A DNA stretch of 64,000 nt. Origin: Basidiobolus meristosporus CBS 931.73 (lineage: Eukaryota; Fungi; Basidiobolomycota). The stretch lies in NCBI GenBank assembly GCA_002104905.1, contig MCFE01000005.1, positions 1 to 64,000 on the forward strand, read 5' to 3'. Positions 1-64,000 of the stretch are shown here, in pieces. How positions within the stretch are numbered: position 1 is the stretch's first letter; every line of letters begins with the position of its first letter. The notes beneath the pieces are model-generated. The model made no database searches. It saw only the letters and a program-made list of their open reading frames with translations, and was not told the origin of the DNA. Position numbers and translations under genes: made by a program.

Positions 1-610
1 CACGATACCAATGATGTGTGAGAGATTGATCTATGCTTCAGATCGCTATTTGTGACATACCACCCAACCAATCTCCGGTTTCAAATCAAGTGTCATATTA
101 ATAACTCCTTCATCACTGACTGAAATGTATCAACTGGCTGTCCTATGTATAGAAGCATCTTATGTATATTTGCAAATGAATGTTACTTACTATATGGCCT
201 CGATTGAATATAGCGCTTGTCCCAAAATTGTGAAGGCGGGGAGATTGAAGCTGGATACACATATGGTCACTACTACGGCCTTTACGATGAGCGTAGAACG
301 TATCATCGGTCTAGAGTGCGGATTACGTGTTGTTCAGCGAATGTTTTATACAAAGCCTATAAGCTTAACTTGCCAAGCAGCCACACGGTAAAATATGAGC
401 ATCACCGCGAGGAACGCCACCTAGACCTGAGTGGTCATTGATAACGAATCAAGCTTACTTCGCTTAAAGTGCATGAGGGAACGAATATTGCGTGACCTCC
501 AAAGATATACTTGACGAGTGGGCCATGATCACCGGTTCGGCTTGATTTGTTTTTCATTGGCACTTGATTTCAAATCAATCTATACACTTTATTGAACCTT
601 TAATTGATAT

Positions 611-1939
611 CTAAGCATTAACGATTCCGATGGAGGCAATCACTTCATTAGCAGCTTTTAGGCCACTTCGATAGGCACCATGCACGGTGGCTTGTGCTTC
701 AAGGCTGGTAGCTTCTCCAGCAAAGAACAAGCGATCTTCGACAGGTTCTCCCAATGCTTTCATGTTTTGAGGGGTGGCGAAGGCCTTGAAATACGAATAT
801 GAGCCATAACTGAAGGGGTCTTGATTCCAACGAGTCTGATACATGGCTACCACAGGGGCAGGTTTACCAAACATACGAGTGAGTGCTTCGAGTGCTGAGG
901 CTTTGATGGCCTCATCACTCCTCTTTTCGAGGTTAGCAGCGATGCTAGCGGCGTTGAACCCAATCAAGATGGGCTCGTTGGTGTAGTGAGCAATGTTCAA
1001 CCACTCGCCCCATAGAAGGTCAGGGCGCAGGTAAGTAAAGAGCTCCGGCTCCTGGGGCCAGAATTGTTTCTCAAATCGCAACACCGTCTTATCCAAAACC
1101 CCCATGTCGAATTTTTTGATAGCCTCCAACTTAGCCTCTGGTAGGGTGGGTTCAAAGGTGATGGAGCCGCGTTTCAATACACCCAAGGGCACCGTTACGA
1201 CGACTGCATCACAGGCATACGAAGCGTTCACAGTTTTCACGTTTGGGCTGTCATTGTACTCGATCCCTACCACTGACTCACTCAAGCGGATATTCAAGCC
1301 TTTAGCCAGTGACTTGGGGAAAAAGCTGTATCCCTTCGGGAACACTGCATCATCTCCAATGATCGTTTCGGCATAGTCATAGTAGAGTGTGGATAAATTA
1401 TCTATATCACCGCCGTATTCATGTTCGATTCTGGTGTTCACCATATGTCTCAACAGCAAGTTCTGTCCGGGGTAGTTTCGGTATAGGGATCCCAAGGTTT
1501 GATCGTCAGGGCCTTCCTGCTTAGCTTCGATCAGTTCCTCGAGTTTCTGGAACTGCATATCCCCCCGATCGAAAACCGCCTTTGGGATGGCTCCTTTCGT
1601 GTCATAGGCCCAACTGTTGGTATAGTTGGTTATTTTCATGGTAATATTTTGCTTGTGTGCTTCAGCGGCAACGGGAGAGTTCACTATACCATGGATCCAA
1701 TGTGCTCCAAAGTCGATGGTACCATTGCCCAATGGACCCGTCCATACCCGCCCGCCAATTCTGTCCCGGCCTTCGAGAACAGTTACGCTGGCTCCATTCT
1801 CTTGCAGAAGTTTAGCAGCCGACAATCCACTCACTCCGGCTCCTACAACCACTATCTTCTTCCCTTTCAGCGGCAATTCCTGCCCGGAGGCAACACCCAC
1901 AGCCAACATCGCGAAAATTAGAGCACCATCAAATATCAT
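611..1939 (-). CDS. Secreted flavin-containing amine oxidase (polyamine oxidase/LSD1-like), intronless
   Basis: GAGVSGL FAD-binding motif, LEGRDRIGGR, DFGAHWIHG, RW..DPFSYGSYS and FAGEAT...ATVHGAY.SG motifs. The likely start is ATG 1939 (MIFDGALIFAMLAVGVASG, signal-peptide-like) rather than the ORF-track start at 2080. Confidence 0.9.
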   Translation of the reverse strand: MIFDGALIFAMLAVGVASGQELPLKGKKIVVVGAGVSGLSAAKLLQENGASVTVLEGRDRIGGRVWTGPLGNGTIDFGAHWIHGIVNSPVAAEAHKQNITMKITNYTNSWAYDTKGAIPKAVFDRGDMQFQKLEELIEAKQEGPDDQTLGSLYRNYPGQNLLLRHMVNTRIEHEYGGDIDNLSTLYYDYAETIIGDDAVFPKGYSFFPKSLAKGLNIRLSESVVGIEYNDSPNVKTVNASYACDAVVVTVPLGVLKRGSITFEPTLPEAKLEAIKKFDMGVLDKTVLRFEKQFWPQEPELFTYLRPDLLWGEWLNIAHYTNEPILIGFNAASIAANLEKRSDEAIKASALEALTRMFGKPAPVVAMYQTRWNQDPFSYGSYSYFKAFATPQNMKALGEPVEDRLFFAGEATSLEAQATVHGAYRSGLKAANEVIASIGIVNA

Positions 1940-2339
1940 GGCTGCAAGTCGAATAATGAACTTTGCATAGGGGAAGACAAGGGAATTTAAAGGAATGAAT
2001 CTCCCAATGGATGCATCTAGTAACGTTTTACAGCTTTGGTGATCAGCAAACACTACCAATGAACAATGACCTACATCCACCTTAATCCGATCAAAACGTT
2101 CACATCTTCAAAATAAATCAGACAAACCCCACCCTCCATTGCTCCTATCAAGACTCACAAGCGAAATAAGCAGAATGTCCATTCACTGGACCATCAATCA
2201 GTGTTATTTCACTCTACAGACCGATCGCATCACAAAAAACCCATCGCACCAACCAAATATGCTTGGATTGCTATTAATAAGACACTTATTAATTTGGGTG
2301 GAAGTGGGTGTTGCCCCACTACGGAGCCCACACATCCGA

Positions 2340-2815
2340 TTATTCAAACGTGGTTACACCCGAATTCCCCATGAAAGGTTTCGCTGCAATTGCCAACGTA
2401 ATTTCAATTCCATCTCTGCTATAACGCGTATCTGGTGTTGGGCCAGATCCGTCATCAAACTGAATGAACCATGTTTCTTGATTTGTTGAAAACTTCGATG
2501 ACTCAGAGATGGCACTTGCTATTCTAAACGTATTCCACCAGCTACCTGGATGACTACCATGACCTGTTCCAAGATATTCTATTATTTAGTGTTTCGAGGC
2601 TCTACAGGACGAAGAGTTCCTTCGTTTTCATCATATATACATGTATGGTAGTAGACGATACCATCCTTTCTTCTAGTTATCACCAAATTACAGTATAGCA
2701 CCGATTCTATTTGCTGCTGTATAAGATTCCTTTGCTTAATTTCGTATGGAGATTTTTGTGGGGATGAATACGTAGCATTTAAACTTTTGGATGATCTTTG
2801 AAAAAAAACTTTCAA
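2340..2815 (-). other. Possible hypothetical gene fragment (two adjoining open frames)
   Basis: ORF 2582-2815 is followed by an open frame EYLGTGHGSHPGSWWNTFRIAS...GVTTFE* ending at 2340. No family recognised. Confidence 0.2.
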
Positions 2816-3339
2816 GCTTGCTGGAAATATTTTTCGGAATGTGTTTGTGGAGTTTGGTGACTTTTGGTCAACTTTGAGAAATAACTGTATTGCAGGTACC
2901 TGATATCATGGTTTAATTAATCCAAACAAGTCCATATAGACAATCAGGTCACAAAGTAAGGCACTATATAGGCATTTTACAAATCTAAATATCAGGAGCA
3001 ACACTGAGCAATATCACATCTCATGTAAATACTTTAATTTTTGCACAATGAATCAGCAAATATAGTTTATTGCTATGGCAAGACTCCAAGAAGTATTGGA
3101 AGTGGCTTAGACAGCCAAAAGGATTCAGAGATATATACCAGTTATTGGGTTCTATTAAAGTGTCAATAGTTTTTGGAAACTCTGTGAGAATAGAGATGAG
3201 AGTGATCTGAAAAAGGTCCCAGAAAGTGTTATGCAAGGTTAGGGGGCTCTTGGATAAGTTCAGAAATACCCATATCCTTCAGGCCTTAGATATTTCTGAG
3301 AGTCAGCCAGTATCTTACAACCTAAGTCCTAGGTAATTA

Positions 3340-4340
3340 ATATCGTAGATTTCGTAATTGCACCTAAATATTCACCTAACTTGGTCACTTGGATCATTGC
3401 TTACAAATCTTAGAGAATTATGGACAAACTCCTTTTCGGAATTTACTTGAAATATTTTCACCAGAATACTAGGTACTTTGAACATGAAAAATCAATAAGT
3501 TGTCTAAGCAGCCCCATTCTTTGCACATATGTTCTTGAGACTTTTCTGACCATGTTTTACGTGTTTGTTCTGCCATACAAAATAGAAATATAAATGCTAC
3601 TTTTGCCTTCAATAAATCGTAAGTGAAAACCACATAATCTACATGTTCTCCCAATCACTTCCAATATCTCCAAAACTCTTACAACAAGTGATTGATGATT
3701 CAATGTGAAGCCTATTAGGATTTAAGGATATTTGAATGGTTTTGGTGAAATATAACTACGGAAAATTGCTGCTAGATTTTAGGTAGTACTGGGTGTGGTT
3801 TGCAGGATTAGAAGAATTGCATGATGTTCACTAGGTGTTTTACTGAGTTCAAACACAGTGCTTGTAATATGAAGAAGATCTCTTAGAACCGATAATAAAT
3901 ATGCTTTCAGAGAGGTCCTGGGAGATGGTGTATCAACTTCAGGGTCTTTTAAGCTTAAAATGGATGAGTTGCTTAGATATAAGCCAAATAATTACTGTTC
4001 TAAATTTCGTAATTACACTCAAGTATTCCATTAACCTGGTCACTTAGAGCACAGTCTATGAATCTTCAAATATCTTGGCCAAGTTCATTGTCGGGATCTA
4101 CTTGGAATATTTTACTAAATATCAGGTACTCACAACATCAAAGTTCTCAAAGTTGTCCAAAGGTCCCCAAACTTTGCACATATGGTCTTTGGACCTTATC
4201 AAACCTATTGTGCATGTTCGTTTTACCAAGACCATATAAAGTATGAATACCACTTTTACATTCAATAAATCAGTAAGTGAAAACCACATAATCTACTGGT
4301 TCTCCCAATCATTTCCAATATCTCCAAACTCTTGCAACAA
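3340..4340. repeat. Degenerate direct tandem duplication, period ~653 bp, AT-rich, probably pseudogenic
   Basis: TTCAATAAATC..GTAAGTGAAAACCACATAATCTAC...CTCCCAATCA.TTCCAATATCTCCAAA occurs at ~3608-3688 and ~4261-4340. Weaker matching blocks at ~3345-3400/~3995-4050 and ~3440-3540/~4075-4190. Confidence 0.6.
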
Positions 4341-5089
4341 TTACGACATCAATTGGCTCACCTATTTAAGACTCCACATCTGATGTATATAATTTTAATG
4401 TTCAATGGGAGCTTGCAAGTGATATTGTATTATAGAAGCGACTTTTACACATTGGCTTCTAGAATCAAACCTCAGTAGACGTTATAACAAGCCCCAATGG
4501 CATATCATATGAAAATAAGCTATTTTATAATTTACAAATTTCGAGGTAAGGGCCAAGTAATATACACCACACGAAATATGTCAAACTTTTCCTTGCCTGT
4601 TGTAAAAAGGAATCTGAAGCCTATTCACGGAACCTTTAATAAGATATGCATAATATAGAATCTCTGGTGATATAGAGCATGACACCATTTATCGATACCA
4701 GCAAAATGTCAGATTAAACCCAAGCATATAGTTTTGCCAGGGGATATAAGATTGATACATTTGGTAGTATCTCGTTCAAATAACAGCTAGAATGTGTTGC
4801 GCCAAGTCTGAGATACATTCTGCCTTTTCAACGTTTCCACAATTCTGATGCATTAATACAAAGTGGCCCCAACTTACTCTGAACTGCATATGAAGTCAAA
4901 ATACATGTATAATTATACACTAGGCTAATAATTTGCAATAATAGAACTTCCTAGTTTATTTTGATTTGTACTAGAAACTAATCATATTTAATGCAGAGTC
5001 TACCACATCATATATATCTTACTATTAACATGGGTTTTTTAAAACTATATGAAAAACTATAAACAACTTGGCCAATTCTGGTCCAAGAT

Positions 5090-5962
5090 TTAGAATGACC
5101 TATCCATAAAGGTAGCGGCGTCAAAGTGCTTGACAGATCCCCTCAAGTCAATGTTCTCCTTGCCAATGAACTGCTCGTGCACCTTCTCCATAGACTTGAA
5201 GTACTTGACAGTCTTCACGTGGAGCTCGTGAGTAGCATCCTCATCACACACAATCAAGGCGGAACGATGCAACTGAATGGCTGACACGGTCCACATGTGG
5301 TTCACTCCCTCCTCGATACACTTGGCCAAGGCAACAGCCTTCGACTGGCCAGTGATGATAAGCACGATCTCACGGGCGTCCATCACAGTGGCGACACCCA
5401 CGGTCAACGCAAGCTTGGGGACCTTGTTGACATCTCCGTCGAAGAAGCGTGCATTGGCAAGGATGGTCTCGTAGGCAAGGGTCTTGACACGAGTGCGTGA
5501 GTGGAGCGAGGAGCCTGGCTCGTTGAAGGCAATGTGGCCATCAGGTCCGATACCACCGAGGAAGAGCTCGATTCCTCCAACTGAGCGGATCTTCTCCTCG
5601 TAGCGAATGCACTCTGCCTCCAGGTCAGCGGCGTTTCCGTTCAAGATATTCACGTTCTGGGGCTTGATGTCGATGTGAGAGAAGAGGTGCTTCCACATGA
5701 AAGAGTGGTAGCTCTCGGGATGATCTCTGGGAAGACCGACGTACTCGTCCATGTTGAAGGTGATCACGTTCTTGAAGGAGAGCTCTCCGGCCTTGTAGAA
5801 AGCTACCAAGCGCTTGTAAACTTGGATGGGTGAGCCACCAGTAGGGAGACCGATCACAAAAGGTCTTTCCTCAGTTGGGTTGAACTCCAAAATACGACAC
5901 TTGATGTACTCAGCAATGTATTGACTGACTTTGGAGGCGTCGTCGCGTACGATAAGTCTCAT
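5090..5962 (-). CDS. NAG1: Glucosamine-6-phosphate deaminase, copy 1 (intronless, 290 aa)
   Basis: MRLIVRDD start at ATG 5962. [17 protein letters not shown] (catalytic Asp), [17 protein letters not shown] and CDEDAT motifs of NagB/GNPDA. Confidence 0.97.
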
Positions 5963-6762
5963 TGTAATTGATTGAAGGCGGTAGAAGTGATTTGTTAGAA
6001 CCTCGGCATTCTCCAAGGAAACATTTATATGAGCCAACTAGATTATCGACTACTCTCGAATGGATCCCAATACACTTCCCGAAACCATGAGAATCTTGAC
6101 GGCCTTCTCAAAATGGTAGTACAGGTAATTCGAAGGGAATCGGTTGGCGCTATCATACCAATAGAAGTGAGTTATGGCAGAGATGTCGGAAGTCCGGATA
6201 CTCTTGATGCATGACGGTAACTTGATATACCCAGATCAAATCACAGCGCACTGCAATTGGAAATTGAGCCACATTTTCTTGGGTTAATTTACCAAACAAA
6301 TACTCACAACTGGTTGAGTTATTTACATCTCAACACAACCCAGTGTAAATTGTTTAACTTCGAGCATTTCCACATGCATGGTTCTGGGGACGTTCCTGCA
6401 GAATTTATGTGGACGTTCATTCAATGGGGAGTATATGTTCATATTGTTGACATTTGTAGCCATGACCGTAACTATTGGTCACTAGATTCCTGTAGCGGTG
6501 TAAGTAGGTATTAGGCTCCTGGGGATCTTTTCCAGCCGCCGGTAAGCAGACACTTGCCCACCATCGCACACAACCACATGCATTAGTAAGGAAAGGAAAT
6601 CAACAACTTTAATGATGATCCGAAAAATAAATGGAAAATTATGTGCCACGATCGTGGAGAACAAAGTTTAAAACATCATTTTGATACGAAATGTATCTTC
6701 AGTATGATACACATTATCCTACGTTTCTTTCCTAATTGACGAGAACTACAAAGTGAGGCTGC

Positions 6763-7687
6763 TTAATTGGGTCTTTGTTCGGCTTCTAACTCTTCAATTT
6801 CCCCTTCATCCTCAACATAGGGTGATGATGGAGCACTTGGCTCAGAGACTGGCTCCAACAGGGATGCAGTCTGTTCCAAGGATTCCCTAGCACCAATGTA
6901 GGGCTTCTCCTCAGTCGCAGCGCTATCGGATGCATGCTCGGACGGTGCAGCATTGTCCGGCGCGGTGATGGCCTCCTTGCCCTTCTTCTTTGATGGAACT
7001 TCCCAAGCGTACAGTGGCACGAAAGATTCGAAGAATCCAACGTCCTCGAATAAATTTGGGAAGATCCAGATACCGGGTTTGCAAACGACGAAAGTGATGA
7101 CGAAGAAGATCAAACGAACGATAGCGGTAACCATAAGCAATCCCAGCAGTCCCAATATACCAACAGAGACGTACCAAGCACCGTCTCTCATGATCGGCGG
7201 CCACAGTGGGAACATGACACCAATCAACACGATGGCAACAAGACCGATGCCACCAAGGATGGTCTTCATTTGTGAGCCCTCGTATAACCAGGCGTAATAA
7301 CCTTCCTCTTGGAAGGTTTGCATAGGGACAATAGTAAGGTTACGATCGTTACGTTCGCATTTGATGATCAAGCCAGATTGTAATAGCTCCTGCATCAGCT
7401 CCTCGGCCTCTTGGCGTGAAGCGACCTTGGGGCGTGATTTATGGACATATGAGGGGCGTAGAAGTGCGTTACAAGCACTCTTTCCTATAGAGTCAGGTAA
7501 AGAGAGGAGGTTACTGTTAGCAAGGTCATCTTAAAGAAAAGTATCAATCAACAAGACACCCACCCTTAAAATAGTTGACACGTCTTCCGTTGACAACGCC
7601 TTCGCGAGGCTTCAAGCCGGAATTTTTGGTATTGAGCAGGTATTCCGCAACTTTGAAGTGCTCCTTTGGTACTCCTTCCGTGTCCAT
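6763..7687 (-). CDS. SEC62: Translocation protein Sec62; intron 7485-7563
   Basis: Spliced N-terminus MDTEGVPKEHFKVAEYLL...RRVNYFKG|KSACNALL, then YYAWLYEG, two TM helices (FPLWP; VRLIFF) and GIWIFPNLFEDVGFFESFVPLYAW. Confidence 0.93.
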
Positions 7688-8478
7688 TTTGTTCTATTCA
7701 AGACTGTACGACTCACTCAAGAAATAATCACTCGTATCTGGGATATTGAGGGGGTTAGTTTCTTCTCTTGGTGCTGAGAAACGTTGTGAAGTGTCCCTTG
7801 GATAACTTCTAATAATCACCTTAGTGTTTCTCCCAGGAAAGAAGTGGTTCTTACACTTCACCGACTGAGGTTGGATATTTGTTGGATCTCCCACCCGGGT
7901 CAATCCAGATTCTACAGTCAAGTTGATTGATTTGATGGGAGGGGTGTCCTCAGTAAAATAGGAGCATAGGGGTCAAATACCACTGATGGTACTGCCAACA
8001 CAGTGAGTTTGCCAACTTCACACAAAATCATTGGCTGTTAATGAAATATCTCACCAACCAACCACAATCTCACTGGTCAGTATACATCAAAATCGTGCCA
8101 GTACGATACTGATGCTGATGCTGAACAAAGTAAACTTAATTGACTACTGTTTAAGCATTTATTTACAACATGGAAGTCTAGTGCATAAACACATGAACAA
8201 AGGTTGAAGGATTGATACCGCGTATATTAGTGATGACCGCCGAGCAATGAAATAGTAAAAGACTAGTAGTGTATTTACATTGAAACTTTCGTGTGGGAGA
8301 GACGAGTCGATTGCGGTGAGATTGAAGGACATTCAAAGTGTTGGAGGTAGGAATAAAAGCAAGAGCAAAATTTCACTCGTCAAATGAATTTCGAAACGCA
8401 GCGGTCTCTCGGAGATCTCCCATGTTGACTTAAAACAATCAGATATGAACGACAAACTTGAGGTCAACCTACAAGCAC

Positions 8479-10146
8479 TCAGTCAGACAAGTCGGACTCC
8501 GATTCAGAGCCCTCGTCCGAGTCGTCATTCGAGGACATGGGTGAGTAGCCGCCTCTACCCAACATGGAAGAGAGTGGCTTTTTGCCACCATGAGTGGGGC
8601 GAATACGAGGCTGCTCAACGTTACTTTCAAACACCGCAAGCTCACCAGGCTCGGACTCTTCGAATTCAATAACGCTTGGCTGGGCCTCAGCCTCTGCATC
8701 CTGGTTGTCACTTTCAGCCTCGTTCTCAACGGGAGTCGATGGTGAGGCCTCCACTTTGCTTTTCCCGTTGGTCTTGCCATTTGCCTTTCCGTTGGGTTTG
8801 CTCTCTGTGGCGCCTTTTTGGGATTTCTTCCCGCCAGGACCACGCCCTGCCATCACAATGAACTCTTGCCAGATATACTGTTTGCATTGATCGGCATTTG
8901 GCAAATCTTGGATCATCTTGGCGATAGTGGGATGAGAAAACCCGAAATAGTCGGGACCAGATGCAGAGTTACTGTGTTCTCTCTTGCGGATAGTGTTCAC
9001 TGCTTTTACAACAGTGGTCCACGCACCTGTAGCAGTGTTTGCGATAATGGGATTATCCGGCTGGTCCTCGGGCTCGATATGGAACTAAAACCATCGTTGT
9101 TAGACAAAGCCAGGCTATTCAGGAGTAACTTCGAAAGGATCTACCTTTGGCCCCTCTCCACCGTCCGATATTCTGCAGACATATGTGGTTTGACTCTCAG
9201 GATCAACCATACTAGCGTATGATCTAGATGGATAGTGCGTAACTATTAGATGAAGCACCGAGGTCAATGCTTCGACGGTGCTTACCTTTGTACAGTGTAG
9301 CCTACTGGCCATATATACCGTTCGTTGTGGAAGGTACTACGATCATATACGATTGTCCCCAAATCACTGACGGTCAACACGCCAACCTGAACCGGTAGAA
9401 TATAGTCACCTTCTTCGTTTTTAGGCAAATCTTGAACTCTGCGCGCTTTCACCTCCACTCTCTTTTGTCTTCGTTTCTTTGGCGCTGGCTCCGATGGGGA
9501 TGCAGTGGTGGGCGATTTCCGCTTAGAGTTTGCTGTGGGTGTAGCTTTAGCTGGGCTCTCTTTAGCGCCCTTCTCACTCTTCCGCTTGGGAGGGCTTCTA
9601 CGTGCCAAAGGGACATCTAAAACCGTAGGTACGTATGGACGTCAACGATATTGGTCTACACTTCTTGGAATAGAAACCAACTGACGAACATACCAGACAA
9701 GTCCGACTCAGGCTCTGAAGCGCTTGAAGCTTCGGAAAGAGGATCTGAATCCTCGAGTTTTGCTAGCCGTTCGATCAATATACTGAATAGCAATTAGGAC
9801 TGCGAAACCGGAACTGAATAAACCACAAACACAGCAAACGAGACTTACTTGTTTTCTCTCTTCAAACGGTATACTTTCCTCTCTTGTTTCTCAACAATTT
9901 CCGTCAACCTGTCAACTTCCTGTAAAAACAAGGTGTTAATGCCTTGCGCATGCAAACTCAAGTTATCAAACTTATAGATGGGCCGAGAGTGCGACCCTCA
10001 AATAAGCGAAAGGAAAGCTTTACCTCCAAAACCTCTTTGAGCTTTTGCTTGAGCTTCTTATACTTCTCGGGCGATGGGGAGGGTTCAACATCTTTGTTTT
10101 TTGAAGAACGATCCCTTTTGCTTGATGGGTAAGTCGCTAGAGGCAT
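8479..10146 (-). CDS. FYRN/FYRC-domain chromatin protein (TBRG1/NIAM-like) with an INO80E-like N-terminal coiled coil; multi-exon
   Basis: EKYKKLKQKLKEVLE|EVDRLTE...RLKRENK coiled coil. LPVQVGVLTVSDLGTIVYDRSTFHNERYIWPVGY (FYRN) and SGPDYFGFSHPTIAKMIQDLPNADQCKQY (FYRC). GT-AG introns between ORF pieces. Confidence 0.8.
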
Positions 10147-11252
10147 AGTTTACTTGTGGTACGTTGTACTTTACACAGCAGTAAGTGAAAAGGCTGTATC
10201 AGTTTTGCCAGGTAATAGAAATATGATAGGAAGAGAAAGAGTAGCGAGGCAATGTACGAGGAGCTCAAAAAATGAAACTTTCGTGATAGGAGGGAAGAAG
10301 CAGGGGTGGGTTGGAGATAGCTATCAGACTTGCAAGGGAAGGTTGCTTGATAATGCAAAGATATGATTGTAGAGAAAAGAAGGATCAGGCAGGATTGGGG
10401 AAGGAGGGTAGATCGTAATTGCATGGGGAAGAAATCACACTAGAAGGAAAGAAATCAATTTCAAATTGTACGGTAAGATAGACCGAAGAATCGATGAGCC
10501 AGAACCAGATACTACTCTATTAGGATATTAAGTAGAGGAAATTCACCGAAAAGTTACGCACCGTTGGAAAGCCCATATTAATCAAGGAAGACAGAGAAGA
10601 AAGGTTCGGTCAAGGATGGAGAGAGTATTATTATAGCATAAGAGATAAAGAACTTAAATAAGCGGAAGAGGACTGCCAGGCCAATGACTAGTTTTAAACA
10701 ACTTCGTTTCAGTTATTCCTTGTGGCATGATTTCGCGCACAAAAGGGTGAGTGTTTTGCTTTGAAGACATCATTGCCTTCGTAATGGGCTGGGTCTCGAT
10801 TAGGTCAAGACAGCAAGCTTTAAATAGATCGTTCTCTGACTAATATAGCAAACTGAAAGGGGTATTATTGCAGGGCTATAACCCAGGCAACCCTGCCGAT
10901 TTATTTTAGTGACGACAGCATGCTACCGGTTGACCAGGTGAATGATTCAACATTGCATAGAAACTATAGTATCCAGTCGGCATAGTCAATAGATGAATGC
11001 AGGCTGTTTTAATCCATATTGCGTTAGTTAGCATATTATTTGTTTATACAAGCCACGATGTAGAGTTAGGGCAAAAATGGCGGCATGAATTCCTTTTCTG
11101 GATGACTCCTCGAGCATTGGCGGATCAATATTTATCACGATCAAGCCAGCTAACTGAGCTGGCTTTGTTACCGACTGCCTTTTATGTTAGCGTATAAAAT
11201 ACGCCCGGATTTTGTTGACTCGTAGCCTGCAACTTGCACTGGTTATTTCACC

Positions 11253-12128
11253 ATGAGATTAGTTATTCGCAATGATGCTCCAAAAGTTAGTCAATACATC
11301 GCTGAGTATATCAAGTGTCGTATCTTGGAGTTCAACCCAACTGAGGAAAGACCTTTTGTGATCGGTCTCCCTACTGGTGGCTCGCCCATCCAAGTTTATA
11401 AGTACTTGGTCGAGTTCCATAAGGCTGGAGAGCTCTCCTTCAAGAACGTGATCACCTTCAACATGGACGAGTACGTCGGTCTTCCCAGAGATCATCCCGA
11501 GAGCTACCACTCTTTCATGTGGAAGCACCTCTTCTCTCACATCGACATCAAGCCCCAGAACGTGAATATCTTGAACGGAAACGCCGCTGACCTGGAGGCA
11601 GAGTGCATTCGCTACGAGGAGAAGATCCGCTCAGTTGGAGGAATCGAGCTCTTCCTCGGTGGTATCGGACCTGATGGCCACATTGCCTTCAACGAGCCAG
11701 GCTCCTCGCTCCACTCACGCACTCGTGTCAAGACCCTTGCCTACGAGACCATCCTTGCCAACGCACGCTTCTTCGACGGAGATGTCAACAAGGTCCCCAA
11801 GCTTGCGTTGACCGTGGGTGTCGCCACTGTGATGGACGCCCGTGAGATCGTGCTTATCATCACTGGCCAGTCGAAGGCTGTTGCCTTGGCCAAGTGTATC
11901 GAGGAGGGAGTGAACCACATGTGGACCGTGTCAGCCATTCAGTTGCATCGTTCCGCCTTGATTGTGTGTGATGAGGATGCTACTCACGAGCTCCACGTGA
12001 AGACAGTGAAGTACTTCAAGTCTATGGAGAAGGTGCACGAGCAGTTCATTGGCAAGGAGAACATTGACTTGAGGGGATCTGTCAAGCACTTTGACGCCGC
12101 TACCTTCATGGATAGAACTCTTCAATAG
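11253..12128 (+). CDS. NAG1: Glucosamine-6-phosphate deaminase, copy 2 (intronless, 291 aa)
   Basis: Same catalytic motifs as copy 1 and nearly identical core sequence, in opposite orientation. Confidence 0.97.
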
Positions 12129-12398
12129 ATGAAACAGTAATATTCCCCATGTATTATTTGATTATTTTAGAAGAATAAAAACTCTAAATTGTATAGTGGA
12201 CTGTGATCATTTTCGATATTAAGCACAAGTAGGCGTTTAAATCAAACGCAATAGTGACATGCGGACTATCCTGGATTAAAATTTCCTTCATCAACAACAA
12301 TAATGACCTCTTTGTTTACAGTTGCAGCAAGAGGTACAAAGCCAGTATGACATTTAACATCTTCACTTCTCTAGCCAAAGTTCGTCGAGCTACACAAT

Positions 12399-12850
12399 AT
12401 GGTGCAAATCCTATTACCCGCCACATCGGTCACAAGCACCCAAGATCATAGCCGAGAAATGATATTGTTTGAATTGCAGGGTTCTTTAGAGACAAGCCTA
12501 GAGGATTTGAAGAGCGTCAAAATGGGGGATATCACATACAATTCCCACGTAAGTTGTCGTTAACACCAAGTTTCATAGAGGCACTAATTCACATGCATGT
12601 CTCCTTTTCAAAGGGAGACCCGATATTGTATATTGGCAATCATAAGATTGAGGGCTCCATCACGAAGCTTCGTAAGCCTTTGGCCTTAATAAAAAAGCTG
12701 GACAAGGAAAAACTAAGCGACATTTCTATCGCTGACACTGATCATTTGGAGTATAGAATGGTGACACTTATCAAACAGAAGTACGTGTTCAAGGCTAGAC
12801 CAGATCCTGTTATTGCTGAAGATTACAAGGGGATTTCGGTGTTAAAATGA
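12399..12850 (+). CDS. CTF8: Chromosome transmission fidelity protein 8 (Ctf18-RFC subunit); intron 12549-12613
   Basis: MVQILLP...MILFELQGSLE...|GDPILYIGNHKIEGSITKLRKPLALIKK...KQKYVFKARP matches the CTF8 pattern (MVQI, ELQG, L.IG.H.L.G.I..L.KP, K..FK.RP). Confidence 0.85.
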
Positions 12851-13812
12851 ATTTCAGTATCTCAAACCCATACAACTACCTCCCCAACATCTTAACTTGA
12901 ATCCCTCAATTGCTTGCATTAATTGATCAAGCAGCCATGTAAATTCCATCAGAATAAAGCTACCAGCACATCACTCGCTACTGCTCTACATGCGTGAGAT
13001 ATCATTTGAGCAATTGCCAGGTCATCCCAAATTTCAGTACCAGGATTTACCGTCCACGTACAAAATTTAACTTCGACGCTGACCGGAGGTATCAGCAACA
13101 GGAATATCGGTATCTTCCTTAAACGGGGATTACAAATGGCTTTGCGACAAACATGGAAAATAAAGTGGCTTGATGGCTACAAGTTGTTAATTGTCGAAAT
13201 GGCTGAATACCCGTGGTATCGGAATATGTGATCGTGTAACGTTTTCGGAAGGTTGGAAACTGATCAAGAGCAAATGGGGAAAGGTATTGGAGAAGTATCC
13301 GAGTTAGAGTGAAATACACCCTATGATTACGTTTGGTCGAGTCCATGAATTCAATCTAGATTCCTAGCGTATTGGAGGGCTGATAGTGTCCAAATTATCA
13401 GATTGTTGACTACAGGGCGTATGCACATCCCTTTACCAAGTAATAGGTGACAAAGACAATAGCAGATGTAAGATGAAGTCATGTATTCTCAATCTAGCAA
13501 TTCAGCTGGTTTCGGTTCGTTGATATTGGAGACATCTGTGGCCAGGATAGAAGCCGAGATGATTGGGCCTCTCAAATACCATAAACGAGCTTATTTTCTT
13601 CACATTCTCCCATTGACTAGGGTGGGTAGCCCCATATTTGGCCAAGTAAAATATCGGCAAGTGGGGGATGGGAATTCTAGGTCGAATTCTCTTATTGGTA
13701 TGCCCGATCAAAAGCATTTGTCCAATCATGACCGTTGTGTGACGAACCACTCTGCGGCTATATATAACTGTTCACAAGCATAGTCATGGTCATCAGAATC
13801 ATTCAATTAAAC

Positions 13813-15012
13813 ATGTCCACCGTGGGCAAGGTCGTAAAAATCACTAATGCTCGTATCGTTCGAGACGGCAAGATCGTCACCGGCGAGAACCTTTACGTAA
13901 AGGACGGAAAATTCATCGACGGAAAGAGCTTCTTCTGGGATGACCAAGCTCTACCCGACCTCGTTCTTGATGCCGAGAATGCTATTGTCTCTCCAGGCTA
14001 CGTCGATATCCAGCTCAATGGCGCTGTTGGTGTTGATTTCACCGCCGATCGCGAGACTCTCGCTGAGGGCCTCGAGAAGGTGTCCAAGGCCATCTTGAAG
14101 TGGGGATGTACCGCCTACTGTCCCACCATTGTCAGCTCGCACCCTAACGTGTATGCCGAGTCTATGCACTTGCTTGCCCCACGCCAAGGCAGCGTTGAGC
14201 ACGGAGCTGAGATTCTCGGTGCCCATCTTGAAGGACCATTCATCTCTCCATTGAAGTTTGGTGCTCACGACGTCGAGACCTTGCGTACTTCGCCCAATGG
14301 ATTGAGCGACTTTGAGAGCTGCTACAACTTCAAGCGTGGCGAGAAGAAGAACATTGCCATGATCACCGTTGCACCCGAGATGGAGGGCATCATGGACTCC
14401 ATCCCGGATCTCGTTAACGAAGGGATTGTGGTGAGCATTGGACACTCCAGCTCCACCACAGCCCAAGCCGAGGAGTCTATTGAGAAGGGAGCCACCCTTG
14501 TTACACACATGTTCAACGCCATGCAGCAGTTCCATCATCGTGATCCCGGAATCATCGGTGTCCTGGGCAGCGGCAAGAAGAGACCCCACTATGGCATCAT
14601 CTGTGACGGTATCCATTGTCATCCCAACTCTGTCAAGATTGCATACGACTCGCATCCTACTGGTGTCGTTTTGGTTACGGATGCTATGAGTGCTGCCGGA
14701 CTCCCACCTGGTCAATACTATCTGGGTGATATGGCAGTTGACAAGAGCGAAGACCGCGTGTACATTCAAGGAACCACCATCCTTGCTGGATCGGTGATTA
14801 CCATGGACGAATGTGTCAAGAACTTCCGCAAGTTCACCGGATGCTCTATTGTTGAGGCTATCGAAGCTGCCACATTGAGACCAGCTGAGGCACTCAACAT
14901 CACACACAAGAAGGGAACATTCAACGCAGGAGCCGATGCTGACTTCTTGTTCTTGGATGATGATTTGAACGTTCAACGCGTCTTCGTTGCCGGTCAGGAA
15001 GCCCAAATTTAA
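13813..15012 (+). CDS. DAC1: N-acetylglucosamine-6-phosphate deacetylase, copy 1 (intronless)
   Basis: PGYVDIQLNG, GAHLEGPF, VSIGHS, THMFNAM, DGIHCHP and LVTDAM motifs of NagA/AMDHD2. Start MSTVGK at 13813. Confidence 0.97.
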   Translation: MSTVGKVVKITNARIVRDGKIVTGENLYVKDGKFIDGKSFFWDDQALPDLVLDAENAIVSPGYVDIQLNGAVGVDFTADRETLAEGLEKVSKAILKWGCTAYCPTIVSSHPNVYAESMHLLAPRQGSVEHGAEILGAHLEGPFISPLKFGAHDVETLRTSPNGLSDFESCYNFKRGEKKNIAMITVAPEMEGIMDSIPDLVNEGIVVSIGHSSSTTAQAEESIEKGATLVTHMFNAMQQFHHRDPGIIGVLGSGKKRPHYGIICDGIHCHPNSVKIAYDSHPTGVVLVTDAMSAAGLPPGQYYLGDMAVDKSEDRVYIQGTTILAGSVITMDECVKNFRKFTGCSIVEAIEAATLRPAEALNITHKKGTFNAGADADFLFLDDDLNVQRVFVAGQEAQI

Positions 15013-15815
15013 AGAAACTTACCTTAATTCTTGCTATTAGATAATTTTCACATATTCCTGTTTAAACTGTATTTATAATTTCATCATAACTCTTTCCTAT
15101 GGCAATAAATCAAGGATTTTGTAGAGTATATTTCAAATAACTGTGAATAATATATGAGAATTGGATGGATGAAATGTTTACAATCGAACTACAAGAGGTT
15201 CCGCCTTTCAAGGTGATTTTATAAATCATATGAATTCCTATTTTATTTGGGCACTGTGGTCGAATTTGCTAACATGTAATATTAGGAAACTTACAACTAT
15301 CTGAAGTAAGACTGCTACCAACCTGATACATAATTTTGAGAAACCAGTGTAGAAACTACTGGCGCTCTGTCCGTATAATAAATTTCTGGTTTTCTCGAAG
15401 ATGTAACGTAGTTCAACATACAAGCTCTTGGTTTACTATTGAACGGGAACTAGAACCGGTATACCGTAAATCACTTGACTTATGGTTGCCGATACACTAT
15501 AGAGGATACCATAGAATACTATTCCGGATACACCGAAGTTGACAAGTTACTATATACTACAAGCAGCCACATGAATTCGGGCTAATCACCCAAATTATGG
15601 ATAATATCATGGGCTTTAGCTTACAAATCCAAAATAGAAACTCGGTCGGAGGAGCAGGTTGATTGAATGTAGACTACTAATCGTACAGGACATCCCTCCC
15701 ACTATAGAAGCCGTCATTCTTTTACAGTCATATTTGAGAGACCTAGATGGTACGCCTTCTTATATAAGGATCGAGTTAGCTCCCAATTATTGCAGATCAA
15801 ATTCAATATCATATC

Positions 15816-17009
15816 ATGGAGGGCAAAGTCTTAAAAATCACCAACGCTCGCATCGTTCGAGACGGAAAGATCGTCACCGGCGAGAACCTTTACGTAAAGG
15901 ACGGAAAATTCATCGACGGAAAGAGCTTCTTCTGGGATGACCAAGCTCTACCCGACCTCGTTCTTGATGCCGAGAATGCTATTGTCTCTCCAGGCTACGT
16001 CGATATCCAGCTCAATGGCGCTGTTGGTGTTGATTTCACCGCCGATCGTGAGACTCTCGCTGAGGGCCTCGAGAAGGTGTCCAAGGCCATCTTGAAGTGG
16101 GGATGTACCGCCTACTGTCCCACCATTGTCAGCTCGCACCCTAACGTGTATGCCGAGTCTATGCACTTGCTTGCCCCACGCCAAGGCAGTGTTGAGCACG
16201 GAGCTGAGATTCTCGGTGCCCATCTTGAAGGACCATTCATCTCTCCATTGAAGTTTGGTGCTCACGACGTCGAGACCTTGCGTACTTCGCCCAATGGATT
16301 GAGCGACTTTGAGAGCTGCTACAACTTCAAGCGTGGCGAGAAGAAGAACATTGCCATGATCACCGTTGCACCTGAGATGGAGGGCATCATGGACTCCATC
16401 CCGGATCTCGTTAACGAAGGGATTGTGGTGAGCATTGGACACTCCAGCTCCACCACAGCCCAAGCCGAGGAGTCTATTGAGAAGGGAGCCACCCTTGTTA
16501 CACACATGTTCAACGCCATGCAGCAGTTCCATCATCGTGATCCTGGAGTCATCGGTGTCCTGGGCAGCGGCAAGAAGAGACCCCACTATGGCATCATCTG
16601 TGACGGTATCCATTGTCACCCCAACTCTGTCAAGATTGCATACGACTCGCATCCTACTGGTGTCGTTTTGGTTACGGATGCTATGAGCGCTGCTGGACTC
16701 CCACCTGGTCAATATCACATTGGTAACATGTCGGTGGATAAGAGCGAAGACCGCGTGTACATTCAAGGAACGGATATTCTTGCTGGATCAGTGATTACCA
16801 TGGACGAATGTGTCAAGAACTTCCGCAAGTTCACCGGATGCTCTATTGTTGAAGCTATTGAGGCGGCTACATTACATCCTGCTGAGGCACTCAACATCAC
16901 ACACAAGAAGGGAACATTCAACGCAGGAGCCGATGCTGACTTCTTGTTCTTAGATGATGATTTGAACGTTCAACGCGTCTTTGTGGCCGGCAAGGCGGTT
17001 GATGCTTAA
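15816..17009 (+). CDS. DAC1: N-acetylglucosamine-6-phosphate deacetylase, copy 2 (intronless)
   Basis: All metal-binding and catalytic motifs intact; near-identical core to copy 1. Confidence 0.97.
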   Translation: MEGKVLKITNARIVRDGKIVTGENLYVKDGKFIDGKSFFWDDQALPDLVLDAENAIVSPGYVDIQLNGAVGVDFTADRETLAEGLEKVSKAILKWGCTAYCPTIVSSHPNVYAESMHLLAPRQGSVEHGAEILGAHLEGPFISPLKFGAHDVETLRTSPNGLSDFESCYNFKRGEKKNIAMITVAPEMEGIMDSIPDLVNEGIVVSIGHSSSTTAQAEESIEKGATLVTHMFNAMQQFHHRDPGVIGVLGSGKKRPHYGIICDGIHCHPNSVKIAYDSHPTGVVLVTDAMSAAGLPPGQYHIGNMSVDKSEDRVYIQGTDILAGSVITMDECVKNFRKFTGCSIVEAIEAATLHPAEALNITHKKGTFNAGADADFLFLDDDLNVQRVFVAGKAVDA

Positions 17010-18481
17010 TCTCTGGATTTAGTATCTTCCTCTGATTTCTCGATAGCTTTGTAGTATGTTTTACTTTTTGCTTTTAATTTTTTGTATAAAATTTATGAAC
17101 TATGATAAAATACATCCTATCATAGCCTATTCTAAGAGGCAATAGACTTAATTCACTTCATACAACTTTGATACAAAAGACCTAAATGTTGGCCCACCAT
17201 CTGATAAGAGTGCAATACCTATAGTGAATCGCCAGGCTACAGCTATATTCGGTTTGGCTTCAACATAACACAGATTACAGAGTATCCAGAAAACCAGGTC
17301 AACCATCCATTTTTGAGTATTCATAGATTTACATAAAGCAATATGGAGAATTTGAACTTATTGGTGTGTTATGGACAGAAATGGGCTAAAATGTGCTCAA
17401 TGCAAATTGTATGAATTTGTTCCGAAGGAGAGACCAAGTACTTGTAAGATAACCTGCATCTTACTGGGTTGTCAGGAAAACGAAGTCACATCAAATATGT
17501 TGGCCCATGTATGAACTAGAAAAGTTATCTGATTGTCCATCAAGGGGTTTCAATAGGTATAGGTTTAGGTGTAACTCGATACTTAAATATCACCTTTTAC
17601 ATAATGGAAACTCTTGCCCAGCATGACTAACCGGATGCACATGCCGAATATAGGTAGGTGCAGCTCAATGCCACCTGGCCAACGGATGTTGTACAACGAA
17701 TACTACGCACAACACACGACTAAATCATGTTGGAATTAATTGCACCTATTACTGACAAATATCACACTCATCAAGTATGACATCGTCAATCCGTCAGTAA
17801 GGCTCGTGGTTGGAAATGGTTACTACAGGTGGGGGTTGTACCCGCTGATGGCCAAACCAAAGAAAGCGTCGGCATGGGGATGGACATGGGCAATAAACCA
17901 GGCCAGTTGATGGGAAACCTTATGGACACCCAAGAAAGGAAATGCAGTGTGTGGGGGTAAATTTGGATAAAAACGATTTTTCCATCAAGTCCGTAATATT
18001 CGGCAAAAAGGATTATTCAGCTGTGGCGTGATCCTATAACTGAGCTACCACCTTCAACCTAAATATTCTCTTACTATGAGCTTCTGATTGAATCCACCCT
18101 ACCAATTGCCAAATGGGCTCTTCCCCTGGGCCGGACTCCGCCAATTGTTGTCGCCCTCTCGGGCTGCTTCCAGCGGTACAATCCTGATTTATCGAAAAAC
18201 ATCCAATCAATGTGCGATTGCCTGATATGGGGAGACAAATGTTCTCCGACAAAGGCCCGACTGATTAGGAAATAGTGAACGAAAGTATCGTCTAGTATTA
18301 TGATATGGAAAGTTCAGGAGAGAGGTTGAACATTGATGGAAATTGGGGGATTCTAGATAATCCTCTTACTATTTAGGAATGAGACCAGAGAATGGCAGTT
18401 TTGTGTAGCACAGGACTTCTCGATTTTCCTATAAAGGCTCGCTTCGTACACTCCCTCCTCAGAAAAAATTCCTCCACTAAA

Positions 18482-19684
18482 ATGTCCACCCTGGGCAAAG
18501 TCATAAAGATTGTGAATGGTCGCATTGTTCGCGACGGAAAGATCGTTACCGGTGACTACCTCTACGTAAAGGACGGAAAATTCATCGACGGAAAGAGCTT
18601 CTTCTGGGATGACCAATCCTCTCCTGAGATCGTCTTAGATGCCAAGAATGCTATTGTCTCTCCAGGCTACGTCGATATCCAGCTCAATGGCGCTGTTGGT
18701 GTTGATTTCACCGCCGATCGTGAGACTCTCGCTGAGGGCCTCGAGAAGGTGTCCAAGGCCATCTTGAAGTGGGGATGTACCGCCTACTGTCCCACCATTG
18801 TCAGCTCGCACCCTAACGTGTATGCCGAGTCTATGCACTTGCTTGCCCCACGCCAAGGCAGTGTTGAGCACGGAGCTGAGATTCTCGGTGCCCATCTTGA
18901 AGGACCATTCATCTCTCCGTTGAAGTTTGGTGCTCACGACGTCGAGACCTTGCGTACTTCGCCCAATGGATTGAGCGACTTTGAGAGCTGCTACAACTTC
19001 AAGCGTGGCGAGAAGAAGAACATTGCCATGATCACCGTTGCACCCGAGATGGAGGGCATCATGGACTCCATCCCAGATCTCGTTAACGAAGGGATTGTGG
19101 TGAGCATTGGACACTCCAGCTCCACCACAGCCCAAGCCGAGGAGTCTATTGAGAAGGGAGCCACCCTTGTTACACACATGTTCAACGCCATGCAGCAGTT
19201 CCATCATCGTGATCCTGGAATCATCGGTGTCCTGGGCAGCGGCAAGAAGAGACCCCACTATGGCATCATCTGTGACGGTATCCATTGTCACCCCAACTCT
19301 GTCAAGATTGCATACGACTCGCATCCTACTGGTGTCGTTTTGGTTACGGATGCTATGAGCGCTGCTGGACTCCCACCTGGTCAATATCACATTGGTAACA
19401 TGTCGGTGGATAAGAGCGAAGACCGCGTGTACATTCAAGGAACCACCATCCTTGCTGGATCGGTGATTACCATGGACGAATGTGTCAAGAACTTCCGCAA
19501 GTTCACCGGATGCTCTATTGTTGAGGCTATCGAAGCTGCCACATTGAGACCAGCTGAGGCACTCAACATCACACACAAGAAGGGAACATTCAACGCAGGA
19601 GCCGATGCTGACTTCTTGTTCTTAGATGATGATTTGAACGTCAAACAAGTCTTTGTATCTGGTGAGCAAGTACCAACGTGTTAG
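18482..19684 (+). CDS. DAC1: N-acetylglucosamine-6-phosphate deacetylase, copy 3 (intronless)
   Basis: Start MSTLGK at ATG 18482 by alignment with copy 1; same motifs. Confidence 0.97.
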   Translation: MSTLGKVIKIVNGRIVRDGKIVTGDYLYVKDGKFIDGKSFFWDDQSSPEIVLDAKNAIVSPGYVDIQLNGAVGVDFTADRETLAEGLEKVSKAILKWGCTAYCPTIVSSHPNVYAESMHLLAPRQGSVEHGAEILGAHLEGPFISPLKFGAHDVETLRTSPNGLSDFESCYNFKRGEKKNIAMITVAPEMEGIMDSIPDLVNEGIVVSIGHSSSTTAQAEESIEKGATLVTHMFNAMQQFHHRDPGIIGVLGSGKKRPHYGIICDGIHCHPNSVKIAYDSHPTGVVLVTDAMSAAGLPPGQYHIGNMSVDKSEDRVYIQGTTILAGSVITMDECVKNFRKFTGCSIVEAIEAATLRPAEALNITHKKGTFNAGADADFLFLDDDLNVKQVFVSGEQVPTC

Positions 19685-20278
19685 TCGACTGCAAATATCC
19701 TTGATCCTAGAGATTTTAAAGCATTTCATATTGTAATTATAATATCCCCTTCGTCAATAAAAAGAATCTTTTGATCCATAACACCACATCAATCACTGAA
19801 CAAGGTAGAATATAATTCCCATGTTATTTACCGAAATTCTTCCTGGCGCTTTCTAGGCTCGAGTATGGACGCTGCTTCGCCAAACTTGTCACCTGAATGT
19901 AGTTTTCTTCGGTGGTTACGATTGGTATGAATCAATGTCGGGGCATCTGTGATAAATCAATTTGTCAGCTATCCGGGAACAGAACCTACTTTGCTTTTCA
20001 TATCTGATTGGTCATTGGTCTGAGTGTCCATCGCAGGATTGCCTGTTATTACAATGCTCAAATCTTATTGATTTACTCATCTGATGGAGGTAGCTATCCG
20101 AAAAGTAAGTTTCTACGTTACATAAACCCAAATTAATAATAATCATTTGTGTTGGCCATGTAACATTGACGCTTGAGAAAAATACGAGCTTTCGTTGGCC
20201 TTTCCGCATCATCAGCTATTTCGCTGTTGCATAATATCACCTGTATTCTAGACAGAGCTTGTGTGCGTTTACTTCCAA

Positions 20279-21210
20279 ATGAGACTCATCATCCGCAAAG
20301 ACTTCGATAAAGTAAGCTACTATGTTGGTGAGTACTCTACGAATACATTCGGTTTCAGTTACTTCGAACTAACCCAGAAAGTGCGATAGCAAACTATATC
20401 AAGCAAAGGATAAATCAATTCAAACCCACCCAAGAGCGCCCTTTTGTACTAGGACTTCCAGCTGGCTCAAGTCCCATCGGCGTTTACTGCTACCTTATAG
20501 AGTTTAATCGAAAGGGCGAACTTTCTTTTGAGCATGTCATTACGTTCAACATGGATGAGTACGTAGGCTTACCCAAAGATCACCCAGAAAGTTACCACAC
20601 CTTTATGTGGGTCCATTTCTTCAAGCATATCAACATAAAGCCGGAGAATGTAAACATGTTGGACGGTAATGCAAGTGATCTCAAGGAGGAATGTCGGCGT
20701 TACGAAGAAAAAATCCAATCAGTTGGTGGAGTGGAGCTATTCTTGGGTGGGGTTGGGCCAGACGGACACATTGCTTTTAACGAGCCTGGCTCTTCACTCC
20801 ATTCGGTCACTCGTGTTAAGACTCTTGCCTTGGATACCATCCTTGCCAATGTGCGTTTCTTCGATGGTGATATGAACAAAGTCCCCAAGCTTGCCTTGAC
20901 AGTGGGCGTTGCGACCGTTATGTCGTCCCGTGAAGTTTGTTTGATTATTACGGGTCAGCACAAAGCACTTGCCTTGGCCAAATGTATCGAAGAGGGAGTC
21001 AATCATATGTGGACCGTTTCATGTATTCAACTCCACCCATCGGCCTTGATAGTTTGTGACGAAGACGCGACGCAGGAATTGCATGTCAAGACAGTGAAAT
21101 ACTTCAGTAGCATTGAGGAGGTTCAACATAAACTAATAGGGCCTCAATTCATTGATATCAAAGGCTCGGTTAAGAATTTCCACCCCTCTTGGTTCAATCA
21201 AGCCCATTAG
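20279..21210 (+). CDS. NAG1: Glucosamine-6-phosphate deaminase, copy 3 (divergent, one intron 20328-20389, 289 aa)
   Basis: Exon 1 [22 protein letters not shown]...TAG intron, exon 2 [29 protein letters not shown]...MDEYVGL...[15 protein letters not shown]. The frame is restored by splicing (870 nt). Confidence 0.93.
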
Positions 21211-21582
21211 ATGGTATTGTGAGCGATCACCGATGAAGACAGGTGATGACACACTCAGGACTCAAACTAACGTTCCAACTATGTACTGGTAACGACTTTG
21301 CTGGAGACGATTCCCTTTTTCGCCATAAATTGTTGGTTTTTTGGATGAAGGTATCGAGGTCCGATTCATGGTAGTGCTATATATATATATTATTTTCGTT
21401 TCTTTAATAAAGTAACAAACTTCTTGGTTTATTTCTCATTAATGTAAATAAGGAATGGAAATGTTCGAAATATACATACGCAAGTAGATACTGCTTCTAC
21501 CTGCAAAATAGGTCAAAGTTATTCGAGTAACACGAAATGCTTCTATAAAGTTTGGGGGAATGTTGATCCTCCGCCAAACGCT

Positions 21583-22455
21583 TTAGAGGGCCTTGGTCTG
21601 GAAGCTGGCAGCATCGAAGTGCTTGACAGCACCCTTCAAGTCAATGTTCTCCTTGCCAATCAATTGTTCGTGGACTTGCTCAATAGACTTGAAGTACTTG
21701 ACAGTCTTCACGTGGAGCTCGTGAGTAGCATCCTCATCACACACAATCAAGGCGGAACGATGCAACTGAATGGCTGACACGGTCCACATGTGGTTCACTC
21801 CCTCCTCGATACACTTGGCCAAGGCAACAGCCTTCGACTGGCCAGTGATGATAAGCACGATCTCACGGGCGTCCATCACAGTGGCGACACCCACGGTCAA
21901 CGCAAGCTTGGGGACCTTGTTGACATCTCCGTCGAAGAAGCGTGCGTTGGCAAGGATGGTCTCGTAGGCAAGGGTCTTGACACGAGTGCGTGAGTGGAGC
22001 GAGGAGCCTGGCTCGTTGAAGGCAATGTGGCCATCAGGTCCGATACCACCGAGGAAGAGCTCGATTCCTCCAACTGAGCGGATCTTCTCCTCGTAGCGAA
22101 TGCACTCTGCCTCCAGGTCAGCGGCGTTTCCGTTCAAAATGTTGACGTTGTCAGGCTTGATGTCGATGTGAGAGAAAAGATGTCTCCACATGAAAGAGTG
22201 GTAGCTCTCGGGATGATCTCTGGGAAGACCGACGTACTCGTCCATGTTGAAGGAGATAACATGTTCGAAAGAAAGTTCACCAGCCTTGTAGAACTCGACC
22301 AAACGCTTGTAAACTTGAACAGGGGAACCACCAGTAGGGAGGCCGATGACGAAGGGCTTCTCGGCAGAGGGGTTGAACTCCAAGATACGACGCTTGATGT
22401 ACTCGGCAATGTACTTGCTGACATGATCAGCGTTGTCGCGAATGACTAATCTCAT
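21583..22455 (-). CDS. NAG1: Glucosamine-6-phosphate deaminase, copy 4 (intronless, 290 aa)
   Basis: Full motifs. Core nearly identical to copies 1 and 2, termini divergent. Confidence 0.97.
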
Positions 22456-23480
22456 ACTTCGGTGATTGCAAGTGGAATGGCAGGTGTAATCCGAGAAGAT
22501 TCAACATTGGATGACTTTATAGTAAATCTGGTATTCAATCACCAATGAGTAATGAACTCGATCCATCCAATCATACCACTACTACACACATTTCTATTGC
22601 GTGTTCAATTGAGTAGTAGCAATTTCACCCATTAGACCATATTTAGAGACCACCTTCCTACCATCTTAAAACCATACAAATCAATCAACTCTCGCCCAAC
22701 AAACATTCTTTCGATCATTTTACGGCAACGACCTTCGAGCATCATTTCTTCGGTCTGAGCCACCTCATTGACCAATAAATAAGTCAACCACAATCTCATG
22801 GTATCTTTCGGGTATTCGAATTCTGATACCGGCAGCTTACCAATGCCGAGGTTAGAAATTCATCTGGCAGGTAACAGCCCAAAACCATCCTGATTATTCA
22901 TTATTAAGGAAGTGCATGCGGTAAAATTCAGGATACCCTTCACGTGTGCTCAGGCGGCTACTGATCTTAAAGTAACACCCATATATTTCCTAATTTGGTG
23001 AGCCAGATAGTTTCCGATCCATCCATTTGGAGCTGGATACTGAAGAATACGGATACCATCTGCTCCCAAACTAGTCATCCTCCCAGATGCATCGAGGCCA
23101 CAAGTTATTGGATTCTAGGTCTGGGAGATCCGCTTAGAGAGATCCGCTCCAACAGAGGTGAGGTTTACTTCCGTACCATCATCTCCGCACCCATGTACCA
23201 ATGGCCGTTCTGTCGTTTGAAGAGGTGAGGTGACTAGGTTAAGCATGGGTGGACCTTTCTATAACAAATTGTTGATGGTCAGCTGATTTTCTCTGCTTAT
23301 GTTGCCTATTTTTTTCCAAACCTGGAGGTTAAAATAAGCCATAAATGAAACTCACTAGAGGCTTCATGGAATTATGGACAGTGCCAGGCTTTTCTAGTGC
23401 AGGTTACTAAACCAATAAGAGCCCATTTATACGGTAGAAGCGTGGCCGTTTATTGCTGTGTATTTAAGATATATTTCTTG

Positions 23481-23760
23481 TTAATGGTGTGAATTGTTAT
23501 CACCATGTCCATGACCGTGGGCATCCCAAGGATGTTGTAAACGCTGGAATAACAACACAAGTTCAATCACACTTGAGGATCCAGAGAGTCATTTGAAATA
23601 GTAGTGAACTTACCAGAGTCGTGAGTCCGTCTTGTTTGGCGCGGTACATCATGAAGAACCACATGGTGGCACCGAGGAGTTTGGCTGTGTATCTATGGAA
23701 GCGGCTAGCTTGAGGGGGGTTGAAAGCTCCCCAGTTAGCAGAGGAGTGCGTGCTGACCAT
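23481..23760 (-). CDS. NDUFB2: NADH:ubiquinone oxidoreductase accessory subunit (NDUFB2/AGGG-like); one intron
   Basis: FNPPQASRFHRYTAKLLGATMWFFMMYRAKQDG, then after a GTAAGT..CAG intron LQHPWDAHGHGH. Matches the fungal NDUFB2 pattern (LGATMWF..YRAK.DG...HPWD). Confidence 0.75.
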
Positions 23761-24140
23761 GTTTCTTTAGTTTGGCACGGGGGAAATGAATTATGCTCTT
23801 GCCAACCTGGCGCGAAATGTTACTAGTGCATCGTCGATATCCAATTTGAGGGGCTCTACTCAGTCCAATGAAGAACCCATTCTGGGGTGATAGCTAGCCG
23901 TGGGGCTTTTGGTATTAGGTGACTAAAGGCTCGAGACAAAATCGATTAATTTTAATGATGTTTCGTCTATAGTTGTTTATCTTTCAACTAGAAACACACT
24001 TGGTCATTTTTGGGGCCTGTTAACAATATGTCTGGTTTATAGAAACTCGACGATCAAATGGTGTACATAAATGGAAATTATGTAAATACTGCACAATGGT
24101 GAAGGTATTAGATAAAATTATGTAAGTAGTTGGTATGAAG

Positions 24141-25122
24141 TCATTGTTGAGTAGAATCGTCTTCAATGAAACCGACGATAAGCTCCCAAAGCGGAGCCAG
24201 CTCTTTCTTGTCAATCAGGTCGAATTCCCGCACAAAAAAGATGAAGTGCTTGAAGGAGGTGTTGAGATGAGCTTCTTCACCAAGGCCAACGACTTTTGTG
24301 AAGTGAGAATGATAGATATGGCCGTAAACTCGAAACAGTCGCTTGAAGATGTTTCGTACGGTCTGTGGGAAAGTTTTTGGAAAAGGAACACCTTTGTGTG
24401 ATATCTGGTTAGCGTACTGAAGCAGAGGCAAGGTTGATATGTTCATAGAGTACCAATCTTAGAGGGGAAAAGTGTTTCGTCGTCAATCTGGTTCTGAATC
24501 CAGTTCATAAGGTAGTCAACATACTCCGGCGCCGAAACTTTGATGGGTTTTTTGAATTGCTGTCCATCGGCCCAATGATACTCATATCTTATGCAACGTT
24601 GGGTCGGGAAGAGTTAAATAATCAACACATCAGATAAACATATTAGATGGGTTACCTTGGCCCAGCGGACATTATGGGACATTCTTCAGGAGTGCAAAAC
24701 TCGCTCAAAGTTCCGTACAACATGTTGACTTGGTTGAAGAAGTCAACGGCTGGTTTGAAGATCGGGTGTCAGAGAGTTGGTTCGGAGCAAAACTTGGTGC
24801 AAAACTATCCTTACTGTGTATCGCCAGCCATTCATCAGTATCTTCTCCTTCCGGAAGGATAACTGCTTGCTTCAGATTTCCAGAACCCAGGGTGGCTTCT
24901 GCGAATTTTTTGAGTTGATATTGTTTGGTTCCCTCTGCTATATCTTTTTTGGGTTTGAAGGTGGCATTCTTGTTTGCAGAGTTTCTAAGAAGCTTGGGTT
25001 AGGAGAAACAAGTCGCAAAATCACATTCGTAAGCTCAAATGAACCACTCTTTCAATAAAGTTGCAGATGAATATTCTGCACCCTCATTCTTTAGAGTATA
25101 CTCACAGCTTTAGGAAATTCAT
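24141..25122 (-). CDS. MOB1: MOB kinase activator (Mob1); multi-exon
   Basis: Spliced exons give TFKPKK...[39 protein letters not shown]...[26 protein letters not shown] and [17 protein letters not shown]. Confidence 0.93.
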
Positions 25123-25416
25123 GGCTACTTCAAGTGGTGGTGATGTGCAGCTCAAGTAGTGGGTGATGTTTAGGCCTGAAAACACCGGTGTTTATTTCAA
25201 ATCCGAATACAGTATACGAGATTAAATTTGGCCAATTACCAATTGGCATTTCTGTACATACTATCTCTGTCGTACTCCATTCACATTGTTCATATGGAGC
25301 TTACTGGTTTATTGTAAAAGAAGCGTTATGTAAATCGGGGATATCTGGGGAGTATCCTGGCTTGTGGGAATTTGAGTCAAGTTCCAAACCTTATATACAA
25401 TTCAACGTGCTGGCAC

Positions 25417-26623
25417 TCAATTCAGCCCACAAATAGTGAGGTCTCTTAACTGGGCCATTATGTCGTCCACTTTCCCCTGGACTTGGTGCTGCATCATGTC
25501 AGGTTGGAAATCTGTACTAATACTTTCGAATCTAGCCTGAGCTTCCTGGGCAAACTTCAGCTGTGACTTCACTAGTGCACTGAACGACGAATCCAGCATT
25601 GCAATCCGTAAGTCGGCCACCTTAGGCATTTGTTCTATCAACTGTCGGTTGATATTTTCGTAGATTTCTTGAGCCTTTGTAGCTGATGCTTCTGCCTGTA
25701 AATGGAGTGTATGAGTATGGCAGTTGTGCTAAACGCTACTATAAATACGCTGCATACATGGGATAACTTGTCCGAATCGCCCTTCTCGTGTACTTTACGC
25801 ACTTTGGCTCGGTGAGCATCGTAGTCGAGAAGTTTGCGTCCTCGCTTTTTAATCGTCTCGTTGATTTTCGGGAAATACTCGCGATATTGGTTCAACGGAT
25901 CCAGAACAGTCTTGTTCATATTTTCGGCCTGTAGTAGCTGCATTATTAAACGAGAAAGGCTGAGTCCTGTACGTAACTATGTACTAACCAGGTCAACATG
26001 ACTTTCTTCCAAGTCAAATACTACCCCCATATACTTGCGTCCATATGCAGATAACTCCCCGCCTTCATCGTAGAATAGATTGATAGCGCGTGCAACCTCC
26101 ACATGACCAATTGCCAAATCTTTAATACCAAAGTGAGAAAGGTTTTTAACGCGAGTTATGCCCTGAGAACGGAAGAAACGTTTACGTACTTCTTATCGAC
26201 TCTATATATTCCTTCGCATGTTTGTGAAGGTCTTCAGTATTTTGTTCTAGGCTAATAAGAATTCAGTACGGGGCAATCAGCCAAGTGGCTCTATCTGAAT
26301 AACATAAAGAGCCAATTACGTTCTTAGCCTATGCTCTTGCTCATCGAAAGTTCTATCTACCTAGAGGTAAAGCAGTCAATTAAGAAGCATAAGCCCGAAG
26401 ATCTGCCAAACGGAGCTTACAGTTTTTTCGATAGCACCAGTCTTTTGCTTAAGCTAAAAGCAAATCCTCAGTAAAAGGGGGAACTTCATCATCTCGACCA
26501 CAACTGAAACCTACCGAAGTCCCTGCTCGATCTACAGCTTTTTTGAAACCAGACCTGTAGAGTGGTTTTCTTTAAACTCTGAAGCTTGTTAAGGTTCGAG
26601 CCTAAGCGTACATACCAGCTCAT
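25417..26623 (-). CDS. RVS161: BAR-domain protein Rvs161/Hob3; multi-exon
   Basis: MSW|SGFKKAVDRAGTS|LKQKTGAIEKT|VDRTFDEQE N-terminus, KKRGRKLLDYDAHRAKVRK, and C-terminus LRDLTICGLN. Confidence 0.88.
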
Positions 26624-27004
26624 CCTCTTTGGCACTTTTGGTCAGTCACGAAGTATTGGTACAAACGAATATAGGCGATTTAACATCAATATGAGTCGTA
26701 ATTTTACAATTGATGAAATTGAATGAATCAAGTGTCTGACTTGCATAGATTTACATCAGCACGAAAAGGTTAAAATGAGAATTCAATAATCCAACACCAA
26801 GACTAGGTGTATTTAGAATAGATTTGTCAAATGCATAGAATAAATGAAAGGGATGAGGAGCGAAATTTCAATTGATTCAATAGGATCATGACACAGAATA
26901 CAACACGGCAAATAATTCAGGAATTGTCTGGCCATTGAAGTTAACTGATATAATTCCAGATTAAAGCATCCCATATTCTCACTTAGTGACAGAACCTCCT
27001 GGAA

Positions 27005-29053
27005 ATGGTACAAGAGAACGGTGACAATGTGCAAATCAAGCGGCAGGCCGCATTTAACTTCCTGTCTTCCATTAACCTTGGGAAAGAGAAGAATTCAAAA
27101 CCAATCAGCACAGAAAACGACCTCGAATTGACGGATTTTTCCTATTCCGAACCTAACGAAGCTAACGTTGATTTATCGTGTACTGAGATCGAACCAGACC
27201 CTCCAGACATAACTGGGGAAAGAGTTTCTCGTCGAATACCAAACGAGGAGAGCTCTGGCGAGCTAAAAAAGAGGCCTACCTATAAACGGCAATACACGGT
27301 GAAAGATCGCAAGGCTGCGGATTTTTTGTCGAACATTAGCTTAAGAGCCTCAGATTCAGCGTCTATAGTTTCGGAATCTTTGCCAAACGAAAAGCAAACC
27401 TCGGATGGAGTGGGTAGAAGTCTTTCGACTCGCCGTCACTCGAATGCTGCTGCGGTCAATAATGGATCTCAAGGTGCAACTCAAAAAGCATTAGCCTATC
27501 AATCTGCAACTGTTTTTAAAGTGTTCCACTTTAGGCTTAACGATACACCAAACCCTTCCGGATAACCTAGAGCATTCGAATGACCACCACGTGTCTACCT
27601 CATATCGTTCTGAAGCGATGACCATGCAGTCTCCCAATCCTGCTTACACTGTGCACAGTGGAAAATTTTCACCCAGTCAGACGGCCATAGCAGATGTTCA
27701 AAACTCTAGATTGATTCTAACAACACCTTCGGTTAGTAGCCGATTCATCGTGCTCGAGAAACGCCTCTCTTGCTAAGCCCTTCCCCATAGACACCTTTCA
27801 TGGTCTTTTCTGTGTTGAAATATTATGATGAGAAAACTCGACAGCGTCGCCGTAAGAAATTCCACAACATTTCTTTGTAAGTTCACTCTGCTTTGCTTTG
27901 CTATATTCCGGCTATTTCTAAACCACATGGGATGCAGTGACAAGATAACTGGTATGAGCGAAAATTTAAAGAAAAAGAAGGTAACTGGATCCAATCATTC
28001 AAATCTAGGCTATGTAGCTAACTTTCTTCCCGCAAAGGCCGAATCTTACGCGCACTTGCTGGTGCCGAGCTACAGCCTTGAGTAAGTGCTGTAGTTGTAC
28101 ACGTAAATGTCAAACAATGCCTTACAGATGTTGGTTTTGCAGCAATGAGGCCAACGAGGAATCCGATTACGACCCTTATTTCCTTGATGATCCAGATCTA
28201 AAAACCGGAACACGGCGTACTGTTATCAGTTTGCCAGGATTTATGGTCGGCCAATCCATCTTTTATTAGCAGCTCTACTGAGATGAATGCTAATCGTTGC
28301 ATCGTAGGGGTCCATCATTCAATTCACCAAACCAGCGGAGCTTAAAAAAGAAATCAACGACCATTTTAGACAAACCCATCCCACTGTGGATTCGGAGTTG
28401 ACTCTCAGTAAGATTCGAAGTTTGAAAAACAAGCTCGTGACCATTGCCAAGCACCAGGTTCAACCCAGTAATCCCGATTTCATCATCAAGTTGTTTACCT
28501 TACCTGTTCGTAGGATCTTGAGATCTCAACTGTTGCGAACGCCTACGCGTATTTTGAAAAGCTAGTTTTAAAAGTAAGTGACCAACTGAACTGGCCTCAC
28601 CCATAAATCCCAGCTATTAACCACCAACCTGTAGAACTACGTCAAAAGGGATAACAGGAGATTGATTGCTGGTGTGTGTTTGTTCCTGGCGACAAAGGCT
28701 AACGAGCCAAAAGAGCGCGATTATTTGTCTTTGTTAGAGGTAAGAGCATCCAACTATGTAACCACCTCGCAAGGTTGTACTCATGCTGCTGTATCAGAGT
28801 GTGAATCGAGTTCTAGAGGTTACTCCCAAAGAGCTTCGAGAGCAGGAGTTTGCAGTATTTACTGCCCTAGATTTCAATCTGTACCTTCCTCGTAACGATT
28901 TTATGGCCCATTTCGAAAGAATTTTTAATCAACTAGGTAACTCCCCCCAACACCACCTTCCTACAACCCCCCTATATTAACCTCCGCATTGCTCCAGACT
29001 ACAACAACGTGCAAGACTACCTAGGTGAAAATCTATTTTTTGTGGCCGATTGA
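27005..29053 (+). CDS. CABLES-like cyclin-fold protein; multi-exon
   Basis: RQAAFNFLSSINL and AADFLSNISL motifs, YDPYFLDDPDLKTGTRRTVISLPGFM, TLSKIRSLK, YAYFEKLVLK, LIAGVCLFLATKANE and EFAVFTALDFNL. These form the CABLES C-terminal cyclin domain. Confidence 0.85.
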
Positions 29054-29427
29054 TCCCTCAAAGCAACGGTTGCAATATCTGTAGTATATATTTCGTGACA
29101 TCAGCTTTAGCTGTATGTTTTAATTTCAACTCGAGTCCCAATTCTCACACCTATCGTCTTGGACATCACCATCGCTGTCGAGATATGATACATCTGTATG
29201 CTGTATTCGCTGTCTATTCTTGAATAGTTTGACTAGAATAAAAAATGAATCAAGCATTATCGAGCTGGTTGATTATTCACACAAAATCCAAGAAGCGCCG
29301 GACGGCCAATAGGACGCGACTACCTGGAAATTACGAAACGATGGATGATAAATAATGGTGGCTGCAGCGCGTGCTTAGCCTTGTAGTGAAATTAATTTCT
29401 TCTTCGACCCACTTTTAGTTAATCTCG

Positions 29428-32166
29428 ATGACAGAAGCATTCATAGGTTTGAGAGTAAAGGTCAGCTTGTCTGAAAATTTCACTCTTGAAGGTCTTGTAT
29501 CCAGTATAGATCAGAAGACGCAATACCTGACTTTAACAAATGGTACCGATCGCTGAGTTTGCCCATTTCCAGCAGAATTTTCACTAACGGTCTTTCTGTT
29601 TTGTTAAGTGTTATTGTTCTCGAATGGCACCCAACAACATTTCCCAACCTACGGTGTGGCTGGCCCAGATATTAAGGATCTTCAAATCCTACCTTCCCAA
29701 GCACCACCTCCGCAGCCCCAATTTCAGGCTCAACCACAACATCCAGTACAAAACAATCTCCCTCCAAAACCTTTGCCCAATAATAACTTGACTGCGACAT
29801 CTCGTAACGCATACCCAACCAGTATGGGCTCACCTTCCCCTTTGAACGGTTCTCAGTATTCCCCTCAAGCGTACATCACACCGTCCCAAGTAGCCCCACC
29901 TAATGTTGCATCAAGTCAAGCTACTCTTCGTCAAAATCCGGAGCAGAATCAGTCTAGCGTCAATAGAAAGCCAAAGGAGCAGAGGCAACAAAAGCAAGCG
30001 CCAACCCAAATCCCTGGAAAATATCAAGAGCAGACACTTTCCCCATCTTCCCAATCACAAACATCAAGTAATTACAACAATGCTGTGCAAACCCAAGCCA
30101 AAGCTCCGTATATAGACCCTGCCATTGTATCAGTATGTAGATTGTATTGAATCTTGCGCACGATATTTAATTGACGTCTTGCATACTATCAAGTTTACCC
30201 AGCCAACCCCATCCGCTGTCAGCTCGGCTCCATCTCAAGAATCGCATAGAACAGCATCTGGGTAATTCCAAGTAGTACCCAACTGGTGTTTTTTTCCGCT
30301 CGACTAAACCACATTCTTTCTAACAGACCCAAGAAACCAAAGCAGCCCAGCTATTCGGTAATAAAAAGTCAATGCAACCAGAGAATCTTCATGTTCCTGT
30401 CAACTCAACTCCTCTTTTAGGGAACACCAACTTCGTTTATTCCACCACCTATCATCGAGCTCTCGATTGATGATAAAGCGGATATTTGCCTGGATTATCA
30501 GAGTTTACGCTCAGATACCGAGAGCCAATTGATAATGGATTCGGATGCATTAGATTCCGATCAGCCTCACAACATTTACATGTCGAGCAAGAGCAAAAAA
30601 TCCAAACCTAAAGCAGGAAAGCAGAAGCCGCCTCCATCCCCCAACAAAGGTAGGCCGAGTTGAAGTACACGTTGAACATTGTACAGGACTAATTGTGTCA
30701 TGCAGGTCTTAGAAACTCAAAGTACCCTCGTTCCCCCGGAAAGACCATCAATGGGTGGGCTTCTGAAAATGTCAATGACTACAAAAGACAGGAATTCGAT
30801 TTTCAACATAACTTGGGCTTATTTGACAAGAAGAAGGTTTTTGCCGAAATCAAGGTAGGCGCACAATATAATGAATTGACTACGTCAATCACAATCTCAT
30901 ACTGTGGTCGAATAGGAATCGGATTCCACGGATCCTGACGGCCTTCTAGTGAACATCAACCGCAATACTGGTTACAAACCCACCCGTGCAGCGCCCCAAA
31001 ACTACGGCCCTCTCGAGAATGTTTTAGAGAGATCAAGAAAGCAAAAGTACTACGAAGACGATGATGAGATGGACGAGGAAGACAACGAAACCGCAAACGA
31101 AGAGTCTGACCTAGATACCTGGAAGAAGAATCAAGAGCCTATTGTGTCCATTCGGACTTTGACCGGGATTACCTGTCCGTTTGTCTCCAAGGCTCAAATG
31201 ACCGAAATAGAGAAAATTGCCGGTTGGTATTCTTCGCAGCATCCTTCTTAGTAGTAGTAGACTAATCAGATTATTCGCAGCCACTGAAACTGGCCCATCT
31301 GAAGACCAGATCATCGAGAATGCCGGTAGAAGTACCGCTATTATGTGTCTAAAGGCATTAGGTTTGTAGATCGCACATATGTATCAGTGAGCTTTCATTC
31401 ATGTTGCCGGAACTTAGGTGGATCTCGTCGTATTCAGCCAAATAATCACAACGATGCACCGTTGGTGGTTATTCTTGCCGGAAACACGAAGACCGGTGCT
31501 TATGGGCTGAGCGCAGCCAGACATTTGACGAACCATGGATGTGAGGTCATTGTGTGCGTTGCCGGAAAAGATAGAGACGTAATCAAAAGTGTGGCCGTAC
31601 AGTCCAAATATCTCAAAGTTAGCGGTGGCAATATCGTCAAGAGTGCAGCCGGTAAGTGGCCAAATTCGGTATCTTAGTCGCCAGCGAAGCCAATTTCTTA
31701 AACTTGTACGATTGTTAGAACTTCCGGAACCATATACCACACCTGTAGACTTGATTGTTGACGCACTGCTCGGATATCAACCATCCGCCAGGGATTCCGA
31801 TCACGACTACGATTTGGCTTTCATTGGGGATTTGATTGACTGGGCCAACGACAACAAGGCGCCCGTACTCTCTCTAGATATGCCTAGTGGGTTCAAAGGT
31901 AAATGATGGTGCTTGTGCGCATTTTATTTTCGAACTGTATACCGAATTCATAATTTGTAGGCCAGTTCAACAGCGGCAACGCAATTCGCCCTAAATGGAC
32001 CCTCTGCCTCGGTGCACCTCGTCAAGGCCTAAAGAGTCGCAATATGACTGGAGAAATCTTCTTGGCCGACATTGGCATTCCGCGTATCCTGTACAAGAAG
32101 GTTGGGGTGCGTGGGTGGAGAATGCCCTGGGGAGCTGACTATCTGATCGGCTTAGAGTATGCGTAG
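29428..32166 (+). CDS. EDC3: Enhancer of mRNA decapping 3 (LSm + FDF + YjeF_N); multi-exon
   Basis: MTEAFIGLRVKV LSm domain, EFDFQHNLGLFDKKKVFAEIK FDF motif, and YjeF_N features (IENAGR, VVILAG...ARHLTNHG, DLIVDALLG, VLSLDMPSG). Confidence 0.92.
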
Positions 32167-32604
32167 ACTAGTCGCGGCTCCGTCGTTACTTCATTCTACA
32201 TACAATGCGACGATCGTTGATCCTTCTTCTAAGCAAATACGTGTCGCGCCACTTATCATAAATCGTGTACGAGGTATGGCTCGATGGCATTCAGTATTTT
32301 GTATTCTTAAAGTTCCTTTTAAAACTTCTATGCATATTTCAATCCTTCAAAAATAAATTCTGTTTCTTGTTAATGTTTCATAATCCACTACGACCGCTTT
32401 CGAAACCAGCATCTTAAACAAACGGGAAACCAGAGTTGAATTGGCGGTTCGGAGAAATTGGCCCGCTGCATCATAAATACTGTGACTTCGAGATGAGCGA
32501 ATCCTAGCCAACACCCTTGGTTGATTGACCAAATTCACATTTCGATTGGATTTATCGATAGGCCTTCACCGCTCCCTCGGATTGTTCAAGCTATCACCAT
32601 AAGG

Positions 32605-33559
32605 ATGTTGGTGCCATTAACGAAGTTCATCGTGCTATCATTAGGTATACTGCAGGTCGTTCAGGCCAAGACCGCCTGTTCCTCAATCAAAACACGGAAG
32701 GAGATCCGTCAGCTCTCGCCTGCAGATCTAAATGAAGTGGTCAAGGTGTTTGAGAAACTACAGGACAACGGGGTGTATGACAACATGATGGATCAATTCT
32801 ATACTCAACTGCAAAAGCATTCCCTGACTCCGGGATTGCTACCAAGGCAACGGAGATTCCTCAAGCAGATAGAGACCACGATCCAAAAGATCTCACCGAA
32901 CTTCACCATGCCGTACTGGGTATCTCGAGACGTTTTATTTGCTTCATCGGGCCCATCTAACCAACCAGTCATATTTAGGACTGGTCTTTGGATATGAAGA
33001 AATCCACCGGCATCTCGATCCTGAATTTGTTTCAAACAAACCAGAATGGTATGTGCACAGGAGGCTATGGATCCACGAGCGCCAAGAACGCTGCGTGCTA
33101 CCGAAGTACCACTCCGTCTGGAAATAGACCCATTCACTTTTTACTCCCGGAATTCCTGGTATTTTTCCTCACGAAATATCCAAGCTTCGATGAGTTCCGT
33201 AAGAGGTTGGAGCTCTTGAATGCCCGGGTCCAGCTGGAAATTGATCAGATGTCAGGGAGTTCCATCCACCCGAAAGAGTAAGTTTCTTGTACACAAACCG
33301 GATTCCCATCTCGATCACTTGCTGAATCATCTTTAGCCCCATCCATTTGCTGCAGGCGGCTTTCATAGACAAACTCTACTCCACCTGGCAAGACCTGCAC
33401 CCCAGAACAGTCTACACTGAAGCCAGCTTAAAGGAGAGGTCCCCACCAAATATATTCACCACGAAGATAAATGACTTGTGCTACGATTATTCCAAAGTAA
33501 AGCACAGCCTGGCAAAATCTCGGGTCAAGCGGATGAAGGACGTATTCGAGAAATACTAA
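32605..33559 (+). CDS. Secreted tyrosinase-fold protein lacking copper-binding histidines; introns 32920-32978 and 33278-33336
   Basis: Signal peptide, CSSIKTRKEIRQLS, MPYW|DWSLD, and HPKD|P...AFIDKLYSTWQ. Intron positions match the neighbouring tyrosinase. FxPWHR reads LLPRQR and the CuB histidines are N/Q/A. Confidence 0.8.
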
Positions 33560-33910
33560 AGAGGGGCGGTTGTTGGAGCATGATATTTATCACATATCAT
33601 TTCATTCTTGCTTATATGGCGGCACATGTAATCTACCATCATCGTACATGATTTGATCGCTCTTCCTTGGGGAGGATTTAATAATACGTTGAGATGATCA
33701 CACCGCTTGTCAATAAAATCTCGAATATCGTCATGGTGAAAGGCGTCATATTGTCAAAGGAACTCTTTATTCAGGTCCATTTATATATACACATGTTACA
33801 GCTGATCTATTCACAGATGCTATTCCCAGTCAAGTGCACAATGGTAGCCTAGGTAGTAGAAGTTAGAACCGGTGATTGGAGGATGGATAATCAATGATAG
33901 ATTCGGATAC

Positions 33911-34009
33911 GGGATTTGTATTCAGAAATCACTTTTGATATCATGAAGCTATTTTAGCTTTAAACGAGCTGGGTTTAATAGCAAAAGTTTCTCATCATAT
34001 ACAAATCCC
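33911..34009 (-). ncRNA. Box C/D snoRNA, predicted to guide LSU rRNA 2'-O-methylation (snR69-like)
   Basis: Box C ATGATGA (33992-33998), box D CTGA (33922-33925), perfect 11-bp terminal stem GGGATTTGTAT/ATACAAATCCC. Guide TAAACCCAGCTC is complementary to the conserved LSU sequence GAGCUGGGUUUA. Confidence 0.85.
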
Positions 34010-34145
34010 CACTCTTCAATGAAATGGACACTCACCTAGTGATCTCACGTCCACATCGGAAACGACCACCTTCAAACGGCACCTAGAGAGGTTTAGATTA
34101 GTCGCTGGGTTATGATGGTTGTGTGGGGGTAAGAATGTGAGGGAT

Positions 34146-34225
34146 TCAGATTGAAGTTGATATCATAAAGCCTTATATTTTTTGACTTTATACGAGCTGG
34201 GTTAAATAGCATAAAGATTCATCAC
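34146..34225 (-). ncRNA. Box C/D snoRNA, paralog of the 33911-34009 snoRNA
   Basis: Box C GTGATGA (34219-34225), box D CTGA (34146-34149), guide AACCCAGCTC, and C'-like ATGATAT conserved with the paralog. Lies inside intron 34083-34264. Confidence 0.8.
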
Positions 34226-34367
34226 AGTAAAATTCTATGTAACTCAAGGGGAATAGCAACTTACCATTGGCGCGCTGGAGTGGAGTTTGAAAGAAAAGTA
34301 GTGCTGTGCAAGGATGAGCGCACCGTACCTTTATCTGAACCCAGCTGCCCCATGTAGATGAGGATAG

Positions 34368-34429
34368 TCAGGGGGGAGGTGAGCCATTTTTTTTCCACCT
34401 GACAATGCAAGGGTCGAAAGGATCATCAC
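34368..34429 (-). ncRNA. Possible third, short box C/D snoRNA (target unresolved)
   Basis: GTGATGA (34423-34429) just after the GTAAGT donor and CTGA (34368-34371), inside intron 34304-34437. Terminal stem is weak. Confidence 0.4.
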
Positions 34430-34576
34430 CCACTTACCCTGTCATTGGGTACATGATCCAGCATACAAGGAGAACAGCAATAATATTCATGAAAAGTATT
34501 ATTGTTTATATAACTCTGACAAATTAACTATGCAAGAGATTGGGTACACATGAATGCAAGCGTGACTAGGTCTAGT

Positions 34577-35888
34577 TCAGATATTCGGCAATCTCGAGAA
34601 GAGTGAGCCCAAAGTGCCACGAACCAACTTGGACAACGTGTCTTCACGCCTGGCCATTGCGTTGGGTGAGATGTAGTTCTTTATCACGTTGTATTGTTGA
34701 ATAATTCCTGCAAGCCGCTGCTCCTTGGTGCGTGTTTCTACCACGTTCCCTCCGTTACGGGTGATCCAACCCTCGTCAAGCATCTCTGGAACGTGAAGCT
34801 TGAGTGCGTCTTGATTTTGTGCTAGGGGTGCGGCCGGGTCGAAGTCGGGTATTGCTCTTCTTTTGTTTCGAGTGGTGCTGGGGGAATTGCTGTAGCGATA
34901 GCAAAGCCCAGGGGCAGTGGTGTCCAAAACGGCAGAAACAGGAACGTTGAACGGATTCATGATGTCCGTCACAAGCGCGTTCCCTCCCTTGGAGCGTTTC
35001 CCGCTGTAGTTCTTGGACCGCGCAGGGTTAGATGCTTGCCAGTCCGCCCAGATTTTGTCTATGAATGCGTGATGGAGCCAGAAGAGTGGGCTAGTTTCAG
35101 CGTTAGTCGGACGTTCGTAATGGATACAACATACATCGGTATCCACTTACTCATTTGGACTGGTCATAACCGTCATATCTCCTCCAATACCCATGTGAAC
35201 CACACCGTGAATGGGGCTTTCCAGTTCACTGCGGAAGTCGGCGTAGGTGTTGGAGTTGTTGGCAATCTTCGCTATGACATCGCTGGAGTAAAAGGCGCCA
35301 ATCTTGCTCCCGTTGTTGAATTTTCTGGTCAAGCAGTGCTTGTTTGGATATCTCATCTGCCAGCCAGCAAAGGGACCATTCGTGAGACAGCCTCCCTGAT
35401 TGTTGTTACCGCCATTGCCACCTAGATATTTACTGGTAAATATCTCGCTTTTATGAGGTGCTTGCGAGTCAATAGTCCAATCCTATAAGACAGCGCAGGG
35501 TGAGGGTGAGTGCCGAGCAAACGGACATCAGTTAATACGAGGATCTTACCCAATATGGTATCACCACTCTAGGGTTGATCTTCTGAAGTTTCTTCTCTAA
35601 TTCACGCAGGTATTGTCGATGCCAGGGACAAAAAGCTGCTCCGTTATGAACCTCGCTTGCATAAGCCGAGTGAATCTGCGAGAGGGAATCATATGCAGTG
35701 GGTGCTTGGGATGACTGATGAAGCGTTTTCAGAGCATTGAAAAAGTCCGCTCTTTCACCATCACTCAACTGACGGATCTCTCGCCTAACTGCAATCGTTG
35801 AACATCCTTGTCCGCTTACTAACTCTACTGTCATACCGACCCACATCATGACGGCCACTAATATCCAAAATGGTTTCTGACGGAGCAT
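34577..35888 (-). CDS. Secreted tyrosinase (type-3 di-copper protein); introns 35483-35549 and 35091-35150
   Basis: Signal peptide, CuA SQIHSAYASEVHNGAAFCPWHR, PYW|DW, CuB ESPIHGVVHMGIGGDM...SPND|PLFWLHHAFIDKIWADWQ, and LCYRY. Confidence 0.93.
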
Positions 35889-36766
35889 TCTAGTTGATAT
35901 CGGTTCGAATGAAGAATTGTTGGGTTTTTGATTGACCAGCGGATGGCAGACCGGTATTTATAACGCTCAGATGTGTCAGCCGTGAGAGAGCAGGTGCTCT
36001 ACACTGCAATGCTCATGATCCACCATGGTCTCCTATTATTCTGCTTATATTGTTTGTGGTAAATATAGAAACGAGGCTCATTTTCGAGCTTCAGTCGAAG
36101 CGATTCCACCCTCATACATCCATTTACATCACCAATCAACCATTCCCCCCTTTCAGGGACTCATTTGTGACTGTTGGTGTGCGTGGATTAATTCAGGAGA
36201 CCAAGTGAGCATTAATTGCAGTCATGCCAATCATCACCTATGAACTGGATGCAGTTGAATGCAATTCCAGGCGATCAGCACGAAGCTCTTTGAAGTCTAA
36301 TTCTCTAGGAGTTGGAAGCAATCAACTGATTTGGGGTGCATGCCAATACGTAATTTGAATGGCTCAGTGTAAATGATCGGTCGCATGTCGTTGTGAATGA
36401 GTTAATATATGCGCCTTCCTGCAACCTAATCTTTGCCCTAAATAGTTTAAACTGCAGATAGACGAGATGTGGATCAATATTGTGTCAAATAAACTCGGCC
36501 ATATTGGAGCATGAGGCTATTAATTCAAGACATGCTTATCAACGATAAACCGTTTTATTTGGCCATCTCCTCGGCGTGCGGATAGAAAACACTAGATTCT
36601 CGCTGATGCTCACGTTCATTATGGGCAATGAAGAGGTTTAAGGGATATACTTGGTTAGTAAGAACGGACCACGAGCCGGTGCTTTACTGGTTAGCGGTGG
36701 AGAGGGTGAGATTAGTTACTGAACACATTTGGCTAGGCCTAAATCGAGATGAATAAGCGTATTGGA

Positions 36767-38475
36767 TTACGGAATCGCCGTCTCTACCGGATCCGATGCG
36801 GGTTCAGGTGAGTTTTTTCGGGATTTGTCTGATTTCTGGCTCATCGCACGAACCCACATCCTTCGTCTAGTAACGCTAGTGAAGGATGGCTTAGCTCGAG
36901 GGTTCTTCCAGTAATGATCTGTGTACACCCAGCCTTCCTCGTCCGCGCCCGATTCACGCCAATCGTTAATGATCGACCACTCGGCATCTTCCCATTTCTG
37001 GCCTCTTTGCAGTTGAAACGTCTCCTTTGGCTCCATGGGCACTTCTCCAGTCTCATCACTCCAGCTTGTCCTCTCTGATGACAACATATTCGTCACCCAC
37101 CCGAGGCCAGCCCACCACCTAAGGAAAATGACCGAATCAGCAACCGCGGTGAAAATTAGGCTGCCTTGCTCTGTGCCTACCTTTGATTTTCAAACAGAAC
37201 GACATCCAATATATCCTCACCGGGATCGAATCGGCCATACTTTAGTACCTTGGAAGCCAAAGCAAATGTTGTGTGGAACCGAGTAAGCACCATCGGTGTA
37301 ATTATGGTGACGATGGCACGGAAGAGGGAGGAATTGGCAAGGAATGCCAATAGTCCAGCGGCGAGAATCAAGTAATTCCACGGGAATAAGTAAAGGAGTA
37401 TCAGGGTGATTACAGTGGATGCGAAGGTTAATCTCAAAATGTACGAGGTCTCCTTCTCATCACTCCAGTTAATTTGTTGGTAAAAGCTGACCACACTGTC
37501 ATAAGCCTCGCAATACATTCCCATGGAGTTCTGAATAAACTGCATGTTACGTGAATACGATTTGTCCTCCACTGCTGGTGTCTTGCTAGGCTTGGATGCC
37601 TGGGTATTGGCCCTTTCCCGTATCTTACTAAAGTATGATTTACTAATAAAGCTTAGTAACACAACCTGGGGGATGAGGAAAACTAGCTTTGGGTTCAGAC
37701 CTAGAAGTGCAGAAGCAAAATAGATGTAAGTGGGTGTGCTCTGAAAGTGGCACAAACAGGCTCCTTACAAAAGAATGTGAAGACCCCCATAACACAAAGG
37801 GACTGCGTGGTATTCTCCCAGGTAAGTATTTGAACCACGGTATCCTGAAACGTGGCCACGGGTCCCACTCTTTCAACGAACTTGGCGAAATTCTTTGGCG
37901 TGGTAGAAAACAGGTTTAAAGGAGGCTGTGCTTTGGCTTTCTCTTTGTCTTTTTCGATATCCTGTCGGGCTGAGGAGACGAATATCTCGTTCACGAGTTC
38001 GTTGACGGAGGAAAACTGCGTTTTGGTTTGGTTTGTAAACCGTTTTCGCAGTGGTGCCTTGGCTTTTTCCTCGACTGAAGAAGTTGTCGAGGCTGCCGAG
38101 GTTGCTGAAGCCGTGCTTATGGTCGTTGCCACGGTAGGCGTTCTATGGAGGTCTACAGTAGTTAGCTGGGTGGGTGTTATGATATCGGCGGCTCGTTCTG
38201 GGCGAACATCTTCAGGCGGAAACACATCCTCAACTTCCCCTTTCGGCTTGCAAACTTTCGGCGCATCAGTTTGGCAATGTCGATGTACCACGTAGCTACA
38301 ATCTGAACGGGAAAATAGCTGTCAGCTGAGATTCTGAGGCGAAATAGTGGCTAGAGACTTATCTGCAACCTTTACATTCTAGACCTTGCTTATGCAAACC
38401 CCATAGAAGCTTTTGACAGTAGTCACATAGAGTTGGTGCATGAAAGGATTTTTCCTTGAAGTAATGCGAAGACAT
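36767..38475 (-). CDS. C1-domain + Pex24p/DysF integral membrane peroxin (Pex28/29/30-like); multi-exon
   Basis: Exon 1 + 2 give a complete C1 zinc finger. Then FAKFVERVGPV..FQD.V.QILTWEN, NMQFIQNSMG.Y...YD, VLFENQRWW, and DysF (WEDAEWSI...DEEGWVYTDHYW...TRRRMWVR). Confidence 0.85.
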
Positions 38476-38954
38476 TGTCCCGCTTGAAATGGGGATGAAG
38501 CTATTTTAGGATACGTGAACAAAATACTGGCTGTCAAGAACCAGTGTATAGTATTATTAGAGAATGATGATTGTACTTCGATTATGGTACTGCAGTCGAA
38601 CAATTTACAGTCTCCATTTTATTCTGAATGGAGTTTTCGAATCACGAACCTCGAAAGACCGCATGACGTTATTGAAGTACATCGACTCCGGAAATGCGGA
38701 ATGTTTCAAGTTTAATATAAACAATTACCTATGCAGGCAGGACCCAACATGATTAAGACCCAAGAGGTCTCTTGGAACGGAGCAACCTACTCTTCAGCAA
38801 TTTTTTTTCATTGATCGTTGTCGATTGCTGATGAAGCACCTCACATTTTACCAACTTTTTTTTCTTTTTTTCTCTTTTGCTAACAAGCGTTAGGTCTTGC
38901 AATACTCTCGCCTTGTAACAGTTTCATCTGCACCTGAGAAAAACAGTAGAGAAT

Positions 38955-40153
38955 ATGGGCTTTAATACTCACACTTCGTCTCTTCATATTCCTTCCAACA
39001 GCGGAAAGACCTCCTCTTCCGTCTCGGTTACCGTCAACCCAATTGTCTTCTTCTCCATCCTTGACCATTATCTTAGACGTAACGACAACCAAGATCGTGT
39101 CATCGGTACTTTACTCGGTATCCGCAGTGAAGATGGTAGCGAAGTCCAAATTAAGAACTGTTTCTCCGTCCCTCATGATGAAACCCAAGACCAGGTGAGT
39201 AGTAGCATTGCTGACTACCTTCAATTCGCCACTCACAAGCCTCTCAACAATTTATCAGGTTGCTGTTGACATGGAGTATCATAGAACCATGTATGAGCTT
39301 CATCAACGTGTGAACCCCAAGGAAGTCATTGTTGGCTGGTATGTTTTGGATGAGAGTCATCTGACTTGTTGAGAGACAAATTAACCCATCCCTCTTAGGT
39401 ATGCCACCGGCGGTGCCCTTAACAGCTACTCTGCTTTGATTCAGGACTTCTACTCTCGTGAAGTTGCTCCCTTCCCAGCTGTTCACTTGACCATGGATAC
39501 CAACTTGACCAACGACAACTTGGGTGTTCAAGCTTTCACTAGGTATACTTCAGACTGACCCGGTTTTTGCCACAACTTTGTCCTAAATATATGACCTGCC
39601 TAGCTCCCCCATCGGTGTTGATACCAAGGCTGAGAACTGCATGTTCCTTCCTATTCCTTGTGAAATCAAGTACGGAGACTCTGAGAGAAGTGGACGTAAG
39701 TAGAGAGAATACTGATCGAGCTTGACCACGCAAAGTCCTAAATCATTTTAAAGTCGATATCCTCTCCTTCGCCAAGGAATCCCCCAAGAGCACCGCCTCT
39801 ATTGCTTCCGATATGGACAACCTTGAGCGTGCCATCATCACCCTCCAAGAAATGTTGGAGCGTGTTGTGACCTACGTCGATAGCGTTTTGGTTTGTATCC
39901 TCTCATGATCGATCAAGTTTCCGAGAAACCGTATTTATCCTCTTCATTTAACCAACAGGAAGGAAAGGTCCCCGCCAACAACACCATTGGCCGTTTCTTG
40001 ATGGATACCGTTTCTGTCATTCCCAAGATCGATGCTTCCTCCTTCGAGAAGCTCTTCAACAGCCACTTGCAAGACTTGCTCATGGTTGTCTATCTTACCA
40101 ACATGACTCGTGCCCAGTTGTCTATCGCCAACAGCCTACAAAACTTGGCATAA
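38955..40153 (+). CDS. eIF3f: Eukaryotic translation initiation factor 3 subunit F (MPN); multi-exon
   Basis: [16 protein letters not shown]...RVIGTLLG...[27 protein letters not shown], and [29 protein letters not shown]. Confidence 0.93.
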
Positions 40154-40447
40154 ACCGTAAAGAAACATTTCCACAATTCCCAAGAATTCTCCTTGCTCAT
40201 TGAAAACTTAATAAATATGTAGTTATATATACGTTGAAATGATATATTGTACTACGTATCTCATTCGTATACCCATCATAGATCCCATTTCCCTAAACAA
40301 AAATATGCTGGAAATAAAATCGCCCGTTTTATATCGATGGGATATCGATTTCATGATTCTATTTGCTGCCTGCCCGTATCCATACCGTGCCTGCGAACAT
40401 AGATTCATTGCCAGCTATCGCGATTCCCTTCAAGTGAGCACCGAATC

Positions 40448-41222
40448 ATGGATGAATTCTTCGGACAAAACGTGAACATCGTCGAGCTGGAGGCAGTTCG
40501 TTCCAAACTACTGCAGCTCCAAGAAACCTTTAACTTTTTTTTACAGACCGTGAACCCAGAGTTACCCATCGCTGCCTGGTAAGGGTTTTTCCAATTGCAC
40601 CCCCGCCCAACCCATGACCAAAGAAGACTGACAAGTGTTCCCTCTTTCCAACCTATCTAGGCCGGAAATATTGAACAAGTTCAACATTCTGGTGGCGAAA
40701 TACGTCAATCTGAACAATGAAATTATCAACCCTGTCTTGAAAAAGTTGGTTCTCCATCCTAACGAGCCAGCAACCACGGATCAAGAGAACCAAATTATGG
40801 GTGTTCTATTGCGTACCAAGCAGATCCCCGAGATTGAAAGGGAAGAGCAAGAGGTCAAGGATGAGGTGTCAATACCAGAGGATGCCAAGGCTCTGTTAGA
40901 GAACGACATAGCAGCTATGCAAAATGCTTTGTCTATCTGGCAGGTAAGACATGCGACCAAACTCTGATATAAAATGCAAATAGGCGTATTGTAGGAATCA
41001 TCCTAACGAACAGACACCGTTCTTTAGGCCAAGATCAAGAAGTACGACTCTTTCTGTAATTTTGCCGAGGAGACGTTCGATAAACACATGGATAAAGCAG
41101 CACTGAAAACCAGATATGTGCCGGAGGAGGAACAGGAGGTTACGGAGGATCTGGCGATGGAGGAGGCGGACAAAAGAACGTTAGAGGACACCCTTTCTTG
41201 GATCTCCAGTGGACCAAAGTAA
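40448..41222 (+). CDS. MED8: Mediator subunit Med8; two introns
   Basis: ELEAVRSKLLQLQETF...LPIAAW|PEILNKFNIL...VLHP...VLLRTKQIPEIE, C-terminus LEDTLSWISSGPK. Confidence 0.8.
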
Positions 41223-41519
41223 TTCTCTTCGGATACACACTTCATGAAACATCCAGCTGTATATGTGATGTATAGTAGATTTTTAGTGTTTACGCTGTAA
41301 GGCACAGATCTTAGAGTTCGCAATCAACACCCATCGGACATGTGGCATATATATTATGCCCGATTTATTCACCATGTCCTTCCATTATGGAATAGTCATT
41401 ATATAAACAATCGCTTCTCATGGCTCACACTGATGCCTCGAATCTACACTACGGAAATGTCACTATACTATATATTGCTGATGATGTTTGGACGCTATTC
41501 GAGAGAAACCACCGTGTGT

Positions 41520-42681
41520 TTACGAGTAGGTTGATTCTCCACTAGCAGGATGCACCAGCTTGTTATGAAGCAAGGCAGTTCTTTCGGTTCGGATATCCAA
41601 AGGATTGTGAACTATCGCTGTACCAACAGTAATCCTCGAATCGGCTCTGACGGTCCAGACAATACACATGCATAGCAAAATTCCTTGTAGCATGCCGCTG
41701 GCAACAAAGGTCATCCAAGATGTCCAGTTAGTGCCTGGCCTAAGGTAAATCGAGTAGGCAAATAGAAACGCTCCTGGTGTTTGCATCAACATCATGGGAA
41801 TACTTAAAGCGCCCACGCTCTATTGTTACATATGTGAGTCGGCCAGTTAGCAAATATCTCTAATGCTCATGAACTTTAAACCCCGGAACTACCTTGAGCT
41901 TCCAAGTACGGTGGATTTGTGGGATGTACTGCAATGCGGCCATCGATGTACTAAGCAGGCCAAGAAATCCCGCCCAAAGCCTAGCTTGCTTTGATACTGC
42001 TCCGTAGGAGCCCAAGATCCATATACTCACGCTTAAGGAAAGTATCAAATGAGTGCCCACGATAAACGACACAAGTATAGAGTGTCTCCAGTCTGGCGTT
42101 TGTACTTTGTAGGATTGATTGTCAAACTCCATTGTAATCGTCTTGTTGTTGGGGGGAAAATAGATCATGTATAAGAGTAAACTGGGGAAAATGGAGGTCA
42201 GGAAATGAAGGTAATAATCCGGGAAAGAGCCGCCGTGACTTACATTATGACGAACATCGTCCACTGAATTCCAACCTGAACAATTCCAAGTATATTCTCA
42301 AGGCAATCTCCACCAGACTAGGATAAAAAACTAGTTTAACGAAAGGCACATTAACCCACACACCAATGCACAATACAAACCAGGTATTTACAACAGGATA
42401 TGATAGGGAATTGCAACACAAGAACGTTTAAAAAGCTCGAAGCACATGAGACTGAACCCAGCAATAGAAACCAAGGACTGAGCCCTTCACTTGACTTGCT
42501 GCGTATGATTTTAATGTGCTTCAGAGGCAAACATATATTTGTCAGAGTTCGACTAGTAGTCTATGCATACAACCATTACCTGGGGAAGATACGAGGCCAG
42601 CATACCAACCGCCAAGAAAACCGATATGGCGAACTCTAGTTTGTTGTGAGAGGGTATACACATCGGAGGAGGTTGCTCCAT
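41520..42681 (-). CDS. PQ-loop repeat membrane protein; multi-exon
   Basis: Two PQ loops: ASYLPQ|HIKIIRSKSSEGLSPWFLLLG and LQYIPQIHRTWKLK|..GALSIPMMLMQTPG. Confidence 0.88.
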
Positions 42682-43848
42682 TGCAGTAAACAGCTGAGGA
42701 TTCTTTTCAAAAAGGTAACAATGAAAGGGGCAAGATTGAAGAGTAGGAAAGTTGTTTGGTTGATACTTATTCGACGCCAGTTATCTGAATATGCTTGAAA
42801 AGCAAGAATACTTGGGTGGACAGGAAATGTCTCAACTCTTCCCAATTAGAGTAGATTGATACGTAGTATGTAATGGTAATATTTTGATGGCCCCATCATT
42901 CCTACGCTTGTTTATGTGACTTCTGTATTCGACATGATTCTAAAATACCTACAGCCCTGAGGGAATAAATGAATTGTTCAAATCCTGGACAATAATCAAG
43001 TTCTGGTTGTTTCGCCCGCATGTATCGTTGTGGTTTAACTTACGATTAATCGAAGGCCGGAGCGGACCATCACGTTGGCCGAAATACTTGATTGAAATCG
43101 GATAAAGCCTGGTATTCTCGTCCATCAGTTAATCATGAAGAGAAACGAGCCTGAGAAAAAAGGCCCAGAGATAAAAAACCTGCGAGCACAAATTGCGTGT
43201 TATTCGCCATCTTAAGCATGATAATTCAAGCTATGATCGTAATATTGTCCAGAGAACTGGATCCTGGTTTCATTACTAATTGGAAGGAATATTTTATGGT
43301 ATTTACTACCATATTAGTGAATAACCTAACTTTCGTTCGCGATGGCGACATCGACAGCGGTATTATATCTCAATTGATTTTCAATTGTTGAAAGATGCAT
43401 CCCAAAATGGGATCATTACTTGTATTATGCAGTGGGTTTTTTACCATAAAAATAATCATGTTCAACTCGACTGTTTGTCGCATTTAACTTTTGGACTTTG
43501 AGTGATTTTGTACACAGCACTGGATAGGCATTCACTTGGTCCCTATATTACACCAAGCTTGAAGAATGTTTCTATTGGTTGAATCAAGCATATCTTGTCT
43601 TGACCAGATAGAAATGGTAGACTTTTCTACATTTGGAAAGAGCACAAATGATGCCATCGAAGCTAATAATTCTGACATTAGATGCTGAAAAATCAACCTC
43701 GTTCAATTCAGTATATAAGGTCATTCCCCTCACGAGTCCTCCCCACAATACAGTAGTTTTGCATACCTTCAACGCATACCCCCGTTATATTTAAACGTTT
43801 ACTGCACTAGAAAATAATTGATACCTTGCATTTGATTTTCATAACATC

Positions 43849-45529
43849 ATGACAGATAAGGTTCGTAGTGTGAGGCACTTTTCTCTACCATCACCTGCCA
43901 TATTAATTGATTGATATTCAGAATATTTCAGCGCTGCCTGACAATCCTCTTGCCAAGTACGAGGTAACCGAAAAGAGTATGGAGGATGCGGAGCACAAGA
44001 ATCATGATACACTGAAGCGTGCCCTCACAGCCAGACAAGTGCAAATGATTGCTATTGGTGGTACCATTGGGACAGGTCTGTTTCTTGGTACCGGAAAATC
44101 TCTTAGTACTGGTGGTCCAGGAAGTATGCTGATTGCCTACGCTATTATCGGGGTGATCGTTTACTTCACAATGATATCTCTTGGTGAAATGTCAACATAT
44201 ATCCCAATTGCCGGCTCCTTTAACACATATGCCAATCGGTTTGTCGATGAAGGCTTAGGCTTTGCTCTTACGTGGAACTATTGGTTTAACGATGCTGTGA
44301 GTGTTGCTTCGGATTTAACGGCTGCCCAAATCATTCTGAACTACTGGAAGGTTGATTTCCCCGGCTGGGCCATCTCGCTTATATTTCTCGTCTTCTTGGT
44401 TACCATCAATGCGATCGACGTTCGTTTCTATGGCGAGATTGAATACTGGTTGTCCCTGCTGAAAGTGATCACCATCATTCTATTCATCATCATTGGAATT
44501 TGCGTGAATGCTGGCGCCAACAAGGGATACGGGTATATCGGCTTCAAGAATTGGACACTTGGTGATGCTCCATTTGTTGGTGGTATTGGCGGATTTGCAT
44601 CCGTCTTCGTCACTGCTGCCTTTGCCTACGGAGGTACCGAGTCGATTGGCATTACTGCTGGCGAGACCAAAAACCCTAGAAAGAATGTGCCCAAGGTGAT
44701 CCGTAACGTCTTCTGGAGAATTCTGATGTTCTATATCATGAGCATTTTTGTGATTGGTCTTGATGTCCCCTACAATGCCGAAAATTTGACCGAAAAGAAC
44801 GCTCACGATTCGCCATTTACCTTGGTCTTTCAAATGACCGGCTTTGAGGTTGCCCCGTCTTTCATCAATGCCGTTGTTCTCACCTCGGTGATTTCTGCTG
44901 GTAATCATGCTCTGTTTGCCGGCACCAGATTACTCTATACCCTTGGCGAGCAAGGTCATGCTCCCAAAGTATTCACAAAGCTTACCAAGAATCGCGTACC
45001 CATCTACTCCCTGCTGGCCACTTCCGCCATCTCCTGCATTTGTTTCGCCTCCTCCTATGTTGGCAGCGGTGCCCTCTGGAATTGGTTGCAAAACTTGGTT
45101 GGTGTTTCCAACCAAATGAGCTGGATCGCTATTGGTATCACCTCTTACCGATTCCGTAAGGCCTATCAAATCCAAGGACGTGACTTGAACGAACTCCCAT
45201 TCAAAAGCCCACTCTATCCCTACGGACCTATCTTTGTTGTTGTAGCCAACAGCTTCTTGGTGTTGGTTCAGGGCTGGAGCTCTTTCAAATCCTCACCAAC
45301 GGGTGGATTTGATTTCGTATCATTCCTCTCCTTTTACATTCAGATTCCATTTATGGCCGTCATGTGGCTGGGATGGAAATTCATCAAGGGTACCAAGGTT
45401 GTGGGCTATGAAGAGATGGATCTTGACACCGACAGATACTATGATACTTCGGAGGACCTTCTTGACAACGCGAAGGCTTCCACCGGAATCCGCGGATTCT
45501 TCAACCGCGCTCTCCATTATTTCTTCTAG
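43849..45529 (+). CDS. Amino acid permease (YAT/APC family); short first exon, intron 43861-43921
   Basis: LKRALTARQVQMIAIGGTIGTGLFLG, YGEIEYW, FAYGGTE, GETKNP and RILMFY motifs; about 12 TM helices. Confidence 0.95.
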
Positions 45530-46187
45530 AGCCCTCACATCAATTTTGTAACTAATCCTATAGATCATTGTGTACATTTCCATCCAGATTAATAAACATG
45601 ACTGTGTTTCATGCGGTTTCAAAATGAATGCTATCTTCATGTTGGTTGGGTCGATGATGGCTTGAGATGGTGTCTTCGTGTTGGTTGGGCCGATGATGGA
45701 TTGGCATTCCCAAACTGATGGTTAATGTTGAAGTATTGACCACTCACATACGTACTGGGCATCGGTGATACAAGCATTAACGTGGAATTTTAGTGACAAA
45801 CTAGTTGCAATTGTCGACTGGTTTAGTTCCTGGACATGCCGCATAAGGCTTGTACTTGGTAATTGATGCTCACAGTCACCTCTGATTCAACATATTGGCA
45901 TCCGAATGGAGTCGCGCTTCTGACATACATACGTAAAGTTATACTTTGGTGCACACAAATGGGCTTGTGATGTAACCAGTTCTAGATCGAGGAGATTCAT
46001 GCAAAATACTCTGAGTCAGCCTGAAGAGCAGGCAACGGTGTGTAGATGTGGAGGTTTGGAGAAGTCAATGAAATCTTCCCATTTTGTATATTAAATCCTT
46101 ACAAGTCATGTCGTCAGTCCAGATGACGTTATGTATTTCTTTAACGTTCCGAATTTAATTTGTCCCCTCATTGTCTACTTTCAGCAT

Positions 46188-46195
46188 TGACGTCA
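46188..46195. promoter_or_regulatory. Perfect CRE palindrome TGACGTCA upstream of the bZIP gene, with nearby half/near sites
   Basis: TGACGTCA 46188-46195, TGACGTTA 46124-46131 and CGTCA 46112-46116, about 240-320 bp upstream of ATG 46435. Confidence 0.45.
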
Positions 46196-46434
46196 CTCAT
46201 ATACCTCATCTCAGCAATGTTGCTCTCGTTCATACATAAACTTCAGCTCTGCCATTCCTACGACCGCCGGCCCCACGCGCTCTTTTACTATTTATCGGAC
46301 TCAACAACGGTTGTGTGATTTGTATTGGCGATCCTTATCCGCAGCTACCCTCGACTCGTAACCAACCCCCCACCCGAAGACCACAACACTAGCCTGTATT
46401 TCTGTGTTGAATCCTCAGTTGCTTTCGACAGAAA

Positions 46435-47190
46435 ATGACTGAGAGATCTCCCTCAATCACCAATCATTCCACTTATCCTTCGCAAAGATATCAAGAGGAG
46501 CCAGAGAATCTAGGTTTCAGCCCAAATCTGGAGTACCGGAAGGTTGCTTCCCGCCGAAGAAAAAATCTCGCCTCATTAATTGGTGATCCAGATTCACCTC
46601 AACCACCACCGTTTCCACCTACCATCTCTCCAAACCTACCAATCCTTCCACCACCCATGTCTACCTCAATCCAGATTCCCTTCTCGAACGCATCCCATCA
46701 ATCTCCTACGGATCCATTGCCCTTCAGCAGGCATTCTGCGCCAATCCATTTGCCCTCTCCAGACATGTTGGCTCATCCCCGTCATTCGGTTCCTCCACCA
46801 CTATCCGTACTCCCAACACTTGCGAATATGACGACGTCAACCATATCTGCAGGGCAACTATCAAATTCCTACCCTACTACATCAGTTATTGAACGTTCGT
46901 CTAGTCTAAGCCTCGAGAGCACGGAGGAGTTGAGTCACTACTCTCTTGCTGACCTCTCCGTGGGGGAGACTAGTCCGACAAAAGGTCGAAATGAAGAGGT
47001 GAGGGGCCTCACGAGTGATGAAAGGAAGCAGCGTAGACTCTTGAGAAACAGGCTTGCGGCGAAAGAGTGTCGAAAGAAGAAGAAGGCTTATGTGATGGAG
47101 CTTGAAAATAAGGTTCAGCAGCTGGAGGGGGAGAACTCTAGATTGAAAACTGAAATCCAACAGCTGAATGGCAAGCTCCAATCATCTTAA
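46435..47190 (+). CDS. CREB/ATF-like bZIP transcription factor, intronless
   Basis: Basic region ERKQRRLLRNRLAAKECRKKKKAYV followed by the heptad LENKVQQLEGENSRLKTEIQQLNGKL; Pro/Ser-rich N-terminus. Confidence 0.92.
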   Translation: MTERSPSITNHSTYPSQRYQEEPENLGFSPNLEYRKVASRRRKNLASLIGDPDSPQPPPFPPTISPNLPILPPPMSTSIQIPFSNASHQSPTDPLPFSRHSAPIHLPSPDMLAHPRHSVPPPLSVLPTLANMTTSTISAGQLSNSYPTTSVIERSSSLSLESTEELSHYSLADLSVGETSPTKGRNEEVRGLTSDERKQRRLLRNRLAAKECRKKKKAYVMELENKVQQLEGENSRLKTEIQQLNGKLQSS

Positions 47191-47627
47191 AGGTGAATAG
47201 AAAGCAAATCCTGAGGCAGATACTGGTATGTTACATCTAATCCTCCGTTTGTGTCAATTCTGTAGAATGAGATCATTTCCCAAGATACGGGGTTGATCAT
47301 CTCTGGCAGACCTCTAGAACTTTCATTTCTCCCGTGTGTATAAAACGCTCCCATTCCAACCCTTGTATGCATTGTATTTCCTTTACAGCGTGACCTTTTG
47401 TGGACAGTGTTTCTGCTGTTGTAGTTTATTTCCTCTTTTGCCTTCGTGTGGTTTGTAAATATTCATCTAATTTGATCGACTTATTGATTGAGTATAAATC
47501 TCCGCAATTCATCTCCCAAAATCCCCGTATTTGTTGAGTGATCATCTAATCACCCAGTTTCACATGAAAAACCTCCCACAATTTCCCGGTTATAAGGACG
47601 ACCTGGCTATGGGTAGTCAAGTCAAGA

Positions 47628-48587
47628 ATGAAGGACCTTCGACGTATTTTCCCAAACTTCTACTCCCGCCGCCTAGCGTACGCTGGCATTAGCGCCATTC
47701 TGATATGTTCCATAGTGGTTCCTGTGTTTATAGTCTACCTGCGCAAGGGTCCAAGGTATAACAACACGCAGTATGGTTCCGCTTCAGAGACGCGTCTCGA
47801 CCTGATGATCACTGTTGTATCGGTTGATAGTGTCGCCTTGAAATCCCAACTCAGCATCGACTTCCTACCATTAGGTAATTTGGTAACCGAGGGAAAGCTT
47901 AAACTCAGTGATACCATAACCGTGAATTTCCTACACAAATCGTTCACATTTCCACAAAACAGCTCCTCGATCTTACCTAGTGGAGAGATATCAGTACCGT
48001 TTTATGAAGGGAATCGACGCAACTACCCGTTTGATGTTTATGAGGCGAACCTACTACTCTACGCATTTATTCCAAACACCAACGACGACATAGTGGTTCC
48101 GATCTCGGCCTCCTTCACCGCCAACGTGCAAAACTTCGAAATATTCCCCGTATTTAGTGTTCAGAATGAACTCAATACCATCTCGTTTACAGCCCAACGA
48201 TCAACCAACACCAAAGCGTTCAGTATTTGTGTGATCATCCTCATGTGGGCCTTGTCTCTTGGGATTAGCTCGCTGGCATTTCAAATTGTGGTTCTAAAGC
48301 GGGAGATACAGCCACCTATCATGGCTCTGGGCGTCTCAATGTTGTTCTCACTGCCGGCTTTACGAAACACTCAGCCTGGTATTCCAGGGATTGGATGTGC
48401 AGCTGATATGATTAGTTTTTTCTGGAACATGTTTTTGGTTGCTATCTCAGCAATTGGTTTTATATGGACCTACTCCGCCACCTGGACACGTCCACCACAG
48501 GAGCAACCATCACCTTCGGAACTGACAGCAACCCTGGGTGATGCTTGCCAAACCTCGTTTAATCAAAAAAATAGATTGATATTATAA
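47628..48587 (+). CDS. DUF4436-like membrane protein, intronless
   Basis: N-terminal TM, beta-rich domain with NYPFDVY, then AQRS, three hydrophobic helices, and the MLFSLPALRNTQPGIPGIGCAAD motif typical of DUF4436. Confidence 0.75.
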   Translation: MKDLRRIFPNFYSRRLAYAGISAILICSIVVPVFIVYLRKGPRYNNTQYGSASETRLDLMITVVSVDSVALKSQLSIDFLPLGNLVTEGKLKLSDTITVNFLHKSFTFPQNSSSILPSGEISVPFYEGNRRNYPFDVYEANLLLYAFIPNTNDDIVVPISASFTANVQNFEIFPVFSVQNELNTISFTAQRSTNTKAFSICVIILMWALSLGISSLAFQIVVLKREIQPPIMALGVSMLFSLPALRNTQPGIPGIGCAADMISFFWNMFLVAISAIGFIWTYSATWTRPPQEQPSPSELTATLGDACQTSFNQKNRLIL

Positions 48588-50558
48588 ACTGGCATATAGA
48601 ATTATTTGATACCAACCGCCAAACCTAGTACCACTGTATCATCTTATTCCTAACTAATTCTAGTAGCCGAGTGTATACAAAGGATAGGGGAGATGAGAGC
48701 GTTGCCTAAGGGTAACTTTTACTTTAGATATGTGGAACCCTTGTATCCAAGCCCAAAGGACGATTGTGTAATGGAGACGTAAACCTGCACTTGAAGTACT
48801 CTGTACTGCAGTGCACGTTACGGTCAACAAATAGGTCAGAAAAACATCTCGCCCTCATACTGGTCTGTGCTATTGTTCTTACATCAAGGAGGGCCATGTA
48901 GAGAATGAACTAACCCATGCATTATGAGCAGATCATCTTCGTTATCTATTACACATCCCTGTGGTGATGCTATCAGAACCCCAACGGAGCCGAAATAGTG
49001 CCAATGAACCTGGTTTTTCCTTGTACTAAAAATCACGTAGTTTTTCAGAATACAAAGGGTGTATCTATGATATGTCTTAAAGATACAACAAAGACATTCG
49101 GTATTGATTCAGAATAATAACTGGCCACGCCAAATTCATAATCTTGCATGAGAACGTCTCACGAATGGGCGGAAGTGAGCGATGATGTGTCCGATCACTT
49201 GAACGCTCAAGGAGCTCTGCGAAACTGTCAAAAACGTTTTCATCAGGATTTCTTTAACAATTTACGATGATGAAGGCCAGGGGGATGCCACGATCAGCCA
49301 TGCGTTGTATCGTGCAAGTTGTGGATCTGGAAATAAAGTAGCAAACAGTTAATCGAACAAAAGCATTTCATTTCTGCACCAAGTCTAGGTTCTCTGGGTG
49401 GTGAAAGTTTACAAGATAATTGAGGTCTTCACTCTCCATGCGCAAACTCGTTCTGCTCTCTGTGTTTTGAAGATCCCACTTTGGAATTTCTCCGATGAAT
49501 ATACGCCCACATGCCCAGATACCGTTACACTGGTAGTGTGACGGGTTCCATTAGAGATTTTCAGGCTAGATGGATGGTACTTGATGTCAGAAATGGTACC
49601 AGAGTTGTAGTACAAATTACATTTAGTGTAAGGGGTATGCGAGGCGGAGTCATGAAATGTAGTGACCATAAAGTTGGAGTACAAATTAGTTCACATCAAT
49701 TTGTCGCTTGATCGATCCAACAGCCGCCTAGCATGACTAATGCAGACATGTTGTTTGCCTTCGAGATTAACACCCCAGGGCTCAATGAAGAAAGCGTAGT
49801 AAAGACCGAGTCCTCTTCTTCGTCCCGAGTTGACATCGTTGGAGGGGGGGGGGTAATGTGCACGCATCATGATGAAATCGTACATTGTAGGCATGATCTA
49901 GTCGAAATATAATTGCTACAGTTTCCTGCAATTGAGCATTATTCGTGGCAATCATACATAACAAATGTCGCACTTCATCAAGGTCGAGTTGTCGGAATAG
50001 AATCGTCTTCAGCCACCAATTGGTACCTTCTCAATGGCTGTTACCTCTTCAATCAATATTTTGGTCCCGATTATAAGCCATTGCGTGATTCTGAAACCAA
50101 TTATCTCACTCCGCAGGTATCAATTAGAGTTTCTTTAGCAAGTGGTCATGATGTCATGGAGGAGTGTACATTGATGCCGGCTACATACACGGACAACAGG
50201 TAGAAGATGAGAAATACCACCACTCAGAATGAAGATCCTCTAGTTGAGTTTGAATGAAGACAAAAAAGGATTACTGAATCTATTGAGTATCAAGTGTGCG
50301 TACTGAATACAATAAATTTCAAATATTCAAGTGTTCGGGGATAATTCTCTGGCTCCAACCGAAACATCAAATAAGTATTCCTCTGTTAAGATGATTCACC
50401 AGGGGTGGGGAATTCGAACAATGACATCTACTGCGCAGAACAGTCATTTGCAATTCACATGAGTGGATACTCTAAACAGGTCGTGCTTTATATAAAGACA
50501 ACCATTTCTACCCAAAGATCCTTAGTCAAGGAATTTCTTCACTACATTTTATATCAAC

Positions 50559-50780
50559 ATGACTGAGCAATGTCTACAAAATACCACCAATGGCTCGAAA
50601 ACTGCGTTCCCGCGTAGACCTTCTTTGGAAAGAACGGTGAGCTGCCACTATCTCAACGCTGCTATGGATGTCACATACCAAAGACTGTCCCGTAAAAAGA
50701 GCCATCTTCCATCGTTTGAGGAAATGGTCCGCACCGAGTCAACAATGCGGATATCTTTAACTCCAGCAGTAGCACTCTAA
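50559..50780 (+). CDS. Small conserved-looking protein (73 aa)
   Basis: TATATAAAG about 70 bp upstream, ATCAACATG start context, RRPS motif and C-terminal TMRISLTP. No family firmly recognised. Confidence 0.45.
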   Translation: MTEQCLQNTTNGSKTAFPRRPSLERTVSCHYLNAAMDVTYQRLSRKKSHLPSFEEMVRTESTMRISLTPAVAL

Positions 50781-51598
50781 CAAGAGCTGCAAGCGCTTCG
50801 TAGTTGTAAATACCCACTATACCCAAGAAAATATTAACGTATTCCATCTAAAACATTGTACGGTCGGTGACCATGTTAACTTTTATCGACTAGTTCGACA
50901 TTCCACCCCTAAACAACTCGCATCAATTGTAAACCAATAAAACTGATAACTTTTGGGCTATTCTATGTGGTTTCAAATGTCTGTGCGTTAAGACGGCCAG
51001 TCACTGTTGTTACGTCTCAATTTCAGCTTATCAGGTATCGACAACACTCGCTGTGATTCAGTGGTACAGTTGAATTATCCTGAAACGGTAGATGTTGGTA
51101 ACCCGATGAAACTAGAGCCTAATAAAAGGCGATCGCTCTGGGGGATGGTATGAACAGACGAAATCTAGGTACATCGATCGGATTAGCACCGCATCGTATT
51201 CAAGACCTGCAAGATTCATACGTAAATCATCCACAAGTCACCCAGCAACGCCCACTCCACAATCCCTGGGGAGTAGTGCTCATTTGATTACCTAAGAACG
51301 ATATACTCACTGCTAAATATCGAATCAATCGAAGAGTAAGTGTGCTATCCCATCAGATGGATAATTGAGTCTGAGGTGCCACATGAGGTATCATTATTTT
51401 TCAATTTCTTTAAAATGCACGGATTCCCACATGGTCAATAATTCTGGTTATACTGCATTTATCAGCCACCTGCATTTGTGGTATTTAAGGTGAACCTCCT
51501 CCAGCGATATCATCCCTCTTGTAACTTTATTCTGATTATACGTACCTGTATATTAAAGTGCGTCCATTACCAGAGCGAGAGCTGTTACATAAACGACC

Positions 51599-53078
51599 AT
51601 GTCTGAGCAACTTCCAATCGCTGAAAATACAGGTATTCTGTTTTGCTTCCACTCCTTGACTAAGAGAGTGTTGACCTTTTGAATTTCAAAGAGAACCCTC
51701 CTAGCTATGGTTCTATAACACGCGATTCAGACGGAGTACTACGAAATCCAGATGGGACAGGTAAATATCTACCTTTTGCAAGCAATTCGCCAAAGGAGAT
51801 AGTAACAAATATTAGTCTGGAGCCCTCTTAGTGGGGAACAAATGGCCAACTCCTGGAAACTGTATTTCTTCTTCTTGTTGAGCGTTTTTCTACTGTGGCA
51901 AGGTTATGAGGTAACTGCGTACTATTCTTTATAAACCGTCGGCTGTGCCCTAATTAAGAGTATCTTGGGTATGCAGTGGGGTCCTCATTTGCTGAAGTGG
52001 CTGCCTAAAGAGAAACATATCACTCCAGAGATACCGTTTGAAGGAGAAAGCAATTTTCTGATTGATACCGAACATTATCAAGCGCTTTCATTCGTAGTGA
52101 ATACAACAACTACCGTATGTTGAATTAATGATGCATTTGGCCATTCAGTCTTAATCATCTTTGGGGCGTTGCTCAAACTAGGTAACCAATGTTGCCATTA
52201 CCACTGGGGAAAGTCAAGATACCAAATCTATCCGTATTAATTCCGTAACCTTTGCTGAGAATTTCCATGACAAGTCTATCATCTATGAGGAGACCAGAGC
52301 CGATAATCATTACACTCTTACATTGAATGTAATGAATTACGCTATTCTTGCGCCTCCCTATTCTAATAATTTTCATCATAGGGCAAAGGCACTGATTTTC
52401 AAGCCATAACCAATATTCAGATTGTGCTGCCTCCTACTCAGTTCAATTTGAATAGCTTGACCATTGTATTACCCGCAGGGAGAGTCAATAGCTCTATCTT
52501 ACACAGCTCACGTATCAACGATCTTCATATTGAAGTGGCCAATGGAACCATTGCACTCAAGGTACTAGGTTTGATCAACTGTACCCTCCAGGAGAATTAA
52601 CTGATTAACCCCTACCAGGACGTTCAGGGATCGAATATTAATCTAAAAACATCCGTTGGAGATATCACAGGCACCTTCGACATTACCCATACGTATAATG
52701 CCATATCGGGACAAGGAAATATTGATTGCAGATTGCGAGTGCCTTCTCACTCTATGCCACAAATCGCAGCCGGAACCTCCGTCGGAAACGTTACTGCGCG
52801 AGTGGTAAGTTATTCCATTTCATGTGCAATCGGGTTCACCTGCAACAATGACATTAACCATGCCCCAAAATTGCCCTCAGACTGACACATATCACGGACC
52901 TTTTAGCTTGTTTACTGAACGTGGCCGTGCTTACGTATTTGGGGGTCGGTATGTCGACTTTACCACCAATACTACTCTAGCCAAAAATGGATACTTCCGT
53001 GGGCAAGACGGGGACGCAAATATATTAATGCATGCAAAGAGAGGAAGAGTCGTGCTGGCTTTTAGGCGGCAGGTGTAG
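51599..53078 (+). CDS. Membrane-anchored protein with putative adhesin (DUF4097-like) beta-repeat domain; multi-exon, 5' structure uncertain
   Basis: Spliceable exons give a hydrophobic segment WKLYFFFLLSVFLLW, then repeats EVANGTI / KTSVGDITG / SGQGNID / TSVGNV / TERGRA / AKRGRV. Confidence 0.55.
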
Positions 53079-53205
53079 ATTTCCGCTCTAGATGAAACGC
53101 ATATTTACCCCGCTATAAAAATACAATGCTCGTCGTCATTTGTGTGAATAGCATATTGTAATTAATCAAAAGCTGAATATCAAATGAATTTATTGATCGG
53201 TACCT

Positions 53206-54365
53206 CTATGATTCTCGATGTTGAAAATCAGTGTGGCTAAGATTTTCTTTTAAAGCACGCATGTTCTCGTCTGCTTCGAAAATATCAATCCCATCGTCTA
53301 GCTGTTGGTGGGACTGAAACGGACTTGACTGTGGCGCAAATACTTGCTCGATTGGTTGATGCTTCTCGAAATTGTTGTAATTATCGGGGGATACCCTCTG
53401 TGGATTTTGGGTCTTGGCTAGCTTGATTTCCTTGAGGGTTGCCAGAATTTCACTCCTCAGTTGATGTTCTTCGCGACGGCTCGTTTGGAATTCCTCAATA
53501 ATGTTCCGATAGAAATGGTTCTGGAATTCTAGTTGATTACGTAATAACTCCACCAGCTTATGCGAAAGCCCGTGTCCTTCAAATGTTCCATCATTATGCT
53601 TGACATAACTAGTCGAGAAACCGTTGAATGCTGAGGTGATATCGCGTACAGAAGCACTCTGAGGCTTGCTGGACTCTATTTGAATGGGCTTATCAGGAAT
53701 CAGCTGTTTCGAGACGATTTCGGGACTGCTATTACTCCGTTCGCTTGGGGAAGCTACTTGCATATCCTCAGTGACATCTTTTGATCGAAAGCTATCTCGT
53801 TGGCTGGCGTTCCGGGCCTTTAGTATCTGACCTATTTTTTCATGGTGAGGAATCAAGCTCTCGTTTCCTAAAGCTTCTGCTGACTATAAGACATATGAGA
53901 TATCAATAGAAAAGTCCCTGCAGCGACAATATAACGGCAACTCTAACCTCATAAGCCATTCGCATTCTTCTCCATTTACTTTTACACTGCGAGGCCAATC
54001 GATGAACTCCTTTTTCTTCAAGTAAAGCGGTGACTTCTCGCCAGATATGATTCTCGCTATAGTTTACACCCGACCGTTTCAGGTATTCTTGATATGTGTC
54101 TAATAGATCATTTATCTCCTCTTCGCTCCATGAAGGTCTAAGAGTGGTGAAGGTTAGGTGAATCCCGTGTATGGTTGTTTCGACTCAACATTATTGAAAC
54201 TGACCGAGTGGCGTATTGAAATGCTTGGATTGAAGGCGTTGTGCTTTCTGGGGTAGCTATCTTTTGCAATGGCAGCCGTGGAGACCGAAAGTAGTAACGA
54301 AACATTGAAGTATCTTGACTAGGCACTACTCTGGTTCTTATAGAAAAATGAGATATGAAGCCCAA
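53206..54365 (-). CDS. Hypothetical protein with C-terminal coiled coil; 5' exons uncertain
   Basis: 216-codon terminal ORF (53206-53856) with a helical segment LVELLRNQLEFQNHFYRNIIEEFQ and upstream splice-like signals. Confidence 0.4.
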
Positions 54366-54581
54366 AAGTACTATTTATGCATTATTACTACTTAGTCAAT
54401 TTATCAACCATTCTTGGTTAAATCACGAGATCTCTCATGAAGATTAACATTATCAAATTTGATAATTCTATCATGACCAATGATAACACTACAAGTAATA
54501 ACTCTTGAGTATTAAAGTTAGCAGAATGGCAACACCCATACATAGCTTGCATAAAATAGAATACTGGATACGAGGAAATAG

Positions 54582-56176
54582 ATGCCAACAATTCGAACAT
54601 TATTCGTCTTGACAGGAATTGGATTCATTGCCTGTACTTCAAAAGACCCACTAAATGCCTCCCTTGGCTTATCAGTACTTGCAGGACTTGTTACTTGGGA
54701 ACTAATCCCCCGTTTAGGTCCTACTTTCTTGAAAGCTGGTCTATCAGGGAAGGACATGTGTAAGAAGGGAAGACCACTGCTGTAAGACCTCTCTAAACTT
54801 GATATCTACTCTTGTCTCGAGCCTTTGTTTGACTCACCTTAACGTAGCCCCGAGAGCATGGGCGTCGTTTGCGCTATGGTGTACCTGATTACCATGATTA
54901 TTTTCATTCCGTTTCCTTTTGTTGACTGGTTCCCAGGCGTCTTGTCTGAGAGAGGAAAGCTCTCACTGCACACATTCCCGTACCACAAGGTAAATCTTTG
55001 GGCTAATGAACGTACAGCTGAACGGATTTTAATGAAATTTTAACCTAGTTGGGCTCTTTTCTGTCCGGAATCCTTACCATATTATGTATGGTCATGCTAG
55101 GCTTTGGCGACGATGTCCTAGATATCCGTTGGCGTTACAAACTTATATTGCCAACCATAGCTTCCATTCCGATGCTGGTTGTGTATTATGTATCTGGTGG
55201 TGTTACGAATGTGATGGTCCCTTTACCTTTCCGAGGGCTATTCGGATCTCTGATTGATCTCGGTAAGCCTTTCCATTTCCAAGTCATTTGAAGATAGGCT
55301 AAAATAGGCGGATTTTGTAGGGATCTTCTATTATATGTATATGGCTATGCTTGCTGTGTTCTGTACCAATTCCATTAATATTTTGGCCGGTGTAAATGGT
55401 GTCGAAGTGGGGCAAAGCTTGATCATTGCGAGCTCGGTAGTCATCAATGATCTCCTGTACCTGGATGGATCTGATATCCCTGCTCTGGAGACGCATCTAT
55501 TTTCCCTTTATTTCTTGTTACCATTCATTGGAGTATCCCTAGCGCTGTTCATCCATAACTGGTATGTTACACGAAATGTATCGTCAACCATCAGACCTCT
55601 AACGCTTGAAAAAGGTGCCCAGCCCGAGTTTTTGTCGGCGATACATACTGCTACTTTGCTGGAATGACTCTAGCTGTAGTCGCGGTGATGGGCCATTTCA
55701 CGAAAACGATTTTGTTGTTCTTCATCCCGCAGATCTTTAACTTCGTCTATTCCGCTCCACAGCTGTTCCACTTTGTCGATTGCCCAAGACACCGAATGCC
55801 CAAGTAAGTACACGCAACCATAAAAGCATCATATCAGTTCTAAGCGGGCTGACCGATTGATCCTCTATGAAGGCTAAACCGGCATTTGAACAAATTGGAA
55901 GCTACCTATACCGAATTGGAAAAGATTTCAACATTAGGAAGATGGTTCCTTAGTGCGTATGAGGCTTTGGGATTAGTTCGTATTGAACGGGACGCGAAGG
56001 GAGTTCCCATTCGAGTCAACAACTTTACACTCTTGAATCTACTTTTGTGTAAGCTAGGCCCATTACATGAACGTCAACTGGTAACATATGTTATGTATAT
56101 CCAAGTATTGGCCTCTCTTGTCTCATTTTTTATCAGATACAAGATGGCATCTTTGATATACGAGGTAGTCAACTAA
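54582..56176 (+). CDS. ALG7: UDP-GlcNAc:dolichyl-phosphate GlcNAc-1-phosphotransferase; multi-exon
   Basis: GKDMCK...[72 protein letters not shown] and NNFTLLNL. Confidence 0.95.
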
Positions 56177-56415
56177 AAGTTTAGAGAGTTTAGTAATCAG
56201 TTTTGGTAACCCATCCATTAATAAACAGATTTTGATTTGATGACTGAGTTACAATCGGCGGCCTATTAAGGCACCTCTGTGTGACTGCTTCGAACGTGCC
56301 ACTGCAGCATGAAGATTGGATACATGTAATATGGTACGAGTGTCCGTAGATCGACAGACCCTCATGTGTCATTGAATGCTTGATGCCTTCATTTATTTGT
56401 AAGCTTATGCAAAAT

Positions 56416-56937
56416 TTAGCGGACGGGTACATCGAAAAAGAAATCGCATTTTCTTCTGAAGCTATCAAAGGCATTGCAGTTGAAGTCGCTAGCTCTGCTT
56501 ACACCAAATTCGCGCATGTCATCTCCGTTCCAAGCCCAACTAGTGATACATCTGCGCTGCTCATGTATATCAGGCGCAACCAAGTTTCGCATACACTCTT
56601 TTTGTAGACACTGACCAAATTCGAGGTCACACTCGGCCTTGCTTGTTCGTGAGGAACAGGAGCTGTAACACATGACGTGATGTTGGCAACAGCTGTTGAA
56701 GTGCGGGAACCTCTCAGCCAGGACGGGACACACAGGCCCCACCTCTATCTTCTCTTCACCACAAAATTCCTCCTGCTTGGGTGGCAAGAAGTCGTCACTT
56801 ATGGTGATCGGTTCGAGAAAGGAATCGTCTGAATCATTCCAAAAATCTTGAGGGTCGTCCGAATCGGGTAGCCTACTAACATAGCCGTATGTCAGGGCCA
56901 AAGAGAACCATAGCAAGAACAAAAGTGATTTGAACAT
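56416..56937 (-). CDS. Secreted group XII-like phospholipase A2 homolog with HD->HV substitution
   Basis: Signal peptide from ATG 56937 (MFKSLLFLLWFSLALTYG). FCG...P..FNSCCQHHVMCYSSC...KAECDLEFGQCLQKEC. Confidence 0.75.
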   Translation of the reverse strand: MFKSLLFLLWFSLALTYGYVSRLPDSDDPQDFWNDSDDSFLEPITISDDFLPPKQEEFCGEEKIEVGPVCPVLAERFPHFNSCCQHHVMCYSSCSSRTSKAECDLEFGQCLQKECMRNLVAPDIHEQRRCITSWAWNGDDMREFGVSRASDFNCNAFDSFRRKCDFFFDVPVR

Positions 56938-57234
56938 GTCTGTCAACCAACAGGGCAAAACCTTGTTAGCAGACGAAGGTGATTTATATTCGTGGTAGCT
57001 TGCGGATGGTTCAAGCACTTCCCCACTGTGTCCAGATTTAGTCACAAATTCACTCCAACCTGCGATGCTTAAAGTGGAGTTTATTGGCTATCTTCTACAA
57101 GAACGTGTAAGGCGGGAAATGTGACGAAAGGAGTGGGTGGCCATTTTATTACATATAGGAGGAATTTACAAGAGATTGAATGAAAAGCAGTAGACTCTCA
57201 ATTTATTATGTCTAATTTACAGGTTTTTATGTGC

Positions 57235-57882
57235 TTAATGCTTAATGCCGTATTTCTCGCGGTAGGCCTTCATGGCCTCAACATACTGGTCGAATCCACC
57301 CTTCTCAACCAAGTACTCCACAATTTGGTCCAATGTAACAATATTGATCACCGGAATGTTTTCTGTGCGTTCGACCTCCTGGACTGCAGATAGCTCCCCA
57401 GTGCCACGTTCTTGTCGATCCAATGCGATGATAACACCAGCTGGTGTGGCCCCATTTTGACGAATGATTTCCAGTGACTCACGGATGGCCGTACCAGCAG
57501 TGATCACATCATCCAGAATAAGAACCTTTCCGGCCAACTTGGAGCCGACGATGGTTCCACCCTCGCCGTGGTCTTTCTTCTCCTTACGGTTAAATGCGTA
57601 AGGGACATCTTTATTGAACCGATCGGCCAAAGCGACAGCGGTGGTAGATGCCAATGGGATACCCTTGTACGCAGGTCCAAAGAGAACGTCATACGAGATT
57701 TTGGAGTCCTCCAGGGCAGCGGCGTAGAATTTGCCAATTTGGGCCAGGGCTCTGCCGGTGTTGAAGAGGCCGGCATTGAAGAAATAGGGACTGATACGGC
57801 CGGACTTCAAAGTGAATTCTCCGAACTTGAGGACTTCAAGCTCAATGGCCAGTTCGATAAACTTCTTTTGGTAGTCCTTCAT
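57235..57882 (-). CDS. URA5: Orotate phosphoribosyltransferase, intronless
   Basis: [46 protein letters not shown] and PRPP motif [11 protein letters not shown]. Confidence 0.97.
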
Positions 57883-58254
57883 TGTAGGGGATTTTTATTG
57901 AGGAATTCGGGCAAATTGGTTTCCACGGTTGAGTTAGGGCATCTTTTATAGTGATGGTGGTGTGAAAAAAAAAATTCTATTCAGGGTGCTGGTAGCTATT
58001 GCAGGGGGGACTATCCACCAGATAATCTGCAGATAGTCAAGATAGTGTTATCTCGCGTTTGTGGATGGCCTAATTTGTGCATGACAGTTCTCCAGATTGC
58101 GCAAAGCGATCAAAAGTCCCATTTCTCTCGTTGAGGGCCATTCCAAAGTTATTTAGCAAAAAATTGACAGTCAGAACAGACTGAACTTTGAAACAGTATC
58201 TACATTTGAATAGCTCAACCAAAAATTTAATATAAGAAAGTACTACACTGCATA

Positions 58255-59439
58255 TCATCCAGACGAAGAGGAATTGAATCGGTGCATATTTTTGTAAGCG
58301 GTGCGCTGCTCCTCAGTCAGCCCTACCCGTTCCTCATCTATTTTGGTGTTCCGTTTGAACGGGGGTGGTGATAGAGCTGACGGAAATGTCTGGTCGGCCC
58401 TCCTGGGAATTGAGACACTTTGTCGCTCCATAGTCGAAACTCCGCGTTGGTTCATCTCATACTGTTCTGCAGATGTCCTTGGAGACGCAAACCTTTCGAA
58501 AGTCCCTTCGCGAAAACCTCTTTCGGTGTCAAAGGAAACCTCACGTAGATGATTGGAATTGATAGGAGTGCCGGATGCTTCGAGAGTTGCTTTAATATCA
58601 GAGGGGGGGCCATTGCTTGTACCGCCATTATTGGGGCTAGCAGCCATGCGGTTTAGCACTAACAGGTCGTTGGAGAGTCGAAGTTGAATAATTAAATCTG
58701 TATATACAACAATTAGGGTGTAGTCGTTTAGAAAATTGGATACGATGATTGCGTTAAGCGTGAAGGATACAAGTAACGTAGGGATTACTTGATACAGATA
58801 CTCCTTGAATAAATGATGCATAGTTAGTCCTTTCTCCGGGGTATAAGACCGCATAGAGGCTTCGTTAGAGTGATTCACTGCTCGCGGGTGCTGAACTTTT
58901 CGCAGTTGTGATATGTGTTGGAAAATCCTGGTCATGAACAGTCCAGTTAGGGTCGCATCCGCAATCATATCCAGAACAAAGGTAGCGGTGGTGGAGATGG
59001 GTTCGAATGCATCTAAACACAAATTTGCAACCACATCGTACAACGGCTTCATCAAGGCGCAGTGTGAACCAATTGCCACCGCTTTGCACAATAGCAAGGC
59101 AGCGAAGCCAACCCTAATTCCTTTGTGTTGATGGGTCACCACCTCGCATCTCCAGAACAAAATGATATGATTCAGGAGTTTGGCGCAGTGAACAAATGCG
59201 CAACCAAATGATAGCTGAACTTGACAGGTGTGGGGGGTTGCGTTGCTTAGGCCAGACGTTTCGTTGATGGATAGCATTAACCCAGCAAAGATTCCGAAGA
59301 GATTGGAGAGTAAATGTGCCACACCAGCCTTTGTACGAAGCAATCCCTCTCTAGCAAGTAGAATTCGGACGTTGACTAGGCATGACGTTGCTACTGAAGC
59401 CAGGATGGCTACGTAAAATCTATCAAGGTACAGAGGCAT
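58255..59439 (-). CDS. Orphan 7TM/GPCR-like membrane protein, intronless
   Basis: About seven hydrophobic segments with Cys in presumed extracellular loops (HTCQ; NLCL), a long cytosolic loop and a Ser/Pro-rich C-tail. Start MPLYLD at 59439 is inferred. Confidence 0.55.
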   Translation of the reverse strand: MPLYLDRFYVAILASVATSCLVNVRILLAREGLLRTKAGVAHLLSNLFGIFAGLMLSINETSGLSNATPHTCQVQLSFGCAFVHCAKLLNHIILFWRCEVVTHQHKGIRVGFAALLLCKAVAIGSHCALMKPLYDVVANLCLDAFEPISTTATFVLDMIADATLTGLFMTRIFQHISQLRKVQHPRAVNHSNEASMRSYTPEKGLTMHHLFKEYLYQVIPTLLVSFTLNAIIVSNFLNDYTLIVVYTDLIIQLRLSNDLLVLNRMAASPNNGGTSNGPPSDIKATLEASGTPINSNHLREVSFDTERGFREGTFERFASPRTSAEQYEMNQRGVSTMERQSVSIPRRADQTFPSALSPPPFKRNTKIDEERVGLTEEQRTAYKNMHRFNSSSSG

Positions 59440-60412
59440 GAAGGCAAAATAGCTACTACCTACAAGTGACCCGTTTCCAATGGGGAGGAGATAACATGAA
59501 CAAACCCGCAACTTGTTCCGTATAGGCTATTTAAATAGAGCGCTGAACCAAAGCGAAGCCAGAAACCAGTGTGATCATTTAGATTTCCTTTTCAGCATAT
59601 GAAAAAAAGCTCTAACTCGAGGATCTATGTTACACGTTGAAGCGATCACCCGGCAATCACGGCCTAATGTCTTGAGCCATTCCAACATGGCATCATTCAA
59701 CCAAAATTGAGGATACGCTGGCGTCCCTGCAAAGTTACGGGCATCTGCTTGCAAGACACCCGATATATTAAATCTGTATTGCATTTCCTGGGTTCACCAG
59801 CTCGCGGAGCCACTACATTTGGGTCTGGAAAATTATTTTTCTGCGCAATATATAAAATCAAGATATCCTGGGAACCTGCCCAAGATAGCGTGTAACGATC
59901 ATGAAAAGATGAGGCAATTTGTTAATTGTACGAGACTTGAGGCCAACCCACGTGGATCGAAAGTGCCTTTCTTGTTCGTTGGGTTGCCGGCGTATTCTTG
60001 TGAACCTTTAAATGCCAAGGATTACCAATCTGTAAAAATAGTGCTTGATTATTTTCAGTTTGACGAGGTCCCAAATGGAATGATGAACAACGTTACAGCA
60101 TGATTAATAGACGATTCTAGAGTAGATAATCCAAGTCATCAGCGGTTCTGCTTTTCGAGCGATTAAAATCGTTTGTCATCATTATGGTACGCCAGTAACA
60201 CTACCAATCATTGAAGTGTAACACATTTTCTTATTAGGCTTGTTAAGAGTAATGCAATGGGGAAATGTCTCAAGTCGTGGATGTACAGAAACCAATGAAT
60301 TTCTACTGTTCTTCAAGTTGATAAATATTGTACTAAGCGTTCAAACACTTATAAGCTGTATCAATGAATATTATCACTTTGTTGACCACGCACTGAAAGG
60401 GTAAATCAAATA

Positions 60413-62000
60413 ATGGTTCTTGACAACTCCTTTAACATCGACAACTTCATCAATGGCGAATACATTGCCCCATCTTCCGGGCAGTATATTGACAACTTCA
60501 ACCCGAGCACCGGGAAGGTACAAATCATCTTACTCAATTTACCGGGAGCTGAGGCTAACCTTTATCTGCTTCTAAACTAGGTGTACTCTCAAGTTGCAAA
60601 CTCTGGGGTCGAGGATGTGAACAATGCAGTCGAGGCAGCCTCGAAGGCACTTCCTCTTTGGTCTGCGACGTCTCGTGAGGAGCGGTCCAAAGTGCTCCTT
60701 AGAATAGCCGATCTATTGGAAGCTCGGGCTGAAGAGATTGGACGTGCTGAATCAGAGGATCAAGGGAAGCCTGCCACTATGGCTATACATGGCGATGTTC
60801 CAAAATCAGCTGCCATGTTTCGCTACTTTGGTACTCTAATACTGCACACCAAGGAAACAGTCAATGTGATGGATGGAGTCGGCATGAGCTACACTCAGAG
60901 AATGCCAGTTGGTGTTTGTGCATTAGTGAGCCCTTGGAATTTTCCACTCTATCTACTAGTTTGGAAGATCGCTCCATGCATTGCAGCTGGGTGCACAGCC
61001 GTTTGTAAGCCAAGTGAGTTCACCAGTGTTACCGCCAACAGTAAGTATCTCAAGGAACAACCCACCATTCCCATTGTCTAACCGTGAGTATCGTGCAGTG
61101 CTGTGTGCAGTGATGAAAGAAGCAGGCCTACCCGATGGTGTTTGTAACATGGTGTTTGGTACAGGAAGCCAAACTGGGTCGGTGTTGGTTGAGCATCCAC
61201 AGGTGGCTGCTATATCATTCACTGGGGGATGCGAGACCGGCAGCAAGATCAATGAGGCTGGCAGCAGAGGGCTCAAGAAGGTCGCGTTGGAGCTGGGTGG
61301 AAAGAATGCGAACATTGTTTTCGAAGATGTTGACTTGCCAACCTGTATCCCAGTCTCAGTCAAGTCAGCGTTCCTCAACCAGGGGGAGATATGCCTCTGC
61401 AACTCCCGCATGTTTATTCACCGCTCTGTGTATGACGAATTCCTGGAGCTTTTCGTTGCCGAGACCAAGAAGTTGGTGGTTGGAGATCCTAGCAACAAGA
61501 GCACCTTCATGGGCCCCGTTGTGAATCGCAGCCAGTACGAAAAGATCCTAGGCTACATCGAACTTGCCAAACAGGAGGGTGGCAAGATCGAGTGTGGTGG
61601 CGTCGAGAAGCCACCAGGTGTCCTGGGCACTGAGCTCGAAGGGGGGTACTTCATCCAGCCAACCGTGATCACTGGATTGAGTCCCAACTCCAGGGTCATG
61701 CAAGAGGAGATCTTTGGGCCGGTTGTGGCCATCTGCCCATTTGATGACGAGGACGAGGTTATTGCGCTAGCCAATGGTACCAAATATGGTCTCAGTGCCT
61801 CGGTCTGGTCACGATGTGGTCAAAGAGCCCGCAGGGTGGCGGAGAAGCTGCGCACTGGCAATGTGTGGATCAATACCTGGATGGTGCGTGACATGTCGAT
61901 GCCATTTGGGGGAGTGAAAGCCTCTGGACTTGGCCGTGAAGGGGGTGAGTATGCACTTAATTTCTTCACTGACTACAAATCCATCATGCTTGCAAATTGA
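60413..62000 (+). CDS. Aldehyde dehydrogenase, ALDH8A1/aminomuconate-semialdehyde dehydrogenase-like, copy 1; introns 60518-60580 and 61041-61098
   Basis: PWNFPL, KPSE, ISFTGG, ALELGGKNA (catalytic Glu), FLNQGEICLC (catalytic Cys), EEIFGPV and WMVRDMSMPFGG. Confidence 0.93.
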
Positions 62001-62752
62001 AATATCATAAGCCTTTCAAGCTGCCAAATAAATGTATTATATTTGATATCGTATTTCTTATACATTCTCGCTAAAAACAACCTGTAGTGTTATTAGTGTC
62101 ATTTCAGCAAATACAGATCTTATGGACAATTTGTACGTATCAGACGCAAAAATTCGAAACGGAAAACCCCGTTTAGAGGATATCCGCATTTGGACACTGG
62201 AGGCACTGAATATCAGGAATATTTGTCCATATTTTATCCTAATGAGCCAATTGGCACATTTACCTATAAAATAAGAAGCAAAATAGCATTGCAGATAATG
62301 GCTTCCATTCCAGTTAAATAGGCTTTAGATGAGAGAGCATTGCACCCTAGTTTCATTGATACGAGCCATCTCTTTTGAGGCATGTACGTGCAGAGTATAT
62401 TGATAAGGGAAGTGAGTGTCTGCCTCATACAACAGGAAGTTAAAAAGGAGAAATGCATCATGAAAAATTTGATTTGGCAATATACCGTCACTCTGAAGAT
62501 CCCTTCCACTTCAATTGATCTTATCAATGATGCCAAAGCGTCAGATGTGTAATCCTGGAACTTTCATGCTTGGCGGATACATCAAGTCAGGGATTCTAGA
62601 AGTATGATTCACTATTTGCCCAGAATCAATGCAAAGATGTTTACTTGGATCAAGCAAATGAAACGCCACGCACTCAGATCATAAGTTTGCATATACGGCT
62701 AAGGGAGATATATTTTGGTTATCTGCTACTTTTTGCAGTTTCATATCCAGCA

Positions 62753-64000
62753 ATGGTTATTGATAACTTCTTTAGCGTCGACAACTTCATCAATGGCGAA
62801 TACATTGCCCCATCTTCCGGGCAGTATATTGACAACTTCAACCCGAGCACCGGGAAGGTACAAATCATCTTACTCAATTTGCCGGGAGCTGAGGCTAACC
62901 TTTATCTGCTTCTAAACTAGGTGTACTCTCAAGTTGCAAACTCTGGGGTCGAGGATGTGAACAATGCAGTCGAGGCAGCCTCGAAGGCACTTCCTCTTTG
63001 GTCTGCGACGTCTCGTGAGGAGCGGTCCAAAGTGCTCCTTAGGATAGCCGATCTATGGGAAGCTCGGGCTAAAGAGTTTGCACATGCCGAGTCGAAGGAT
63101 CAAGGAAAGCCCGCTACTCTGGCCATGGATGTTGATGTCCTAGGATCTGTTGCCATGTTTCGCTACTTTGGTACTCTAATACTGCACACCAAGGAAACAG
63201 TCAATGTGATGGATGGGGTCGGCATGAGCTACACTCAGAGAATGCCAGTTGGTGTTTGTGCATTAGTGAGCCCTTGGAATTTCCCAATCCATTTACTAGT
63301 TTGGAAGATCGCTCCATGCATTGCCGCTGGGTGCACAGCCGTTTGTAAGCCAAGTGAGTTCACCAGTGTTACCGCCAACAGTAAGTATCTCAAGGAACAA
63401 CCCACCATTCCCATTGTCTAACCGTGAGTGTCGTACAGTGCTGTGTGCAGTGATGAAAGAAGCAGGCCTACCCGATGGTGTTTGTAACATGGTGTTTGGT
63501 ACAGGAAGCCAAACTGGGTCGGTGTTGGTTGAGCATCCACAGGTGGCTGCTATATCATTCACTGGGGGATGCGAGACCGGCAGCAAGATCAATGAGGCTG
63601 GCAGCAGAGGGCTCAAGAAGGTCGCGTTGGAGCTGGGTGGAAAGAATGCGAACATTGTTTTCGAAGATGTTGACTTGCCAACCTGTATTCCAGTCTCAGT
63701 CAAGTCAGCGTTCCTCAACCAGGGGGAGATATGCCTCTGCAACTCCCGCATGTTTGTTCACCGCTCTGTGTATGACGAATTCCTGGAGCTTTTCGTTGCC
63801 GAGACCAAGAAGTTGGTGGTTGGAGATCCTAGCAACAAGAGCACCTTCATGGGCCCCGTTGTGAATCGCAGCCAGTACGAAAAGATCCTAGGCTACATCG
63901 AGCTTGCCAAACAGGAGGGTGGCAAGATCGAGTGTGGTGGCGTCGAGAAGCCATCAGGTGTCCTGGGCACTGAGCTCGAAGGGGGGTACTTCATCCAGCC
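62753..64000 (+). CDS. Aldehyde dehydrogenase copy 2 (tandem duplicate, 2340 bp offset), truncated by the window end
   Basis: Same exon structure, near-identical introns and catalytic motifs as copy 1. Confidence 0.92.

Follow-up and report, generated by a model that had tools for sequence, protein, structure and literature searches.

The window analysed here comprises the opening 64 kb of scaffold MCFE01000005.1 from Basidiobolus meristosporus CBS 931.73. The species is an early-diverging fungus that lives in guts and dung, and the strain was isolated from gecko dung (PMC7466969), in keeping with the guess of an initial annotation that the sequence came from an arthropod- or gut-associated, early-diverging fungus. 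Between positions 5090 and 22455, we found four complete genes for GlcN-6-P deaminase (NAG1/NagB type, copies A to D) and three for GlcNAc-6-P deacetylase (DAC1/NagA type, copies 1 to 3), all within 17.4 kb and all with uninterrupted reading frames. nagB copy A (5090-5962, minus strand) is intronless, encodes 290 aa and is identical to the annotated protein P0123. It is followed on the same strand by two unrelated genes, one for the Sec62 translocon subunit (6901-7669; an annotated model matching Pfam Sec62 at E=6e-48) and one with FYRN and FYRC domains (8479-10146; Pfam FYRC and FYRN, annotated as a 432-aa model). On the plus strand lie nagB copy B (11253-12128; 291 aa, intronless, equal to P0001), an unrelated Ctf8 gene (12399-12850; Pfam Ctf8), nagA copy 1 (13813-15012; 399 aa, an intronless and complete ORF), nagA copy 2 (15816-17009; 397 aa, intronless), nagA copy 3 (18482-19684; 400 aa, intronless, equal to P0125) and nagB copy C (20279-21210; 289 aa, with a 62-nt intron at 20328-20389, equal to P0013/ORY07822.1). 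The array ends with nagB copy D on the minus strand (21583-22455; 290 aa, intronless). A gap of only 594 bp separates nagA copy 3 from nagB copy C, physically linking NAG1 and DAC1, and the cluster holds no divergently transcribed NAG1-DAC1 pair. The initial annotation had described four intact deaminases and three intact deacetylases in ~17 kb, interleaved with SEC62, a FYR gene and CTF8 and with no divergent pair, and our coordinates, Pfam matches, gene models and strands agree with it on each point.

The public gene models represent this array incompletely. GenBank model P0126 fuses nagA copies 1 and 2, and copy 2 has no gene annotation of its own, its exact protein being missing from the protein collection searched; because two nagA copies are fused in one model, GenBank under-counts the deacetylases. 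Model P0121, which covers nagB copy D, carries added upstream exons. At the nucleotide level, nagB copies A and B are 97.7% identical and form inverted repeats 5.3 kb apart, nagA copies 1 and 2 are 96.3% identical, and nagB copy C represents a divergent subfamily with ~74% identity to A, B and D. The same window also contains a tyrosinase pair and a young-looking tandem pair of aldehyde dehydrogenase genes (96.6% nucleotide identity).

N-acetylglucosamine catabolism ends with two reactions, one for each of these enzymes. The metal-dependent NagA/AMDHD2-type deacetylase converts GlcNAc-6-P to GlcN-6-P and acetate, and the NagB/GNPDA-type deaminase converts GlcN-6-P to fructose-6-P and ammonium. 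Deaminases were called by Pfam Glucosamine_iso (PF01182) and the NCBIfam nagB model TIGR00502 (equivalog cut-off 236.9 bits), which copies A, B, C and D all exceeded, with 410, 410, 301 and 411 bits, respectively (the score for C being that of its second exon only). Deacetylases were called by Pfam Amidohydro_1 (PF01979; CE9) and the NCBIfam model TIGR00221 (equivalog cut-off 225.65 bits), on which nagA copies 1 to 3 scored 268, 271.5 and 274 bits, again all above the cut-off. The catalytic residues of NagB, which we take from established structural work to be Asp72, Asp141, His143 and Glu148 (E. coli/human numbering), are invariant in an alignment of A, B, C, D and the additional B. meristosporus protein P0005, as are the columns of the motifs D72-E73-Y74 and D141-G-H143-IAFN-E148. 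Also invariant are all six residues of what we take to be the allosteric GlcNAc-6-P site (Ser151, Ser152, Arg158, Lys160, Thr161 and Tyr254), a site predicted here from residue conservation. For NagA, we take the metal ligands and catalytic Asp to be E. coli Glu131, His195, His216 and Asp273, with Gln/Asn replacing His-x-His; the motifs DIQLNG, HLEG, GHS, THMFN and VTDA are invariant in all three deacetylases, and in alignments they line up with human AMDHD2 as well as with the Vibrio enzyme. Among solved structures, nagB copy B matches human GNPDA1 best (1NE7, E=3e-120, with residues 1-266 collinear), and nagA copy 3 matches human AMDHD2 best (7NUT, E=7e-96). Residues 6-397 of the deacetylase align to 7NUT residues 11-401, so that it is complete and includes the N-terminal beta-sandwich. 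The catalytic motifs thus lie in invariant columns in both families, bearing out the initial claim that all seven genes keep them. All seven copies are presumably expressed and active.

In the rest of the window, we searched for domains in 137 stop-to-stop ORFs of at least 75 aa, a survey in which small exons could be missed. No hexokinase/ROK kinase or BcrAD domain was found in ORF pieces of at least 75 aa across the 64 kb, and no MFS_1, Sugar_tr, NDT80/NDT80_PhoG, GH18, GH20 or GH3 (Glyco_hydro_3) domain appeared among the best 25 of 35 families there. The only transporter found was an amino-acid permease (43907-45529) unrelated to GlcNAc. Within this scope, the window therefore holds neither a kinase nor a GlcNAc transporter, as had been noted before, and both are presumably supplied from other sites in the genome.

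Genome-wide, B. meristosporus carries at least seven deaminase and at least seven deacetylase genes, those outside the cluster being deaminases P0122, P0005 and P0283 and deacetylases P0128, P0130, P0132 and P0134. Among the best 120 deacetylase matches, Basidiobolus has 4-7 deacetylase genes per species and every other species has two at most. In the deacetylase tree, all Basidiobolus genes form one clade (support 100/99) adjoining Entomophthorales, and the Basidiobolus deaminases likewise form one clade (support 92/90). Both families comprise four old subfamilies in Basidiobolus, and full-length B. ranarum orthologues were found for three of the four in each tree, including P0124 as the orthologue of nagB copy C (92%); nagB copy D is sister to P0122, the copy on scaffold 30. 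Because all Basidiobolus deaminases and deacetylases fall in fungal clades, the trees show vertical fungal ancestry and not horizontal transfer. The amplification that had been proposed is real, and, judged by the best 120 deacetylase matches, the expansion is specific to the genus Basidiobolus rather than common among fungi.

Two further linked deacetylase-deaminase pairs lie on scaffolds 30 and 31 of B. meristosporus, with one copy of each gene. The scaffold 30 locus is an old paralogous segment, with YjeF_N and tyrosinase genes as shared neighbors. Judged by accessions or locus tags that run consecutively on one contig, linkage also occurs in B. ranarum, Thamnocephalis, Syncephalis, Smittium, Furculomyces and Calcarisporiella, so that by this measure the pair is present in Zoopagales, Harpellales and Calcarisporiella. 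Since the pair is found at other loci and in other zygomycete lineages, the cluster most probably expanded from a pair that was inherited. The independent assembly proposed in the initial annotation is thus not supported.

Similarity among the cluster copies is limited to coding sequence. Self-BLAST matches stop within ~40 nt of the start and stop codons, and at word size 7 no similarity remains in the flanks. A search for a convincing promoter motif common to the copies found none. The coding sequences differ at 2-26% of nucleotides, and these differences are unevenly distributed. Although copies B and D show 91 differences across their 876 sites, they share an identical run of 434 nt (11571-12004 in B, 21704-22137 in D), a length reached in 0 of 20,000 permutations; copies A and B share 335 nt (5454-5788 and 11427-11761), and nagA copies 2 and 3 share 274 nt (15973-16246 and 18645-18918) within a 720-nt core that is nearly identical across the three deacetylases. 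Identical tracts ranged from 182 to 434 nt (permutation p from 0.0018 to <5e-5). Over nt 361-720, A, B and D are identical to one another, yet the scaffold 30 paralogue differs at 63 sites; informative sites of the AB|DS pattern numbered 44 outside this interval and 0 inside it (Fisher p=6e-11). In the deacetylase core (nt 181-900), 10 sites vary within the cluster versus 166 that differ only in the scaffold 30 copy; at the ends, the corresponding numbers are 83 and 79 (core versus ends, p=2e-22). Within the tract, deaminase dS is 0.00-0.01; it is 0.2-0.8 beyond the tract and 1-3 when the copies are compared with scaffold 30, and dN/dS of ~0.1 denotes purifying selection. The homogenized region is not mutationally cold or hyper-constrained, as the scaffold 30 paralogue differs there by 17-25% (dS ~2). 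The amplification is not recent, given the unalignable flanks and a dS of up to ~0.7 outside the homogenized tracts. Together, the tracts and mosaic site patterns show that the copies, which are old duplicates, were homogenized by repeated non-allelic gene conversion.

The locus is probably best explained as an inherited DAC1-NAG1 pair that was enlarged in the Basidiobolus lineage, with copies homogenized by gene conversion. Under this model, the starting point would be an inherited deacetylase-deaminase pair; the deacetylase would have been tripled by tandem duplication, and deaminases A, B and D would have arisen by inverted or dispersed duplication, with C as an older paralogue. Repeated non-allelic conversion keeps the central coding parts of A, B and D and of deacetylases 1, 2 and 3 almost identical, under strong purifying selection and with each copy retaining its own unrelated promoter region. 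The gene-family expansion itself is clear and of a familiar type. The retained copy number may raise or diversify the ability to use GlcNAc from chitin as fuel in a habitat, the gut and dung of insect-eaters, that is rich in chitin, and the copies may confer a dosage or high-flux benefit, as the initial annotation proposed. More tentatively, the locus may be one node of a dispersed, pathway-wide amplification in which secreted GH20 hexosaminidases, Ngt1-like importers, deacetylase and deaminase would each have expanded into separate conversion-homogenized arrays. If so, high-capacity harvesting of chitin monomers would have evolved in Basidiobolus for the guts and dung of insect-eaters, with proteins kept uniform by gene conversion while promoters diversify.

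The copies could instead be kept for regulatory sub-functionalization rather than dosage, the same protein being driven by differing promoters in separate life stages (hyphae, yeast-like gut cells, ballistic/capilliconidia and dung saprotrophy). We regard this as a less likely account of the array, but it is compatible with enlargement of an inherited pair and does not exclude it. The upstream and downstream regions are unrelated among all copies, they share no promoter motif that we could find, and the older subfamilies (C, scaffold 31 and others) predate the split between B. meristosporus and B. ranarum; homogenization of the coding sequence, however, suits dosage equally well. It is unlikely that the array is a neutral by-product of frequent duplication and conversion in a large, duplicate-rich genome, with no GlcNAc-specific benefit. 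The aldehyde dehydrogenase (96.6%) and tyrosinase pairs of the same window fit such a view, as does the finding that, within Zoopagomycota, gene counts are highest in Basidiobolus (PMC7466969), and since tandem duplicates occur in the B. meristosporus genome, retention could partly reflect a general duplication tendency rather than selection on GlcNAc flux. However, all seven genes retain their frames and catalytic residues despite flanks that have diverged beyond alignment, dN/dS is ~0.1, the two enzymes of one pathway have expanded in parallel to at least seven genes each, and conservation of the subfamilies extends to B. ranarum.

NagB/GNPDA enzymes catalyze a reversible reaction, and amplification might in principle serve the reverse direction, in which fructose-6-P and NH4+ yield GlcN-6-P for chitin synthesis or for assimilation of dung ammonia. 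The walls of Zoopagomycota are chitin-rich (PMC11170279), but the deacetylase, which only catabolism or salvage requires, is amplified together with the deaminase and linked to it at three loci, which makes an anabolic role highly improbable. Least probable of all is that the array reflects mis-assembly, uncollapsed haplotypes or bacterial genes gained by horizontal transfer. Near-identical repeats can be mis-assembled, and Basidiobolus has documented cases of horizontal acquisition among its secondary-metabolite genes (PMC7466969). Yet the copies, which differ at 2-26% of sites, have unique flanks among ordinary eukaryotic genes, and PacBio reads underlie the assembly (PMC7466969), which makes an assembly duplicate unlikely; at only 76-84% identity, scaffold 30 is a paralogue and not an allele; and both families nest within fungi beside Entomophthorales, with human enzymes as their best structural relatives.

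An enlarged, conversion-homogenized DAC1-NAG1 locus resembles known GlcNAc clusters in part. The Candida albicans NAG regulon cluster consists of HXK1-NAG1-DAC1 and, like the Basidiobolus cluster, physically links NAG1 and DAC1, which act in consecutive catabolic steps. The Basidiobolus cluster differs in having 4 + 3 copies, no GlcNAc kinase and no divergent NAG1-DAC1 promoter, and its copies are separated by unrelated housekeeping genes and homogenized by gene conversion. Trichoderma reesei has the cluster hxk3-dac1-dam1-ngt1 with RON1 and the GH3 gene nag3, and the GlcNAc cluster of filamentous Ascomycota is ancient within Ascomycota (PMC4950302). As in Basidiobolus, the deacetylase and deaminase that serve GlcNAc use are encoded by clustered genes in these fungi; however, their genes are single-copy, and the domain survey of the Basidiobolus 64 kb found no Ndt80-like regulator, GH3, kinase or Ngt1. 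Closer to home, the scaffold 31 pair (deacetylase then deaminase on the same strand) mirrors nagA copy 3 followed by nagB copy C, and the convergent scaffold 30 pair mirrors nagB copy D and nagA copy 3. Compared with these pairs and those of other zygomycetes, which have one copy of each gene, only the MCFE01000005.1 locus holds 4 + 3. In E. coli, the regulon is nagE-nagBACD. Bacterial nagBA likewise places both enzyme families side by side, and the NagB allosteric-site residues are conserved; in contrast, the Basidiobolus genes are eukaryotic, vertically inherited and monocistronic, each with its own promoter, and their products resemble human GNPDA1 and AMDHD2 more closely than they do the bacterial enzymes.

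Scanning the locus with ORF listing and profiles revealed four deaminase genes (nagB/NAG1) of the NagB/GNPDA type, namely A (5090-5962, minus strand), B (11253-12128, plus strand), C (20279-21210, plus strand) and D (21583-22455, minus strand), together with three plus-strand deacetylase genes (nagA/DAC1) of the NagA/AMDHD2 type, at 13813-15012 (deacetylase 1), 15816-17009 (deacetylase 2) and 18482-19684 (deacetylase 3). The deacetylase converts GlcNAc-6-P to GlcN-6-P and acetate, and the deaminase converts GlcN-6-P to fructose-6-P and ammonium. All seven genes exceed the curated NCBIfam equivalog cut-offs, and every copy of either enzyme keeps its catalytic residues unchanged, confirming the four intact deaminases and three intact deacetylases of the initial annotation. 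The nearest solved structures are human GNPDA1 for the deaminases (1NE7, E=3e-120) and human AMDHD2 for the deacetylases (7NUT, E=7e-96). Six of the seven genes lack introns, and copy C has one (62 nt, GT-AG, 20328-20389, after codon 16). The copies are interspersed with Sec62, an FYRN/FYRC gene and Ctf8. The ORF of deacetylase 3 reaches 30 codons 5' of the annotated start (18392-18481, beginning MAVLCSTGLL), and this stretch could be an alternative N-terminal extension, a targeting peptide or non-coding.

GenBank models depart from this gene content at two points. Model P0126 (ORY07820.1, 403 aa, 13813-17009) is a chimera that merges deacetylases 1 and 2; the public gene set thus holds two deacetylases at the locus where three are real, with one gene missing, and the count of three made from the sequence alone is the more accurate. 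Model P0121 (ORY07823.1, 383 aa, 21583-22835) joins exons of a small upstream gene to deaminase D. A practical use of the analysis is that it flags the deacetylase miscount in the public set.

The B. meristosporus genome encodes at least seven deaminases and at least seven deacetylases. Besides the four deaminases at the locus there are P0122, P0005 and P0283, which map to scaffold 30, scaffold 31 and a 61-kb contig, respectively; besides the three deacetylases there are P0128 (scaffold 30), P0132 (scaffold 31), P0130 and P0134. Maximum-likelihood trees placed all Basidiobolus deacetylases in one clade (100/99) adjoining Neoconidiobolus and Massospora; the Basidiobolus deaminases also grouped in a single clade, less strongly supported (92/90). 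Both families split into four subfamilies, with full-length B. ranarum orthologues in three of the four. Deacetylases 1 and 2 share 91% identity with a B. ranarum fragment (P0127), against only 78% for the scaffold-30 copy, which indicates that the split of the window locus from scaffold 30 is older than the separation of B. meristosporus and B. ranarum. Among the best 120 deacetylase matches, no species outside Basidiobolus has more than two entries. Together, these data establish that the amplification is real and genus-specific. Our literature search found no description of the cluster; the sole related statement is a family-level remark in a published survey, which notes an abundance of nagA-like proteins in Basidiobolales (PMC8778642).

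Self-BLAST revealed nucleotide identities of 97.7% (A/B), 92.6% (A/D) and 91.2% (B/D) among deaminases, ~74.5% between copy C and the others, and ~96% for each pair of deacetylases. This similarity is limited to coding sequences, and the 800-nt flanks of the copies show none even at word size 7. Differences between copies are strongly clustered along the genes. With the scaffold-30 paralogue as the fourth sequence in a deaminase site-pattern test, 44 sites grouping A and B against D and scaffold 30 fell in nt 1-360 and 721-876 and none in nt 361-720 (Fisher p=6e-11); within nt 361-720, A, B and D are identical except at one site, and scaffold 30 differs at 63. For the deacetylases, 10 sites in nt 181-900 vary within the cluster versus 166 at which the scaffold-30 copy alone differs, whereas the ends hold 83 within-cluster variable sites versus 79 scaffold-30-only sites (p=2e-22 for the contrast). 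Groupings at these ends conflict, joining 1 and 2 against 3 at the 5' end, 2 and 3 against 1 in nt 901-990, and 1 and 3 against 2 in nt 991-1080. The longest identical tracts span 182-434 nt (permutation p 0.0018 to <5e-5). Within the tract, deaminase dS is 0.00-0.01; beyond it, the values are 0.22 for A/B and 0.7-0.8 for A or B against D. Against scaffold 30, dS is 1-3, and deaminase dN/dS is ~0.1. These sequence patterns mark the copies as old duplicates repeatedly homogenised by non-allelic gene conversion and kept under purifying selection, with conversion also acting between inverted copies 5-16 kb apart. Tandem duplication, gene conversion and purifying selection are well-known mechanisms, and the locus is a clean natural case in which conversion holds coding sequences together and promoters diverge. 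The deaminases also form inverted repeats at 5100-5965 and 11250-12115 (866 nt, 96-98% identity, around 5.3 kb) and at 11253-12107 and 21601-22455 (855 nt, 91% identity, around 9.5 kb); crossing-over between them would invert the 5.3-kb or 9.5-kb segment, and inversion polymorphism is possible.

Other origins for the copies were weighed against old duplication with conversion. A recent amplification is ruled out by dS values of 0.2-0.8 outside the conversion tracts and by the unalignable flanks. Horizontal transfer from bacteria is ruled out as well, since the genes fall inside fungal clades in both trees and the closest solved structures are those of human enzymes. That the copies are haplotigs or assembly duplicates is excluded by the identity of scaffold 30, which is only 76-84%, by the unique flanks of the window copies and by the PacBio assembly of strain CBS 931.73, which came from gecko dung (PMC7466969). 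A retrogene origin was considered for the intron-less subfamily, that is, deaminases A, B and D, deacetylases 1-3 and both scaffold-30 genes (10001-13262 of the scaffold-30 locus DNA, L002); the scaffold-31 genes (8186-11046 of the scaffold-31 locus DNA, L003) have ~185 nt of intron sequence each. Intron loss occurred before or along with amplification of the subfamily.

A k-mer enrichment search of eleven upstream regions yielded no shared promoter motif: the sole k-mers to stand out, TGATTGAA and AACATTG, are not significant once multiple testing is taken into account. The octamer TGATTGAA, a candidate promoter element, has 8 sites in 64 kb, 4 of them in the cluster promoters, which total 3.5 kb; this concentration does not survive correction for multiple testing. 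The octamer lies upstream, by no more than 500 nt, of nagB A (-13), nagB D (-86), nagA2 (-156) and nagA3 (-397), and also upstream of the scaffold-30 nagB (-121). A dispersed ~350-nt repeat is found at 3334-3687 and 3989-4340, 750 bp beyond deaminase A, on both sides of the scaffold-30 pair (L002 7085-8147 and 13984-14864) and, at the scaffold-31 pair, 5 kb upstream (L003 2050-3246). This repeat has no Rfam or tRNA match, and its association with deaminase-deacetylase loci may be chance. Rfam and tRNA scans of window positions 1-24000 gave no matches.

Outside the cluster, we searched 137 stop-to-stop ORF pieces with a length of 75 aa or more, and larger ORFs separately; the ORF-piece scan covers 25 of 35 families as listed, and small exons could slip through. 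Domain scans identified an amine oxidase, Mob1, a BAR-domain gene, YjeF_N, two tyrosinases, Pex24, an amino-acid permease, a bZIP gene, DUF4436, a phosphoribosyltransferase, two aldehyde dehydrogenases and others. The aldehyde dehydrogenases are a tandem duplicate (60412-61660 and 62752-64000, 96.6% nt identity), with the second copy crossing the window end. Within this scope (pieces of at least 75 aa, 25 of 35 families), the window has no hexokinase, ROK kinase, MFS sugar transporter, NDT80-like regulator, GH3, GH18 or GH20. The initial observation that it contains no kinase or transporter is borne out to the extent that none of the domains found is GlcNAc-related, and the kinase and importer must be encoded outside it.

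Residues of the NagB allosteric GlcNAc-6-P site are conserved in the deaminases, making feed-forward activation by GlcNAc-6-P plausible. Co-amplification and linkage of deacetylase and deaminase at three loci argue for a catabolic direction of the pathway. The copy number may reflect dosage, as first proposed, or differential regulation via the unrelated promoters, or a mere tendency of the genome to duplicate; whether it represents adaptive capacity is about evenly balanced. The structural account of the locus as a whole is well supported. The locus makes it possible to test whether gene dosage is tied to life in a chitin-rich niche, the gut and dung of insectivores.

GlcNAc catabolic clusters have been studied nearly exclusively in Ascomycota, across which clusters with deacetylase and deaminase genes are established (PMC4950302). 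The order on scaffold 30 is tyrosinase, RNase T, YjeF_N, deaminase (plus), deacetylase (minus) and CLASP. This segment shares YjeF_N and tyrosinase with window 18-35 kb, with nucleotide identities of 84% (deaminase) and 76% (deacetylase), and is an old paralogue of it. Scaffold 31 carries deacetylase (plus), deaminase (plus), CK2-beta and two Sugar_tr/MFS genes; the latter (Sugar_tr/MFS_1, L003 14971-19085, 4-7 kb downstream of the pair) look hexose-transporter-like rather than Ngt1-like by Pfam. In relatives, adjacency was read from GenBank accession numbers or locus tags that follow one another on one contig. Adjacent pairs are indicated by accession in B. ranarum (KAK9704233/4), Thamnocephalis (RKP05424/5) and Syncephalis fuscata (KAI9597429/30), and by locus tag in Smittium simulii (BB561_001148/9), Furculomyces (BB559_006314/5) and Calcarisporiella (VTP21DRAFT_7418/9); in Bifiguratus a single contig carries both genes, at a distance of five accessions. 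Given the pairs on scaffolds 30 and 31, those in other fungi and the Ascomycota clusters, the DAC1-NAG1 pair at the locus is most simply read as inherited. Of the initial interpretation, the amplification stands, being real and genus-specific, and independent assembly does not; dS and flanks show that the amplification was not recent. The window locus and the pairs in other zygomycete lineages suggest that the linkage of DAC1 with NAG1 long predates Ascomycota. Whereas scaffolds 30 and 31 each hold one deaminase and one deacetylase, the window holds four and three, an unusual outcome of this linkage in which multi-copy amplification occurred without a kinase or transporter.
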